NCBI GenBank assembly: GCA_003971905.1 | Contig: RSEE01000018.1 | Span: 434,001 to 498,000, forward strand | Direction of reading: 5' to 3' | Source of the DNA: Moniliella sp. 'wahieum' | Lineage: Eukaryota | DNA length: 64,000 bases | Shown here: positions 1-64,000 of the stretch, one piece after another | Numbering within the stretch: position 1 is the first letter of the stretch | Layout of the letters: every line of letters begins with the position of its first letter | Notes under the pieces: generated by a model | Told to the model about the DNA's origin: nothing | The model's input: only the letters and a program-made list of their open reading frames with translations | Database searches by the model: none | Made by a program: the position numbers and the translations under genes

Positions 1-1811
1 TGCAGGTGAGGACTGCGACGGGGTGGGTTCCATGCACTCAAGATCCCAAGCCAGAACCAGTTGCACCGTGCCAACTTTCTGACCAGATGAAAGCTCGTCG
101 TCTCCCTCCGACACCTTGTTGTACGATTGGGGAAGCATTGGTTCATTGGCCACGACGAATTCTTGGATCAGCGAGATGCCAGCAACGGCCATTGCGAGGG
201 CAGCGCGTTCGCTTGGTTCTTTGCCAAACGTTGCTGATTCATTGGGCTTCTGGTAGTTGACGGGATGGTTCCGACTCAACAAGTCGGCCCAAAAGTCGGT
301 GGCAAAGGGGGCATAGTGCATGTAGGAATACTGAGGAGCTCCTTCCCCTGCCTTGTCCGTGGTCGACTGAGTGGAGATGTGCCTTGGATGATCCAGGGGC
401 TCAATGAGAGAAAGAATGCGTTTGCCGTGGGAAAAGACAGTGGTAACGGATGTGAGCCGGCGCGAATCGGTGCTGCTGATAGTCAGCTGGGTGCTGAACT
501 GGTCGAAGTCAGAGAAAAACGTCGGCCTGCGGGATGCTGAGGGGGGCGTAGATGTGAAGGAAGGGGCAAGACATTCGGTCGAACATGTGGAGCAACTGGG
601 GAAACCGGACTTGGCCCAAATGTATTGTGTCGATACTCTTGCTCCCGCCAATCAGGCTGGTGCAGGGAACAGCACCGGGATCCATGGTAGTGTACATGTG
701 CCGGTCCTCACTGTCGCTGCAGTGAACCCACATGGAAAAGCTCGAGGGGATCATGTTTGGCATTTGGTCCGGCGTGGGAGGCGCAGTGAGGGTAGGGTCC
801 GTAAAACGAGTAACGTTGCCCTTGATCGTTTCGGTCGCGTTTTCCCAGCCCGGAACACCATATGGGCCACTCAGGCCGCCGTACCCTGAACTAGCCAGCG
901 TAAGAGCATATATCCCATCCACCCGCCGGTACATAGAAGTCATCTTCGGAACGTGGTTCGGCGATGAGGTGCAGAAACTCAACGTCATCTTTACGTACAT
1001 TCTTGAGGACTTGGATGTGGCTCGACACCTGCTTGCGTGTGCGTTGTTTGCCCGTCTTGCGATGAATATAGTCAGCAATGAGCTCGTTGCGCCCACAGGC
1101 CTTGCCATGCACCAACACTTTGCGTCTCCCAAGTTTGGGGATGAATCGAAGCGCTGGTAAATATAAAATAAAGGTCAATGGTGAGTCTACAAAAGACAGC
1201 GGAGAAACACTCTGTTCGTTACTTACCCTCCCAAAACGCCACTTCAACATCGTCAGGCCATACATCCGTGTTCTTCGCAATCGTACCCTTGTGGACGCTG
1301 ACTTAATAGGGGTACTATTAGGCGTCGTTTGGTCCGGCAGATTAGGTTGCGAAGGTGGAACGGTAGAGCCCCCCTCAGAAGTAGTAGGATCCACTTGGGT
1401 GGATGGCGCAGGGTCAGGGGCAGGAGGGGGGTGCTTGGATCAGGGTCGGCTTTTCCGTCGGGGGGTTGGAGAGATGATGTGGATGAGCTGACCGTGGGGG
1501 CGAAGGCATCTTCCAAGCTGCTGGTGCTGGTACTGGGAGTGACCCCTGCCGTATCGACGGAAGCATGGGTGCGCCGGCGCTTATGGGTCGTGGCAGCCCG
1601 CATAGTCAGGTCGGGGTCGAGGCTGAGGTCGAGCTGAGTGGCCGGAGCGGCCGGGGCGTCCGGCACAGCTTCCTGGGTAAGGGCAGACGAGGGAGAAGGC
1701 GATATGTGGGCAGCAAGGCAGAAAGGAGGTCCTGGGGCGTGGCCGCTGTGCAGGCGGCGCAGAAGCTGTGGTTGCAGCGGGATCCGATGACGGCAGCCAC
1801 GGTTCAGGCAT
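1..1811 (-). CDS. TEC1: TEA/ATTS-domain transcription factor (Tec1/AbaA family); 3' end runs off the window; frameshifted
   Basis: Spliced translation [64 protein letters not shown] is a TEA domain. GTAAGT...CAG intron at 1154-1226. Start ATG uncertain (1811 or about 1603). Confidence 0.9.
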
Positions 1812-2838
1812 AGCAGCGGCAGGCGGGGGGCTGGGAAAAGGGAGCGTTGGCGGTGAACGCTGAACGTTGGCAGTGCCGTGGGGGAGAGGGGAGGCGTAAG
1901 ACGACGAGCCACGAGAGGGAAGCGATGGAGGTGGAGCAGAGGAGGCAGGGGAGGTACACAGAGAGGGGACCGCAGACGGAGCAGACGGGGGAGGGGGCAG
2001 AGAAGGAGCGGTTATTAATTATTGCTGCAATGGCCGAGCTGGGTTGTGCCGCTACTCCCTGCCGCCCAGTGCTGCACCCGCGCAGGCCAGCGCTCTGCGG
2101 CACCCGGCGACTATGCTGCGTGCATGAGGTCACCGGTCACCGATAGTGGGGAACGGGGGTCGATTGATCATATTGATGGCAGATGGCTGACCGGCATCCC
2201 TATATCCACACCGCACCCGAGTTGCAGCGGGTGAATATGGTGAATGGTGTCCAAGAGGAAAGCACGGCGCCACTTTGGGTACCCGGTAGCAGCGGCCAGT
2301 GTCCTGGTGGCTGGAGGCGAGCCGGTGGTGACCGATGATCGATGATCCGGTGAAATATGGTACGATGAGGTCGATGATGTGGATGATGCGCGACGCGTGA
2401 CGTGTGATATACGATACAATTGTCTCTGGTGTGGGACGCGTGGCGCGCGACCGGTACGTGTAGCTGCCCCGCAGGGTGCAGTCTGAGATCTGTTGAGATC
2501 TAAGATCTGGATCTGACCTCCATCTGGCCTTCCCTGTGCCTTCCCTCTTGAAGCTCTTGAAGAGCTTGCTTGACACTCCTGAAGCTCTTGAAGCTTGAAG
2601 CTCTTGAAGACGAAGAAGCTGCAATTGCCAACGCCACTTTCAGGCCTAAGCGTCACAGGCCACAGTAACCTATCGACATCCTGCATTGCTTATTGTTTTT
2701 TGCTACCAATCGGTCTGCCTTTGATTAGAGCCAACAACGGTCACGTCGTCACTAGTCAGTAACCAAGAGCTGAAGACGGAGCCTCAGTCTGAGCCTGAGC
2801 GCTCAGGCCGAGGGTTCGTCGTGACGCGTGACGCGTGT

Positions 2839-2891
2839 GAAGCTTGAAGCTTGAAGCTTGAAGCTTGAAGCTTGAAGCTTGAAGCTTGAAG
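2839..2891. repeat. (GAAGCTT)x7 tandem heptamer, longest perfect member of the TNA-palindrome repeat family
   Basis: Seven exact GAAGCTT units at 2839-2887, read directly. Confidence 0.97.
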
Positions 2892-4015
2892 AACGGGAAC
2901 GTTCACAAGCTCAACGTTCAAACGTTCACACAGTCACTAGTCACTAGCTCTTGTATCACTAGCAACTAGCCACTCTAGTGACTAGTCCCCTAGTCCTAGT
3001 CATGTGTTCCCGTTTAACAATGGTCGAACGCAGTACAGAGCGTTTGAATCAATCGAATCGATGAATGGAAATGGGCATACATACTAATTGATCATTGAAT
3101 ATGGATCGGATCCTCGATAATAGCGGAAATGGACCATGGTGCATGTGGAAGAGCACGCATGTGACGCGCTGGTACGGTAGTAGGTACATGGCGCAGACAG
3201 GCAATGGCCCGTCGACCCCTGCGCGTTGCGCGTTGCGTTCATGCACATTGGACCCAGCCGGCTGTTCCAGCGCAAAGCTTAAAGCTTAACGCCTAGCACT
3301 GAAACGTAAGCTTTCAGGCCTAAGGCCTAAAGCCTAACCGGTACCCTTCCAATTTAACATTTTTAAAGCTCACCAATCGTGTCAGGATGCAGGACCACAG
3401 TACAGTACCAGTACCAGTACTCCGTGCCAATATTCAATCGACATCGATCAGGTGGAAGTTATCCTGGGATCTCATCGATCTCATCCTATACATCCTATCT
3501 CAGTCCGATCATCGATCATCGGTACTTCGGGGTACAAAACATGTTACAATCATTCATCGACATCATCGATCATCAATAGTATGGAGTGTCTCACGTTCAG
3601 TACGTAGTTCAGTGTTCAACGTTCACGCGTTCACGCGTTCACGTTCAGTAGTCAATTTGAGTACTCAGTTACTCAACTCTTCAACACACCCAACGTTCAA
3701 TACGTTCAATGTTCAACCTCAGTGCTCCTCGGTACTCGATACTCTGTATACTCAACCTCAGGCCTCAACATCAGTCCTCACGATATACCCAACTCAGTAA
3801 CTAGCTTGACTCGTAAATCGTCATGGATCTTGAGGGCCTCAGGCTGAGGACCGTACCAGTGTCGGTACACCAAGTACTCGTATAATACACAACACCCGTA
3901 CACCCAGTATTCAGTGGCCTGGGCCTGACCCTCAGGCCTCAGGCTGAGGCCTCAGGCCCTCAGGGAGGGGATTTGAACTTTGGGCCTGTGCAAAGAAGGC
4001 TGGAAGCTGGACTAT

Positions 4016-4051
4016 CGGTCACCGGTCACCGGTCACCGGTCACCGGTCACC
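4016..4051. repeat. (ACCGGTC)x4 tandem heptamer
   Basis: Exact units at 4021-4048 with partial units on both sides. Confidence 0.95.
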
Positions 4052-4524
4052 AGCGAATGATCAGGCAATCATTTAATGACGCATGAAGCGCTCAGACTTA
4101 GCGCGCGGGATCCAGTCCAGCAGTATACTGACGGAGATGTACTGCTAGTCCACAACTTTTTTGTTTGAATTCCTTTTGAGGCTCAGGCTCAGCGCTCAGG
4201 TTGGGTACTCAGGTACTCAGTACTCAGTGGGTACTCGTCTGAGAGATCTGAGATCTGAGGCCCTGAGGGCCCGAGGCCTGAGGCCTGAGGCACAAGGCGC
4301 TCAGCTGCTCAGGCCTCAGGCTGAGGACTCTCAGTCCGAGTAGTCACGTCGTCACAATCATTGTGAGTTGTGAGCATGGTAACCCGGTAACGCCTGGTAA
4401 CGCGTAACGCGTACGTTTACCTAGTTCCGTTCCTAGTTAGTTACTAGTTACTAGTTACTAGTAACTGTCGTGACGCGTGACCGTGATGCATGGACTATAT
4501 TCGCCGTCTTAATCATCCCACATA

Positions 4525-4600
4525 CTCTGTAACCGACAGAGCTTAAGGCTGGGACGAAGAAGAACGCTGCGCCTAAACCGACCAGCCTTTCCTGCTTGTG
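4525..4600 (-). mobile_element. Short 3'-end remnant of the CRE/Cnl1-like non-LTR element (copy A, divergent)
   Basis: Minus strand reads GGTCGGTTTAGGCGCAGCGTT...TCCCAGCCTTAAGCTCTGT, matching the 3' ends of the copies at 8873 and 12680-12745. Confidence 0.7.
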
Positions 4601-6223
4601 GAAGCGGGTCGGGGTGGTGGTGGGGACCGTCGCTTGTGGACGTTGAAGGAATTCGTGGGCGCAGTGGGGAGTCGGAGGGAGGGAAGAAGAGCAAGAAAAG
4701 GGGACAAGGGATTGATCGTAATATATGTAGGGGCAAGGAGGCTAGATCTCTAGCTCTCTCTCCACATCTGGGGTACGCGCGTGTGGCAGGCGAATGATGC
4801 TGTAGTCTTAGATCTTAATACAAGTGGGTCGGAACCCTGGCATTGGTCAACCCCAAAAAGCTCTATATCATAGCGCTGAAGCTATGAAGGAGGTCAAAAT
4901 AAACCCCCGGAACGGAGCCCATGCGCTTTCCATTGCAAGTCGCAACAGGTCAGCCCGTGTGTTTTACATGCTTGCCAGTTTCTGCCGCCACTACGAATGA
5001 GCTGCGCACACTATCGGCTTCAAGCTTCAACAGATTCATGATTTCCACGGCTCCTTCGTATCGAGTACCTTCCTTCGTATCCACTTTTTGCAGCTTTCAA
5101 CCCAACGTCAGGCCTGAACGGCTCTGAACGTTGAACTTTGAACGTTGAACTACTCTATCGACGATTCTCTCCACTATACATTTCTGCGGAGGCAAGTGAT
5201 TACAGTGGCTACTCTTTTGGTATAGCTATCTGCATATAGGCCTACGCTTCTTCGACGCAGCATATTAGTAGCTGGCAAAAACGCAAAACCAGGGACCAAT
5301 ATTCTATTCGTGGAACCTACGCCTTTTCTCTCAAAGCAATATTGAGACGCTCGCTCCTTTTGCTATTCACGCGCTCATCGCCTCTGCCCCACATTCTCCA
5401 AGCCAAGCCTTCTGTACGCGTCACCAGTCCTAGTCATTCTTCAAGTCACCTGATGCACCTGTTGCATGGTAACCTAGTTTTCCTCTGTTCGTGTGACATG
5501 TGACATGTGATATATGATATGTGACATGTGACAAGCGTCCACTTTATATATTCAGTAGTGCTGCCATCTGCATCACCAGGCCCCAGGCCGGACCGGGACC
5601 GGAGAGTCCAGTCAGAGACCAGGGGGTGGTACGATTATTCATGTCGATGAGAGGAAAAGCAGCAGGCCGTGGACATTTGACTTAGACCAAAAAAGGTGGC
5701 TTATTAAAAAGAGGGACAACACAGAAGAAGAGCAACACCTTTGTCTCCAGGGAATCGGAGAGTGTGCGAGACACGGGAGCCTGTGTGCCTTAGTGGTAAT
5801 TGGAGTGGGATGCAGTAGGACACAATCTAAGGGTAAGCGGTAACCGGTAACCGGTAATCGATCCGTAATCGAGTATCGAGTACTGAGTACTGACTGCCAA
5901 ATGGAGAAGTATGAGACCGATGAAACGTGTGAGACGTGTACGATGGCTCGGAAGAAGACGTTGTATCATCCGATTAAATCTGTGGGACGCATCCCGTATA
6001 TGCGTCTTTTAATAGGCCCCATTATCCGTCCAAATTGCTGTTCCGATGGAAAACAAGGTCAAGATACTATATGGGTCATCTCCTCCAATGGGCCAAATGT
6101 ACTGCCACACCACACCACCTCTCCTCTTTGCTGGCTTCTTGGATCTCTCCCTTTTGCTTCTCTCACGCCCTTGTCCTGAAGCCCTCTAGGATCCGATTGG
6201 CATAGATAGTATTCACTGACCTT

Positions 6224-6325
6224 GGTGGCGCTTCCAAGTAACCCCCGCAAGATGAACGGTTCGGTTTAGACGTAGCGTTTCCCCTGTCCCACAGCCTTAG
6301 GCTCTCTGTCAATGAAATGGACGCG
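6224..6325 (+). mobile_element. Short 3'-end remnant of the CRE/Cnl1-like element (copy B)
   Basis: GGTGGCGCTTCCAAGTAAC...CGGTTCGGTTTAGACGTAGCGTTTCCCCTGTCCC...CTCTGTCAATGAAATGGA aligns by eye to 12643-12740. Confidence 0.8.
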
Positions 6326-6800
6326 GTCTAGAGAAAGAACCTCAATCTCATTGACGGCCAATCCTTATCGACATTCACTATCATTATTCGAGTCGCGATC
6401 ATATAAGCACTGGTCATCAGGGTCATGAAATGACCCTGATGATGCAATGATGGTTGTACCACTGTGCTGTGTACTGAGTGTCGACTACTTATCAGTGCAT
6501 TTAGTATTTAGCCTCTCACCGGTCACCAGACGCGGCTCGTCGCGCTCATCGTGCGTTTGTGGCTACTGAGGGCCCCTTCACTTCTCCCTCCCGAAGCCTG
6601 TATATAGGAGCTCCGAGATGTTCTCGCGCTTTTATTTTCTGAGTGGGGCCCCCGGGCTTATACCCCCACGCACCACCAACCGCTATAGGGCAATACCACC
6701 ACCCTCAAGAGGGCTCTCAGAATCTCATATCCCAGGTTACTTTCATGAAGCTTGAAGGACCTCAAGCTTCAAGCTTCAGGCATCGGCTTCGAGAACTATA

Positions 6801-6874
6801 AGCTTCAAGCTTCAAGCCCTTCAAGCTCTTCAAGCTTCAAGCCCTTCAAGCTCTTCAAGCTTCAAGCCCTTCAA
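6801..6874. repeat. 25-bp higher-order repeat built from AGCTTCA + AGCCCTTCA + AGCTCTTCA
   Basis: Units parse as 7,7,9,9,7,9,9,7,9 nt. Confidence 0.9.
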
Positions 6875-7036
6875 TCTTGGAGCTAGCTTGAAGGGTCAGA
6901 ACCCAGATCTCAGGCTATAGGCCGGTCAGGTCATCATGCATAGGTCTCAGGACCCCATTTACCAGTTACCGGTTACCCACCTTCCTCCCTTAATTTTCAG
7001 TCCACAAAAGAAGCATCTGTAGCTGTATCTCCCTTG

Positions 7037-7095
7037 TGCATCCATATCATTGACAGAGCTTAAGGCTGGGACAGGGAAACGCTACACCGACCCGG
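7037..7095 (-). mobile_element. Short 3'-end remnant of the CRE/Cnl1-like element (copy C)
   Basis: Plus strand TGCATCCATATCATTGACAGAGCTTAAGGCTGGGACAGGGAAACGCTAC is near-identical to 8876-8930. Confidence 0.8.
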
Positions 7096-7994
7096 AGGAC
7101 CATGTGAGTTGCAAATTACACAAAGAGTTGCGCGTCTACACGTCTACGTTCCCGTAACGCGTAACGCGTAACGCTTGGTGCATGCAATGGTGTGCGTGAC
7201 GCGTGACGGTGTCTTACTAGCACTCGCGTCACGCGTCACTAGTCACTGTTAACGCGCTGACGGGACAACATCGAATACTGACAATGGCAGAGTGCAAAAC
7301 ACTCTCAACGTTCAAAACACTCTCCCGAAGAGGGTTTTGGTGTGTCCCTTTAGCTTACAAGTAACGCGTATAATGCGCGTAATTGAACACCGTCCTTCGG
7401 GATATACTTCCTGCTACCGCTTATCCCCTCATTAATCATCACATGTCGCATGCATTATTGCCAAAACTTCCTCAGACTGTTGCTGTGTGGATGACGCCGA
7501 TATGATAATAGTAGCCTGTGGGAGTAGTGACATCATTGAAGCAACAGTCGCATTTAGTGATATCAAATGACCGACAACAGCGGCTCAGGCAGGCGATCAT
7601 ACGCAATGACTATAGTGACTGCAGGATCTCATCGCCAAGCCCGGGGCCGACGCGGTATTTGTTTAGATGCTCGAGGACTGCGTGATAGCTCGGTGACGGT
7701 CATTAGATCGATCCGAAAGTCCAGAGCCGCGTAAGGGGGGATGTACATGTAACCGCGGGAATTCGAAAGGGATAGAAAGATGAGTTTTTCAGAGTATCTT
7801 TCTATCTTTCTTCCTCGCGGCGTTACAACGGTGGTTCTTTCGTCTTCCCCGGTCAAGCACCATGAGATTATAGGGTCACCCACCACACAACGGACGACTG
7901 TGTTGTTCCTATTTCCCTTTGTGGAGAGCGATACTAATTCTCTCCGGCCTCTCACTTGTATATATGTCCTTCCCGTCTCGTCCGCGCCAAGCCA

Positions 7995-8660
7995 ATATTA
8001 AACCAGTGGAGTCGCCAGCAGGTCAGGAGCCTCTATTGGCGCTGCCATTCCCTTCCCGCCGGATGTAGCACGTGAGAATGAGAGAGGTACAATATAGATA
8101 GGCATGTTGTGAGCGACGGTGAACGTTGAACCATCTCCAAGACTCATCATGAATCACCGACGACGGTTTTTCAGCCCCCATACAGGTTGTTGGCCATCTT
8201 TGTGGCATAGTATCCGTGCGTCGTCATGACCAAGGGAAATAAAGCTTGACGACTCTTCAGTGTGCCCCAGTGGTGCTTGACGTTCTTGTCGGATTTCACT
8301 TGTTCCAAAAGTCATCGAAGTAAGTAACTAACGTTATTGTACCGGCATTCCAAAAGGCGTTATGGTTCCCTCGTGTACCACCTTCCGGTACGCAATCGTC
8401 GCCTCGAGTCCTTTGTGCCCGGATCATGCACAATTAAGATATGGTTCACTCCTATTCCTGATCCTCCAAAGGCTCTAGGTCCCAACATCACTCGATCGCT
8501 ATATATTTCTGTGATGTACGCCTCAGCGCCTGTTGCCCATGCCTCTCGTCTCTCGTCTTCCTCTGAACCGTAGACTCGATATATTGTACATATGAGTGTC
8601 CGTGTTGATGAGCACGTGTGTAACTGTGGGGGCGGTGTGAAAAGGTGAATCATGAGATGG
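7995..8660 (-). mobile_element. Degenerate CRE/Cnl1-like RLE retrotransposon fragment (copy D)
   Basis: Collinear similarity to 8985-9420 (e.g. TAGTATCCGTGCGTCGTCATGACCAAGGG vs TAGTATCCTCGCGTCGTCAAAACCAGGGG). ORF fragment MLGPRAFGGSGIGV matches MRPGAIGGSGMGV of copy E. Confidence 0.7.
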
Positions 8661-8872
8661 AATAAAACTGTAGACAACGGAACGGGGGAGAGTGGACAAT
8701 GGGACGATGGAGCAGTGGCCCAGCGCCCAATATAAGCCGGACCGTGGGCCCTATGGTCTGCTATTAGTTTACTATCTCAGAAAGGCGTGTAGTATTGAGC
8801 GGTGGAAATGTTCGGAATATCTCGCTGGAGCTGGACCGAAGAAGCCAAAAAGAAAATGACTTTTTTGCTACT

Positions 8873-9755
8873 CTCTGCATCCATATATCATTGACAGTAG
8901 AGCTTAGGCTGGAAAGGGGAAACGCTACGCCTAAACCGACCCGTTCATCGTGCGGGTTGTTACTTGGAAGCGCCACCCCTGTTAAGGAACCAGGGGGATC
9001 GCCAGGATATCAGGGCATTCTGGTTCTCGCCATCCGGTCCCTTACCCTAAGAAGCGCGTGTGGACACGAATGACGTGGTTGACATCCGAGCGAGGAACCA
9101 TTTCCATTATAGACTGAGTAGCCAAATCCTTCCAATGCGCAAACATCTTGCCTGCTGTCTGGTGCCGTAGTATCCTCGCGTCGTCAAAACCAGGGGGGAA
9201 AACGGTTCTTGAGTGCGTTCCTGTACTTGGCGTTCTTGTCACATTCTGATTTTGCTCCATCAGCAACCGAAGCAGCTCCTTCTCCCGGCGTTCCAAAGGC
9301 GTCACAGTGTCTCATGTACCACTCTCCCGTACGCGCTCTGCGCCTCCTGCGATCCTGGGCCGCGCAGCGTGTAGTAGTTACCCCCATTCCGGATCCTCCA
9401 ATTGCTCCGGGCCTCATCACCGGTATAGTCGGTGCGCAGTGCCCTCCGCCCGCGCCTCGACCCATCCTCTTCCTCCACAGGAGGTTCGTTCCGGACGTGG
9501 GTGTCGGGATGGAGCACACGAGCTGGAGAATGGGCTCCCGCACTGCCTCATGCAGCGCACTATAAACTTGGCCGGGGAGCGGGTGCAAGCCATGATGTGC
9601 TCCAGCGAGGACATAACGCCGCACTTGCACATGCTGCGCGTGGAGCGGCACAGCGTGCGGAGCTGGAGACCAACCTGAACCTGTTGGTCAGAGAGCTTGA
9701 GACACGGGGCGAACCGAATGGCGGAGACGAGCCAATTGTAGCTCAGATGGTTGCT
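8873..9755 (-). mobile_element. 5'-truncated non-LTR retrotransposon, CRE/Cnl1-like: zinc knuckle, restriction-like endonuclease and 3' UTR (copy E)
   Basis: Frameshift-joined translation WL...LKLSDQQVQVGLQLRTL...CKCG...EHIMAC...R-HEAV...NEP...LRTD...KNAKY...F-PLVLTTRG...FAHWK...MSTT follows the CCHC, RH, RxD, KY motif order of RLE-clade elements (recognised from memory, no search run). No RT domain is present. Confidence 0.75.
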
Positions 9756-11189
9756 GTGCTTAGTATATACAAGGAAATCATGGGGGACACAAAGTCCACA
9801 TTATCATGTGCGCCATCACTGTTGGTTTCATGGAAGAATGCGTTAGTTATATAGGGTCAGATGAGGAAGAGATGTGCCGAAGGCAATAATAACATCTCTT
9901 TGTACCACCGCACTCAAGCGGCCATACAACCCATTTGGAAACCAAAGATAGCAGAAGCCACACACACATCGCCTCTGGCGGTATGTCCAACTATATTTTG
10001 CCGAAGTATTTTCGGAAAATGCTGTGCTACCGATAGACGGACACCCTCAAATCGTTATAGTTGTGTATGCTTCTGTTCCCGAAGGACCGAGGGAAGCGGC
10101 GGCCATAAAAAATCATGAATCGTGTAATGCATACGACCACACACCAGGCTATGAGACGCTGGTGTCCGTTAAAATAATTTGACCATACGGAAACAAGCTT
10201 AAAGAAGGTACTAAGGGTTGTGTTTGAAATTTGACCGCGAGCAACGATAATACGGAGCCGCTCATTGTTCCAACTTGTCTTCTTCTTGCGATCATTGCTC
10301 TCAGGGTCATACTGTTGATCATTAGATCAGACTATGACCACTACCTGTCTTCTCTGTGCCATCATATGTCTCTGCATCTCTCTATTGTTCGTATTAGTAG
10401 GCGGCGACAGCGGGTCGCACCCTTTCATTGTACACACAATGGAGCACAGAAAAGTGGTCAGAGAACTTCAAGTGTGGATACTGGTATGTGTCTTGTCTGT
10501 TACGTCTCTTCAGTCCCTACTCCATCCTCTCACCAGAGGATGTCATGTGTTGAGGCGACGCCCCAAAAACGTCATCCTGCGTGACAGGCATCATCCCTCT
10601 TATCCGCCCGGACGCTCCCTCAGCTCCGCGGTACCTTGCCCATAAAAGGCCCTACCCTTCTCATAGCCTCCTGTACCCCTCCTCAGAACCACATCCTTCA
10701 TTCCATTGAGAATCTTGCAGTAGTCGTGTGCGTGAAGTTACGAAGAAGAACATGAGTATTAATAGTTGGAACTCCTCAGATCACCACTGGAACTGCATTC
10801 CCCCTTCTGCTCTTCCTTTCTCATGGCACTGCCGAATTACATGCGCGAAAAATGGGAAGTTATATACACTTTCTGTGTCAATGTCTGTGGCGGATGGATA
10901 TAGGATATTGCTTGTGGTCTCTGTGGGAGGAAGATGCAGAATGAGAATGTGCGCGTTAGGGGGGGGGGGGGGTTGGCAGAGGTGGTCTAATGCAAACGTA
11001 TGGACTATGATGCCATTGGAATTGGTTGTACCGCTGGGGAGAACCGCTGCATTACTTATTGGCCGAACGAAAGACGGTATGGATTACCTGTTCCAGGGGT
11101 TATATGCGGTGTATGTTAGGAGCTGTGTTGGACCCGATATGGTCTGATCCGAGGTAAGGCTTTCCCGCTCTACTCACATGCCCACAGTA

Positions 11190-12070
11190 TAGAGTGCACT
11201 CCAAGTCCAACCAAGTTTGGCCTTTTGGGCAAACCTTGTACGGTGACCCGAGAGGCCACACGCATCCGTGCCACAATTGTTTTTACCCTCGCCCAATTGA
11301 AGTTGCTCTTTGTGGCCATAATGATGAGAACATCAAGGCTTTTCTCGGTGTCCCCATGGCAATTGTTGCTGCGTCCCCACGCCTACCTCTATCTTCTTCT
11401 CGTTGCCTCTGTGGAAACCAAAACCCCCTCTGTTTTATGTCTTCCTGTCTACCCCTCCATTGCATTCGTTTTCCCTTTTACATCTAGCCTGTATACACCC
11501 CTCTGTGGTTGGTGGGGATCTTTCCCCACCTTCCATTTTCGTCACACCTTCCACCTTTCCCATTCACCGCCTACCCGTTTACAGCAAATTGATCCAGGAC
11601 AGGCAACCTCGTCTCCACTTAGTTTATTCTCATCACCTTCCATCCTCGTTTTCAATCCCGTCTCCCCCGCCCCTCTCAAAGTTTTCATAGAAGTCGGTAA
11701 GCCCCTCCTTTCTGGTCACGTCGAGTTTTCCGTCCTGTGGTCTTGTCGCATGAATTCTTTTCTAGGGGGGAATGCCGTCCTGTACAGTTCCGGCTCTAGC
11801 ATTGTTTATCCCCCGCTGCTCTCCCCGTCTCTGATTCCGGCGGTTCGCTTCGGTCACGTTACTATTACTGCACAAGCCGGTGCATACCCACAGTCTTTTG
11901 CCACACATGTGAAGGCGCCTGCTATACGCTGGAAGCCACTTCTGTGTCCCTATTAGCTCCGCTCGGATCCACCAACCAGCTCAGCATGAAACAAGCGTGA
12001 GTCCTCCTTCCATTCTCCAAGGATCGTACCCCACAAACCTGGGCGAACCCTCTTGCGGTGCCTGTGGACA
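11190..12070 (+). repeat. Unidentified dispersed repeat, copy 1 (inverted homolog at about 50910-51750)
   Basis: Shared collinear blocks include GTGGGGATC(C)TTT(T)CCCCACC, CACGTTACTA...GGTGCATAC, TAGCTCCGCYCGGATCCAC and GTACCCCACAAACCTGGGC. Clear over 11510-12070, weaker upstream. Confidence 0.75.
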
Positions 12071-12284
12071 GTGTGCAACTGAAGAGAACACTGTGGTTGT
12101 GGCACCAACTATATATAGCCCACAATATAAGCGCGACGGTTCCCTTCTCTCGGTGCATTCCGGATTACTCTTTCCTGGTGGGGAGGAATCTTCTCTAGCC
12201 ACTGCAGCTCATATTCGTGCAATGTAACCCCCACGAAAACTATTTGCTCCAAGTCTGATGGTTTTCTACAGTCTTGTGAATTAG

Positions 12285-12745
12285 AGGAGCGTACCGGAGG
12301 GTGGTTCACGAGAGCACCGTGACGCCTTAGTTGGAACGCCGGGAGAAGGAGCTGCTTCGGCTGCTGGAGCAAAATCAGAATGCGACAAGAAAAAGTATCA
12401 GGGGCGCACTCAAGAGCCGTTTTCCCCTGGTTTTGACGATGTGAGAATACTACGGCACCAAGATAGCTGGCAAGATGCTTGCGCACGGAAGGATTGATTA
12501 CTGAGAGTCTCAATGGAAATGGTTCCTCGCTGGGATGTCTACCACGTTCATCGTGTCCACATGCACTACCTCGGGTACGGGACCGGATGGCGAACACCAG
12601 AGGACCCTGATATCCTGGTGATTCCCCTGGTTCCTTAATAGGGGTGGCCCTTCCAAGCAACACACGCAAGATAAACGGGTCGGTTTAGGCGTAGCGTTCC
12701 CTGTCCCAAAAGCCTCAAGCTCTGTCAATGATACTGGATGCAGAG
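12285..12745 (+). mobile_element. 5'-truncated CRE/Cnl1-like element, C-terminus and 3' UTR (copy F)
   Basis: Reverse-complement match to 8873-9335 with long identical runs, e.g. TTGGAACGCCGGGAGAAGGAGCTGCTTCGG and GGGTCGGTTTAGGCGTAGCGTT. Confidence 0.85.
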
Positions 12746-13246
12746 TGGTTACGCCCGTCAGAGACGAACCAATGAATGTATTCCGTACCGCTGATCGCGG
12801 ATCGCTGATAAGAGAGGTAGGGTTAATCCAGTTACCGGTGATCTCACCGGTATCGGTTCTGTGGGATGCGTGCCGATGCATGACTGTGGTGGATGATGCA
12901 TGATGATCGATGACGCCAATGGGGGGCTGAGGCTCAGCTGCGCAGACCCACTGATCGCGATCGGTGATCATCGATTGATTGATTACGGATTGAGGATGTG
13001 CGCAGAGGGGCGCTGCGCTGCACTGCACGGCACTGCACGGCACCTGTGCACGCCTGGTCGGCGCTACGCTGAGCTCAGCGGCCGGCGATGGCATCGAGGC
13101 CCGCAGCCGCTCAGCCCATCATGCATCATGCGTGTGCGTGTCACCCCGTCCCTCAACCTCATTGTTCTCGTCCACACCCGCCCCCTCTACTGCCTAGCAG
13201 CCCTGTCGCCACCTTCCCGCCCTCTCCTTTCCCTTGCTCCTCGTCC

Positions 13247-14524
13247 ATGCCCCCGTCTGCGTCGGATCCCTTCCGGACAGAGGCAGTGGATCATCCCCTG
13301 CTCTCCCCGCGCCCAAGCACGTCTGCGGCTGCAGACAGTGGTATTTTGATGCCGGCGCCTCGCTCGATGCCTCGCCCGACCCTGTTGGCCAGTCGACACG
13401 ACCTGCCCTCCGACCCAGGTCAGGTGTCCCCCACGACCTACTCCCATAGCAGACTTGATCGGGGTCCGTCTCGCCCTCGCTGTCGTCGGTCGGGCATGCG
13501 CATGCCAGGGGCGTGTACACAGTGTGGCTCAGGAGGAGCGGCGGCCGATGCGAGGGTGGTCGGCTCGGGGCTGGGACAAGACGGTGTGTTCTCCAAATGA
13601 ACGCCAAGCCGAGGCCGCAGGCAACCGCCCCAATGCTGGCAGGAGGGTGACCGAGGAGAAGATGATGATCGGTACGTCTCCACCCTTATCTGTCCAGGGT
13701 GGGTGAACTGAGATTTGGCTTGACTGCACAGGCAGATGACGAGGCGCCTCATCATACGCTGCGCTGCGGATGCAGTCCACCCTACTGGGAGACCACCTTG
13801 TCCACCGTTCTTCCTCATCCTCTTGCTCCTGCGGCAGTGGCTGGACCCCCGACTCGGCACGGTCGGGGCAGTAGAGGATTTGATTGTTGAGGGCTTGCCA
13901 GTAGGCAACTTATGGCTTGATGTGGAACCTGCTGGTTTCGGTCAGTTCCAGTTTGTTGGCTTCCTTTTAACCTTCCTACTTCATACCACCCATGCGGCCA
14001 AGACGGGGTCGCGGGCCGGCCTGGGGATCACCTTGGTCCAGTACGGCGCTTCGCTTCGAGCCTCGTCGGAACGGCTACGTACCGATTCGGGCAGCGGGTC
14101 AAGCCAATCCTCGGGTCACAATGGGGACGCTGGACACGGAACACAGGACGCACCTGACGTGGGGACGGCCGAATGGCTTTCGTGGACCTTGATTGGCCTT
14201 GGCTCCCTTATTTTCCTTGCCAGTCTCGTGTCGTACCTCAAGCTGTGGCGGATGGGTTCCAAGCTGGTTCTGGCGGCACGGCGACAACAAGCTGATACGG
14301 AGGCAGCAGCTGCGCCATCGGATGCTTCTCCCTCTGCTTCGTCTCCCGAGCGGAGGAGCGTGATGGATGTGTTCCGCGCTGTCATGAGGCACAATCGCGA
14401 GCGCGCTGGGTCAGTCCGGCAGGATGGCGAGCGATGGGCTGTGCCGGCCCCTGTGTTCCAACTAGATGAGCTCGAGGAGGCGGGGGAGGTGGAAGAGGTG
14501 CCTCTTCGCCCAGCGTCACCCTAG
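13247..14524 (+). CDS. BSD2: Bsd2 / NEDD4-family-interacting membrane adaptor; frameshifted
   Basis: GLGQDGVFS, PPYWETT, DLIVEGLPVGN and FQFVGFLLTFLLHTTHAAKTGSRAGLGITLVQYG motifs. Probable intron 13672-13731. Start uncertain. Confidence 0.85.
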
Positions 14525-15310
14525 CGCCTTTGGCACCTTCACTTGCATTGCCCTGTTTTTTAACCTTCTCTCAGCCCTGCCTGTGGACATTTGCGTCATG
14601 CATATACTGTACCCTACCTCTTCTTATTATTAGCCACCACACTGTGTGAACCAGTGTTGCAGCAGTCCGTGGAACTACGGGCATGATGGATAAGGAAAAC
14701 GTTTCGAGCTGGAGACGATGTCATGCAGGAGACACTAAGGGATACAACAAGGGCCGTGGGTGTAGATATACAACAGAATACGCATGCATGATAGGAGGCA
14801 GAGAGCTTCATTCGTTCTTCCATACCACGGGAGGAGGGCGCCCAGATGTGCCGACCTGGAAGCCAGAACAAAGAGGATGGTCAGAACCGCCGGCAGAGGC
14901 ATGAGCGGGCAGGGGTCAGACAAAGCGCAAGGTTGATGCCAGGGGGCGCACGAAGGCACCCGGGCTCTAATACATGTCTGAAAATACAAGCATCATATGG
15001 GACTGAGGCAGGAAGGGGGGGCGCGTGCATACCCAGCAGAGATGGTGGAGGTGGCAGCCAAACCACGAAGGCAGGCCGAGGGGGACGCGACAGCTGCCCC
15101 GGAACCCTACCGCCGTGTCCCGGGCTGCTCTGAGGCGGAAGCCGGAGCGGAAGCGGAAGCGGAAGCGCCCGAACTGAAATTGCAGCTGACATCAGCCGGC
15201 CGCCGCTGGGCACGCCGCCCAGAAGCGACGCGTCCAAACTCCACTGCGCCGCCGTCGTCGTCCGTCCTTCTCTCGGCGCGCCACACACTCGTCCCTCGCC
15301 TTGGCCCCCC

Positions 15311-18300
15311 ATGCCACGGAGAACACGCGCTGCTGCCGCCTCGCCCGAGGGCGACGCGCAGCCCCACCTCCCCTCCGATGGCCACGAATCCACCCCAGAC
15401 ACGTTCCCCGGCGAGAGCAGCCCTGCCGCCGCTCCACCGCTCCACCTCACTCCCGTCCCCGCCGCATCCGCATCACAGCCCACTCTTCGGGAAGCCAACA
15501 GGCTCAGGCTCAAGCCTCCCTCGAGCCAGGCTCCCCGCACGCGTTCCCTGACCCCGATCCTCCCGGCCCCGCTGATGACGAGCCCGTCCACACACGCCGT
15601 TCCTCGCGCGCTGCTTCGCGCATCGCCTCCCACAAACTATCCAACCCGCACGAGTCCGACCCTGACGCCGATGTCGATGCTGATGCCGAGGCCGAGGCCG
15701 ATGCCGAGGCCGATGCCGAGGCCGATGCCGATAGTGACCGTGACAGAGAGGATGGCGAAGGTGATCATGGGGACGATTATGTGAATGAGGACGAAGCGCA
15801 GGCCGGTGGGCACCACTAGAAACGGGCGAATCACTCGCCGGTCGCAAGCATTTCATGCCAACAACGCTGATAACCAAGCGGACGAGACGGACGACAATGA
15901 TGATGGCCCTTCTCACCGTCTTCGTCGTTCCAAGCGGGACTCGACTAACATGCACAATATGGAAGCAAACGATATGGACGATGAAGATATGGGACCGATC
16001 CTAAGGGCCCGCACGCGCCGTCGCAGCTCACAGCGCACCTCTGATGATCAAGAGCAGCCTCGGCGGACGAGTACGGCGCAGACGCGAGTCCAAGAGCTGG
16101 CGCGCACACGCAAGGCGGCGCTCAAAAACAAGAGCGCGCAATATCAAGGGCCTCGGTACAGTCGTGCTACCAGCGCCGAGGAGCCTGAGGATGACGAGGA
16201 TGGGCCCGTGGTTGGCGGGCACCGTCTCCGCAGTCGAAATAAGCCCAGAGGGAAGCCCAAGAAGAGCAAGGTTCGCCTGTCGGACGAGGAAGACTTCGTT
16301 AGTAGCGACGCGGCCAGCGCCACCTCCACCGAGTCAGAAGCGCTTGATATGACTGCTTCAGAGGAAGAGGTACCCGAGAGCCAAGGTATGCGCCTTCGAG
16401 CCCGGAAGGAGGTCAACTATACGGCCCCCCAAGTGGTTGCACCCAATGCCGGTTCCCCGCGTCGCCCTCGCCCCTACACGGGACTTAATGGCCCTAAATG
16501 GGCTAATCCGGGCGCACAGCGCGGCGGTGGCGACCTTCCTTTTGGCGGAGCCGACCTGGGACCAATTGCAGTCCATCAAAGGACCTAGCCCGTGCGTTTG
16601 GTGAGCGCACAGAGTCTTCGGATAGCGACGACTATGCCAAAAAGACCCGAGCTGGGGGGAAGGGGAAACTTCCTGGGGTTGGGCTACGGGTGCCTGGAGC
16701 CATCCCAGGCGGATTGTTGGGCAATGGAGATGCCGGGGGGACGGGGTGCAAGGCGATCTGTCAGGGAATGGTGCAGCAGACACAATGGGTCGACTGAAGA
16801 CGGGTGAGACCCCATGGCAGATATTGATCCGGGAACCAACATGCAAGTCAATTTGATGCGGTCGGAGGCCTGGATGACACATTGCAACAACTCAAGGAAA
16901 TGGTCACTCTGCCTCTCCTTTACCCTGAGCTGTACCAGCGCTTCCACATCACCCCCCCCGAGGCGTCCTCTTCCACGGCCCCCCGGTACAGGTAAACACT
17001 TGTGGCCCGTGCGCTGGCCGCGAGCGTATCGGGGACCCAGCCAACTGTTCCCGACGCCAAGGAGGCATCCACTTCACAAGCTACCGAGGGCGCTTCTACT
17101 TCGACCGACCGGCCGGCACCTCAAGCTGTACAAGAAGGCCAAGGCCAGAAAGTTGCATTCTTTATGCGCAAGGGCGCCGACGTTTTGTCCAAATGGGTTG
17201 GCGAAGCGGAGCGGCAGCTCCGCCTTCTCTTCGAGGAAGCCAAACGGTCCCAGCCTTCAATCATCTTTTTGACGAGATTGATGGTCTTGCTCCTGTACGG
17301 ACAGCAAGCAGGACCAGATCCATGCTTCCATTGTGTCCACTCTTCTCGCCCTTATGGACGGTATGGACGGTCGTGGTCAAGTGGTTGTCATTGGTGCTAC
17401 CAACCGACCCGACTCGGTCGATCCTGCTCTTCGTCGCCCTGGGCGATTCGATCGCGAGTTCTATTTCCCCCTGCCCTCTCTGCCGGCCCGCGAGTCCATC
17501 TTGCGTATCCATACGCGCAAATGGGACCCTCCCCCTGACCCATCGATGCTCCATCGGCTTGCTGAACTCACCAAAGGCTACGGCGGTGCTGCCTGCGAGC
17601 CCTCTGCACTGAGGCGGCACTTAACGCCGTCCAGCGCACTTATCCCCAAATTTACCAGACCACGAACCGCCTGCTGCTTCATCCTGAGAACGTCAAGGCA
17701 ACGCCCAAAGACTTTGCTGGCCATTAACAAGATTGTTCCTTCCTCGGCGCGCTCTGCCTCTTCCCAAGCCACACCCCTCTCAGACCACCTCAAACCTCTT
17801 CTTGCCGATGCAGAGACGGAAGCACAGAATATGTTGGAAACACTCTTGCCGCCCGCCAAGCAGCGTACTGCATTGGAGGAGGCTATGTGGGAAGACCCGT
17901 CGCCCCACCTGGGCGGGGACACGTTCAGTCACGAAATTCTCCTGCAACAGTTTTCTTCCCTCCGTGTCTATCGCCCAGGATGCTGATTCATGGTTCTGGC
18001 GGAAATGGACAGAAGGAGATTGCCCGGGCATTGCTGTACAAGTTGGAAGGATACCACGTCTCCAGCTTAGACCTCCCGGCCTTGTTAGGCGATTCCAGCC
18101 GGCCCCCCGACACTGCTTTGGTCCAGCTCTTTGTTGAAGCACGGCGCCATAAACCAGCGGTGCTCTTTGCGCCTTCGCTCCAGTCTTGGACGATTGAGAC
18201 CATTCCCCGATCTACGATCACCCTCATGCGTTCGCTGCTTGATGGTTTGGCTACTGATGAGCCAGTGTTGCTCCTTGGCGTGGCCGACTGTCCTCGGGAG

Positions 18301-20019
18301 GAGCTCGATCCTGAGGTGGCAGGGTGGTTTGCTGAGCGGGGAATGAGGCTTGAACCGCCCTCGCAGGCGAAGCGTCATGCTTTCTTCTCGCCTCTCCTCT
18401 CCTACCTTGCTCAGCCCCCGCCTTTCTTCCCCGGCGGTGTGCCCAAGGTCCGCCGCATTCTACCCGACCTTCCATTGGCTCCCGCTCTTCCGCCGCGTCA
18501 ACCGACCAAGGCAGAGTTGCAAGAACAAATTGCTTCGGACGAACGATTGCTGGAGCAACTCAAATTCAAACTAGGGGCCTGTCCTTGCAGAATTGCGCAA
18601 GAAGTTCAAAGTGTTCACCAAGAACGTCTGGGTACGCATCCTCCCTTTATTAGGTGCCCTGAATGCGAAACTGACATTCTGTGCAGTAGGAGTACAATCT
18701 CATATCTGACTCCAACCCCCTGGAAACGCGAGAAGGGGCAGTACATTCTGGACCTTCCCTACGACAAGTCCCCCGAGGAGATTGAAAAGAACCGTCGTGC
18801 CCGGGCTGCCGCCAAGCGGGCAGAGACGATGCGGAAGAAGCAGGCCAAGCAGAGCCGACGGATCTCCATCCACCAGCTGACCAACCCAACTCCAGACTCG
18901 GCCTCTGGCCTGGGTGGGAACGGGGAGGAAGCGAATGGCCAAGCCCAGTCGAATGGTCATGTCATTGCCGCAGAGGGCGATGTGGCTACGGGCGAAACCG
19001 CTTCCCTTGCGGCTAACCAACGATTCCGGGCGATCAGGGGGAGAATGAGCCTCCACTGGACGTGTCGATGCAGGAAGCCGGCCGCTGAAGATGCCGAGGT
19101 GAACAAGATGTGGACGAGGGTCACGGCGGGCAGCACAAGCAGTGATGAGGAGGAGGCCGATACGATTACCTGGCAGCGCACTGTGCTCTACACGACAACG
19201 CTGGAACGGATGCAGAAGAAACTGTACTATGACCAGTACATGTGGTCTCGGCCTTTGTCCAGGACCTCCAACAGATCACACACAACGCCGAGGCGGCCGA
19301 AGTGGTGGATGGCGAGCGGGCTCTCAAGGCGCACCAGATGCTCAACATGGCCAGCATCCTCCTCGACCAATTTGTCGAACCTGCCTTCCGAGCCGAGTGC
19401 GAACGCATGGCAGTCCGAGTGGCCCAGCGCCAGTTGGCTGAGGGGTCGAAGGAAAAGGAAAAGAATGAGGAGGAGGAAAAGAAAAAGGGTAAGGGCAAGG
19501 GCAATGAAAATGAGAACGACAAGGGGAAGGAAAATGAGAAGGAAGAGGAAAAGGAAAAGGAGCAGGAACAAGCACCTGCCCCAGTACCAGGGAGTGTGCC
19601 CGGTGCGGACCAGGTTGAGGTGGGTCCCACCGTCCCCATCCCTATCGGCCCAGGGACTGTAAGCCCCCAAGACTTAACGGCTTCAAACGCCTGCATGAAG
19701 ACGGGCCAGAGGCGACATCGGCGTCCAAGAGAACTCGCTTGGTGGAGCTCTTGTCCCCTGCGCCCACAGCCGAAGCCCCCCGTTGTCCCTGACCATCACC
19801 TCGTCTTATCCCCCTCTGGTCGCTGAGGTGCAAAGCAAGCTCGATGGTCTGGAAGGGTTTAGTGTCGAGGAACTCGAAGCGGTGCGGGCGGCGTGCTTTG
19901 ACCGTCTCTGGGCGCAGCGATCCAGCTGGGATCGAGACCCTGTGGCGCGGTCCATGGTGCAAGCGATTTCCCAGGCAGTCAGTGCATGGCAAAGCCGATT
20001 GGAGCGCGAGGCGGAGTAG
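15311..20019 (+). CDS. YTA7: Yta7/ATAD2 AAA+ ATPase histone chaperone; many frameshifts
   Basis: Acidic N-terminus, GVLFHGPPGTGKTL Walker A, FFMRKGADVLSKWVGEAERQLRLLFEEAK, DEIDGLAPVR, STLLALMDGMDGRGQVVVIGATNRPDSVDPALRRPGRFDREFYFPLP, second degenerate AAA and bromodomain-like region. Intron 18632-18689. Confidence 0.95.
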
Positions 20020-21772
20020 GGCAAGGCGCATCGCATCCCACAGCTTTCTTCTTCTACGAGTAATAGTAATTGCATCCATCAACATATCGCGGGCCTGTTA
20101 GACGCAGATGTGTGGATGTGTTCTCTGATTCCATCCCCACCGCCTGTACGGGGATGTAGATGTTGTGCTATCTATCATACTACGCCATCCCACCAGACAT
20201 AAGCTCAGACTACAGGCGTTTTACAAGCAGAGGTCTTTTTGTTCCACGAGAGGGACCAGCACGCAGGAATATACAGAGAGAGAAGAGAATGAAGGATTTA
20301 TCGAAGTGGGATGTGTGGGCATCGCAGAGGGGCTGACTTCCTGGCGGAAGGACGTTTTTCGCGCTGGCTTATTGCAACTGAGTAAGTGTCTGCACCTTCT
20401 CTTTCTGCTTCAATGTTTGTACAACTACGGGGGGTGGACGCTTCTTGTGAGAGGGGGTACAATGATGTTGACGCTTGAGACAGAGAGTGTGTGACTCGGA
20501 CATTAGTGCGGAGGCCTGTGCGGGCCTCTCATCTGGAAAGATCGTGACCTGCTGCACCAATCATTTAATGATGACCCGCGGCCCCACCTTCTTTCTCAGT
20601 GCTGTGTGCTAGCCCATATCAACATGGGCATATGTATAAAGCTTATAAAGTACCTCCCCGCTGCTCCACACTTATCAAGACGCTATCGCCGTATTTCCGA
20701 ATACAAACGCTGCGGGTGAGGTCTGAGAGAAGATCTATATCAGTTATCTACCTCCTTTATGCTTTTTATGTTTGCTATGGCGCTCACAACGCATCCTCTG
20801 AATTGGCTGTGCATGTCAGAGGCTAGCGCGGTTAGCACCTCTATCAGCCAATCGCCTGTGGTTGTGCCGCGGATGCACTTCTGTTTACAGTACTAGTACT
20901 GTACCATCTGAGATCTGACCCCCGACTCCCTCTACTGCGCCCAGCCTGCTGATAGATACGCTTCTTATTTGCATTCGTTCGTCGTCGCTAAAGTATACAT
21001 ATGCCATTGCATAAAAAAACGTATTTTATGACAGTAGAGAGAAGCCACGGGGGGCTAGGTTTTGCAACTGAAGGTGTGGAAGCCACTTGTCTGGTTGATT
21101 CAAAGAGGCAGCTTTTTTGAAGCTTGAAGTTTGCACATTGATCGATGAAGGACTCTTTCATCTTAGATCTTATTGGCTGCCCCATATCCTTCTGGGTAGT
21201 CGCTCCGCGATGCATGACTACGCGGTCGTTAGTCAGCATGTGTGTCGTGCTAAACTGTCTCACTGTTTCATGTTGCGGTTGTTCGCATTATTGTCAGCCG
21301 CTCGCTCTCAGCTGGCAAGCGCTATCCCACTGCTCTCCCTCCTGCGCCACCATCCCGCAGACCTCCACAATCTGGACCAAGACTCGGCCTGTGCTGTCTG
21401 TTTACTACGCGAAACTAAGCTGAGCCAAATACGACAAGGCGTTGAGGTGCACAGGGGCCTACTGGCCCTCTCTGTGAGATTTTGTGCTACTGTTGATGAT
21501 ATAATACGTTACCGATCCTCGGCGACTGCCCGTCATCGATCATCTGGCAAGCTTCCAATCTCCTGTCGTTCAGCCTCAACCGCACCCTCGTAGGACATCC
21601 TTTACAGCATTTTACCTCTCTACTCCTACTTCCGCCACCGATACCTTCGCCTCCCCTCTGGAACCCATATAAATACCCGTCCTAACTCACGGTCAACAAC
21701 TGCGTCAACCCTCAGCAGTCATCTCTTCGGTTCTGGTGTACTTCCATCACCTATTTTCCTTTCCTTTTTGTC

Positions 21773-23709
21773 ATGAACTCACAAAAGGATGTTACGGAAA
21801 GCGCCCAGGCGTCAACCGAAAACTACGCCAAGAAGGACTTTACCGGCGACATTGCCACTGCTAAAAACTCAAGCGGGGATCTAGACGCGCCTACGACGCA
21901 TGTCGTTGCCGCCGAACCAGGCGGAGAGTACGAAAAAGCGAACGGCCATGACGAAGACGACGAATTGGAGGCACGCATGGGCTACAAGAGCGAATTCTCA
22001 AGAGAGTTCAAGAGCTTAAGCACCATCTCGTTTGCTTTTTCAATCATGTTAGTCGATCCCTTCCATTTCCATTGTTGCTATGTTGACAAAGAATCATCCA
22101 CTGACCATTACCTTTAACCAATGCAGGGGCCTGGTGTCTTCAGTCACTTCTACCTTCAACACGCCTTATCAAGCTGGAGGTCCCACAGCTGTCGTATGGT
22201 CTTGGTTCATGGGCTCATGCTTCAACATGGCGCTTGGATCAGCCATTGGTGAGATCGTATCGGCATATCCTTCTGCTGGGGGTTGTATTCAGCCTCTGGC
22301 CTTGTCGTTCCACGCCGTTGGGCGCCCATTGTTGCTTGGATCACAGGCTGGCTCAATTTCACTGGCCAAATTGCCGGCATTGCGGGGACGGGGTGGGGCC
22401 TTACATCTATGCTTTGGGCGTATGCATATGTGGCCAATGGGTACATCCCAGCACCCAACGTGTACGAAACCAACACAGGCGCGTACGTTGGTCTCTACAT
22501 TACTATCATGTGCATCCATGGTATGATTTGTAGCTTCCCCAATCGTTGGCTAGCCAAGTTCACTTCAAGTTACGTCTTTATCAATCTGGGCGCGACTGTT
22601 GTCACGGCTATTGTGTGCCTGGCCCGGACGCCCTCAGACGAGATGCTAAGTTCGCATGATGCAGTGGGAAATTTGCAGGATTACACCGGGTGGGGGTCCA
22701 AGGCAATGGCGCTTTTTATCGGTCTTCAGTCTGTCCAGTTTGTAATGACAGGTACGTCCTTTTTCTTTTTACCCTATAGCATTCTCGTATGTATAACTGA
22801 CTCGTGTTTCGTGTTGAATCCATCAGACTACGACGCTAGCGCTCATATGTCCGAGGACATTGCTCGGGCTTCTGTTGCAGCTCCTGTTGCGATCTTTGTC
22901 GCCATTGTCGGCACCGGCTTGTTTGGGCTATTCCTTAACATTGCGATGGCCTACAGCTCAGGTGGGATTGATTTGAGCAACACAGACAACATGCCCGGGG
23001 GCTAATCTTTGCCCAGATTCTTCGTGTGCGCGCCACCAAGACAGGGTTTCTCATCATTTGGCCTTTCATCATGGCTGTTGCATGGTTCGTAATCCAGACT
23101 TCTCTCCAGGCCAATGCTCGATCATTCTATGCCTTCTCTCGCGACGGCGGTCTGCCCGACAAGAAGTTCTTTGCTCGGATCAACAGCAAGACCAAGCAGA
23201 CCGTCAACGCCGTCTGGCTCGTCGTCGCTTTAGACATTCTCATCATCTTCTTGGCGTTTGCCTCCCGTGTAGCCGTGGAGGCTGTTTTTTTCTCAGCCTT
23301 AGGTATGGATACGTCGTACCTCATCCCCATCATCTGTCGGCAAATCTTTCAAGACCATCCAGAGGTCCAATTCCAGCCGGGTCCCTTTTATTTAGGCCGG
23401 GGGTGGTGTTCATACCTGGGAAACGCCATCGCAATCGTTTGGACCACGTTTGAAGTGACTGTCTTGTCCTTCCCTACCGTTCGGCATTACGGCGCAACAA
23501 CATTCAATTGGAGCTGGGTGATCATGTGGGGCGTCTTGGTTATCGCCATGACGTGGTATGCACTCTTCGCGTGGAAGACCTACCACGGTCCCATATCCAC
23601 TCTCAACAAGTCCCAGCTGGAGAAACTTGGAATCGTCGACCGTCAGGAGGACGGCAGCAATCTTGCCGTGCCCATCGAGCCGCAGAAGGATGACGACATC
23701 TCAAAATGA
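21773..23709 (+). CDS. APC-superfamily amino acid/GABA/choline permease (Uga4/Hnm1-like)
   Basis: LEARMGYKSEFSREFKSLSTISFAFSIM, GGPTAVVWSW, EIVSAYPSAGG, WITGWLN, YDASAHMSE, SFYAFSRDGGLP, FQPGPFYLG. Introns 22048-22126 and 22752-22826. Confidence 0.93.
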
Positions 23710-24211
23710 TCACAGGTGTGGGTACCTGCATCAGGCTGGGCATAAGTTCGTCCTCACCTTCCCCATCTCTACACTACCCCCTCTTTCCTTTACTTCATTT
23801 CTGATTCATCCTGTCCTGCCTGTCTGGACTCCCCTGTGGGGCATTCGCGTACCCATCGTTGGCGCGTATCTCTTCCAACTCTGAACATGATGCGTGCTTG
23901 GGCCCTACTTGTGCCCCTTCCCGCCTACAGTCCCTCCATTTGAGCCACGCACTGTATATACCTACTCGAGGCCTATGTTGCGTATATGTATCTCCCCTCG
24001 AGGCCCATTTGTCCTAAGATTGCGTCTTCATCATACTGTTTCCAACGCAACAGTATGAATCCCGCCATCAATCATAAAATCAGTTGCAGTTCAGTTAATA
24101 CTCGGGAACACAGAGCAACGGAACCGGTCGCAGCAGGAGCTCGAGTGTTGATGGGAAGGACTTGGTAAGGTCTAGAATTACATTACATGGAGGCGCCTGA
24201 GAGCGATAGAC

Positions 24212-24939
24212 TCAGACGACCGACATGACCAGCTTTTCGTCGAGGGCCTTCACTTCCGTGTGAATCGCATCGTACTCGGCTTGGTAATCCTCCTTGGCTG
24301 GTGCCGCCTTCTTGCCGCCCGAGGGAACGATCATGATGCAGGACGTAGCCCGCTTGGTCGACGAGGCAGATCCGAGACCGTCTTTGGAGGCAACAAAGAT
24401 GTAGGGCACGCCATTGTCTTCACACAGGATGGGCAAGTGAGAGAGGATGTCCATGGGGCTGATGTCGCCGGCCAGGACCACCAGGCCCTTCTCGCCTTTG
24501 CGGAGGCTCTTAACAACCTCTTTGACACCGCGGCGAACGTGGCCACGGCTCTTGCCAGCCTTCTTGATCGTCTTGAAGAGCTTCTTGGTAAGCTTCTTCT
24601 GGGCAAGAGGGTCTGGAAAGAGATGAGCTTGAGTTAGTCCTGGAACCGAGCAGGCTACGCGCAGCAGAGGGCACAGAGGAAGGAAAGAGAAGGCAAAGAA
24701 GCATAATACGCACGAGCAATGGGGCTCAAGTTTTCCGGCTCGGCCAGCTTCTCATCGCCCTCGGTGTCAATGGCAAACGTAGCGTCGCCGGCAGTGGTGT
24801 CAGCGTCCTTGGCCTTTTTGTCCTTCTTCTCCTTCTTGTCCTTCTTAGACTTTTTGCTGACGTGGGAGGCGTCGGCAGCAGAAACAGTGGAGGCATCAGC
24901 CATGGCCACGTCCTCGTTCTTCTTCTCGTGCTTGCCCAT
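24212..24939 (-). CDS. NHP2: H/ACA snoRNP subunit Nhp2 (L7Ae family)
   Basis: SPIA|HPLAQKKL...RRGVKEVVKSLRKGEKGLVVLAGDISPMDILSHLPILCEDNGVPYIFV. Intron 24613-24713. Confidence 0.95.
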
Positions 24940-25690
24940 TGTTGGTTTGGTCGGTGGTGGAAGCGTAACGAAGCGGGAGGGCTCGGCCCTCCAAATTTTG
25001 TCCACGGCTGCGGTTGCTTGCTTAGGGTAGGGGCGGAACAATTTTTTTCTTGGGTGCATTCCGCTCTGAGATCTGACTGAACGCCCGCCAGAACCTTCAT
25101 CGTTGATGCATGATGCGTGGTGCGTGATGCATCTTCAAGCTTCAAGCTTCAAGTTTCAAAGCTTCAAGCTGCAAGTTTGATTGCATATTTCAAAACTGGA
25201 TGCAATCATCATCACCCATTATCATCGCTCTTTGATCCTCGGCCTCGTCGCAAGCGTTGTGTTTTTGCTGATGAACGAGTTGATCAATCTGATCGATGAT
25301 GACGTTGATGTTGATCTTCAGCATCCTTTGACCATCTCGTACTCACCCCAACGCAGCTTCAGGCTTCAGACTTCAGATTTCTGGCCTCGAGGATCTTGAG
25401 GCCTATGCGGTTTCATAAACCCATTTATTCCGAACAGGCTCTAATCGATGGAAACATTATTATCGCGTATAGGCGGCGCCTGGTCGGTATTCGCCTGTAC
25501 GCAGTACGCACCTTCCTGGCAGGAATGGTAAGAAGCTCCTGGGCGTTCAGACAGGGACAAATTAATTAGCGCAGTCGCTTGACCTAAGATGATCTCGATG
25601 ATCGATCCTAGAGCAAGCAGAGCAAGCAACAAAAGCAGTGGTGCACGGATAGGGGCAGGGAAGTGGCGTTTTGGGAGGGAGGGGGTAACA

Positions 25691-27162
25691 TTAAACGAAT
25701 AGCGGATGACTTGATTTGACAGTGCCCAAGTAATAGGGGTTCGGCGGAGTGAGTAATTTCCTCATGGGGAGGGTGGAGGGAACCAGGGTTAGAGGCGATC
25801 GAATCTGATGAACCTCAAAGTAGGGAAACACCTCCAAGGCGGCAACCATAATGCGGGAGTGAGTGGGAGTAAGGCTGCGTAGGCGCAGGGGAAAGGGAAG
25901 GCTACGGAGTGGGAGCGGAGGCGGAGGCGGAGGCGGAGGAAGATATGAAGGTAGTGCCACTGGTTGAGGAGCAAGGAGGTCGCCGTTTGGCTTCTCATAT
26001 TCAAACCGCATTTGGCGTCCGAGCTCCCCGTTGGGGTGGTTGTGGGCAAAGTGAGCCTTGCCATGACCCAACGATTGGGCCACCGCAAACACAACCGCAT
26101 CCCCCATGGCCAAGGCGAGGGTCGTCGAGCTGCTTGGAGCTGGCACGGCCCCCCATGCCTCTGGCTCTTGCGCGCTCGGTTCCTCGCGCCTCACCAGTGC
26201 CGTAGGATCGTCAAGGGAGGACAAGGAGAAAGAGCTACATCCGGACGAGACAGAGGAAGACGAGTCGTAGGTATCCTCGTTTGGCCTGTCCGGCTCGGGA
26301 GCAGAGGCAGGGACAGAGCAAGTGGGAAAGGCAGGCGTGGAAAGGGAGGCCGCGGTTGATGGGCCCAAGAAGGCGGGCGGGGCGAGAGGAGTAGGGTGGT
26401 GCAGAAGCGGCAAACGACAATCGATCCATGCATCCGCTTGCCGAACAAGCTCCGACTCGGGTTTGCCACACAACGCAATCATCTTGGCGCCCCTCGAACG
26501 AAGGTGAGGGGTCAATGCCAATAGTTCCCCAGTCGCACCAGAGTTGGACAGAACCAAGACCAGATCCCTGCGATCGACGACACCCAAGTCGCCATGAAGC
26601 GCCTCGATCGGGTGGAGAAAGCGGATGGGATTCCAAGGGAAAGGGAGGTGGCATGCACTTTCGTCCAATCAATCCCGATTTTCCCACCCCACACCAAACC
26701 AGCTTTCCCTTGGGCCGACGTACGCGTTTGCCATCCGAAGAACGGCGCGGGCGTACCGCGTCGACAGCCAAGGCAATCGCAATATCGAATGCGCTCCCGG
26801 GGACGGCTGAGGGGTGAGAGGGATCGTTGGAAGGGCCAAACGATCTGCGGCAGCCAAAAGAGCGCGCGCCTCGCTGCGCAACACATCAATCGCCATGGAG
26901 CGTGCGGCGGGAGGGATGGGAGCAGATGGGCGGCTGGGATCTGGCAAGAAGGTATCGGGGAGCGCACCGGTAGAGGGTGACGCAGGACAGGTGCACGTGG
27001 AGGGTAGGAGGAGAGGGGAGGAGGCAGCACTGGAGGACGTCGTCGCGTTGGACAAGGAATCGGGCGAGGCGGTCTGGTTGGAGGGGGAATAGGTGTCGGA
27101 GTGGGCTTGGGAGCCCGATCGGCCCCAATGGGCGTGAAAGGTACAGGTGCGAGGGTGGACAT
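25691..27162 (-). CDS. SIS-domain sugar-phosphate isomerase, KpsF/GutQ/KdsD-like; no CBS domains; frameshifted
   Basis: GKLVWCGVGKSGLIGRK, FLHPIEALHGDLGVV, LSNSGATGEL, PSSSTTLALAMGDA, FAHNHPNGELG. 3' end uncertain. Confidence 0.88.
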
Positions 27163-27879
27163 GGCGGGGCGAGAGGACGAGTGGAAGTAAGTTGGGAGGA
27201 GCGCCCCGGCCACTCAGGCGTCTGGTTAAAAAGGCAATTGGAGGAAGCTTGGCTGCTCTGGCAAGGCCGCAGCCGGCGCTCGGGATGGTGTTCGCCAAGG
27301 ATCATCGATCATGCCATCATGCATCGTGCATCATGCATCATCGTCATCATCGATCATCGATCGGCGGCGGCCGTCTTGCATCCGCCGGGAGCGGGGCTTC
27401 AAGGCGCTAGCGAGCACTAGCAGGCACTAAACGCTAGGTGCCGGAGCCCACGTGGCTACGTCAAGCAGCTCAGCTTCATCGACCATCGATCATCGATCAT
27501 CTGATCGTACAAACAAGCGCTGTAAATATAAAAGCGCTAAGCGCTAATTTGCGCAACGATGCGCGTTGGGCGTTGGGCGTTAAACTCCTAGCACCAGCTA
27601 CCACTTTCGTTGCACCACCCACGGATGCACACACGGGGATGGCCCTTACGATGCAGCGCCAGCGCTGTCGGAAGATGAGGAAGACGAGTCGCCATGTAGG
27701 AACTAATAATCGAGAACCTCTCAACGGGACCGATGGGCGCGACGTGGTTAAGCACAACAATGCGTTCAACTACACTTGGCTTTCCCCTATGAATGCCATC
27801 GAATGAGCATTCGATTAAGTGTATTGATCTAATCGACAAGCAAGTTTGGATCGGACTCCAGTTCCGTACTCTGTGGCAT

Positions 27880-28640
27880 TTTCCTCTTGCGCAGAAGTAC
27901 AAAAGCATGGTCTGATGTCATCTCTTATTGAACACACTTTTTGGCTTGTACCCGCACCCAGTCTAAATTCACGAGACCTCGCTGGTGCCGATCCTCAAGC
28001 TTTCCTGCGTTTCCATGCCCCTGCACCCGCATCCACAACGCGCCGCGTGTGGAGAGAAGGACGATACGAGACGGGGAAGGAAGATCAGGCACACGAACTG
28101 CCGAGTGATGGTATTTGGAGCATTTTGGTAGGATCACAGGAATGAGAGTGGACCACACGCATTGTACGGCACTCGGGAATAAAGGAGACTATGATTGCGT
28201 ACCTCAAACGGTGATATACACGAAGAGGGAACCGCAACTCCTTTGGAATTCCAGGAAAAGGAGCTTCTTTGACCGTTGGAGCAAATGGAATGAGACAAGA
28301 AACTCCAAGTACCACAGTGGCCCATTTAAGAGCCTTTCTTCCCCTTGGTCATGACAACACACGGATGATATACCATCAAGGCGGCCGAGAAGACGTTTGC
28401 GTACTAGAAAGAAGTAAATAACGAGTCTCATTGGAGGTATATGGTTCGCCGCTCACATCTCTACCACGCTTATTCGCATCCACGCGCGCCCCCTCCAGAT
28501 TGGAAGCGAACGGAGGGGACCAAAGGTTTATGACCTTCTTCTGGAGGCTGCCCTGGTTCATTAAACGAGACTTGGTGCCATCAAGCAATACATGCCGGAT
28601 GTGAGCAGGTCGGTTTAGGCGCAGTGTTTCTTTGCCCCAC
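27880..28640 (+). mobile_element. Old degenerate CRE/Cnl1-like fragment (copy G)
   Basis: Collinear with copies E/F from the zinc-knuckle region (TGGCTTGTACCCGCACCC) through TTGGAATTCCAGGAAAAGGAGCT to GGTCGGTTTAGGCGCAG at 28608-28624. Confidence 0.7.
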
Positions 28641-29127
28641 TGGTCTGTGAAAGGTATATGAATGCAGCAGTAGGATTGAGCGATGTGAGATGTGACATGT
28701 GAGCGTTCAAGTTGAACTTCATTGTTGAACCAGCTCCTGTAGGGGCACCCAGATGTAGGCGCTGTAGACTTGCAAGTTGGTGTTGAGAGAAGGTGCGTCC
28801 AGGCACTTATGCCGTAGTAGCCTGGGGGAGAGTAGTGAGAGTGCGCTGAACGGCTGACCGCTGATAGCTGATATGCTGCAGCCCATCCTGCATCAGCATC
28901 CAGCGCCTAGCCCGCATTCCGCCAGTATGACTCTGCAGGCCCAACGGAATTCCGCACTGAGGCGCCAGCTGGCACGTGACCTGCTGTGATTCCGCTGGGC
29001 GGTCAGGCCGTGGCCGCTGCCGCGCGTCCAGGGCTGCGCGCACAGACCAAGTGGCGGTAACATCCGGGATGGTCGATGGCGGAGGCAAACTCCGATTGCG
29101 GCTGCGCCACCTCCACCACCGACCAGC

Positions 29128-30213
29128 ATGTCAGCCAACCCCCTTTCTGCCAGCCAGCTTCTCTCCACCCTCGACAGCATTCTTTCCACTTCCTCTGGGG
29201 CAATCCTGGCCACTCCCCAGGATGCGCTGGCTGCCCTTTCCCACGTCATCCTCGCTGCCCTGGGGTTTCGCCTGATCAACCTGGGAGAAGGCCGTCCTGT
29301 GCCGCCGCTGCCGGAGACCGAATCGGCCCCTCAGCCTCTCCCGTCCAAATGGAATGCTGCCGGTCCCGACTCTATACATTCGGCTACCGACATGACCAAA
29401 GCAGTCTCGAGTTCATCATTAGCTCGTCAAGATGGCCGATCGGATCCTGATCACAGCCTCGGCCGTCGAACACAACCGCACTGCGGTGTGGGAAATCACG
29501 ACAGGTGACTTTACCTCGAGTTCTTTCTTTCCCTATCCGCCGAGGCAAGGCGAGGCAGCTCCCCTCGCTGACGGTTTCATCACCCTTCCCCGCGCCCAAG
29601 ACTTTGTCGCCGAGTTCAACACGCGTATCGTTCAGCAGATTCTACCGGGCCTACAGAAAGAGGGTTACGAGCCCCTTCGGGATCGACTTCAACTTCAACT
29701 TCCTTCCCCTTCGCAGCCTTTACCAACGTCAGAGCATCCGCCTCGTGGCCAACCTGTTCCCACTCGGCCCTTAGCACCACCCTTGTCAGGCGAGCCAGAT
29801 GACCCTACCTCCCGGATTCTGTTCACCCTCCCTTCGGGTTAGGACAGCGAGACTTGGATCCCTTTGCTGCCAATCCGCTTCCTTTGCCTGGTCGAGGTGC
29901 ATTTGGTGGCAGCTTTGCCCCGCCTCCGCTCTTTGGTGGCGTAGGTGGAGGCGGAGGGATGCTAGTGGGGCCCAACGATCCTTTGTTCCGCGGTCGGATT
30001 CCCCCCCTCTGGTCCTGCCGGGATTGGTCTCCCTCCTGGCGCTGTCCCTCCCGAGCGAATTTCGATCCGATCTTCCCTGGTGGTGCCCGATTCCCGCAAG
30101 GGCCAGGCCGAGGCGTGGGACGTGGCGGAGTTCGTGGGCCATTGGGTGGCGATCCGGACTTCGATGACTTCCCACCCCCAAGGAACAGCGACTATGACAA
30201 CATGTTTGGTTAA
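29128..30213 (+). CDS. PI31: PI31 proteasome regulator (PSMF1/Fub1); frameshifted
   Basis: ALAALSHVILAALGFRL, LPSKWN, YRHDQSSLEFI, GGMLVGPNDPLF, PPGAVP..RFDPI-like motif and C-terminal DFDDFPPPRNSDYDNMFG. Confidence 0.9.
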
Positions 30214-30604
30214 TCACAACTAGGCAACCCACTGTGTCATCTATGCCTCCTCGACCTCATCTTGTACATGGTGTTTATGACAGTACCTTTTTTGGTTGAA
30301 AACCCAATGAAATCTCTGGTAAATGTGGTGCGCATCCATAATGAGGTTGGGAAGGGTTGGGATACTCCCTGACCCTTGGCGGGAGGCCATATATCTTTTG
30401 ACCCGTTCACAGATGCAGGCGTGAGCAATTAACTCGTTGCTGGTTGGCCGATAGGTAGTTGAACTTGAACGTTCAATGTTCACAGCAGTACCCATGCGCC
30501 ACGTCGACCGATTCATTTATTCGGAGACTGAGCGGTGGCTATTGTGCTGCTGCCTGCGATGACATCGCCCATCGTCATCCCGTCGCCACCGCCACCACTC
30601 CACC

Positions 30605-32964
30605 ATGCTCTGGCTGGCGGTCGTCGCCAGCCTTTTGCCGCTAGCGGCCACCCTTGTTCTCGCCGACAGCTCCTACGACGAGCCCCCACCCTCGACTTTG
30701 CCGATGTCCGCCTCGGTCGCCCCGGCCAGGGGCGGGCTACTGGGTCCCGCTTCCCCGAGGACATGTATGCGCAGCCGGCCTTAACATGGTCTACGACGAG
30801 GCCCACCCTGTAAAGCGCAGCGTTGCTCTTGCGCTTCTCGAAGGACCTACCATCATCATACTCTCTTCCGCTCCGGCCTGGCCACTGCCCATCTGTGCCA
30901 TATCCCGCAGCCGCGGCCGCTGCAGCCGTGGCAGGAGCCTCACTCGGCCGCTGCCTTTCTCCACCGCCATCTTCCAGCGGACCAGGTGAGCAAGGTGGCC
31001 ATTGAGGATGCACTCGAAGAGGAGAGAAAGCGGTCATTGTGCGTGGGCTGGAGCTTCTGGAGCCCATGAAGCAATATTGCATCTACCGACAGGCCCAGAC
31101 GGAATGGTTTACCTACTCCTTCTGCCATGGCCATGCCGTGCGCCAGTTCAGGGCAAACCCCAGACCTCCGCCGCTCTCATCAAGGCGGTGCAACAGCACA
31201 TGGAGCAGACAAAAACCAGTGGTGTGTAGCAGGTGTCAAGGGCGACTATCGCTTGGTGGGTGGCATGCCCAGTCCGAACAATGATGGTACCACGTACAAA
31301 TTTGCCATCTCTTCGCCTCAGGGAGAGGAATCGTTTGTCTATGTGACCCCAAGGATCCACTGGAAGACAAAGCGTCCGACTCGTACGTACTTGGACATTG
31401 GAACAAGGGAGTCGAGCGCGTGGCCGGAACGGATCTGCATTTCTCCCAACTCTCTCACTCCCCTTTAAGCCCCCAGTCGAGCATGTATCCGACACACTGT
31501 CCCAGGGAACGGAGCTAATTGAGATTGTTCGTCTCGGGTCAGGAGGACAACAACGATACCTCTCTCAACTTTGGGTGGACGGAACAAGGTGCAACCTTAA
31601 CGACGAACGTCGCATGGTAGAGATCCAGGTAAATACCTTCTTTTGTGCTGGTAGCTCGAGTAGCTGACACCTGCCCCCTTTGATCAGTATCACTGTATTC
31701 AGGAAGGGGATGAACGTATCGCATTAATCAAGGAGGTGACCATGCAACTAGGTGTGGTGATTGAAACGCCTAGGTTGTGTGCCGAACCTGCCTTTTTTGT
31801 AGGCCAACAGGACTCGGTCGAGTATATTACCTGCCGGGAGATTGTGCCAGGATGATTGGCAGGCCTATCCCCTCCCCCGAGGAACCTCTTCCGAGTATCA
31901 ATTCCACGGAAACCGAACCTTTGCTGCCCTCTTCTTCAGAGGCCAGCACGTTGGACATTGACCAAACAACAGATCAAGTCGTACTCGCCCCCCAGATGAG
32001 GATGCCCCAACCGAAGACGCGGGTATTGTTGCAATGGACGCGACAGCGTCCCAGCAACCGGATGCGCCCAGGGCTCAGAGGGAGAAGCGCCTCTTTCAGA
32101 AGATACTGCGAATACGGGAACAACTGAGCACAGCGCATCGCCGCAACAGGCTCAGGCAGATGCTCCCCCGACTCGGCTTCTAAATCCGGCCCGCTCAAGG
32201 AGAAATCATCCAAATTAACCGACTTTTCCCCACCTGAGGACGAAGAGGAACTGATGCTTACATTTATTGCATTCAACGAAGACGGTCAGGAAGAAGAACA
32301 AAACTTTGTCGTGACGGCTGACGAACTGGAAGCGCTGGGACTAAAGGACCTGATGGACCTCGCCCAATGAGCCGGTGGCTGAGATGGAAGTCGGATGGGA
32401 CCTGTTCGAGTACCTCCAAGAACGGGAGCGGGTTAACCAGGGGAGCGAGGCGCCTGCTGACGACAAGCCAGTCGAGCCAGCCAAGCCAGCCGAGCCGAAC
32501 GAAACAGGTCAAGCCGGCGCCGCACAGGAACTGGATCCACAGACAGCCAAGTTAATGAACGCCATGGTTGATTGGCTGCACAATGTGCAAGCTGGGGGTC
32601 CAGTGGACGACGGGCAAAACTTGGTAGGGATGCGTTGGAGCAAATGAAGGAGAGCCTCCAGCGACAGCACACCCGAAGCCCCAGGGTGCCCGTTCTGGGA
32701 AAAGCAAGAGAACCCAGGGGAAGGACAAGTTCCGGTTCCCCCCAGGCTTCGACGCCCACGGAGGTGAACCCAGTCGGCTCGGACAAAGCTAAGACATCAC
32801 CCTCAACGCGGACCACCCAGCCCTCGCTTTTCGACCGTATCTCGGAGTTTTACAAGGAGGATCCGCTTGTCCCTGCTTCAGCCGCTATCCCAGCCTCCAC
32901 TCTGGCTCCACAAGAGCAGAGGGACCATACCAAGAGTGAAGAAGGGAACGCCATCTCAAGGTGA
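30605..32964 (+). CDS. YOS9: Yos9/OS-9 ER lectin (MRH domain); frameshifted
   Basis: Signal peptide MLWLAVVASLLPLAATLVLA, LELLEPMKQYCIY...WFTYSFCHGHAVRQF, RYLSQLWVDGTRC...EIQ|YHC...IKEVT...IETPRLC. Intron 31629-31687. 3' end approximate. Confidence 0.85.
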
Positions 32965-33717
32965 GCCACAAATCGGGGCTGTACGAGAGATACATTCATT
33001 GGACTCGTCCGCTCCCTCATTATTTGGTCTTTCGTGCCTATTTTATGATGGCGATCTGATAGCTGGGTTGCCAGCAAGCCAAGAGAATGATGCGGAGATA
33101 TAGGAACAAGATAAAGCGAGCTCGACTCAGGTGCGCCATCGTCTGGAGAATAAGGCCATGGGAATGGTAATGCATCCAGCACCACCAGGCAGATAGGTTG
33201 GTGAACACTTTGGTCCGGATCTGCTACTAGCGTTTCGCGCCGTGACCCGTGACTGGCAATTGGCCGCAATCAGAGGGCCATTATGGTGGCTGACAGAGCT
33301 AGGGAGCTGATCACGAGCACGGAGAGTGAACGCAGTGTATCGAATGGAAGCGTAGCCAGTCGTGGAGAGAAGACAGGAGGGGACGGGAGCGGAGCACAAA
33401 ATGAAGGCGCAGGGCGCACGCCTAGAGCGCTATCCTAGTACCAACGTGGCACATGGTTTGTCTAGTAAGCCAAGCTACCACCTCTACGTCAAACACTAGC
33501 ACACTGCCATCTTTCGGATAATTCTAAGAAGCCGCGGACAGAGAACATACGCGTAAGCGCCGGACGGGGAGAGGGGCGGAGGTACTGCAGATGATGACAT
33601 CCGATTGTGAGGTACGGAGAGGTAGCAAACGACTTCACTGTCAACATAGAGAAGCTAGACAGGGGGGCAGGGGGAGAATTGATCGAGCAGGCAAGCAAGT
33701 CGGAGAAAGGGCAAGGA

Positions 33718-38913
<5,196 letters not shown>

Positions 38914-39598
38914 GCTGGCAGAGAGCCACGTGGGGTTGCTGCTGCGGAGGGGGGGCGGTGGTGGGGAGGGTGGTGGTGCTGGTGGGGAGACGAGGAGCAG
39001 ATGGCGGTGGTGCGTGGGCTGGGCAAATGCTCGTGTGCTCGCGGACCGGAGAGAGCGGCGGATGGCTGGGACGAGGGGAGCGTGTCGGCGACGCTGTGCG
39101 AAGGGGCGGAATTGGTGGATGCGCAACTGAGCAGTCCAGATGTTCCGGCGCGGCCAGCGGTTCGTTTGACGCCTGACGCCTGAAAGCTTCGCCTGGGCCC
39201 CCTCGCCCCTCGACCCAGCTGCGGCGGCCAGTCGCGCGGGGGCAGTCTCCACCCGCCCGCCGCCCGCGTCCGCTTCCACCGTCGACGCCTCAGCCCACTA
39301 CCGTCCCGCGGCTGCTCTATTGCCCATCCTCTGCCTGCCACCGCTATCCACCCACTGCGTCTCCGTCAAATCGTCATTCATTTCGTCCTCTCGAGCCCCA
39401 GTCCCCCTTCCGCCCGCAGCTGGTCCACGGCTCGCATGCCTAGTCGCCTCCCTGCCAGCGGGGCGAGGTGACTGGGCATGGCAGTTTGCTCCTCGCCAGC
39501 GCGTAACAGTACAAGCGCAACGGAATCAGCATGCAACTTACCAGACAAGGAGCCAGTGCACAGCGACAGGCACAGCTCCGTCACGAGAAAAGGCCATG

Positions 39599-40558
39599 TC
39601 AAACATCGAATGGCAGATAGGAACGAGAGCCGTCGATGTTGGTAAGACGAACGACTCCAATGTCGAGAGGGTTCCAGACAAACTTGGGTGTGGCCCGAAT
39701 CCAACTGAAAACGGACAGTTAGCCCACGATCCAATAAGCCGGCCCAGTGACGGGACGACGTACCTGTAATGAAGGGAAAAATCAACAAGACGCTCAGTAT
39801 CTAAAACAACAGAAGGCAATGCAACACTCATACGGAGTGGAAAAGCATTCCGTTTCGTCTTGGGGACCACCTCGAGGAGTAAGACGAGCTCATGGAGCAG
39901 TAGCCTCTGAAAAACCGGCCAAGTTGTGATTTTTCCATCGAAGCACAAAGAAGGAAAACGCAGGCCTTGAATCAAGGAGAGCCCAGCAGAAGACGGCCAT
40001 GCACGATCGAGAGAGTAGCATGGAATAGCAAACAATGGCCCAATCGTGGAAATAAATCGAATCGCATGGCACAAACGCAGAGCAGAAAGACAGGTATCAC
40101 GGGGCCGTGTAGGTGACGTTGAACGATATGTCCGTTAAAGGTAGCATCGCCGCAACTGAAGAGATCCGGGGAACAAAGGCAATCTTGGCTACTTGGTCCA
40201 GACGAGGCTCGATGGCTTGGAGTTTGGAAGTAACCGTAGGCAATGGGGGTGGGTGGGCGAGGGTGTGCTGTACCAGCAACGGCAGAGGGAAAATGGTTGT
40301 CGGTGACACGACTCGATGTAGTCGTGACAGATGGGACGATGAGCGCAATAATGCCCACGGTGGGGGAGCGACGGGCGCGACGGCGGGCAGGCCACCGATG
40401 TCGGTGGCAGGGAGAGGGAGGAGAGGAGGGAGATGGAAGCTTGGAGCGAGTGGGAGCCAGGGCGGAGAGAGGAAGGACAGGTGGGGAAGGTTGGAAGCCA
40501 ATCGATCCACAAACAGCAGACGAAAGGAGACGTTCCCCTACGTTTCTTGCCTGTTCAT
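39599..40558 (-). CDS. Candidate spliced micro-ORF (37 or 57 aa), unknown function
   Basis: Canonical 59-nt intron 39705-39763 (GTACGT, GCTAAC, TTTTCAG) followed by WIRATPKFVWNPLDIGVVRLTNIDGSRSYLPFDV*. Upstream exon ambiguous. Confidence 0.4.
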
Positions 40559-41079
40559 GTTGGGAATGGATGAAGGGAAACGGAAAGACGCGAGCAGCAG
40601 CGCACACCGCACCTGACTGCCCAGGCAAGCAGCAAGCAAGGGAGGAAGGAAGGAAGGCCACCCGCACAGCTGCCGCAGCCCAGCGGTCCCCAGCCGCCCG
40701 CGCGGCAGAGGGGCAGTGATGCCTACCCTCAGAGCACGCCGTTGCTGCGCCCACCGGGGCCACCACTGCCCCCTGCAGCCGCGCGGACGAGCCAGCCACC
40801 ATCGGTTCAAACTGCCCAGATGCATTCCTTCCGCTAATGCTGATTCCGCCAGGGTCACTTGGCAGGGCAGGCACTTCCTACCCTCTCTCAGACGCCACGT
40901 GACTCGCTGGCAAGCCAGTTCGTGACAGAGGCAGGTGGTCAAGGCACAAAGGACCAGCTAGCCCCACCTACACCTGTCCCCCAGAGTGTACCTGCCCTGC
41001 TCGGCCGTGTTGAACTATCCCATGTACAAGTCCAGCCCGTTAGTGGGCAATGGGCCATCCAAGAGCTGTGGTGCATTGT

Positions 41080-42900
41080 CTGATTACTCGTTCTGCCTCC
41101 CAGCCTCAGATAGCGGGTCACCGGCATCGTCTGGAACGCCGGTGGCTGCACTGCTTGCACCATCTGCGGCGCCTGCCCTGACCTGCGGCAGAAAAGATGA
41201 AACAGGTTGTTGGTTTGCCGCAATGCGGCCGTGTGCTCGCGCGGGTGGTAGGACGCATGGAGGATCTTTTGGTAAAGTCCACGTTGTCTACATCCACTTG
41301 CGTCACCGGCCCGGACCGGCTGACTTGCCGCGCGGCCCTTGCCGCCCAGCTTCTTGTTCTTGAACGCACTCTTATCCGCCTGCAGCGTCACCCCACTCGC
41401 GGGGGGTCGGCTGGGTTCCTTGTCAAAGATATGGAGGTGTTGTTGTAGGAACCGTAAGGACATGCTTGTCGTAGGGCCCACAGCGCCTCAAACATTGTCA
41501 AAGATGCAGTCGTTCTCATACAGGTCGCACAGCTCGAGCGGATGTGCTCGTGGATTGGAATGGTAGCCACAGGGGCTCTGTCCATGTTGACGTCCCATAC
41601 CTTGAGCGTGAGGTAGTCTCGCGACAACAGATAGCGGCCGTCGTGGGAGAACTTGACATCGGATATACTGCTGATGATCTCGGAAAAGAAGGACTTGGAC
41701 GCTGCATCCCCTTCCTCCTCCTCAAACAGCTTGGCGTGCTGGTCGCACAACGCTGAATCGCGCATGTCGGCCAGCTTGATAGTGCCCTTGGACGAGGAGT
41801 AGACAAAGTGGTTGCAATTGATCGGGTGGAACTCGGCCGCGGTGATCACCTCCGTCAACTCCTCCATATTGACGGGCTTGATGTCGACCATGTTGAACGA
41901 CTGATCGGATATGTTGAGATTCCACAGATTGATCCGCAGGTCATCTGCTGACATGTACGTTTCCGCATCAGAGTTGACCGAGATGGAGTTAACGTGGTAG
42001 GCGTGGGCGTTGGCATAGATCTTGCGCGTACCGCCGCCACAATGGTGTCATGGACATTGATCCGGGGTAAGTGGAGGTGCATCCCACTACCAGGAACTAC
42101 ACTCCCTGGGTCAACAAGTGTGCGGGTAGCGTACGCGCCAGGGGGGACAAAGCCCTGGGATAAGTTGTTCTCTGCCACCACCTGCAGAGACTTTTCAAAC
42201 ACCTTCCAAAGCTTGATTGTCTTGTCTGTCCATCAGAGGTTCACAGCGTTAGCAAGGGGTTAAGCAGGTTGATGGAACATGGGGGAGGCGGGCAAAAAAC
42301 CCACCATTGGTGCTAAGCAAGAAATGGGCTGCGTTCTGCCTCCGGCACCACTTGATCTTGTTGATTCTCTTCGATTTCAAGCGACTTGAGGTAATCGAAT
42401 TCAGGCTCGTGAGACTGGAACTCGGTGTAGAACTTGTACTCGCAGCCCTTCTTCTGTTACTCCCGCAGTGTCAGCGATCAACTCTTGTTTCTCGATCTCA
42501 TCCCCCTCTCGACTGTTCCTCCCTCCTTGGGCAGAGGCTATTCCGGGCAAAAAGCAGACCAAGACGGCAAGCACGTACCGAGTCATTGCGTTCGAATAGG
42601 ACCACACGTCCTCCCTGTCACCAGTAGCAAGGTAGTCGCCAGTGTGGTCAAACTCAACAGCAGAGATGATATCGGCTGGAGCCAGGAGACAAAAAGAAGA
42701 GTCGCATGTTAGTCATTCATGGGAGCTGATATGCCATGCTCTCCTACGCTGCGCTGGTCTCAACCGATGGAAGAGAAGCAGCGTGCAAGGTGGGGAAGGG
42801 AGCAAGTGTGACACAACGCACCCTCAGTGATCTCCTTGACCTCGCCTTTGTCGCCAAAGCATTGGGCAAAGCGCCAGCCAGCATCGGGGTCGCTCGCCAT
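41080..42900 (-). CDS. CDC55: Protein phosphatase 2A regulatory subunit B55 (Cdc55/Pab1)
   Basis: [84 protein letters not shown]. Introns 42676-42821, 42454-42578 and 42226-42304. Stop approximate. Confidence 0.96.
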
Positions 42901-45252
42901 CGTCCCACCTCGAGGTAGTAGCACAGTACTGGCAGGGGGGCGGGAGAGCGGAAGGGGGGGGATTACTTCGGGAGAGGAGGGGGGACAGGGAGGGGGTGGA
43001 AGTGGGTGGCAGTGGCGGTGGCGGTGGTGGCGGGCGGGGGGGGGGTGGTGATGGTGGTGATGGCTGGGCTCTGTCCGCCTGACGCGTGCGTTCGAGCCCA
43101 GGCGCTGGGGCTGGGCTGCGCTAGGCTGGCCGCCTGGCAGACTCGGTCTGGGTTGGGGCAGTGTCGGGGCGCCTCTCCGCCCCTCCGCCCCTCCGCCAAT
43201 CCGCCACACTCTCCTGGCGCGAGGACGGGCCGTGGCGCTCGACACTCGCCCCGCGCTGGCGGCAGCCGCTGGAGGCTGCCCCTGTGCGCTTGGCTCGGGC
43301 CAACCCTACCGTGCGAGCCTCTTTGCTGCTCTGCACGTCGCACGGACCCAAGAATTTCATTTTTGTTGCCCAGTGCCGCCGGGGTGGGCACAGGTGTGCG
43401 AGCCAGCAGTAACTAGTAATAGCAGCCACCGCGTGGTATAAAAGGTAACCCCCATGCCCGCCCACAAGTCAGTCAGTTGCTCCACCCCCCTCCACCGCTC
43501 GCTCATCACGAGCCCTTCGACATGTCTTTGTCAGCCTCCGCGACGGGTGCGTACGAGTATCGGCATGCCTCCATCCTATACTACGGTAATATCCAAGACG
43601 ATGTCACGTCCCAGTCGTAAGAAGCTTCAAGGAACTGTCTCATCGTGTTTTTTTCGCCACCTTCATCCCGCGTCAAATAGGTCAGAGAGGCTGATTATTG
43701 GGCGTATCAAGTGTAGGATAATGGTTTACGCAAGACTCTCCGTATTTCGATCTGCGCACCTGGCCTTCCTCTTCTTGGTGACATTGACAACCATTATACA
43801 ATGCCACGAAACCCGGTTTTAGATTTTGAAGCAGTGTGTGTGATGGATTCATTTTCCGGAAGGCAAGAGGGAATATTTACACCCGTTTTGCTATACACAT
43901 GTATGCTAGAATGGGGGATCTCCTTCTCATTACCACACTCTCTTTTTGGCATCATATACTGCGTAGCAAACCATATCCCTTCATGCATCGCGTGAAGAAG
44001 AGAGGCATGGACAGGGGTGGGCCGGTATGAAGTGCGTGTCCAGCTTGCTCTCGAAAAAAAGAGAGAAGTGATGGGAGGGGGACGTGCCGGGGCGGCTCAC
44101 ACACAAAGGGGTCAAAAAAGCTAGAACAGGGTCATTACACAGCCGGTGGGTTATTTTGCGTGTGCGTGACCCGTCAAGGTACGGATGAGATCGCTGAGAG
44201 CTAGAACAGGATTGAAACAAGGGTGGGATCTACAGCATAGTAAAGGACAAAGTGCTTGGCCTCTGTTCTGTCAAGCTTCAATCCCGCTGCATAGTGATTG
44301 GCCGCAGCAGGTGAAGGGTTCTCTTAAGGCTAGGCGCAGCAGTTCCGAAGCTTCATACCGTTGCATTATGCATAGTCGCTCCTGACCCTCTGGGGGAAGT
44401 ATATCCGGGCATGTGTAAAAAGTTGCCACGCTGACTCCCCTCACTTGTCTAGCACAGGGTTGGTATGTGCTTCGATGAGATCGCCTCCGAATTGCTATTA
44501 GGCTTGGTGCCCTCTGGATAATCGGCCAACGGGAGCGCCCCAGAACTAAATTGTGTCAAGAACATCAAGCAGTGCCAAACAGAAGGGGCGCTCAAAATCC
44601 ATTATATCCCTTGTTGGTCTGCATGACGCGGAGACGCGTGAGTATATATTCCACACCATCACTAAAAACTGAACACCGGAAATGTGCCTTAATCCTACTT
44701 TGAAGAAGCCTAACGTGAAGGCGGATTTGGAGCTGATCCAATAGGATCCCTGAGTGCTCCCAAATTGCACTCTAACACAACGGCAGTGTACAATTCTACT
44801 ATGGCATGAGAGGTTCTGGCTTGGCAGGGGGGTGCACAGCCTGTAGGTTCTCAATATTCATCGCATCTCGACCGAACGATTAATGAGGACCAGTTTATGC
44901 TTTGGGTAATGCCCTTTCTCCTGTGCAGTCACCTTAATTTCCCCCCTCGCTACTACAGGTACGCCAGCCAGTTGGGCTATAGTAGGAACAGACCACGTTC
45001 CTACTTGTCTACTCTCCTTTACGCTTCAGGTCCTATGGATCCAAGCTGGATGGGAAGCATAGTCAAGAAGCTAAGCCCCGCAACATTGGGCCCGTGGGCA
45101 AGAGATTGTAAGGTTCTGCATCGCGTGCTAGAAGGGTACATTGCATATGTATAACGATCCCTCCTAGTCGGGGAACAAAAGGCAGAGGGAGGCGGAGACA
45201 AAGGGCCCAAGGGCGGCAAAAAAACGAAACGCGCACACAAACGATGAAAACG

Positions 45253-46825
45253 TCAGGGAATGATGAAAGCGGGAGGAAAGAGGCAGATATGTGATGGGAT
45301 CAGTAGGGTATGGCACGGAGGCTTCAATGTTGGGCATATCCCATGCACGAGGCGCATCGTCGTGGAGGATCGGGTACGATTTGGCAGATTCGGAAGAACG
45401 TGGCGGCAGAGGCGACGGCAGAAGACGGGAGTGGAGGTAAGTGATAAGATCGTACGGGGGGGTAAACATGTGTCTCCATCGCCACTGGACGGGTAGTAGG
45501 GGGGTGGTCCTGTGCATTGGGCGTGGGCGGTTAGAAGGAGGGAGAGATGGGAGTGTGGGGTTCTGTGTCCCCCCGGCGCACTAGGCGTAGGGGTGGATCC
45601 GCGGGGGCTGGAATAGTAGGGCGACGAGTGGGAAGCCCAACGAGAAGGTGGGGGAAGGGTAGGGTAGGGGGAAGCACGGTGAGTCGGGCGCGCATAGTAA
45701 CTGTCTTCCTCACCCAGCGATCCCAAGTGGCCAGAGCCGGACACGGTGCGCATGGGTTGGGTAGATGGGGGGAAGAGTGAAGGTGGGACGCATGCGTTGG
45801 GCCCCCACGGGTGTAGGGTGTGGGTAGGTTTCGGCCATGAGGCGAGAAGGAGGTTGGAGCCAATCCTGGGGGTGCACGGGAGGGATGGGTGGGCCAGTAG
45901 GCAACGGTGAAGCGACCATAGGAGGCTCATGGGTAGACACTGAGGGATGGCTTGAATCTTGGCGGAACTGGAGGGAGAGGAGCCAAGGGGAGAGGCAGGA
46001 ATCAGAGCCGTTCTTTGACCAGATCGTTGCCTTCCCCCGATAATGCGGGATGCCATTACTGTCGACCTCAATACGCGGGGGCACACGAAAGTGCTTTTCG
46101 TTAAGAAACATGGGTGATATACTAAGCGAGAAAAATTCGGGCATGGACGATGGTGCACGCAAACTTGCCGCTGCACACATCCTCTAACGAGTAGTAGGAA
46201 TCAAGTGGTGTGTGGTGCCATCAACCTCAAGTGATGGTCTAAAAATAGTCAGGAGGCGAAGCAGAGTGATAACCGGATACACCTTCTTGCAAAGACCCTT
46301 TTCAACAAAGGGATAGGAATGTTGAGGCTCCCAACCAAGCTGCGCTGTAGGTCCGACTTGCGCCGCTGTGTCGCATCCTTCGAGGTAGTGGCGGGCGAGC
46401 GGGCTTGCATGGCCGCAAGCCTGAATCAAGACTGGTGGAACGGTCACGGGCAGCTTGGAGCTCAAGCTCGCAGGGGTAGGAGCTAGGTCTGAATTAGCTG
46501 TACCCGGGCGTGGGGCTACGTCTTGTGGTATTGAAGCGTGGCAGCCTCGTTAGAGACGCGGCGGTTGATTTGACGGTAAACAAGGAAGTTATGGAGGATG
46601 CGGCTGGGGCTCCAGAGGAGGCCATCGGTCCAGCGCTTGATGCCACTTTGACGCTCGTCAAAAACAAAAATCTGGCCACTGCGAATAAGGCGTTTGCGCT
46701 CGTCCTGCTTGAGACGGCTATACTTTGGGGATGTGGCCCCGCTGAGCAGCCTCGAAGAGGAGGAGAGCGTCCTGGGTGGTGGCGGCATAGCCTTGCCAGC
46801 TGCTCTGGAGGACGGCTTCTGGCAT
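45253..46825 (-). CDS. pac2: Gti1/Pac2 (WOPR) family transcription factor; frameshifted
   Basis: WOPRa (DALLLFEAA...IRSGQIFVFDERQSGIKRWTDGLLWSPSRILHNFLVYRQ) and WOPRb (GLCKK|T...HHLI...PSSMPEF). Short intron 46239-46282. 3' end uncertain. Confidence 0.9.
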
Positions 46826-47019
46826 TGGCGCAGGTGGGGCTAAGGCGGAGGGGGAAGGTGAAGAAAGAGGTGGAGGAGAGATGGAGATGGAGATGGAGAT
46901 GGAAGGGGACGGGGGGAAGAACGACAGCCAGTAGTACATAAAATGTTCTCACGCACGCAGCAACCTCTCAAAAGTCGGAGGTAGATAGTGGCATGGCCTG
47001 TGAATATGTAAGTTGCATG

Positions 47020-50000
47020 TGAATTGTGACACATGAATGCGGAGGGCAGTGCGTGATGTATAACGCGTGACGGCACCAACACATCATCGATCGGTAGCCA
47101 ACTAGTCAATCAATTATAGCAATCATCAACGTGTTCACGTTCAAGCTGCTCAAAGTTCGCGCTCACCGCCATGCGCCACGCACCACGCTCGTGCAGAAGG
47201 CATCGCAGGCGGCAGCTTGCTTGCCAACAATTGTCAATTTTACTCCGACCTCTGAGATCTGACACATGTTTGCGTTCAGGACCAGAGCATGCGGCAGGCC
47301 ATCGGCGTCGGCCGCCAGACACCGTGCGTAGGCCTTTCGACAAAGGACCGGAGAGTCTGATCGATGATCGATGATCCAAGGATCCAGAACCAGTGGTGCA
47401 CCAAACGCTCAGGCGCTCAGGGCCAGCCTGGGCAGCGGGGAGCCGAGCAAGACAGGCCATCAAAGTTGGCTCACTTTGGAGTGGGGGTGTGTGTGATGGG
47501 CTCCTCACGCGTCACGCGCACGAAACACTACGTTCTAAGTTTACGCTATTTACTAAACCGGTTAAACGTTAAAACGTTAACACTAAGTACGTTAACGTTA
47601 ACCACTGCGATCGTTGGAGCTCTACGGGAACCTCCGGAGCAGACTGGTACCCGCTCAGCTGAAGCGTACGCGCGAAGCACTGGAGCAGCTGGAACACAGC
47701 CAGAGAGGGCAAGAGCATGCTGCAGGTTGCTCTAGGAACAGACTAAATGCAATAAGCGCTTCGGTGGTACGAGCTAGCGTGCGTGCGGTTCCAGTACGCG
47801 CTACGCATTATGCGCGTGCAGGGGTCCCGGGTAGAGAAATGTACGTTTTTGCGCCGCCGCTTGTTGATAGTGTTGAACTTGAACGTTGAACATACGTGCG
47901 CGTGAAGCTTCAAGTGAAGCTTGAGCTTAAAGTTTAAGCCAGCAGTGACTAGTGAAGCTTGAAGCTTGAGCTTGAAGCTTGACTTATTGCGAAGCTTGAA
48001 GTTTGAAGCTCTTGAAGCTTGAAAGCTACAGCGCTAGGCGCTAGAGGTTAATGTAATCCGTGGACCCTTGTGGACCCCGAGTCGTTTGCCGTTGGGGATT
48101 TGCTCCCACGATGCACGATCCCACGCCCCACCTGCCCCACCATATACTGTGGGCCTGCACCTGCCTGTACCGGTCACTCCTGTTATGATCATCGGCATTT
48201 CGTAACGCAGTCACCTGGAGCGCCTGAGCAGCCCCTCTCCAGCTCAGGTGTGCATGTCACGCATGCCACGCATGACCAACCAACCGCCTCATTAATTCGA
48301 CAACACTTATTGAATTCAAGCTCAAGCTTTAAGCTCAAGCACTGCTCAAGTTGAGCCTCAAGCTGCTTAGAGCTTAGGTCAAGCTCAAGCTTCAAGGTTC
48401 AACTTGAACTTCAACACGTTCTTCACGCTGCTCAAGCTCTCAAGCTTCAAATCCAGCGATGCATCATGCATCATGCGCATCGTGTGAGCAGCTGAGCAGG
48501 ACTGAGCGCACCGAGCGGCTCAGGCTGAGCTCAGCTCTGGGCTCTGGGCTCCAAATTTCCGACACCCAATCATTAACATCACTACTAGTCAGTACTCAGT
48601 TACTCAGTCCCAATTAAGGCTTGAGTCAAACCCCTGGCCTCCTTCGGCCCTGTTACTTGTTGCGCAAACCCCAAAAAATGCATGCAACAAAAGCACAATA
48701 AAGCTGTGGCAGTTCTGGCCTGCTCTGGCGCTGTTTCCGGTTGCCTGTCACATGCATGTCACATGTCGTGCATCCCGCATGTTTCATGCCAATCACTTAC
48801 ACCCCACGTCACACGTCACCGCATCCAACGTGTGATTTACTGATTATTGGGACTGGCTCCCCAACTAAGCGATATGCCTTTAATGGGCATAGGCATATGT
48901 GTAGCCCCTAGATGCAAGATACTAGATGACCATACAAGCCGGCCCCACCTGTCTTCTCGGAGCTGACGCGCTAACGTGTGTGACACAGCGTTGTCCATCT
49001 TATTTCCGTGTCCACATCCCCGCATCCCGCAATTGCATTAAACACACCATTTACTATTCATCGAATTCATCTCTCAGCCACATGAGACCACAGTGTAGAA
49101 TTCATCTGTTGTGATCTCCCCGGGCCGCAGCGCGTAACGCGTAACCCCTGTGATCTTATGCTTGACTTGAAAGCTGCTTGAGCTCGAGCTTTCTCGAGCT
49201 TTCTCCTTTTTACTGAGCTACAGTTTGAGTTTCCGTCCAGCGTTGTTGCGCTGCGTATACTGTTTCTGCCACTCTTCTCTCCCCTGGGCCCCTACGTGGA
49301 ATCGATAACAACCGTGCCTGGACAAGCTGACAACCCTGGCAGCCTTGGCAGCCTGAGATGTGATCGCATCCCATGTCAAGGTTAAGCGAAACGGCAATCA
49401 AGGACTTTGGATATCAATAGACGATAGGGATTGAATACTGTGGTGAGCGAAATAGTGCTCGTTGTGTTCTCACCCAAATCCGCTCGAGGGGGTGGGTCAA
49501 TATTTTGGGATGCAGTAGAGGGCCTTCTTTTTCAATTGGAAAGCACAGGCTATTAGATCCAAGCACGTGCAGGGAGGTCACCTCTCCCAAGGATACACCC
49601 GTACTAGTGCCTACATACGGATTCCCCAGCCCAGAGACCCCCCCCCACCCGCGCCGCGTGCTGCGCGTTCTAAGAAGTAACATGTAAGCTCTGCAAGCTC
49701 TAAGATCAACAAAAGGTGAACTGATCGATGATCGATCGACGCGGAGCAGCGAAAACGCCACAAACGGTAGGCAGCAGCCGGTAGCCGGTAGCCGGTAGCC
49801 GGTAGCCGGTAAGCGGTTAAGCTTTAAACGTTAAGCTTACGTTAAAAACACGGTTCACATGTTCATATCGGGCATCCGTGTACACCCCGACATAGTCAAC
49901 AACTGAATCTGCATGCACAGGTCGTGCGCATGAAACAAGTCATCCTCTGCATGTAGATGCATGATGCATGATGCGTACTGCACCCTTGCGCTTCGCAAGC

Positions 50001-50180
50001 GTGACATCCTGAGAGCTACGCGAGCAGCCCATTAGAACGCGCATTTGTATTTTAGCGGCACGTATAGCGCGTAGAGCCGCTTAGCCTATTGAAACACGTT
50101 TAAGCTTGGTTAAAGCGATTCTTACTGTAGTGTTTTAAGTACGTTAAACGTTAAGCGTAGCTCTTAGTACTTAGTACTCA
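47020..50180. repeat. Dense cluster of TNA-palindrome heptamer repeats upstream of the WOPR gene
   Basis: AACGTT runs 47555-47602, AAGCTT runs 47900-48030 and 48315-48450, ATGCAT 48458-48475, (GCCGGTA)x5 about 49777-49811, AGTACT 50163-50180. Confidence 0.9.
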
Positions 50181-50909
50181 TTAGGACTTCCTCTTCACAA
50201 TTTGCAGTGTAGCCCGTCGGTGATAGACGATCATTGATCTCTCTAAGTTCTATATCGGAGGGGGCACAAGAATCCGCGAAAAACCCTATTGCTCGCTGCC
50301 TGCACGTGTCAATGGGTGGGGGCTGGCTACGCCAACAATCGATCGGGCATATGACAGAGTGGCGTATAGTCGTGTCGCGTCGACGCGCCTCTCCACACTA
50401 CGTTAAAATGTCCCCCACCTGTGCTCAGTGGCGGTGCCCCCATTGCCGCACCAACACCACACTCGCGCACAGTGTCCCTCCAATCCACGCCGATAGTTGT
50501 ACCGTCATGCCCTCGCCTGGCCACAAAAAGACTGCCGACTGCCCACAATGCTTATATTTTGCAAGACGGATGACCACCCGACGCGTCTCTGCCCTGCCCC
50601 TAGTTCCGTTCGGATCCTCCAATGATCTAGCGTTTATGGATGGGTGTGTTATTTCATGCCTGCCATCCTATGGGGACTTCACTACTGGCTCGAAGGGAGC
50701 AGTGGTGCAAAGAGTACCCGTGATGGCACAACAGGCGGAGTGGTGCAGCAAGGCCGACATGTGCAGAGCAATTGGGGTCTGTGGGGCAAAAAGAGTGGGG
50801 GTGGGGGTGGAAAAGGTGATCGGTGGAACAAGGGAGGGGATGGATCAAGGATGATCGGTGGTACCGAGGATAAGGTGGGCTCAATCTATGCAACATGACT
50901 TACGACGAC

Positions 50910-51750
50910 CCTGTCACCGCGGGACCTGCCAGGGGGCTTGCCCAGGTTTGTGGGGTACAATCCCTTACGTGACGGAAGGACGACTCACGGTAGTTTCGGG
51001 CTCGGGCTACTTCGTGGATCCGGGCGGAGCTATAGGGACAAGGAGAGGCCTTTGGGCGTGAAGCCGAGGTGGCTGCAGTGTGACAAGAAGGCGGTGTATG
51101 CACCCGCTTGGGCCGTAGTAACGTGTCTGAAGCACCTGGTACTTACGACGGGTAGAGGTAGTGGAGGACAAATACTACCAGAGCTGAGGCTGGGCAGGGG
51201 CTGCTGTCGACGTGGCTGGAAAGAAACCCACGGGCGGGATGGAAAGGTAGTTGGCGAGGTTGGAAGATGAAGAAGAGGCAGCTAAGCGGAGACGGGGGGT
51301 TGTCTGTACTGAAGCAATTGGCTGGTAACAGTCAGGAGTTGGACAGGGAGGCGGGAAGGGACGAGAATGGACGGTGGGGAAAAGGATCCCCACACTGGTC
51401 GAGGATGTTGACTGTCGTTGACCCTTTAATTATTGGTAACCCCCTCCTGTCGACGCCCCATCGTACTGGCATAGATGTTGACAGAGCGAAGCAGACGACG
51501 CCGCGAAAGCTGCGAAGGTACTAAGAATATCATCCGATAGCACTTCCTCGTGCGTATATATGGGAGGGAATTAACAAATTGCAAAAGGTACCGGGTAGCC
51601 TTGAAGAGTAAACGAGAAGAATGGCGAGAGGGGAAAATGTCGGCAAGCGTAAGGAAGAGTCTTGTACACCGTATAATTGTATGGAAGGTGAGTCAGAGGA
51701 TTATTAAGGGGAGGAGAGGACGCGTCCTGATTTGGACTCTCGGGGAAGGG
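50910..51750 (-). repeat. Unidentified dispersed repeat, copy 2
   Basis: Inverted homolog of 11190-12070, e.g. GCCCAGGTTTGTGGGGTAC at 50940-50958. May extend within the heptamer-free block 50230-53350. Confidence 0.75.
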
Positions 51751-54180
51751 AGGAAGCTGGGTGGGCACAAGCCGGACAGGAATGAAAAGGGAGGAAGGCA
51801 CATCACAGAAAAGAACAACATAGGCTCCAAATCGGAGATGCTTCAACAGCAAGATCATCGGAGGGACCTTTTGAAGGTCGGACGAATTGTTCCACCCTGT
51901 TGTTGATGACGATAAGAAACGGCGATGGTTACTGGCACAAGTGGATGTTGTGTGGGTAATCCTTTCCGGGCTGGCTCCCAAAGAAACGGTGCTCCAAAAT
52001 GCTGCTGGGCCGTGATGCGCTTTCTTTTGGGGTCGAGTTCAACAATTAAGTTGATGACGGGCAAGGTCTTTAAACGAAACTAATCATACTACAACATGTA
52101 TTGTGCTTGGTCGTTGTCACTGTGCTTGAGCAAAATGGGGTGTGATGTATGGACGAGCTTTTGGTGATGCGCACGGAATGTAGCGTTTTTGGAGAAGAAG
52201 AGTGCCTCTCGCTTCTCGGGCGACCGGCGATCCAAAATACAGTCGGGCATCCCACCTAGCGCGCTCTGAAGCTCAGACAAGAGGGGAGTGTCGCTCTGGT
52301 CAAATTCCTGTGCCTCTGGGTTTGGCACCATGGGCGTACGCCTCTTGATTGGGCCAGGATACTTTCCCCTCAGGCCAAAGGGTGTATGACCCTATAGTTA
52401 ATAGTCAACTGCCTCAGAGAAGGGTGCATTGGCCCATCAGGGCCGACATTGTTCATCTTTTGACATACGTCTAGGAGGTAATACATGTGGGATTGGGACT
52501 CGGTACATGCCGTGTTTATCAGTCGTGTTGGTAATGCGATCTGTAAGTCTATATACTTTTGACATAAAAGACCATCATAAATGAATGCCCGCCTTTCTCG
52601 TCATGGAAATCATGCGAATACGACTGGCTTTTGAGAGGTGCACCATCAGCGCTAGGGTGCGACTTGGGAGCACTTGGGGATCCTATGGGAGATATCAGCT
52701 GCACAGCAGCCCTCATCAGACAAAAGTCGTGGAGGTAAAGTGGTGAAGAGCCACACTACGTCTTCTTATAGAGTTGTTAAGCCACATCCGATTGCAAAAG
52801 GAAGAGCACATCATAGATCAAGAAAGGTAATAACAGATGTGCGAGACAAAAAGGCGTTAAGCCAAAGTGAGGAGCCACAAGTCTTCAAGCAAAACATTTG
52901 AAGGGAAAGAGACATCAGGAGACAAAGAGGGAGATGGGGAGTATAACAGCCCAGAGGGGGGCTCAGCCTGGAAGCAGAACTCACCTTCCGTTCAAAAAAG
53001 CCAGCGTCACTCCGATCAAGAACTTAAGGACCGTGTAGGAGAACCCTCGCCCTACCCTCTCACATCCATTGGCGCACCCCATCATGCTGGCGATTGGAGA
53101 TGAGCTCCGGCGATGCCGAGACAAGTCGTGTTGCCTCTCAGATCTCAGAGGCGCACTGTCCGCGAACGCCTAAACCAAAAAGTGAAAGTCAGCCTCATCC
53201 TCCACGCTCTTGACATATTCCTCACGGATCGGGACATAATATTGTTGTTGGAGAGACGTCTCATGACATGTGACAACGGACCAGCAACACCAGTATATAG
53301 AGACGGGCGATGTTCACCCGAACGTTCGTTCACAGGACGTTCATTTTAGGAGGCTACATTGTGTGGGCCATAGCAGACCATACCCTTCTCTCGATTGATC
53401 GGCGCCCAGCTGAGACAGCCACACCAGGCGATGGATGATGGATGATGGTTCGTCCTGCAACACCGTGGTGCCTCTCCCGGCACAGCAGGTTCAACGTTCG
53501 CGACGTTCGCGACGTTTTGACGCGTTAACGAGTTAACCGCCTCCCAATCGAAGGTCCGACCGAGAGACGTGGGGTTTTGTAGTCAGCCGGCCAGGCCGGT
53601 CATCAGTCACGTGTCCTGTGGCTGGCCCTGGCTGCCCAGTTCCGCTACGCGTTGCACGCTGAAGGACTGCGTGGACCTGGCGCGGAAGCCATGCGGACCT
53701 GGCGGATCCGGAGCAGACGGACGAAGGCGGGCTGGGACAGCCAAGGGCGGCCATGCATCAGGCATGCTGCCGGTGAGCGGAGGGCCCGGGGGCACACTGC
53801 GCCCGAGCTGCGGTCATCGGTCCGATCGCAGAGAGCATCATGCATGGCGGCGGAGCGGAGGCATGGGGCGGGTGTGCACTACCGCCGCAAACCAAACTTT
53901 GTGGATGCGCCGTTAAGCGCTGCTCGATACGCGCCGCTGGAACGGCCCATTGGCGGGCAGGCTGGGACAGCACGGGACTGTGCCGCGTGCTGGCAGCGTC
54001 GCACCCGGTACAGCCCCTTGCCTCTGCTTGTCTGCGCCCGCCCGCCGCATTTTTTTTCGGGTCCCCTTGCTGGCGACGGCCGTAGCGGCTGCGGCGGCTG
54101 CGACCCCCACCGCCACCACCTCCTCCTCCTCCTGCCCCACCACCCTCGCCTCTCCTGCGCGCCCGGTGCGCCCCGCCCCG

Positions 54181-55952
54181 ATGCCTCCCATGCGCATCCT
54201 CGCTGCTGCGCACCCCTCACGCCCGCTGCCGTTGTGCGCCGCGTGTGTATATGCTGCTGCCCGGCCCCGGCGCTTCCCGCCCTTTCTCCTCCCGCGCCGC
54301 CGCCTTGCCACCTGCGAGCGGCCTGCCCCGCTCCAGTTCCAGCATGGCGCCTATGGCATCCCCAAGCGCGTGCCATTAAACTCGCCCCTCCCTGCCGCCG
54401 CTCGCCCCGAACGCAAGACTGGAGGTGCGCTGGGCAGTGTTCTGGGCTGGTTCCACCCCCCCTCGCCTCCTCCCGAGCGCGATCCAGACCGAGCCGATGA
54501 CTCTTCCCTAGCCCCAGCCCCCGCTTCTGGCTCCGATCCGTCTGCTCTCGCTTCTTCCGCCACATCCCTTTCATCCCACCCCTCCACCTCTGCCCTTTCG
54601 ACATCACACATGCTCCCGCCCCTGTCCCCGCCCCCAGCGGGTCCCCCTATACCCCGCGACCATGTGGCGCCATATGCGCTACCTCCCTGTCCACCTGGGC
54701 GCCCGTGCGCGATGCACAGGGACGCATCTTGCCTGATCATCTGCGCAGCGTACAGGTGGGGGAGGATGCGTTCTTTCTTCGTCCCGATGTCATGGGTGTG
54801 GCAGATGGGGTGGGCGGATGGACCTCTCGGCCGGGGGCCAATGCCGCACTTTTTTCGCGACTGTTGATGCACTTCACCTCGGTCGAGCTCTCCCGGTCCG
54901 CGGGCTCGCCGACCGTGTCTGCCTGGTCCCCCACACCTCCTTCTTCACCCGCGTCCCTAGTCACTGCACCTGCGGCGGATGCGTGGGCCCTGTGCGACCC
55001 TGTGGAGGTGCTGCGCTTGGCGTGGCGGCGCAGTGTGCGGGTGTTTATGGAAGAAGGCTTGCTTGTTTCATCAACTGCGCTGATTGCGGTTCTCAAGCAG
55101 CAGGAGATGCGAATCGCTAATATGGGTGACTGTGTTCTGCTCCTCATTCGCGATGGAGACATCCTCTTTCGCTCCACCGAACGCAGCATCGTTTAACTTT
55201 CCACTGCAGCTCGGCATGATGGGAGATACGGCGGATGCAGCGCGGACGCGGATGCGAGAGAAGGCAAGATGGCTTCCATTGCTGCGCGCTTCGACGTAAT
55301 GCCCAAACCGCCTCCGAGCAGGGAAACAGCGAGCAACACAACATGCTTTTGGCTCAGGCAGATGCCTTGGACCCTGCGCAACACGACCCTTTGGCCCATG
55401 AGGACTTGAACGCCCCCCTTCCTTTGCACAAGGATGGTATCGACCCCAGCAGGTTCGTGGAGGACGACCTACCTTCCCTGCCGGCCGATCCTGAGTGGGA
55501 CGAGCCGCGGCGGATGCCGGCCGTTGGACGATCGGCTGTGGTACCGGGGACATTGTCATTTTGGGTTCGGATGGCTTGTTAGACAACTTGTTCGACGATG
55601 ACATCCTCGAAGAGGTTCTGCGTTTCACCTCCCCACCTGGCACTGAAACAGCAGAGGCCAATTTCCCTGCAGGAGTGCCGAGCGACTTTAGTCCACAGGC
55701 TGTGGCCGAAGCGCTGTGCCGGCGGGCTAAGTTTGTTGCCGAATCGTCACGGACGATCACGTCGCCGTTTCAGGACGTGCGATGGAAGAGGGCTTGAACT
55801 ACGTTGGTGGCAAGAACGACGATATCTCTGTCCTTGTCTCGGTCATCCAAGCTGCCCCGTCTGCTTCGGCCCATACTGCGCCCGAAACAGGTTCGGCCGA
55901 CCCGAACGACGATCCCACGCGATCCTGGTCTCCTATGGCAGCTACGCCTTGA
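54181..55952 (+). CDS. PTC7: Ptc7/Azr1-type PP2C protein phosphatase; frameshifted
   Basis: GEDAFF...GVADGVGGW, SSTALIAVL, IANMGDC, FNFPLQLG, GDIVILGSDGLLDNLFDDDILE, GGKNDDISVLV. Basic N-terminus resembles a mitochondrial presequence. Confidence 0.92.
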
Positions 55953-57049
55953 CACTCGGCCCATTTCCTCCTCTCTCCCTTACTCTATGCTTCTATTGGT
56001 CTTCCCACCCAAGCCTCGCACGATTATGCTACCTATCTCCCAACGCTCTTTCCCCCTTTCACTTGTCACCCGTCACCTGGCTCCGGTCTACATGTCATCT
56101 CTGCCCGCCTACTGCCTCTTTAGGATGGGCGTGGGTGTCATTTGCATTTTCCCTTTTGTTTGTTATTCTCCAACACTTCTTTTCCTGGCAGTGTGACATG
56201 TAGTAGGCATACTGGACAGAAAGCCTGAAAAGAGCAGGATAGCTGAGGACAAGCAGAATCACTGAAAACTAGCACTGAACACACAGTAGTGTTGATAACT
56301 CGATAACGTTGATACCAGTGCATGGTAATGCAGCGGACGGGTCGACGATGAGGCTCAGCGTTTCAGCGCAGGCTGAGCGCCCCTGAGGCTCTATTTTGTC
56401 GTTGCGTTGATACGTTGATACGCGTATATTCCTGTGTGGTGTGGGAACTGGGCTTGGCAAAACGACCTGAGGGAGTCTGACTCTTGCGACGTACGGGCCC
56501 CTGCGGAAGCGTTGATATGATCTGTTAGACGACAGAGGCTGTCGTGGTGCCTTGCAGGCATAGTCGATCCTCTGGTTGCGCCGCCCTCGGGCTGAGGCCG
56601 ACTGAAGTGGTTGGGGTACAGCGTACAGCCAAAATACAGCAAAAGCCCTTCGAGATGTGCGAAGGCCAGGGAGATCAGAGATCGGACAAGATGCATGATG
56701 CCATCGTGATGCGTGATGTCACATGTTACCTCACATTCTCACATTCCATCTGCTGAGCTCAGCCTGAGCCGTGAGGCTCACGCGCTCACACGACCTCGTT
56801 CTCCGGCGCCGGAATGATGGTGGGGGGTGGCTTGAGAATCGTCTCGGTGACTGATTGTTTTGTTTTAATGACCCGGGCCGTCACGCGTCATAATGCATGA
56901 TGCATGAAGAGCCAACGCTGCCACGTGGCATATGGCTTGGGAACTTACTTGTTTCAATGCTCGCCGCGGACTTCGCGCTCTACTTCACGTCGAAGCCGGA
57001 CTGACGCGGTCCCTTCCATCACTCACTCACCACCACCTCTTTCTCCCCC

Positions 57050-58604
57050 ATGCTGGAGGCGGTCAAATCCTTCATGGATCACGCCGAGAAATGGGCGGAT
57101 GATGAGACGGTGCCCTGGAAACCGGTCATTCTCGCTACCGTCCTGCTCGTCTGGGCGTTCGAGACGTACGTGGCGCTTCGACAGTACCGCCTCTTCTCAC
57201 GTCCCACGCCCCCGGCCGCGCTTGCGACCCATGTGGACCTTGACACCTACCACAAGGCTTCTTCCTACAGCCGCGATAAGGCGCGTTTCAACTTTTTCAA
57301 AGGTGCTGTTCATACTGCCACCAGTCTGACCCTCATTTACACCAACGGATTTGCTGCCCTCTGGCGTGGGGCCGGCGAACTGCTGCAATGGACAGGACTG
57401 CTTCCCGACAATGAGGTATGTGGTGGGCACGGAACACTGGGGAAGCTTTGACTGACAGTTCCTGATGTTGATGTGGTTGCAACTTGGATCCAGATTGTGC
57501 GTTCGATCGTCTACGTTTCGGCGATGTTCATCGTCCGGACGATCCCGGACATGCCGCTGGAGATCTACTATCACTTTGTCCTCGAGGAACGGCACGGGTT
57601 CAATAAGCTTACTCCGGCGATCTATGTGAAGGACACACTTATATCCTGGGTGATGAGTTTTATCATTGGCTCGCCGTTTATCGCGGCCATTGTATGGATC
57701 ATCCGATGGGCTGGCGATGCTTTCGCTACGTATGTGGCAGCATTCCTGTTGGTCTGGGTCCTGATTGCTCAGGTTCTCTACCCTTTGTTGATCCAGCCTC
57801 TGTTCAACAAGCTCACACCCTTGCCCGATGGTTTGCTGCGCGAGCGTGTCTTTGCTCTGGCGGGTTCGCTCAAATTCCCTTTGAAGCACGTCTATGTGAT
57901 TGATGGTTCACGTCGCTCATCCCACAGCAATGCTTACTTTTATGGCATGATTCCTGGTGGGCCCAAGCACATTGTGCTGTATGATACCTTGATTGAAAAA
58001 GCTACCCCGGACGAAGTGGAAGCCGTTTTGGCGCATGAGCTGGGACATTGGTCTCACAAGGACAACCTCAAGCTGTTGCTGGTTGCCCAGCTGCAAATTT
58101 GGTTCCAGATGGCCCTTTTGGCTCTCTTTATCCACAACCATGCCCTTTCATGCATTCGGCTTCCCCACAGGCCCAAACAACGTCCTTCCAGTCCTGGTGG
58201 GGATGGAATTGTTCCAGCTGGTTGTGTCGCCTCTGGATACGGTAATTGAGTTTGTGCTGAACGCGATTGTGCGCCGGATCGAGTACCAAGCAGATTCGTT
58301 CGCATGCCACGCCGCACGCCCTGCTCCTACACTCCTCGAGGTGGAGGAGACTACGAACCAGGCAAAGGCGGTCAACGTGCCGCCCAAGGACGCATTGGCT
58401 GTGTTGGAACAGACGCATGCCAAAGGATATGCCGAGTTGCTAAAGCAAGCGCTGATCAAACTCGGCATCCAAAACCTGTCCGCCATGCACAATGACCCCC
58501 TCTACTCGGCGATGCATCACTCGCATCCTACCCTCGCCGAGCGCCTGTTGGCCATCGAACGGATCCAGATCCAGATGCGCGAACAGGAGCGCAAGGATCA
58601 GTGA
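57050..58604 (+). CDS. STE24: Ste24 CAAX prenyl protease (M48 zinc metalloprotease)
   Basis: FVLEERHGFNK, IQPLFNKLTPL, YVIDGSRRSSHSNAYFYG, AVLAHELGHW, EYQAD, HHSHPTLAERL. Intron 57416-57493. One frameshift near 58145. Confidence 0.97.
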
Positions 58605-59234
58605 TGAGCGATTAGGATCAGTCATGTCCTTTCTTTTTTTCTTGCCTGCCTTCTTCCTGGCCGCTTTACCTTTCTCATGATCCCCTCCTGTTCCCTCACG
58701 CATTGATGGCCTCGTCTGCATCGCATTGTGGACCAATGACCTCAGTCACTCCTTCCTTCCTCGTCTCGTCGCTAGCATTCGTCCGCTGCCACCTTTTCCA
58801 CATCGTCTTGATATACTGTCTTGATACACTGGTACCCACAATGCATCCTTGCAACCGCCGTCATACCTGCTTCTATGCAAGTCCAAACTTGGGCCATAGG
58901 AGAGGGAGCGAGCGCCCTCACCGATGTGACGCGAGAGTGCTGATGGGGAGGTGGGGTTGCAATGTGAGAGTCGGAGCGTGGATGAAACCGGGCGAAACAA
59001 ATCGCCAACCCGTGCAATCATCCTTCCCAATAATCGGGAAAGGGCAGCCAAGGCAAGCATCCGAACGTACGAACCTGGATGTTAAGGTAAAAGCGGTGGT
59101 GCAGGTGTATATGTGCGAAGCGTTCGTCCTGCTCTCGGTTGAACTGAACGCCAAGCGGCGATCGCACAGGAGCTAAATAGACTGCACGCCCAGCGAAACA
59201 AGCGGTAGCAAAAAGAAAGGACGCCTTGTCGGCT

Positions 59235-59315
59235 CGAACGACGCAGGGGTCGAACCTGCAACCTCCTGATTACAGCCAGTCGTAGTCAGACGCGCTACCA
59301 TTGCGCCAGCCGTCC
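59235..59315 (-). tRNA. tRNA-Arg(ACG) with a 9-nt intron
   Basis: Cloverleaf GGACGGC / GCGC-AATGGTA-GCGC / TCTGA-CTACGA[CTGGCTGTA]A-TCAGG / GCAGG-TTCGACC-CCTGC / GTCGTTC-G. Pol III T-run at 59210-59214. Confidence 0.93.
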
Positions 59316-59700
59316 CATGGAAGGGATGACGCCTTCTATGTGTCATGCTCATTCGATCCATCGTCTTCCGGACACAGCAATGCACCCACCGGATGGAAGA
59401 GAAAAAAAACAATGCCCATGTCGATCTCGTCTCGGATGCGCGATGATCGAGTAACGCGTAACGTGACTGGGCTGTTCAACGCTTGTCTGAGAGGGTTCGT
59501 GTTCAATTCTTCAATGTTCTATTCTGCTGTGTCTGAGCAGCGCTTAGGTAGCCCTTAATATTATTGGCCAGGCCGCGGCAAGCCACCCCACGACAGGAGA
59601 CCTGGGCGCACTGGCTGGCCCGAGCGAGGAACCTCGTTTCAGCCTGCCGTCTTCTTCGATTTGCCCGTAGCCCACCACCCCTCCCTGCCATCTTCTCGTC

Positions 59701-61383
59701 ATGGCAGCCTGTCAGACGAGTTTATTCTCATTCTCAACGAACTCAACCGCGACGTCGCCGCGCCCGTCCCTCGGACCCGCTCCAGTTCTGCGCGAATTGG
59801 TTCCAACACAAGCTGGCGCCAACGGCAAGCCCTGCGCAAAGACGCCCCCCTAAGTACCTCTGACCCCCCGCAAGCAGGCAACCGCCCGCCGCTCTCGATG
59901 TCGCACCAGATGCAACGGGGCCTAGTGAGGCGGAAAACCCTTTCGCCGGGTTCGGTTTCCCGCCCGTTGCGGCCCCTGCCACCAGCGTTCCTGCCGCCGA
60001 CGCACCGCCCCTGTTCCGCAACTCATGGGACAGCAATGCCAGTACCGAGTCGATGAAAGGAGGGGCCGACCTGCCCGACCTTGTCCAGTTTAACCGGGTC
60101 TTCTAGGTCTCTCCCGCCGCACCTCTGTCTCGGCCGAGTCGATCCGCCCCGATGCCAGCCTGTCACTTCGTCCGCGCAGCAGCCGACGGGCTTCCATGTT
60201 TCCCAAAACGGATACCAACAGCATCGCATTCGCGAGGCCGTCGGCGACCATCTTCTCTTCCGCAATTTGGAGGAAGAGCAGTACAACGAGGTGGTGATGG
60301 CCATGAAGGAGATGCAAGTGGCCGAGGGAGTATCGGTGATCCAACAAGGCGACGAGGAAGGAGACTACTTTTTGTGGTGGAGAGGGGGTCGCTGGATGTG
60401 TTCAAACGGGACACGAGGCCGACTCGGCGAGTGGTCTGGGGACCAATGTGACCAGTTACGGGCCGGTGCTACGTTTGGCGAACTGGCGCTCATGTACGCC
60501 CAGCCGCGGGCGGCGACTGTGCTGACCACGTCGCCTTGCACCTGTGGGCGGTGGATCGAGTGACATTCCGACCATTTTGTTGGAAAGCTCCTCGAGGCAG
60601 AGGACGCTGTTTGACAGCTTCCTCAAAGAGGTGCCTCTGTTGACCATATGCGGGACGAGGAACGGGCAAAGATTGCGGATGCGCTCGAGGTGCGCGTTTA
60701 TTCCGTTGGCGACCGAACCCATTCAGCAGGGCGAGCGGGGCAAGACTTTTTTATCATCATCGAAGGGTATGCCGAGTTCGAAAGCGCAAGACAAAGGCAG
60801 TGCCGAGTACCCCAGGTCGCACGGGCTTACCGGGGAAGGGGAAGTGGTTGTTGGTCATCTTGGTCGAGGCGACTACTTTGGCGAGTTGGCCCTGCTGAAT
60901 AATGCGCCGCGCGTGGCATCGATTGTTGCGGCCGACCGACCTGGAGGAGGAGATGAGGAGGAGGAGGAGGAAGATGGGTCGCGAATGGAGGATTTGCAGA
61001 CCGAGGATGGGCCGGTGGAGTCACGGCCAACAAAGCTGATCAAGTGCGGCGATGGGAAACTAAAAGTGGCGCTGCTGAGCGAACGGGCATTCACGCGTCT
61101 GCTCGGCCCGCTGGCAGGTATCATGAGCCGACATGCTAGGGAACGGTATGGAACGGGATTGACCCCTTTTTTCCCGACATCAAACCCGATCTCAACGACC
61201 GTGCGCCTGACGAAGTTGGGCCAGCGGGCGAGGCAGCAGCGGGCAAGGCAGGCGGCACCGATGTGGAGCTGGTATCCGAGCCGGTCTCGGCGGCTCAGGG
61301 TTGGTTTGAAGGATCGCCATTTGCGTAGCTCCCAATATTGCGTACTGGCCGACCAACCCGCGCATGGCAGGTATGGCCGATAA
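59701..61383 (+). CDS. BCY1: cAMP-dependent protein kinase regulatory subunit; frameshifted
   Basis: Dimerisation domain LNELNRDV..RPSDPLQFCANWF, inhibitor site RRTSVSAES (about 60115-60142), cNMP cassettes FGELALMYAQPRAATV and FGELALLNNAPRVASI. Stop approximate. Confidence 0.95.
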
Positions 61384-62108
61384 CGGGACGGAGACGGGGG
61401 TTACTGGCGGTGCAGATGGAAGATTATCAGTGGCGATGTCTGCCTGAAGCCTGAGGGTCTAATCAACGTGATTTAGGGCCTTCCCTTCTCCTTTCCCTGG
61501 CATGCTGCTACCGACGACGGGGCTCTGCCACTCGGCTGCACAGAGCGTAGTTAAACAAAAGGAGCTTCCTCGCAACAACCTTGACCTTTGCAATTGCATG
61601 ACGAATGGGCGATGGGGAAGACGATGGAAAGAGCTAGGTGTGGGACAGGGGGGCGCAAACGAACATTGGGGATGGGGACGGGGGTGGGGATGACGATGGG
61701 GCTGTACCAGTGCTGTGCCGGCGGTACCAGGAGCGATTGGATTACGTGTACATGAAGGCGAGAGGTGCTGTTGGTGAAAGGGAAAAATGGGGTAGAAGAG
61801 GCTGGGGCAACAGGCACCTGTCGGGGCCAGTGGGCGAGGAGGGGTCTGCGATACGAAGATGTATGGTCACCGGTCACCGGTCATCGATCATCATCATTAA
61901 TCATCGACATCATCGATCATCAATCAGGTACGATCTGCGAGCCTACTGAGTTGTCCTTCGTGCCAAGGTGCGAATGACTGGTACGGCTGATGTAACCTGT
62001 AACGCGTAACACCGGGAACAGGTAGCTTAGGCCAGGGCCTATTACTTTCCCTCCGCCCGGTGCTGTGTGTTCCGGTCTTCCGGTTGTTTGGCTGGGGGCG
62101 GCCGAGGC

Positions 62109-62111
62109 GGG

Positions 62112-62147
<36 letters not shown>

Positions 62148-62148
62148 C
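62109..62148. repeat. (GGCA)n microsatellite
   Basis: About nine GGCA units, read directly. Confidence 0.9.
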
Positions 62149-62611
62149 GGGCACCGGGGACGCGGACGAAGGAACCCCAACCATCAGCGCCAGCAGCGCA
62201 TCAGCCATCCCCACCGTCTGGGTGCTGAGTGCGGGAGCCGCCCAGACAGTGCTCGCGCCTGTGCAATCACACGTGGGTCATCATGCATCATGCACCAACC
62301 TATCAACATTCAATTATTCAACACAGCCGTGCGGGGCACCGCTTCCTCTGCCTCCTTGCTCTCTCGCCCATCTGCATCAATATTCAATCCGTCGGGTAGC
62401 CTTCGATGCTGCACCACCACAGACCTGCCAGGGGGCATGCCAGTGGCTGTACCCTGGCACACGCCCAGGCGCACTAACCCCGCACCACTGCCCTCGTGCC
62501 GCAGCGGCATGCATCATGCTACTAACCCCGCCCATATATCCATCCAATTACCCCACCAGCGCCTGCGCCCGGCCTCCCGCCATGTCCGCCGCCTCCGCCT
62601 CTTCTACTTAA

Positions 62612-64000
62612 ATGGCCTACCTCCTCCGCCTCCTCCGCCGCTATCAGCACCACCCCCACCCACCCCCACTCCTTCCCCTGCCTCGGCCACTGCACTCGCT
62701 AGCCAAGATGGATTCGACAGGCTTCGTGCCGCTGCGGTCTTCCCAGCCCCCGACAGACCGCCCCTTTGTCCTCCGCATGGCTGTCCGCCCCGGCACACCT
62801 ATCAACCACACCCCGCTCACCCCCGTGTCGTTTCTGCTGCGCTCCGCCCTCATTGCGCCTACGGCCCAGGCGGTCGTCCCACCCCGAGCGCAGCTACGGC
62901 TTCACCTACGGCCAATGGGCCGCTCGCTGCCTCAGCCTCACCTATGCCATCCGCTCCGCCCCCTCCTTCCAGCCGGGCACTCCGGTCGCCGTGGTTGCTC
63001 CCAACTGTCCTTTGATTCTCGAAGCCCACCAGTCCGTCCTAGCTGCAGATTCCTTTGTACTTCCTGTCAACGTCCGCAACACTCCCGCCGAGATTAGCTA
63101 CATCTTGGAGCACAGTGGCGCCAGCCTCATCCTCGTCGACCATGCCTTTACTCACCTCATCGAGCCTTACCATACCGAGAAGCGAGGGATCACAGTGGTT
63201 GTTAGCCACGACACGGGCGGAGCTGAGGGTTGTCGGTCGACCCATATGAGCAATTCCTCGATCAAGGCTGGCTTCGATGGCAACAAGCCAACGAACAAGC
63301 GGCTCAGCTGGCCCAATCTCAGGGTCGCAGTCTAGCCACTGCCCCTCGTGATTGGGAAACGGTGCCAATGCCCGAGTCGGAGTTTAATCCGAGTTCGCTC
63401 TGCTACACCAGCGGAACAACCGGCAGGCCGAAAGGCGTCATCACCACCCTGCGCGGTTCCTACCTAGCCGCCTTGGCCAATGGTAAGTCCAGAGCCTCTC
63501 TTTTACTGCATGTACAGGTTCAAAAAGCGATGACCCGACGCTTCTCTTTCTGCTTCTAGCTTTCGAGATGCGTATGGACCACAATAGTGTCTATCTCTGG
63601 ATTCTCCCGGCGTTCCATGCGAGCGGCTGGACGTATCCTTGGGCTGTGACGGCAGCATTGTCGTGCAATTACACCCTTCGTCGGGTGGATTACGATGCGA
63701 TCTGGGAGGCCTATCTGCACGGAGGCGTTACCCACGCCTGTGGTGCCCCCACGGTTCAAGTAGGGATCGTGTCCCACCCGAAAGCCAAGAACGTCAAGAC
63801 GCCCACCCGTGCCACGATTCGCATCGGCGTAGCCGGCTCTGCCCCGACAGCTGCCCTGCTGGGACGGATGGAGAGCCTGGGCCTGATGCCCGTACCGCTA
63901 TACGGTATGACGGAGACCTACGGCCCCATCACGCGGCGGTACGATGAGAAGGGCGGATTGGGTGAGGCATGGCAGCATCTCACTCCGGACCAGCGAGCTC
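62612..64000 (+). CDS. Acyl-CoA synthetase / AMP-binding enzyme; runs off the window
   Basis: NHTPLTPVSFLLRSA, VAVVAPNCPLILEAH, LCYTSGTTGRPKGV, WILPAFHASGWTYPW, YGMTETYGP. Intron 63483-63559. Confidence 0.93.

Follow-up and report, generated by a model that had tools for sequence, protein, structure and literature searches.

The window analysed here, one continuous stretch of 64 kb, is the evidence base for the T-N-A heptamer repeats described below. Repeat fields within it coincide with non-coding, gene-flanking and mostly promoter-containing spacers, where up to 9.6 runs per kb are found, and every stretch with Pfam-supported exons contains 0 repeat runs per kb. The densest field (2001..7300; 51 period-7 runs with an A..T hexamer, 15.1% of bases, 9.6 per kb) is non-coding and lies upstream of a minus-strand TEA/ATTS gene, whose TEA domain is encoded at 894-1439 on the minus strand. 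A second large field (47001..53500) holds 27 runs (4.2 per kb), and further intergenic fields are located between a cNMP-binding gene and an AMP-binding gene (61401..62700; 8 runs, 6.2 per kb), next to an L7Ae gene (24201..25690; 6 runs, 4.0 per kb), and between a SIS-domain gene and a PI31 gene (27301..28990; 6 runs, 3.6 per kb). The first-pass annotation had assigned the repeats to positions 2330-7260, an interval that proved too narrow, since fields also lie at 47001-53500, 61401-62700 and elsewhere; the field at 27301..28990 contains the TCGA and GCGC arrays quoted in that annotation.

The T-N-A/4-bp-palindrome heptamer pattern was confirmed as real and very strong. All 12 array ranges quoted earlier contain their tandem units, with TRF in agreement: AGCT 2839-2887, CCGG 4021-4048, GATC 4243-4259, GGCC 4273-4290, CTAG 4439-4466, ACGT 5125-5150, CATG 5492-5510, GTAC 5878-5893, CGCG 7153-7174, TCGA 27345-27362, GCGC 27533-27547 and TGCA 48458-48475. 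Occurrences of aNb-[4-bp palindrome]-aNb were counted with each of the 16 anchor pairs, and 100 dinucleotide-shuffled sequences served as background. The T-N-A form was observed 141 times against a shuffle mean of 9.4 (sd 3.1, max 19), whereas the remaining 15 anchor pairs stayed near background (10-39 observed against shuffle means of 8.8-24); within the window, the comparison with shuffled DNA and with other anchors that had been proposed as a check came out in favour of the pattern. All 16 possible 4-bp palindromic cores were found between two TNAs of identical N. The spacer N does take all four bases, as had been claimed, but unevenly, with C or G at 79 of 100 loci.

Among the 75 perfect period-7 runs of at least 14 bp, 49 consist of a 6-bp palindrome plus one base, 9 contain a 4-bp palindrome only, and 17 contain no palindrome. 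The palindromic hexamer has the outer bases A....T in 49 of 49 cases and other outer bases in none, with 12 different hexamers in use. Identical A....T hexamers are spaced by exactly 7 bp in 36 instances, by 6 bp in one and by 8 bp in three, and hexamers with other outer bases were never found at 7-bp spacing in the window. In a comparison with 30 shuffles, period-7 runs with an A..T hexamer were strongly over-represented at lengths of 12 (31 vs 0.5), 13 (21 vs 0.17) and 15 (14 vs 0), and runs with hexamers of other outer bases remained at background level. The heptamer unit is most aptly described as the hexamer A-xyy'x'-T with a single spacer base. Since neighbouring units carry the same spacer N (identical at 98 of 115 loci, complementary at 7 and otherwise different at 10), they are direct repeats; 5-mer repeats at period 7 number 84 and 100, where shuffles give about 3. 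On the N counts we rejected an inverted duplication produced when a hairpin spanning the TNA is replicated or opened, which would give the second TNA the complementary N.

The smallest and commonest form of the repeat is a 12-mer, TNAxy-y'x'-TNAxy, which occurs 72 times in one orientation and 75 in the other, where shuffles yield 0.3 and 0.13. Run lengths peak at 12-13 bp, and only 3 runs end at 10 bp. The 12-mers start at T and stop two bases past the second TNA, or show the mirror image, in 21 of 23 cases (binomial p 0.0067), with the other 2 centred. Of the 184 TNAxy-2nt-TNAxy 12-mers on both strands, 147 have y'x' as filler, 18 of which can equally be read as N'A and 129 of which cannot; a single one has N'A alone, and the other 36 have neither. 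Fully palindromic cores are found 104 times against 2.7 in shuffles, the half-palindromic classes show only an equal and modest excess of the kind that point mutation would produce (complementary at just the inner pair, 23 vs 7.3; at just the outer pair, 24 vs 8.8), and cores without any complementary pair show no excess (27 vs 24.7). Two-unit arrays have their length peak at 15-16 bp rather than 19, and 7n+5 ends are kept in only 3 of 5 19-mers and in the 54-mer.

A single TNA can bear both a left array, derived from the left dinucleotide, and a right array, derived from the right dinucleotide. Two arrays of differing core share one TNA at five places, and each core consists of its own outer flank dinucleotide and the reverse complement thereof. 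For example, GG-TCA-CCGG-TCA-CCGG-TCA continues into TCGA-TCA-TC across a shared TCA (61865..61892, +), with the left core from GG and the right from TC; AG-TGA-CTAG-TGA continues into AGCT-TGA-AGCT-TGA across a shared TGA (47944..47969, +), and CGCG-TCA-CGCG-TCA into CTAG-TCA-CT across a shared TCA (7225..7247, +). The conversion of ab-TNA-cd into ab-TNA-cd-d'c'-TNA-cd, which had been predicted in the first-pass annotation, is supported by the run lengths, the 12-mer ends, the filler and these junctions.

We propose that the heptamers arise by a stereotyped repair, with P-type addition, of a protein-made break anchored on T-N-A, followed by growth through slippage, a reading to which we assign a probability of about 0.4. 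The repeats look like the scar of a DNA-breaking activity rather than of ordinary slippage. The sequence pattern shows the birth step as a duplication of TNAxy at a T-N-A with y'x' set between the copies (abTNAxy to abTNAxy-y'x'-TNAxy), and the step works likewise on the opposite strand, so that one TNA can seed both leftward and rightward arrays; for any x and y it leaves the 6-bp palindrome A-xyy'x'-T with a single spacer base. The putative agent is a protein that would make a staggered break anchored on T-N-A, of which the birth step would be the repair product. One flank end would gain a two-base palindromic addition of the P-nucleotide type, modelled on a closed hairpin opened two bases off-centre, as in hAT, Transib and MULE excision and in V(D)J joining. 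Candidate agents include a mobile element, a domesticated transposase or another nuclease, which would act preferentially in gene-flanking non-coding DNA. Subsequent growth would take 7-bp copy-number steps by replication slippage, as the arrays that lost the rule suggest.

According to the parts of PMC5499845 cited here, hAT, Transib, MULE and RAG form flank hairpins and leave end-joined footprints, and a duplicated target with intervening reverse-complement flank bases corresponds to a hairpinned flank opened off-centre. Like hAT, Transib and MULE footprints and V(D)J joints as described in those parts, the 5+2+5 form combines a duplicated target with a P-type filler (PMC5499845): TNAxy is directly repeated, with identical N at 98 of 115 loci, and the filler is the reverse complement of the adjoining flank in 147 of 184 12-mers. 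In contrast to excision footprints, the heptamer repeats use one filler length and one side and lack mixed scars, and donation of P nucleotides by both flanks with variable scars is not seen (N'A only, 1 of 184). So uniform a product does not fit end joining, and it exceeds known excision scars in uniformity; the by-product TNA-p4-p4-TNA, expected from end-joined excision, is absent (1 vs 0.12), and TNA-TNA was counted as absent as a scar class (70 vs 45.6). To our knowledge, a density of about 10 repeats per kb far exceeds that of any known footprint. In the portion of PMC1131882 drawn on here, Transib is described with 5-bp duplications, a GC-rich target preference and, among fungi, an occurrence only in soybean rust; the T-N-A anchor is unlike these GC-rich 5-bp targets, and the repeats are also unlike the 8-bp duplications of hAT (PMC1131882).

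Transposase domains were found neither in the 141 scanned ORFs, out of 162 of at least 125 aa in the window, nor in the 10 ORFs of the window's only repeat element, and the 64-kb window yielded no element flanked by a 5-8 bp duplication and bearing terminal inverted repeats. The earlier suggestion of an enzyme that cuts near a TNA and leaves hairpinned ends gained no support here: no transposase was seen among the scanned ORFs, and no unexcised element and no hairpin in the window. A symmetric transposon, whose two hairpinned flanks are equivalent and which duplicates the 5 bp TNAxy, is not supported, since it predicts N'A fillers and N'A alone occurs in 1 of 184; a 7-bp TNA-centred duplication escapes this problem, but only if exactly 2 bases are lost from the opposite flank. 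A scar of the PIF/Harbinger or CACTA type, in which a 3-bp duplication accompanies retained element ends, was rejected: its core would derive from the element's termini and so be flank-independent and of few types, but all 16 cores occur, the first two bases of the core equal the two bases after the second TNA, and only 3 runs stop at 10 bp. DDE transposases and integrases have symmetric T-N-A-centred target preferences, for example the Tn10 hot-spot GCTNAGC. The 7-bp module y'x'-TNA-xy is likewise symmetric about a central T-N-A, but its arms are arbitrary and would be made by the event, whereas those of the hot-spot are a pre-existing consensus.

Array growth points to plain replication slippage. 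Copy number spans 2 to 7.7 units (TRF), and the longest array, (TGAAGCT)7 plus TGAAG (2838..2891, +; 54 bp, 7x7+5), starts at T and finishes two bases beyond the last TGA; in single-stranded form its fold has a TGA triloop (-16.3 kcal/mol, z -6.4). An (ACCGGT+C) array of 5.1 units (4016..4051, +) also folds strongly (-11.9 kcal/mol, z -5.0). The TAG-anchored array (GCCGGT+A)5 (49776..49811, +; 36 bp), with a non-palindromic hexamer, reached 5 copies while folding no better than shuffles (z -1.0), and such growth without a palindrome or special folding looks like ordinary slippage. The earlier idea that repeated hits extend the array is thus not needed. The accompanying claim that ordinary slippage is insufficient stands for birth, given 72 and 75 12-mers against 0.3 and 0.13 in shuffles, but not for growth. 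Because the minimal 12-mer does not fold (TCACC-GG-TCACC at 6516..6527, +; 0 kcal/mol) and shuffles yield so few, slippage driven by hairpins can be dismissed as the birth step.

The best surviving competitor, although we judge it unlikely, invokes hairpin-prone microsatellites and no special enzyme: self-complementary heptamers would slip more often because slipped strands fold, quasi-palindrome template switching, an established process, would keep the halves complementary, and 12-mers would be shrunken arrays. The strong T-N-A-triloop folds of the two long arrays above favour it, arrays evidently slip, and symmetric double core changes are what arm-to-arm correction would give. Core changes between neighbouring units comprise CATG to TATA, CCGG to TCGA (twice), CGCG to CTAG, and GATC to GGCC; the mixed array tgaCATG tgaCATG tgaTATA tgaTATG tgaCATG (5492..5533, +) contains the symmetric change CATG to TATA with a one-sided intermediate present, and the switch from GATC to GGCC retains the TGA anchor (4243..4291, +). 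This explanation does not account, however, for the A/T-only outer bases (49 to 0 to 0 to 0), the one-base spacer or the TNAxy-y'x'-TNAxy ends (21/23); the 12-mer is unable to fold, chance founders would number only about 0.1-0.3 per strand per window, and the non-folding unit (GCCGGT+A) expanded equally well. It is also at odds with prokaryote array loci, which have mostly non-palindromic heptamer neighbours and no TNA preference: at 123 control loci chosen for an ACCGGT array, 152 neighbours lack a palindrome and 178 are A..T, mostly the searched core, and TNA is no commoner than GNC or CNG. Ordinary micro- and minisatellites, hairpin-forming ones among them, grow by replication slippage and resemble the present arrays in head-to-tail copies, variable copy number, point-mutation decay and higher-order units, and whole-unit copy change here is independent of symmetry. 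Unlike such satellites, many unrelated units obey one grammar with fixed anchors and spacer length (49 of 75 arrays, all A..T, rather than unconstrained units from chance proto-repeats), end phases are non-random, and the minimal form cannot arise by slippage.

It is improbable that the repeats are scars of a type II topoisomerase, which would cleave at the 4-bp core with its A/T flanks and write the repeat when breaks at promoters are resealed incorrectly. These enzymes make cuts staggered by 4 bases, have symmetric base preferences immediately beyond the stagger, and have been linked to short duplications; the core of exactly 4 bp, the symmetric A and T flanks and the position in gene-flanking DNA agree with this. 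Fill-in of a 4-base stagger would nevertheless yield a direct 4-bp duplication, neither a palindrome nor a duplicated TNA, y'x' would not be templated from xy, and the lineage-specific density is left unexplained. Slightly less probable still are selected functional elements, such as arrays of dimeric-factor sites, structural promoter elements or three-frame stop codons (every T-N-A reads as TAA or TGA on one of the two strands, so that three units would stop all three frames of one strand). The restriction to non-coding, mostly promoter-containing spacers and a grammar common to distant basidiomycete contigs speak for selection, but point mutations erode the copies as they do neutral DNA, and the core follows the flank dinucleotide, which is a mutational rather than a selected signature. 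The use of all 16 cores implies no single recognition sequence, and the earlier statement that one TF motif is insufficient was borne out, as 16 cores and 4 spacer bases are used where few recognition sequences would be required. A sequencing or assembly artefact is hardly credible, because the arrays occur in no coding stretch, become dense only in the DNA that separates genes, show ordinary mutational decay, and follow a grammar that recurs in independently assembled metagenome contigs.

Comparison with other genomes revealed 12-mers at 230 per 100 kb in the window and at 8.8 in Agaricomycete-like metagenome contigs (about 25-fold lower), with 4.2-4.3 in controls that lack a TNA preference; the grammar did not recur in prokaryote controls. 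The shared-TNA junction type also occurs in two metagenome contigs, L075 and L016. The organism from which the window comes is related to Tilletiaria. It is possible, if doubtful, that basidiomycetes have an undescribed break/rejoin activity anchored on T-N-A alone, in the form of a new nuclease or of a hairpin-forming transposase that has been domesticated, which writes flank-templated heptamers into gene-flanking DNA and is or was some 25-50 times more active in the Tilletiaria-related lineage than in Agaricomycetes. Such an activity would write a palindromic heptamer per action, and microsatellites would thus be created de novo. No description of this repeat grammar was found in the literature searched. 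Intergenic 7-bp repeats are described in prokaryotes, namely GGGAATC in Xanthomonas (PMC4692102), TAACTGA in Beggiatoaceae (PMC4679880) and the cyanobacterial STRR; these are likewise intergenic with period 7, and several sequence classes are possible per genome. In the sections cited, they are described as paired inverted runs in hosts from a different domain of life, whereas the fungal units are themselves palindromic and TNA-anchored.

New in the present analysis are the direct-repeat nature, the 12-mer minimal form, the two-sided arrays on one TNA and the palindrome-independent growth. If the T-N-A-anchored break repair is correct, it would be a mutational process with a readable signature that builds tandem repeats from scratch at a defined triplet, providing a concrete account of microsatellite birth for one lineage, pointing to an unrecognised nuclease or transposase activity at fungal promoters, and offering thousands of dated, strand-resolved scars for the study of break repair in a non-model fungus. 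The arrays make up as much as 15% of promoter-proximal DNA, which would be fast-changing and hairpin-capable; among relatives of the smuts this could have consequences for gene regulation and for strain typing.

Rare variants of period 8 and 9 also occur and have additional bases between x' and the next T. GT-TCA-ACGT-TCA is followed by a period-8 array TCACG-CGT-TCACG (3614..3643, +) with a filler of 3 bases (y'x'T), and in a period-9 variant CTTGAAG-CT is repeated (2545..2609, +) with the filler y'x'y'x'. In addition, CTTCAAG modules at a spacing of 0 or 2 bases form a 25-bp higher-order repeat (6803..6877, +).

All 12 tandem arrays quoted in the first-pass annotation were found at their coordinates (TRF and direct check), and its claim of fixed T/A anchors was borne out when all 16 anchor pairs of the form aNb-[4-bp palindrome]-aNb were counted in the window against 100 dinucleotide shuffles: TNA-palindrome-TNA was observed 141 times versus a shuffle mean of 9.4 ± 3.1 (maximum 19), whereas the remaining 15 pairs gave 10-39 versus shuffle means of 8.8-24. 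The grammar of T-N-A triplets alternating with palindromic cores exceeds chance. Among 75 perfect period-7 runs of ≥14 bp, 49 consist of a 6-bp palindrome plus one base, with A....T outer positions in 49/49; a 4-bp palindrome alone is present in 9/75 and none in 17/75. Identical A....T hexamers are spaced by exactly 7 bp 36 times, by 6 bp once and by 8 bp three times, and the 7-bp spacing of identical hexamers with other outer bases has no occurrence in the window. Compared with 30 shuffles, period-7 runs with an A..T hexamer number 31 versus 0.5 at length 12, 21 versus 0.17 at length 13 and 14 versus 0 at length 15; those with other outer bases remain at background level. All 16 possible cores are present, and the spacer N favours C or G (79 of 100 loci) despite the even base composition of the region. 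TNA stands on both sides of a core 141 times versus 9.6 in shuffles, whereas cores with TNA on one side (213 and 225 versus 176) rise only slightly.

The repeats are direct, with N identical in paired TNAs at 98 of 115 loci, complementary at 7 and otherwise different at 10, and their commonest form is a run of 12-13 bp rather than a long array (3 runs at 10 bp, 10 at 11 bp, 23 at 12 bp, 19 at 13 bp and 6 at 14 bp). Of the 23 runs of 12 bp, 11 begin at T and stop two bases past the second TNA, 10 show the mirrored arrangement and 2 are centred (binomial probability 0.0067), and the elementary object is therefore TNAxy-y'x'-TNAxy, where y'x' is the reverse complement of the flank dinucleotide xy. 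The two filler bases copy the dinucleotide distal to TNA: when the 184 TNAxy-2nt-TNAxy 12-mers of both strands are pooled, 129 carry y'x' alone, 18 carry a y'x' that can equally be read as N'A, 1 carries N'A alone and 36 carry neither. The palindrome is all-or-nothing. Fully palindromic cores number 104 versus 2.7 in shuffles, those with only the inner pair 23 versus 7.3, those with only the outer pair 24 versus 8.8 and those lacking any complementary pair 27 versus 24.7; the two half-palindrome classes are equal, as expected from point mutation of full palindromes, and these core classes include no class of plain duplications in the window. TNAxy repeats occur 14, 84, 20 and 30 times at periods 6, 7, 8 and 9 (shuffles ~3), and y'x' after xy is kept in 15/43 period-8 and 19/56 period-9 cases, with the extra bases placed before the next T. 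At five sites (3614-3643, 5492-5520, 7225-7247, 47944-47969 and 61865-61892, the last reading GG-TCA-[CCGG-TCA]2 / TCGA-TCA-TC), one TNA is common to two arrays of different core, each core being its own outer flank dinucleotide plus the reverse complement.

The pattern in the sequence shows a birth step consisting of duplication of TNAxy with insertion of the reverse complement of xy; the first-pass annotation had proposed the same product formula, with which the 12-mer ends and the y'x' filler in 147/184 agree. Duplication of a target implies a staggered break. We favour, at a probability of roughly 40%, a T-N-A-anchored staggered break in DNA, made by an agent that we infer, which would gain a two-base P-type fill complementary to the flank before slippage extends the array. 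To our knowledge, bases complementary to a flank end are added by just one well-known chemistry, in which a covalently closed hairpin is opened off-centre. Such opening is described for hAT, Transib and MULE excision and for V(D)J joining (PMC5499845).

Several duplication models were rejected. A 3-bp duplication with retained element ends is at odds with the mere 3 runs at 10 bp and the use of all 16 cores, an inverted duplication across TNA with the predominance of identical over complementary N, and a 4-bp duplication with a 3-base filler with length 12 being commoner than length 11. A symmetric transposon with two equivalent hairpinned flanks and a TNAxy duplication predicts N'A as frequently as y'x', and N'A alone was found in 1/184. 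A 7-bp duplication with two freely retained palindromic overhangs lacks its by-products (TNA-p4-p4-TNA, 1 versus 0.12 in shuffles; TNA-TNA, 70 versus 45.6); centring it on N makes the model symmetric again, at the price of losing exactly two bases. The peak of two-unit arrays at 15-16 bp, not 19, also counts against a simple transposon scar. Transib, the eukaryotic superfamily with 5-bp duplications, is reported to favour GC-rich targets and, among fungi, to be present in soybean rust only (PMC1131882); this target preference and fungal range likewise count against such a scar. The DDE transposon with 7-bp or TNA duplications envisaged at first pass did not materialize in the window: Pfam searches of 141 of the 162 ORFs of ≥125 aa returned housekeeping genes only, no terminal inverted repeats (≥10 bp) turned up in a scan that were bordered by a duplication >4 bp, and neither a transposase nor an unexcised element was found. 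The lack of an element in the window adds to the scarcity of N'A, the absent by-products, the 15-16-bp peak and the Transib traits as points against a simple transposon scar.

Hairpin-prone slippage with quasi-palindrome correction is an unlikely, though the next best, explanation. AAGCTT and ACCGGT arrays do form strong folds closed by a T-N-A triloop (z -6.4 and -5.0), but the minimal 12-mer has no fold, so hairpin-driven slippage cannot be the birth step. Growth is another matter. The longest arrays reach 7.7 units, and the TAG-anchored (GCCGGT+A) array, which has lost both palindrome and anchor, still has 5 copies, and its predicted fold does not exceed that of shuffles (z -1.0); as it grew without special folding, array growth looks like ordinary slippage. 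Of the non-palindromic runs of ≥13 bp, 42 out of 57 lie a single base pair from a hexamer palindrome, versus ~64% expected for random non-palindromic heptamers, a mild excess of one-mismatch derivatives. A topoisomerase-type scar is improbable as the source of the repeats.

The heptamer repeats are strictly non-coding, and that they are selected elements seems, if anything, a shade more improbable still. They are concentrated at 2001-7300 (9.6 period-7 runs holding an A..T hexamer per kb), 47001-53500 (4.2 per kb) and 61401-62700 (6.2 per kb), with 0 such runs in each stretch bearing Pfam-supported exons. These exons encode a TEA/ATTS factor, Bsd2, an AAA ATPase, an amino-acid permease, L7Ae, PI31, CHD1, Ste24, a cNMP-binding protein and an AMP-binding enzyme, and the window is nuclear basidiomycete DNA. 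The CHD1 exon has Tilletiaria anomala as its nearest named match (77% identity; other matches 94% and 88%), and the initial guess of a smut-related host was therefore correct. A single tRNA gene lies at 59235-59315 on the minus strand (Rfam RF00005, 49.6 bits), with a 13-bp GTAACGCGTAACG run at 59451, 136 bp away. The in-frame hexamer repeats within ORFs, (GCCGAT)11 at 15667-15732 and (AAGGAA)n at 19449-19568, are ordinary coding low-complexity repeats with no relation to the heptamer grammar.

A repeat element at 8.9-12.8 kb, with inverted arms of about 470 bp (8860-9330 and 12290-12770, 88% identical) some 3 kb apart, is almost free of heptamer repeats, of which the adjoining DNA is full; 7301-13700 overall holds 1.1 runs per kb versus 9.6 in the adjacent stretch. 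A before/after pair was sought between the two arms, which differ by no 7-bp indel; the repeat-making process is therefore either old or directed at particular chromatin. The ORFs of the element had no Pfam or protein atlas match: a relaxed Pfam scan of 10 of them yielded nothing usable, and the atlas had no hit to the one of 278 aa. The outer 40-80 bp of the arms (GACAGAGCTTAAGGCTGGGAC ... CGCCTAAACCGACC) also occur as solo copies at 4535-4600, 6244-6289 (minus), 7052-7090 and 28602-28637 (minus). These copies resemble a small family of dispersed repeats, which may be a non-autonomous element; no clear target duplication is readable at them. The element also contains a run of 14 G at 10959-10972.

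A metagenome scan for (AAGCTT-N)x3 returned at least 121 loci, most of which, among the matches listed, hold an isolated array; the end phases of AAGCTT arrays over all listed loci are set mainly by the search condition itself and are uninformative. The same junction grammar recurs in two metagenome contigs from one sample series, L075 (tcaAGCT tcaAGCT ttaTCGA ttaTCGA ttaTCAA) and L016 (taaACGT taaAGCT tgaAGCT tgaAGCT tgaAG), and a sequencing or assembly artefact is scarcely credible. L075 encodes an M35 peptidase fragment and a kinase that, among named proteins, is closest to those of Laccaria bicolor (48% identity); the contig is therefore from an Agaricomycete. With the searched core excluded, TNAxy-y'x'-TNAxy density per 100 kb is 230 in the window, 8.8 in nine Agaricomycete-like metagenome contigs (10.5 times the mean of other anchors), 4.3 in the other metagenome loci among the matches listed (ratio 0.8) and 4.2 in 123 prokaryote loci selected because they carry an ACCGGT array (ratio 2.1).

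Searches of the literature outside subscription journals yielded no description of this grammar, which has kinship to tandem repeats and to break-repair scars with P nucleotides. Bacterial heptamer repeats are the nearest known items but differ: in the 123 loci, most of the heptamer arrays nearby lack a palindrome, and TNA (514) does not exceed GNC (533) or CNG (509) in frequency. A new endogenous activity in basidiomycetes would be the bolder reading. The evidence on this fungus comes from one 64-kb window, with metagenome and prokaryote contigs for comparison. Multiple cores were seen in L177 alone among the prokaryote loci, a contig titled Synergistia MAG with several arrays at 268-5180 (ACGCGT+G of 37 bp and 24 bp, ACGCGT+C twice and ACCGGT+C twice), that is, two different A..T hexamers within 6 kb. 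In L007, an Agaricomycete-like metagenome contig, the 10-mer TCATCGATAA occurs three times with similar flanks (729, 8278 and 13791), which suggests a dispersed repeat bearing the T-N-A/palindrome unit.
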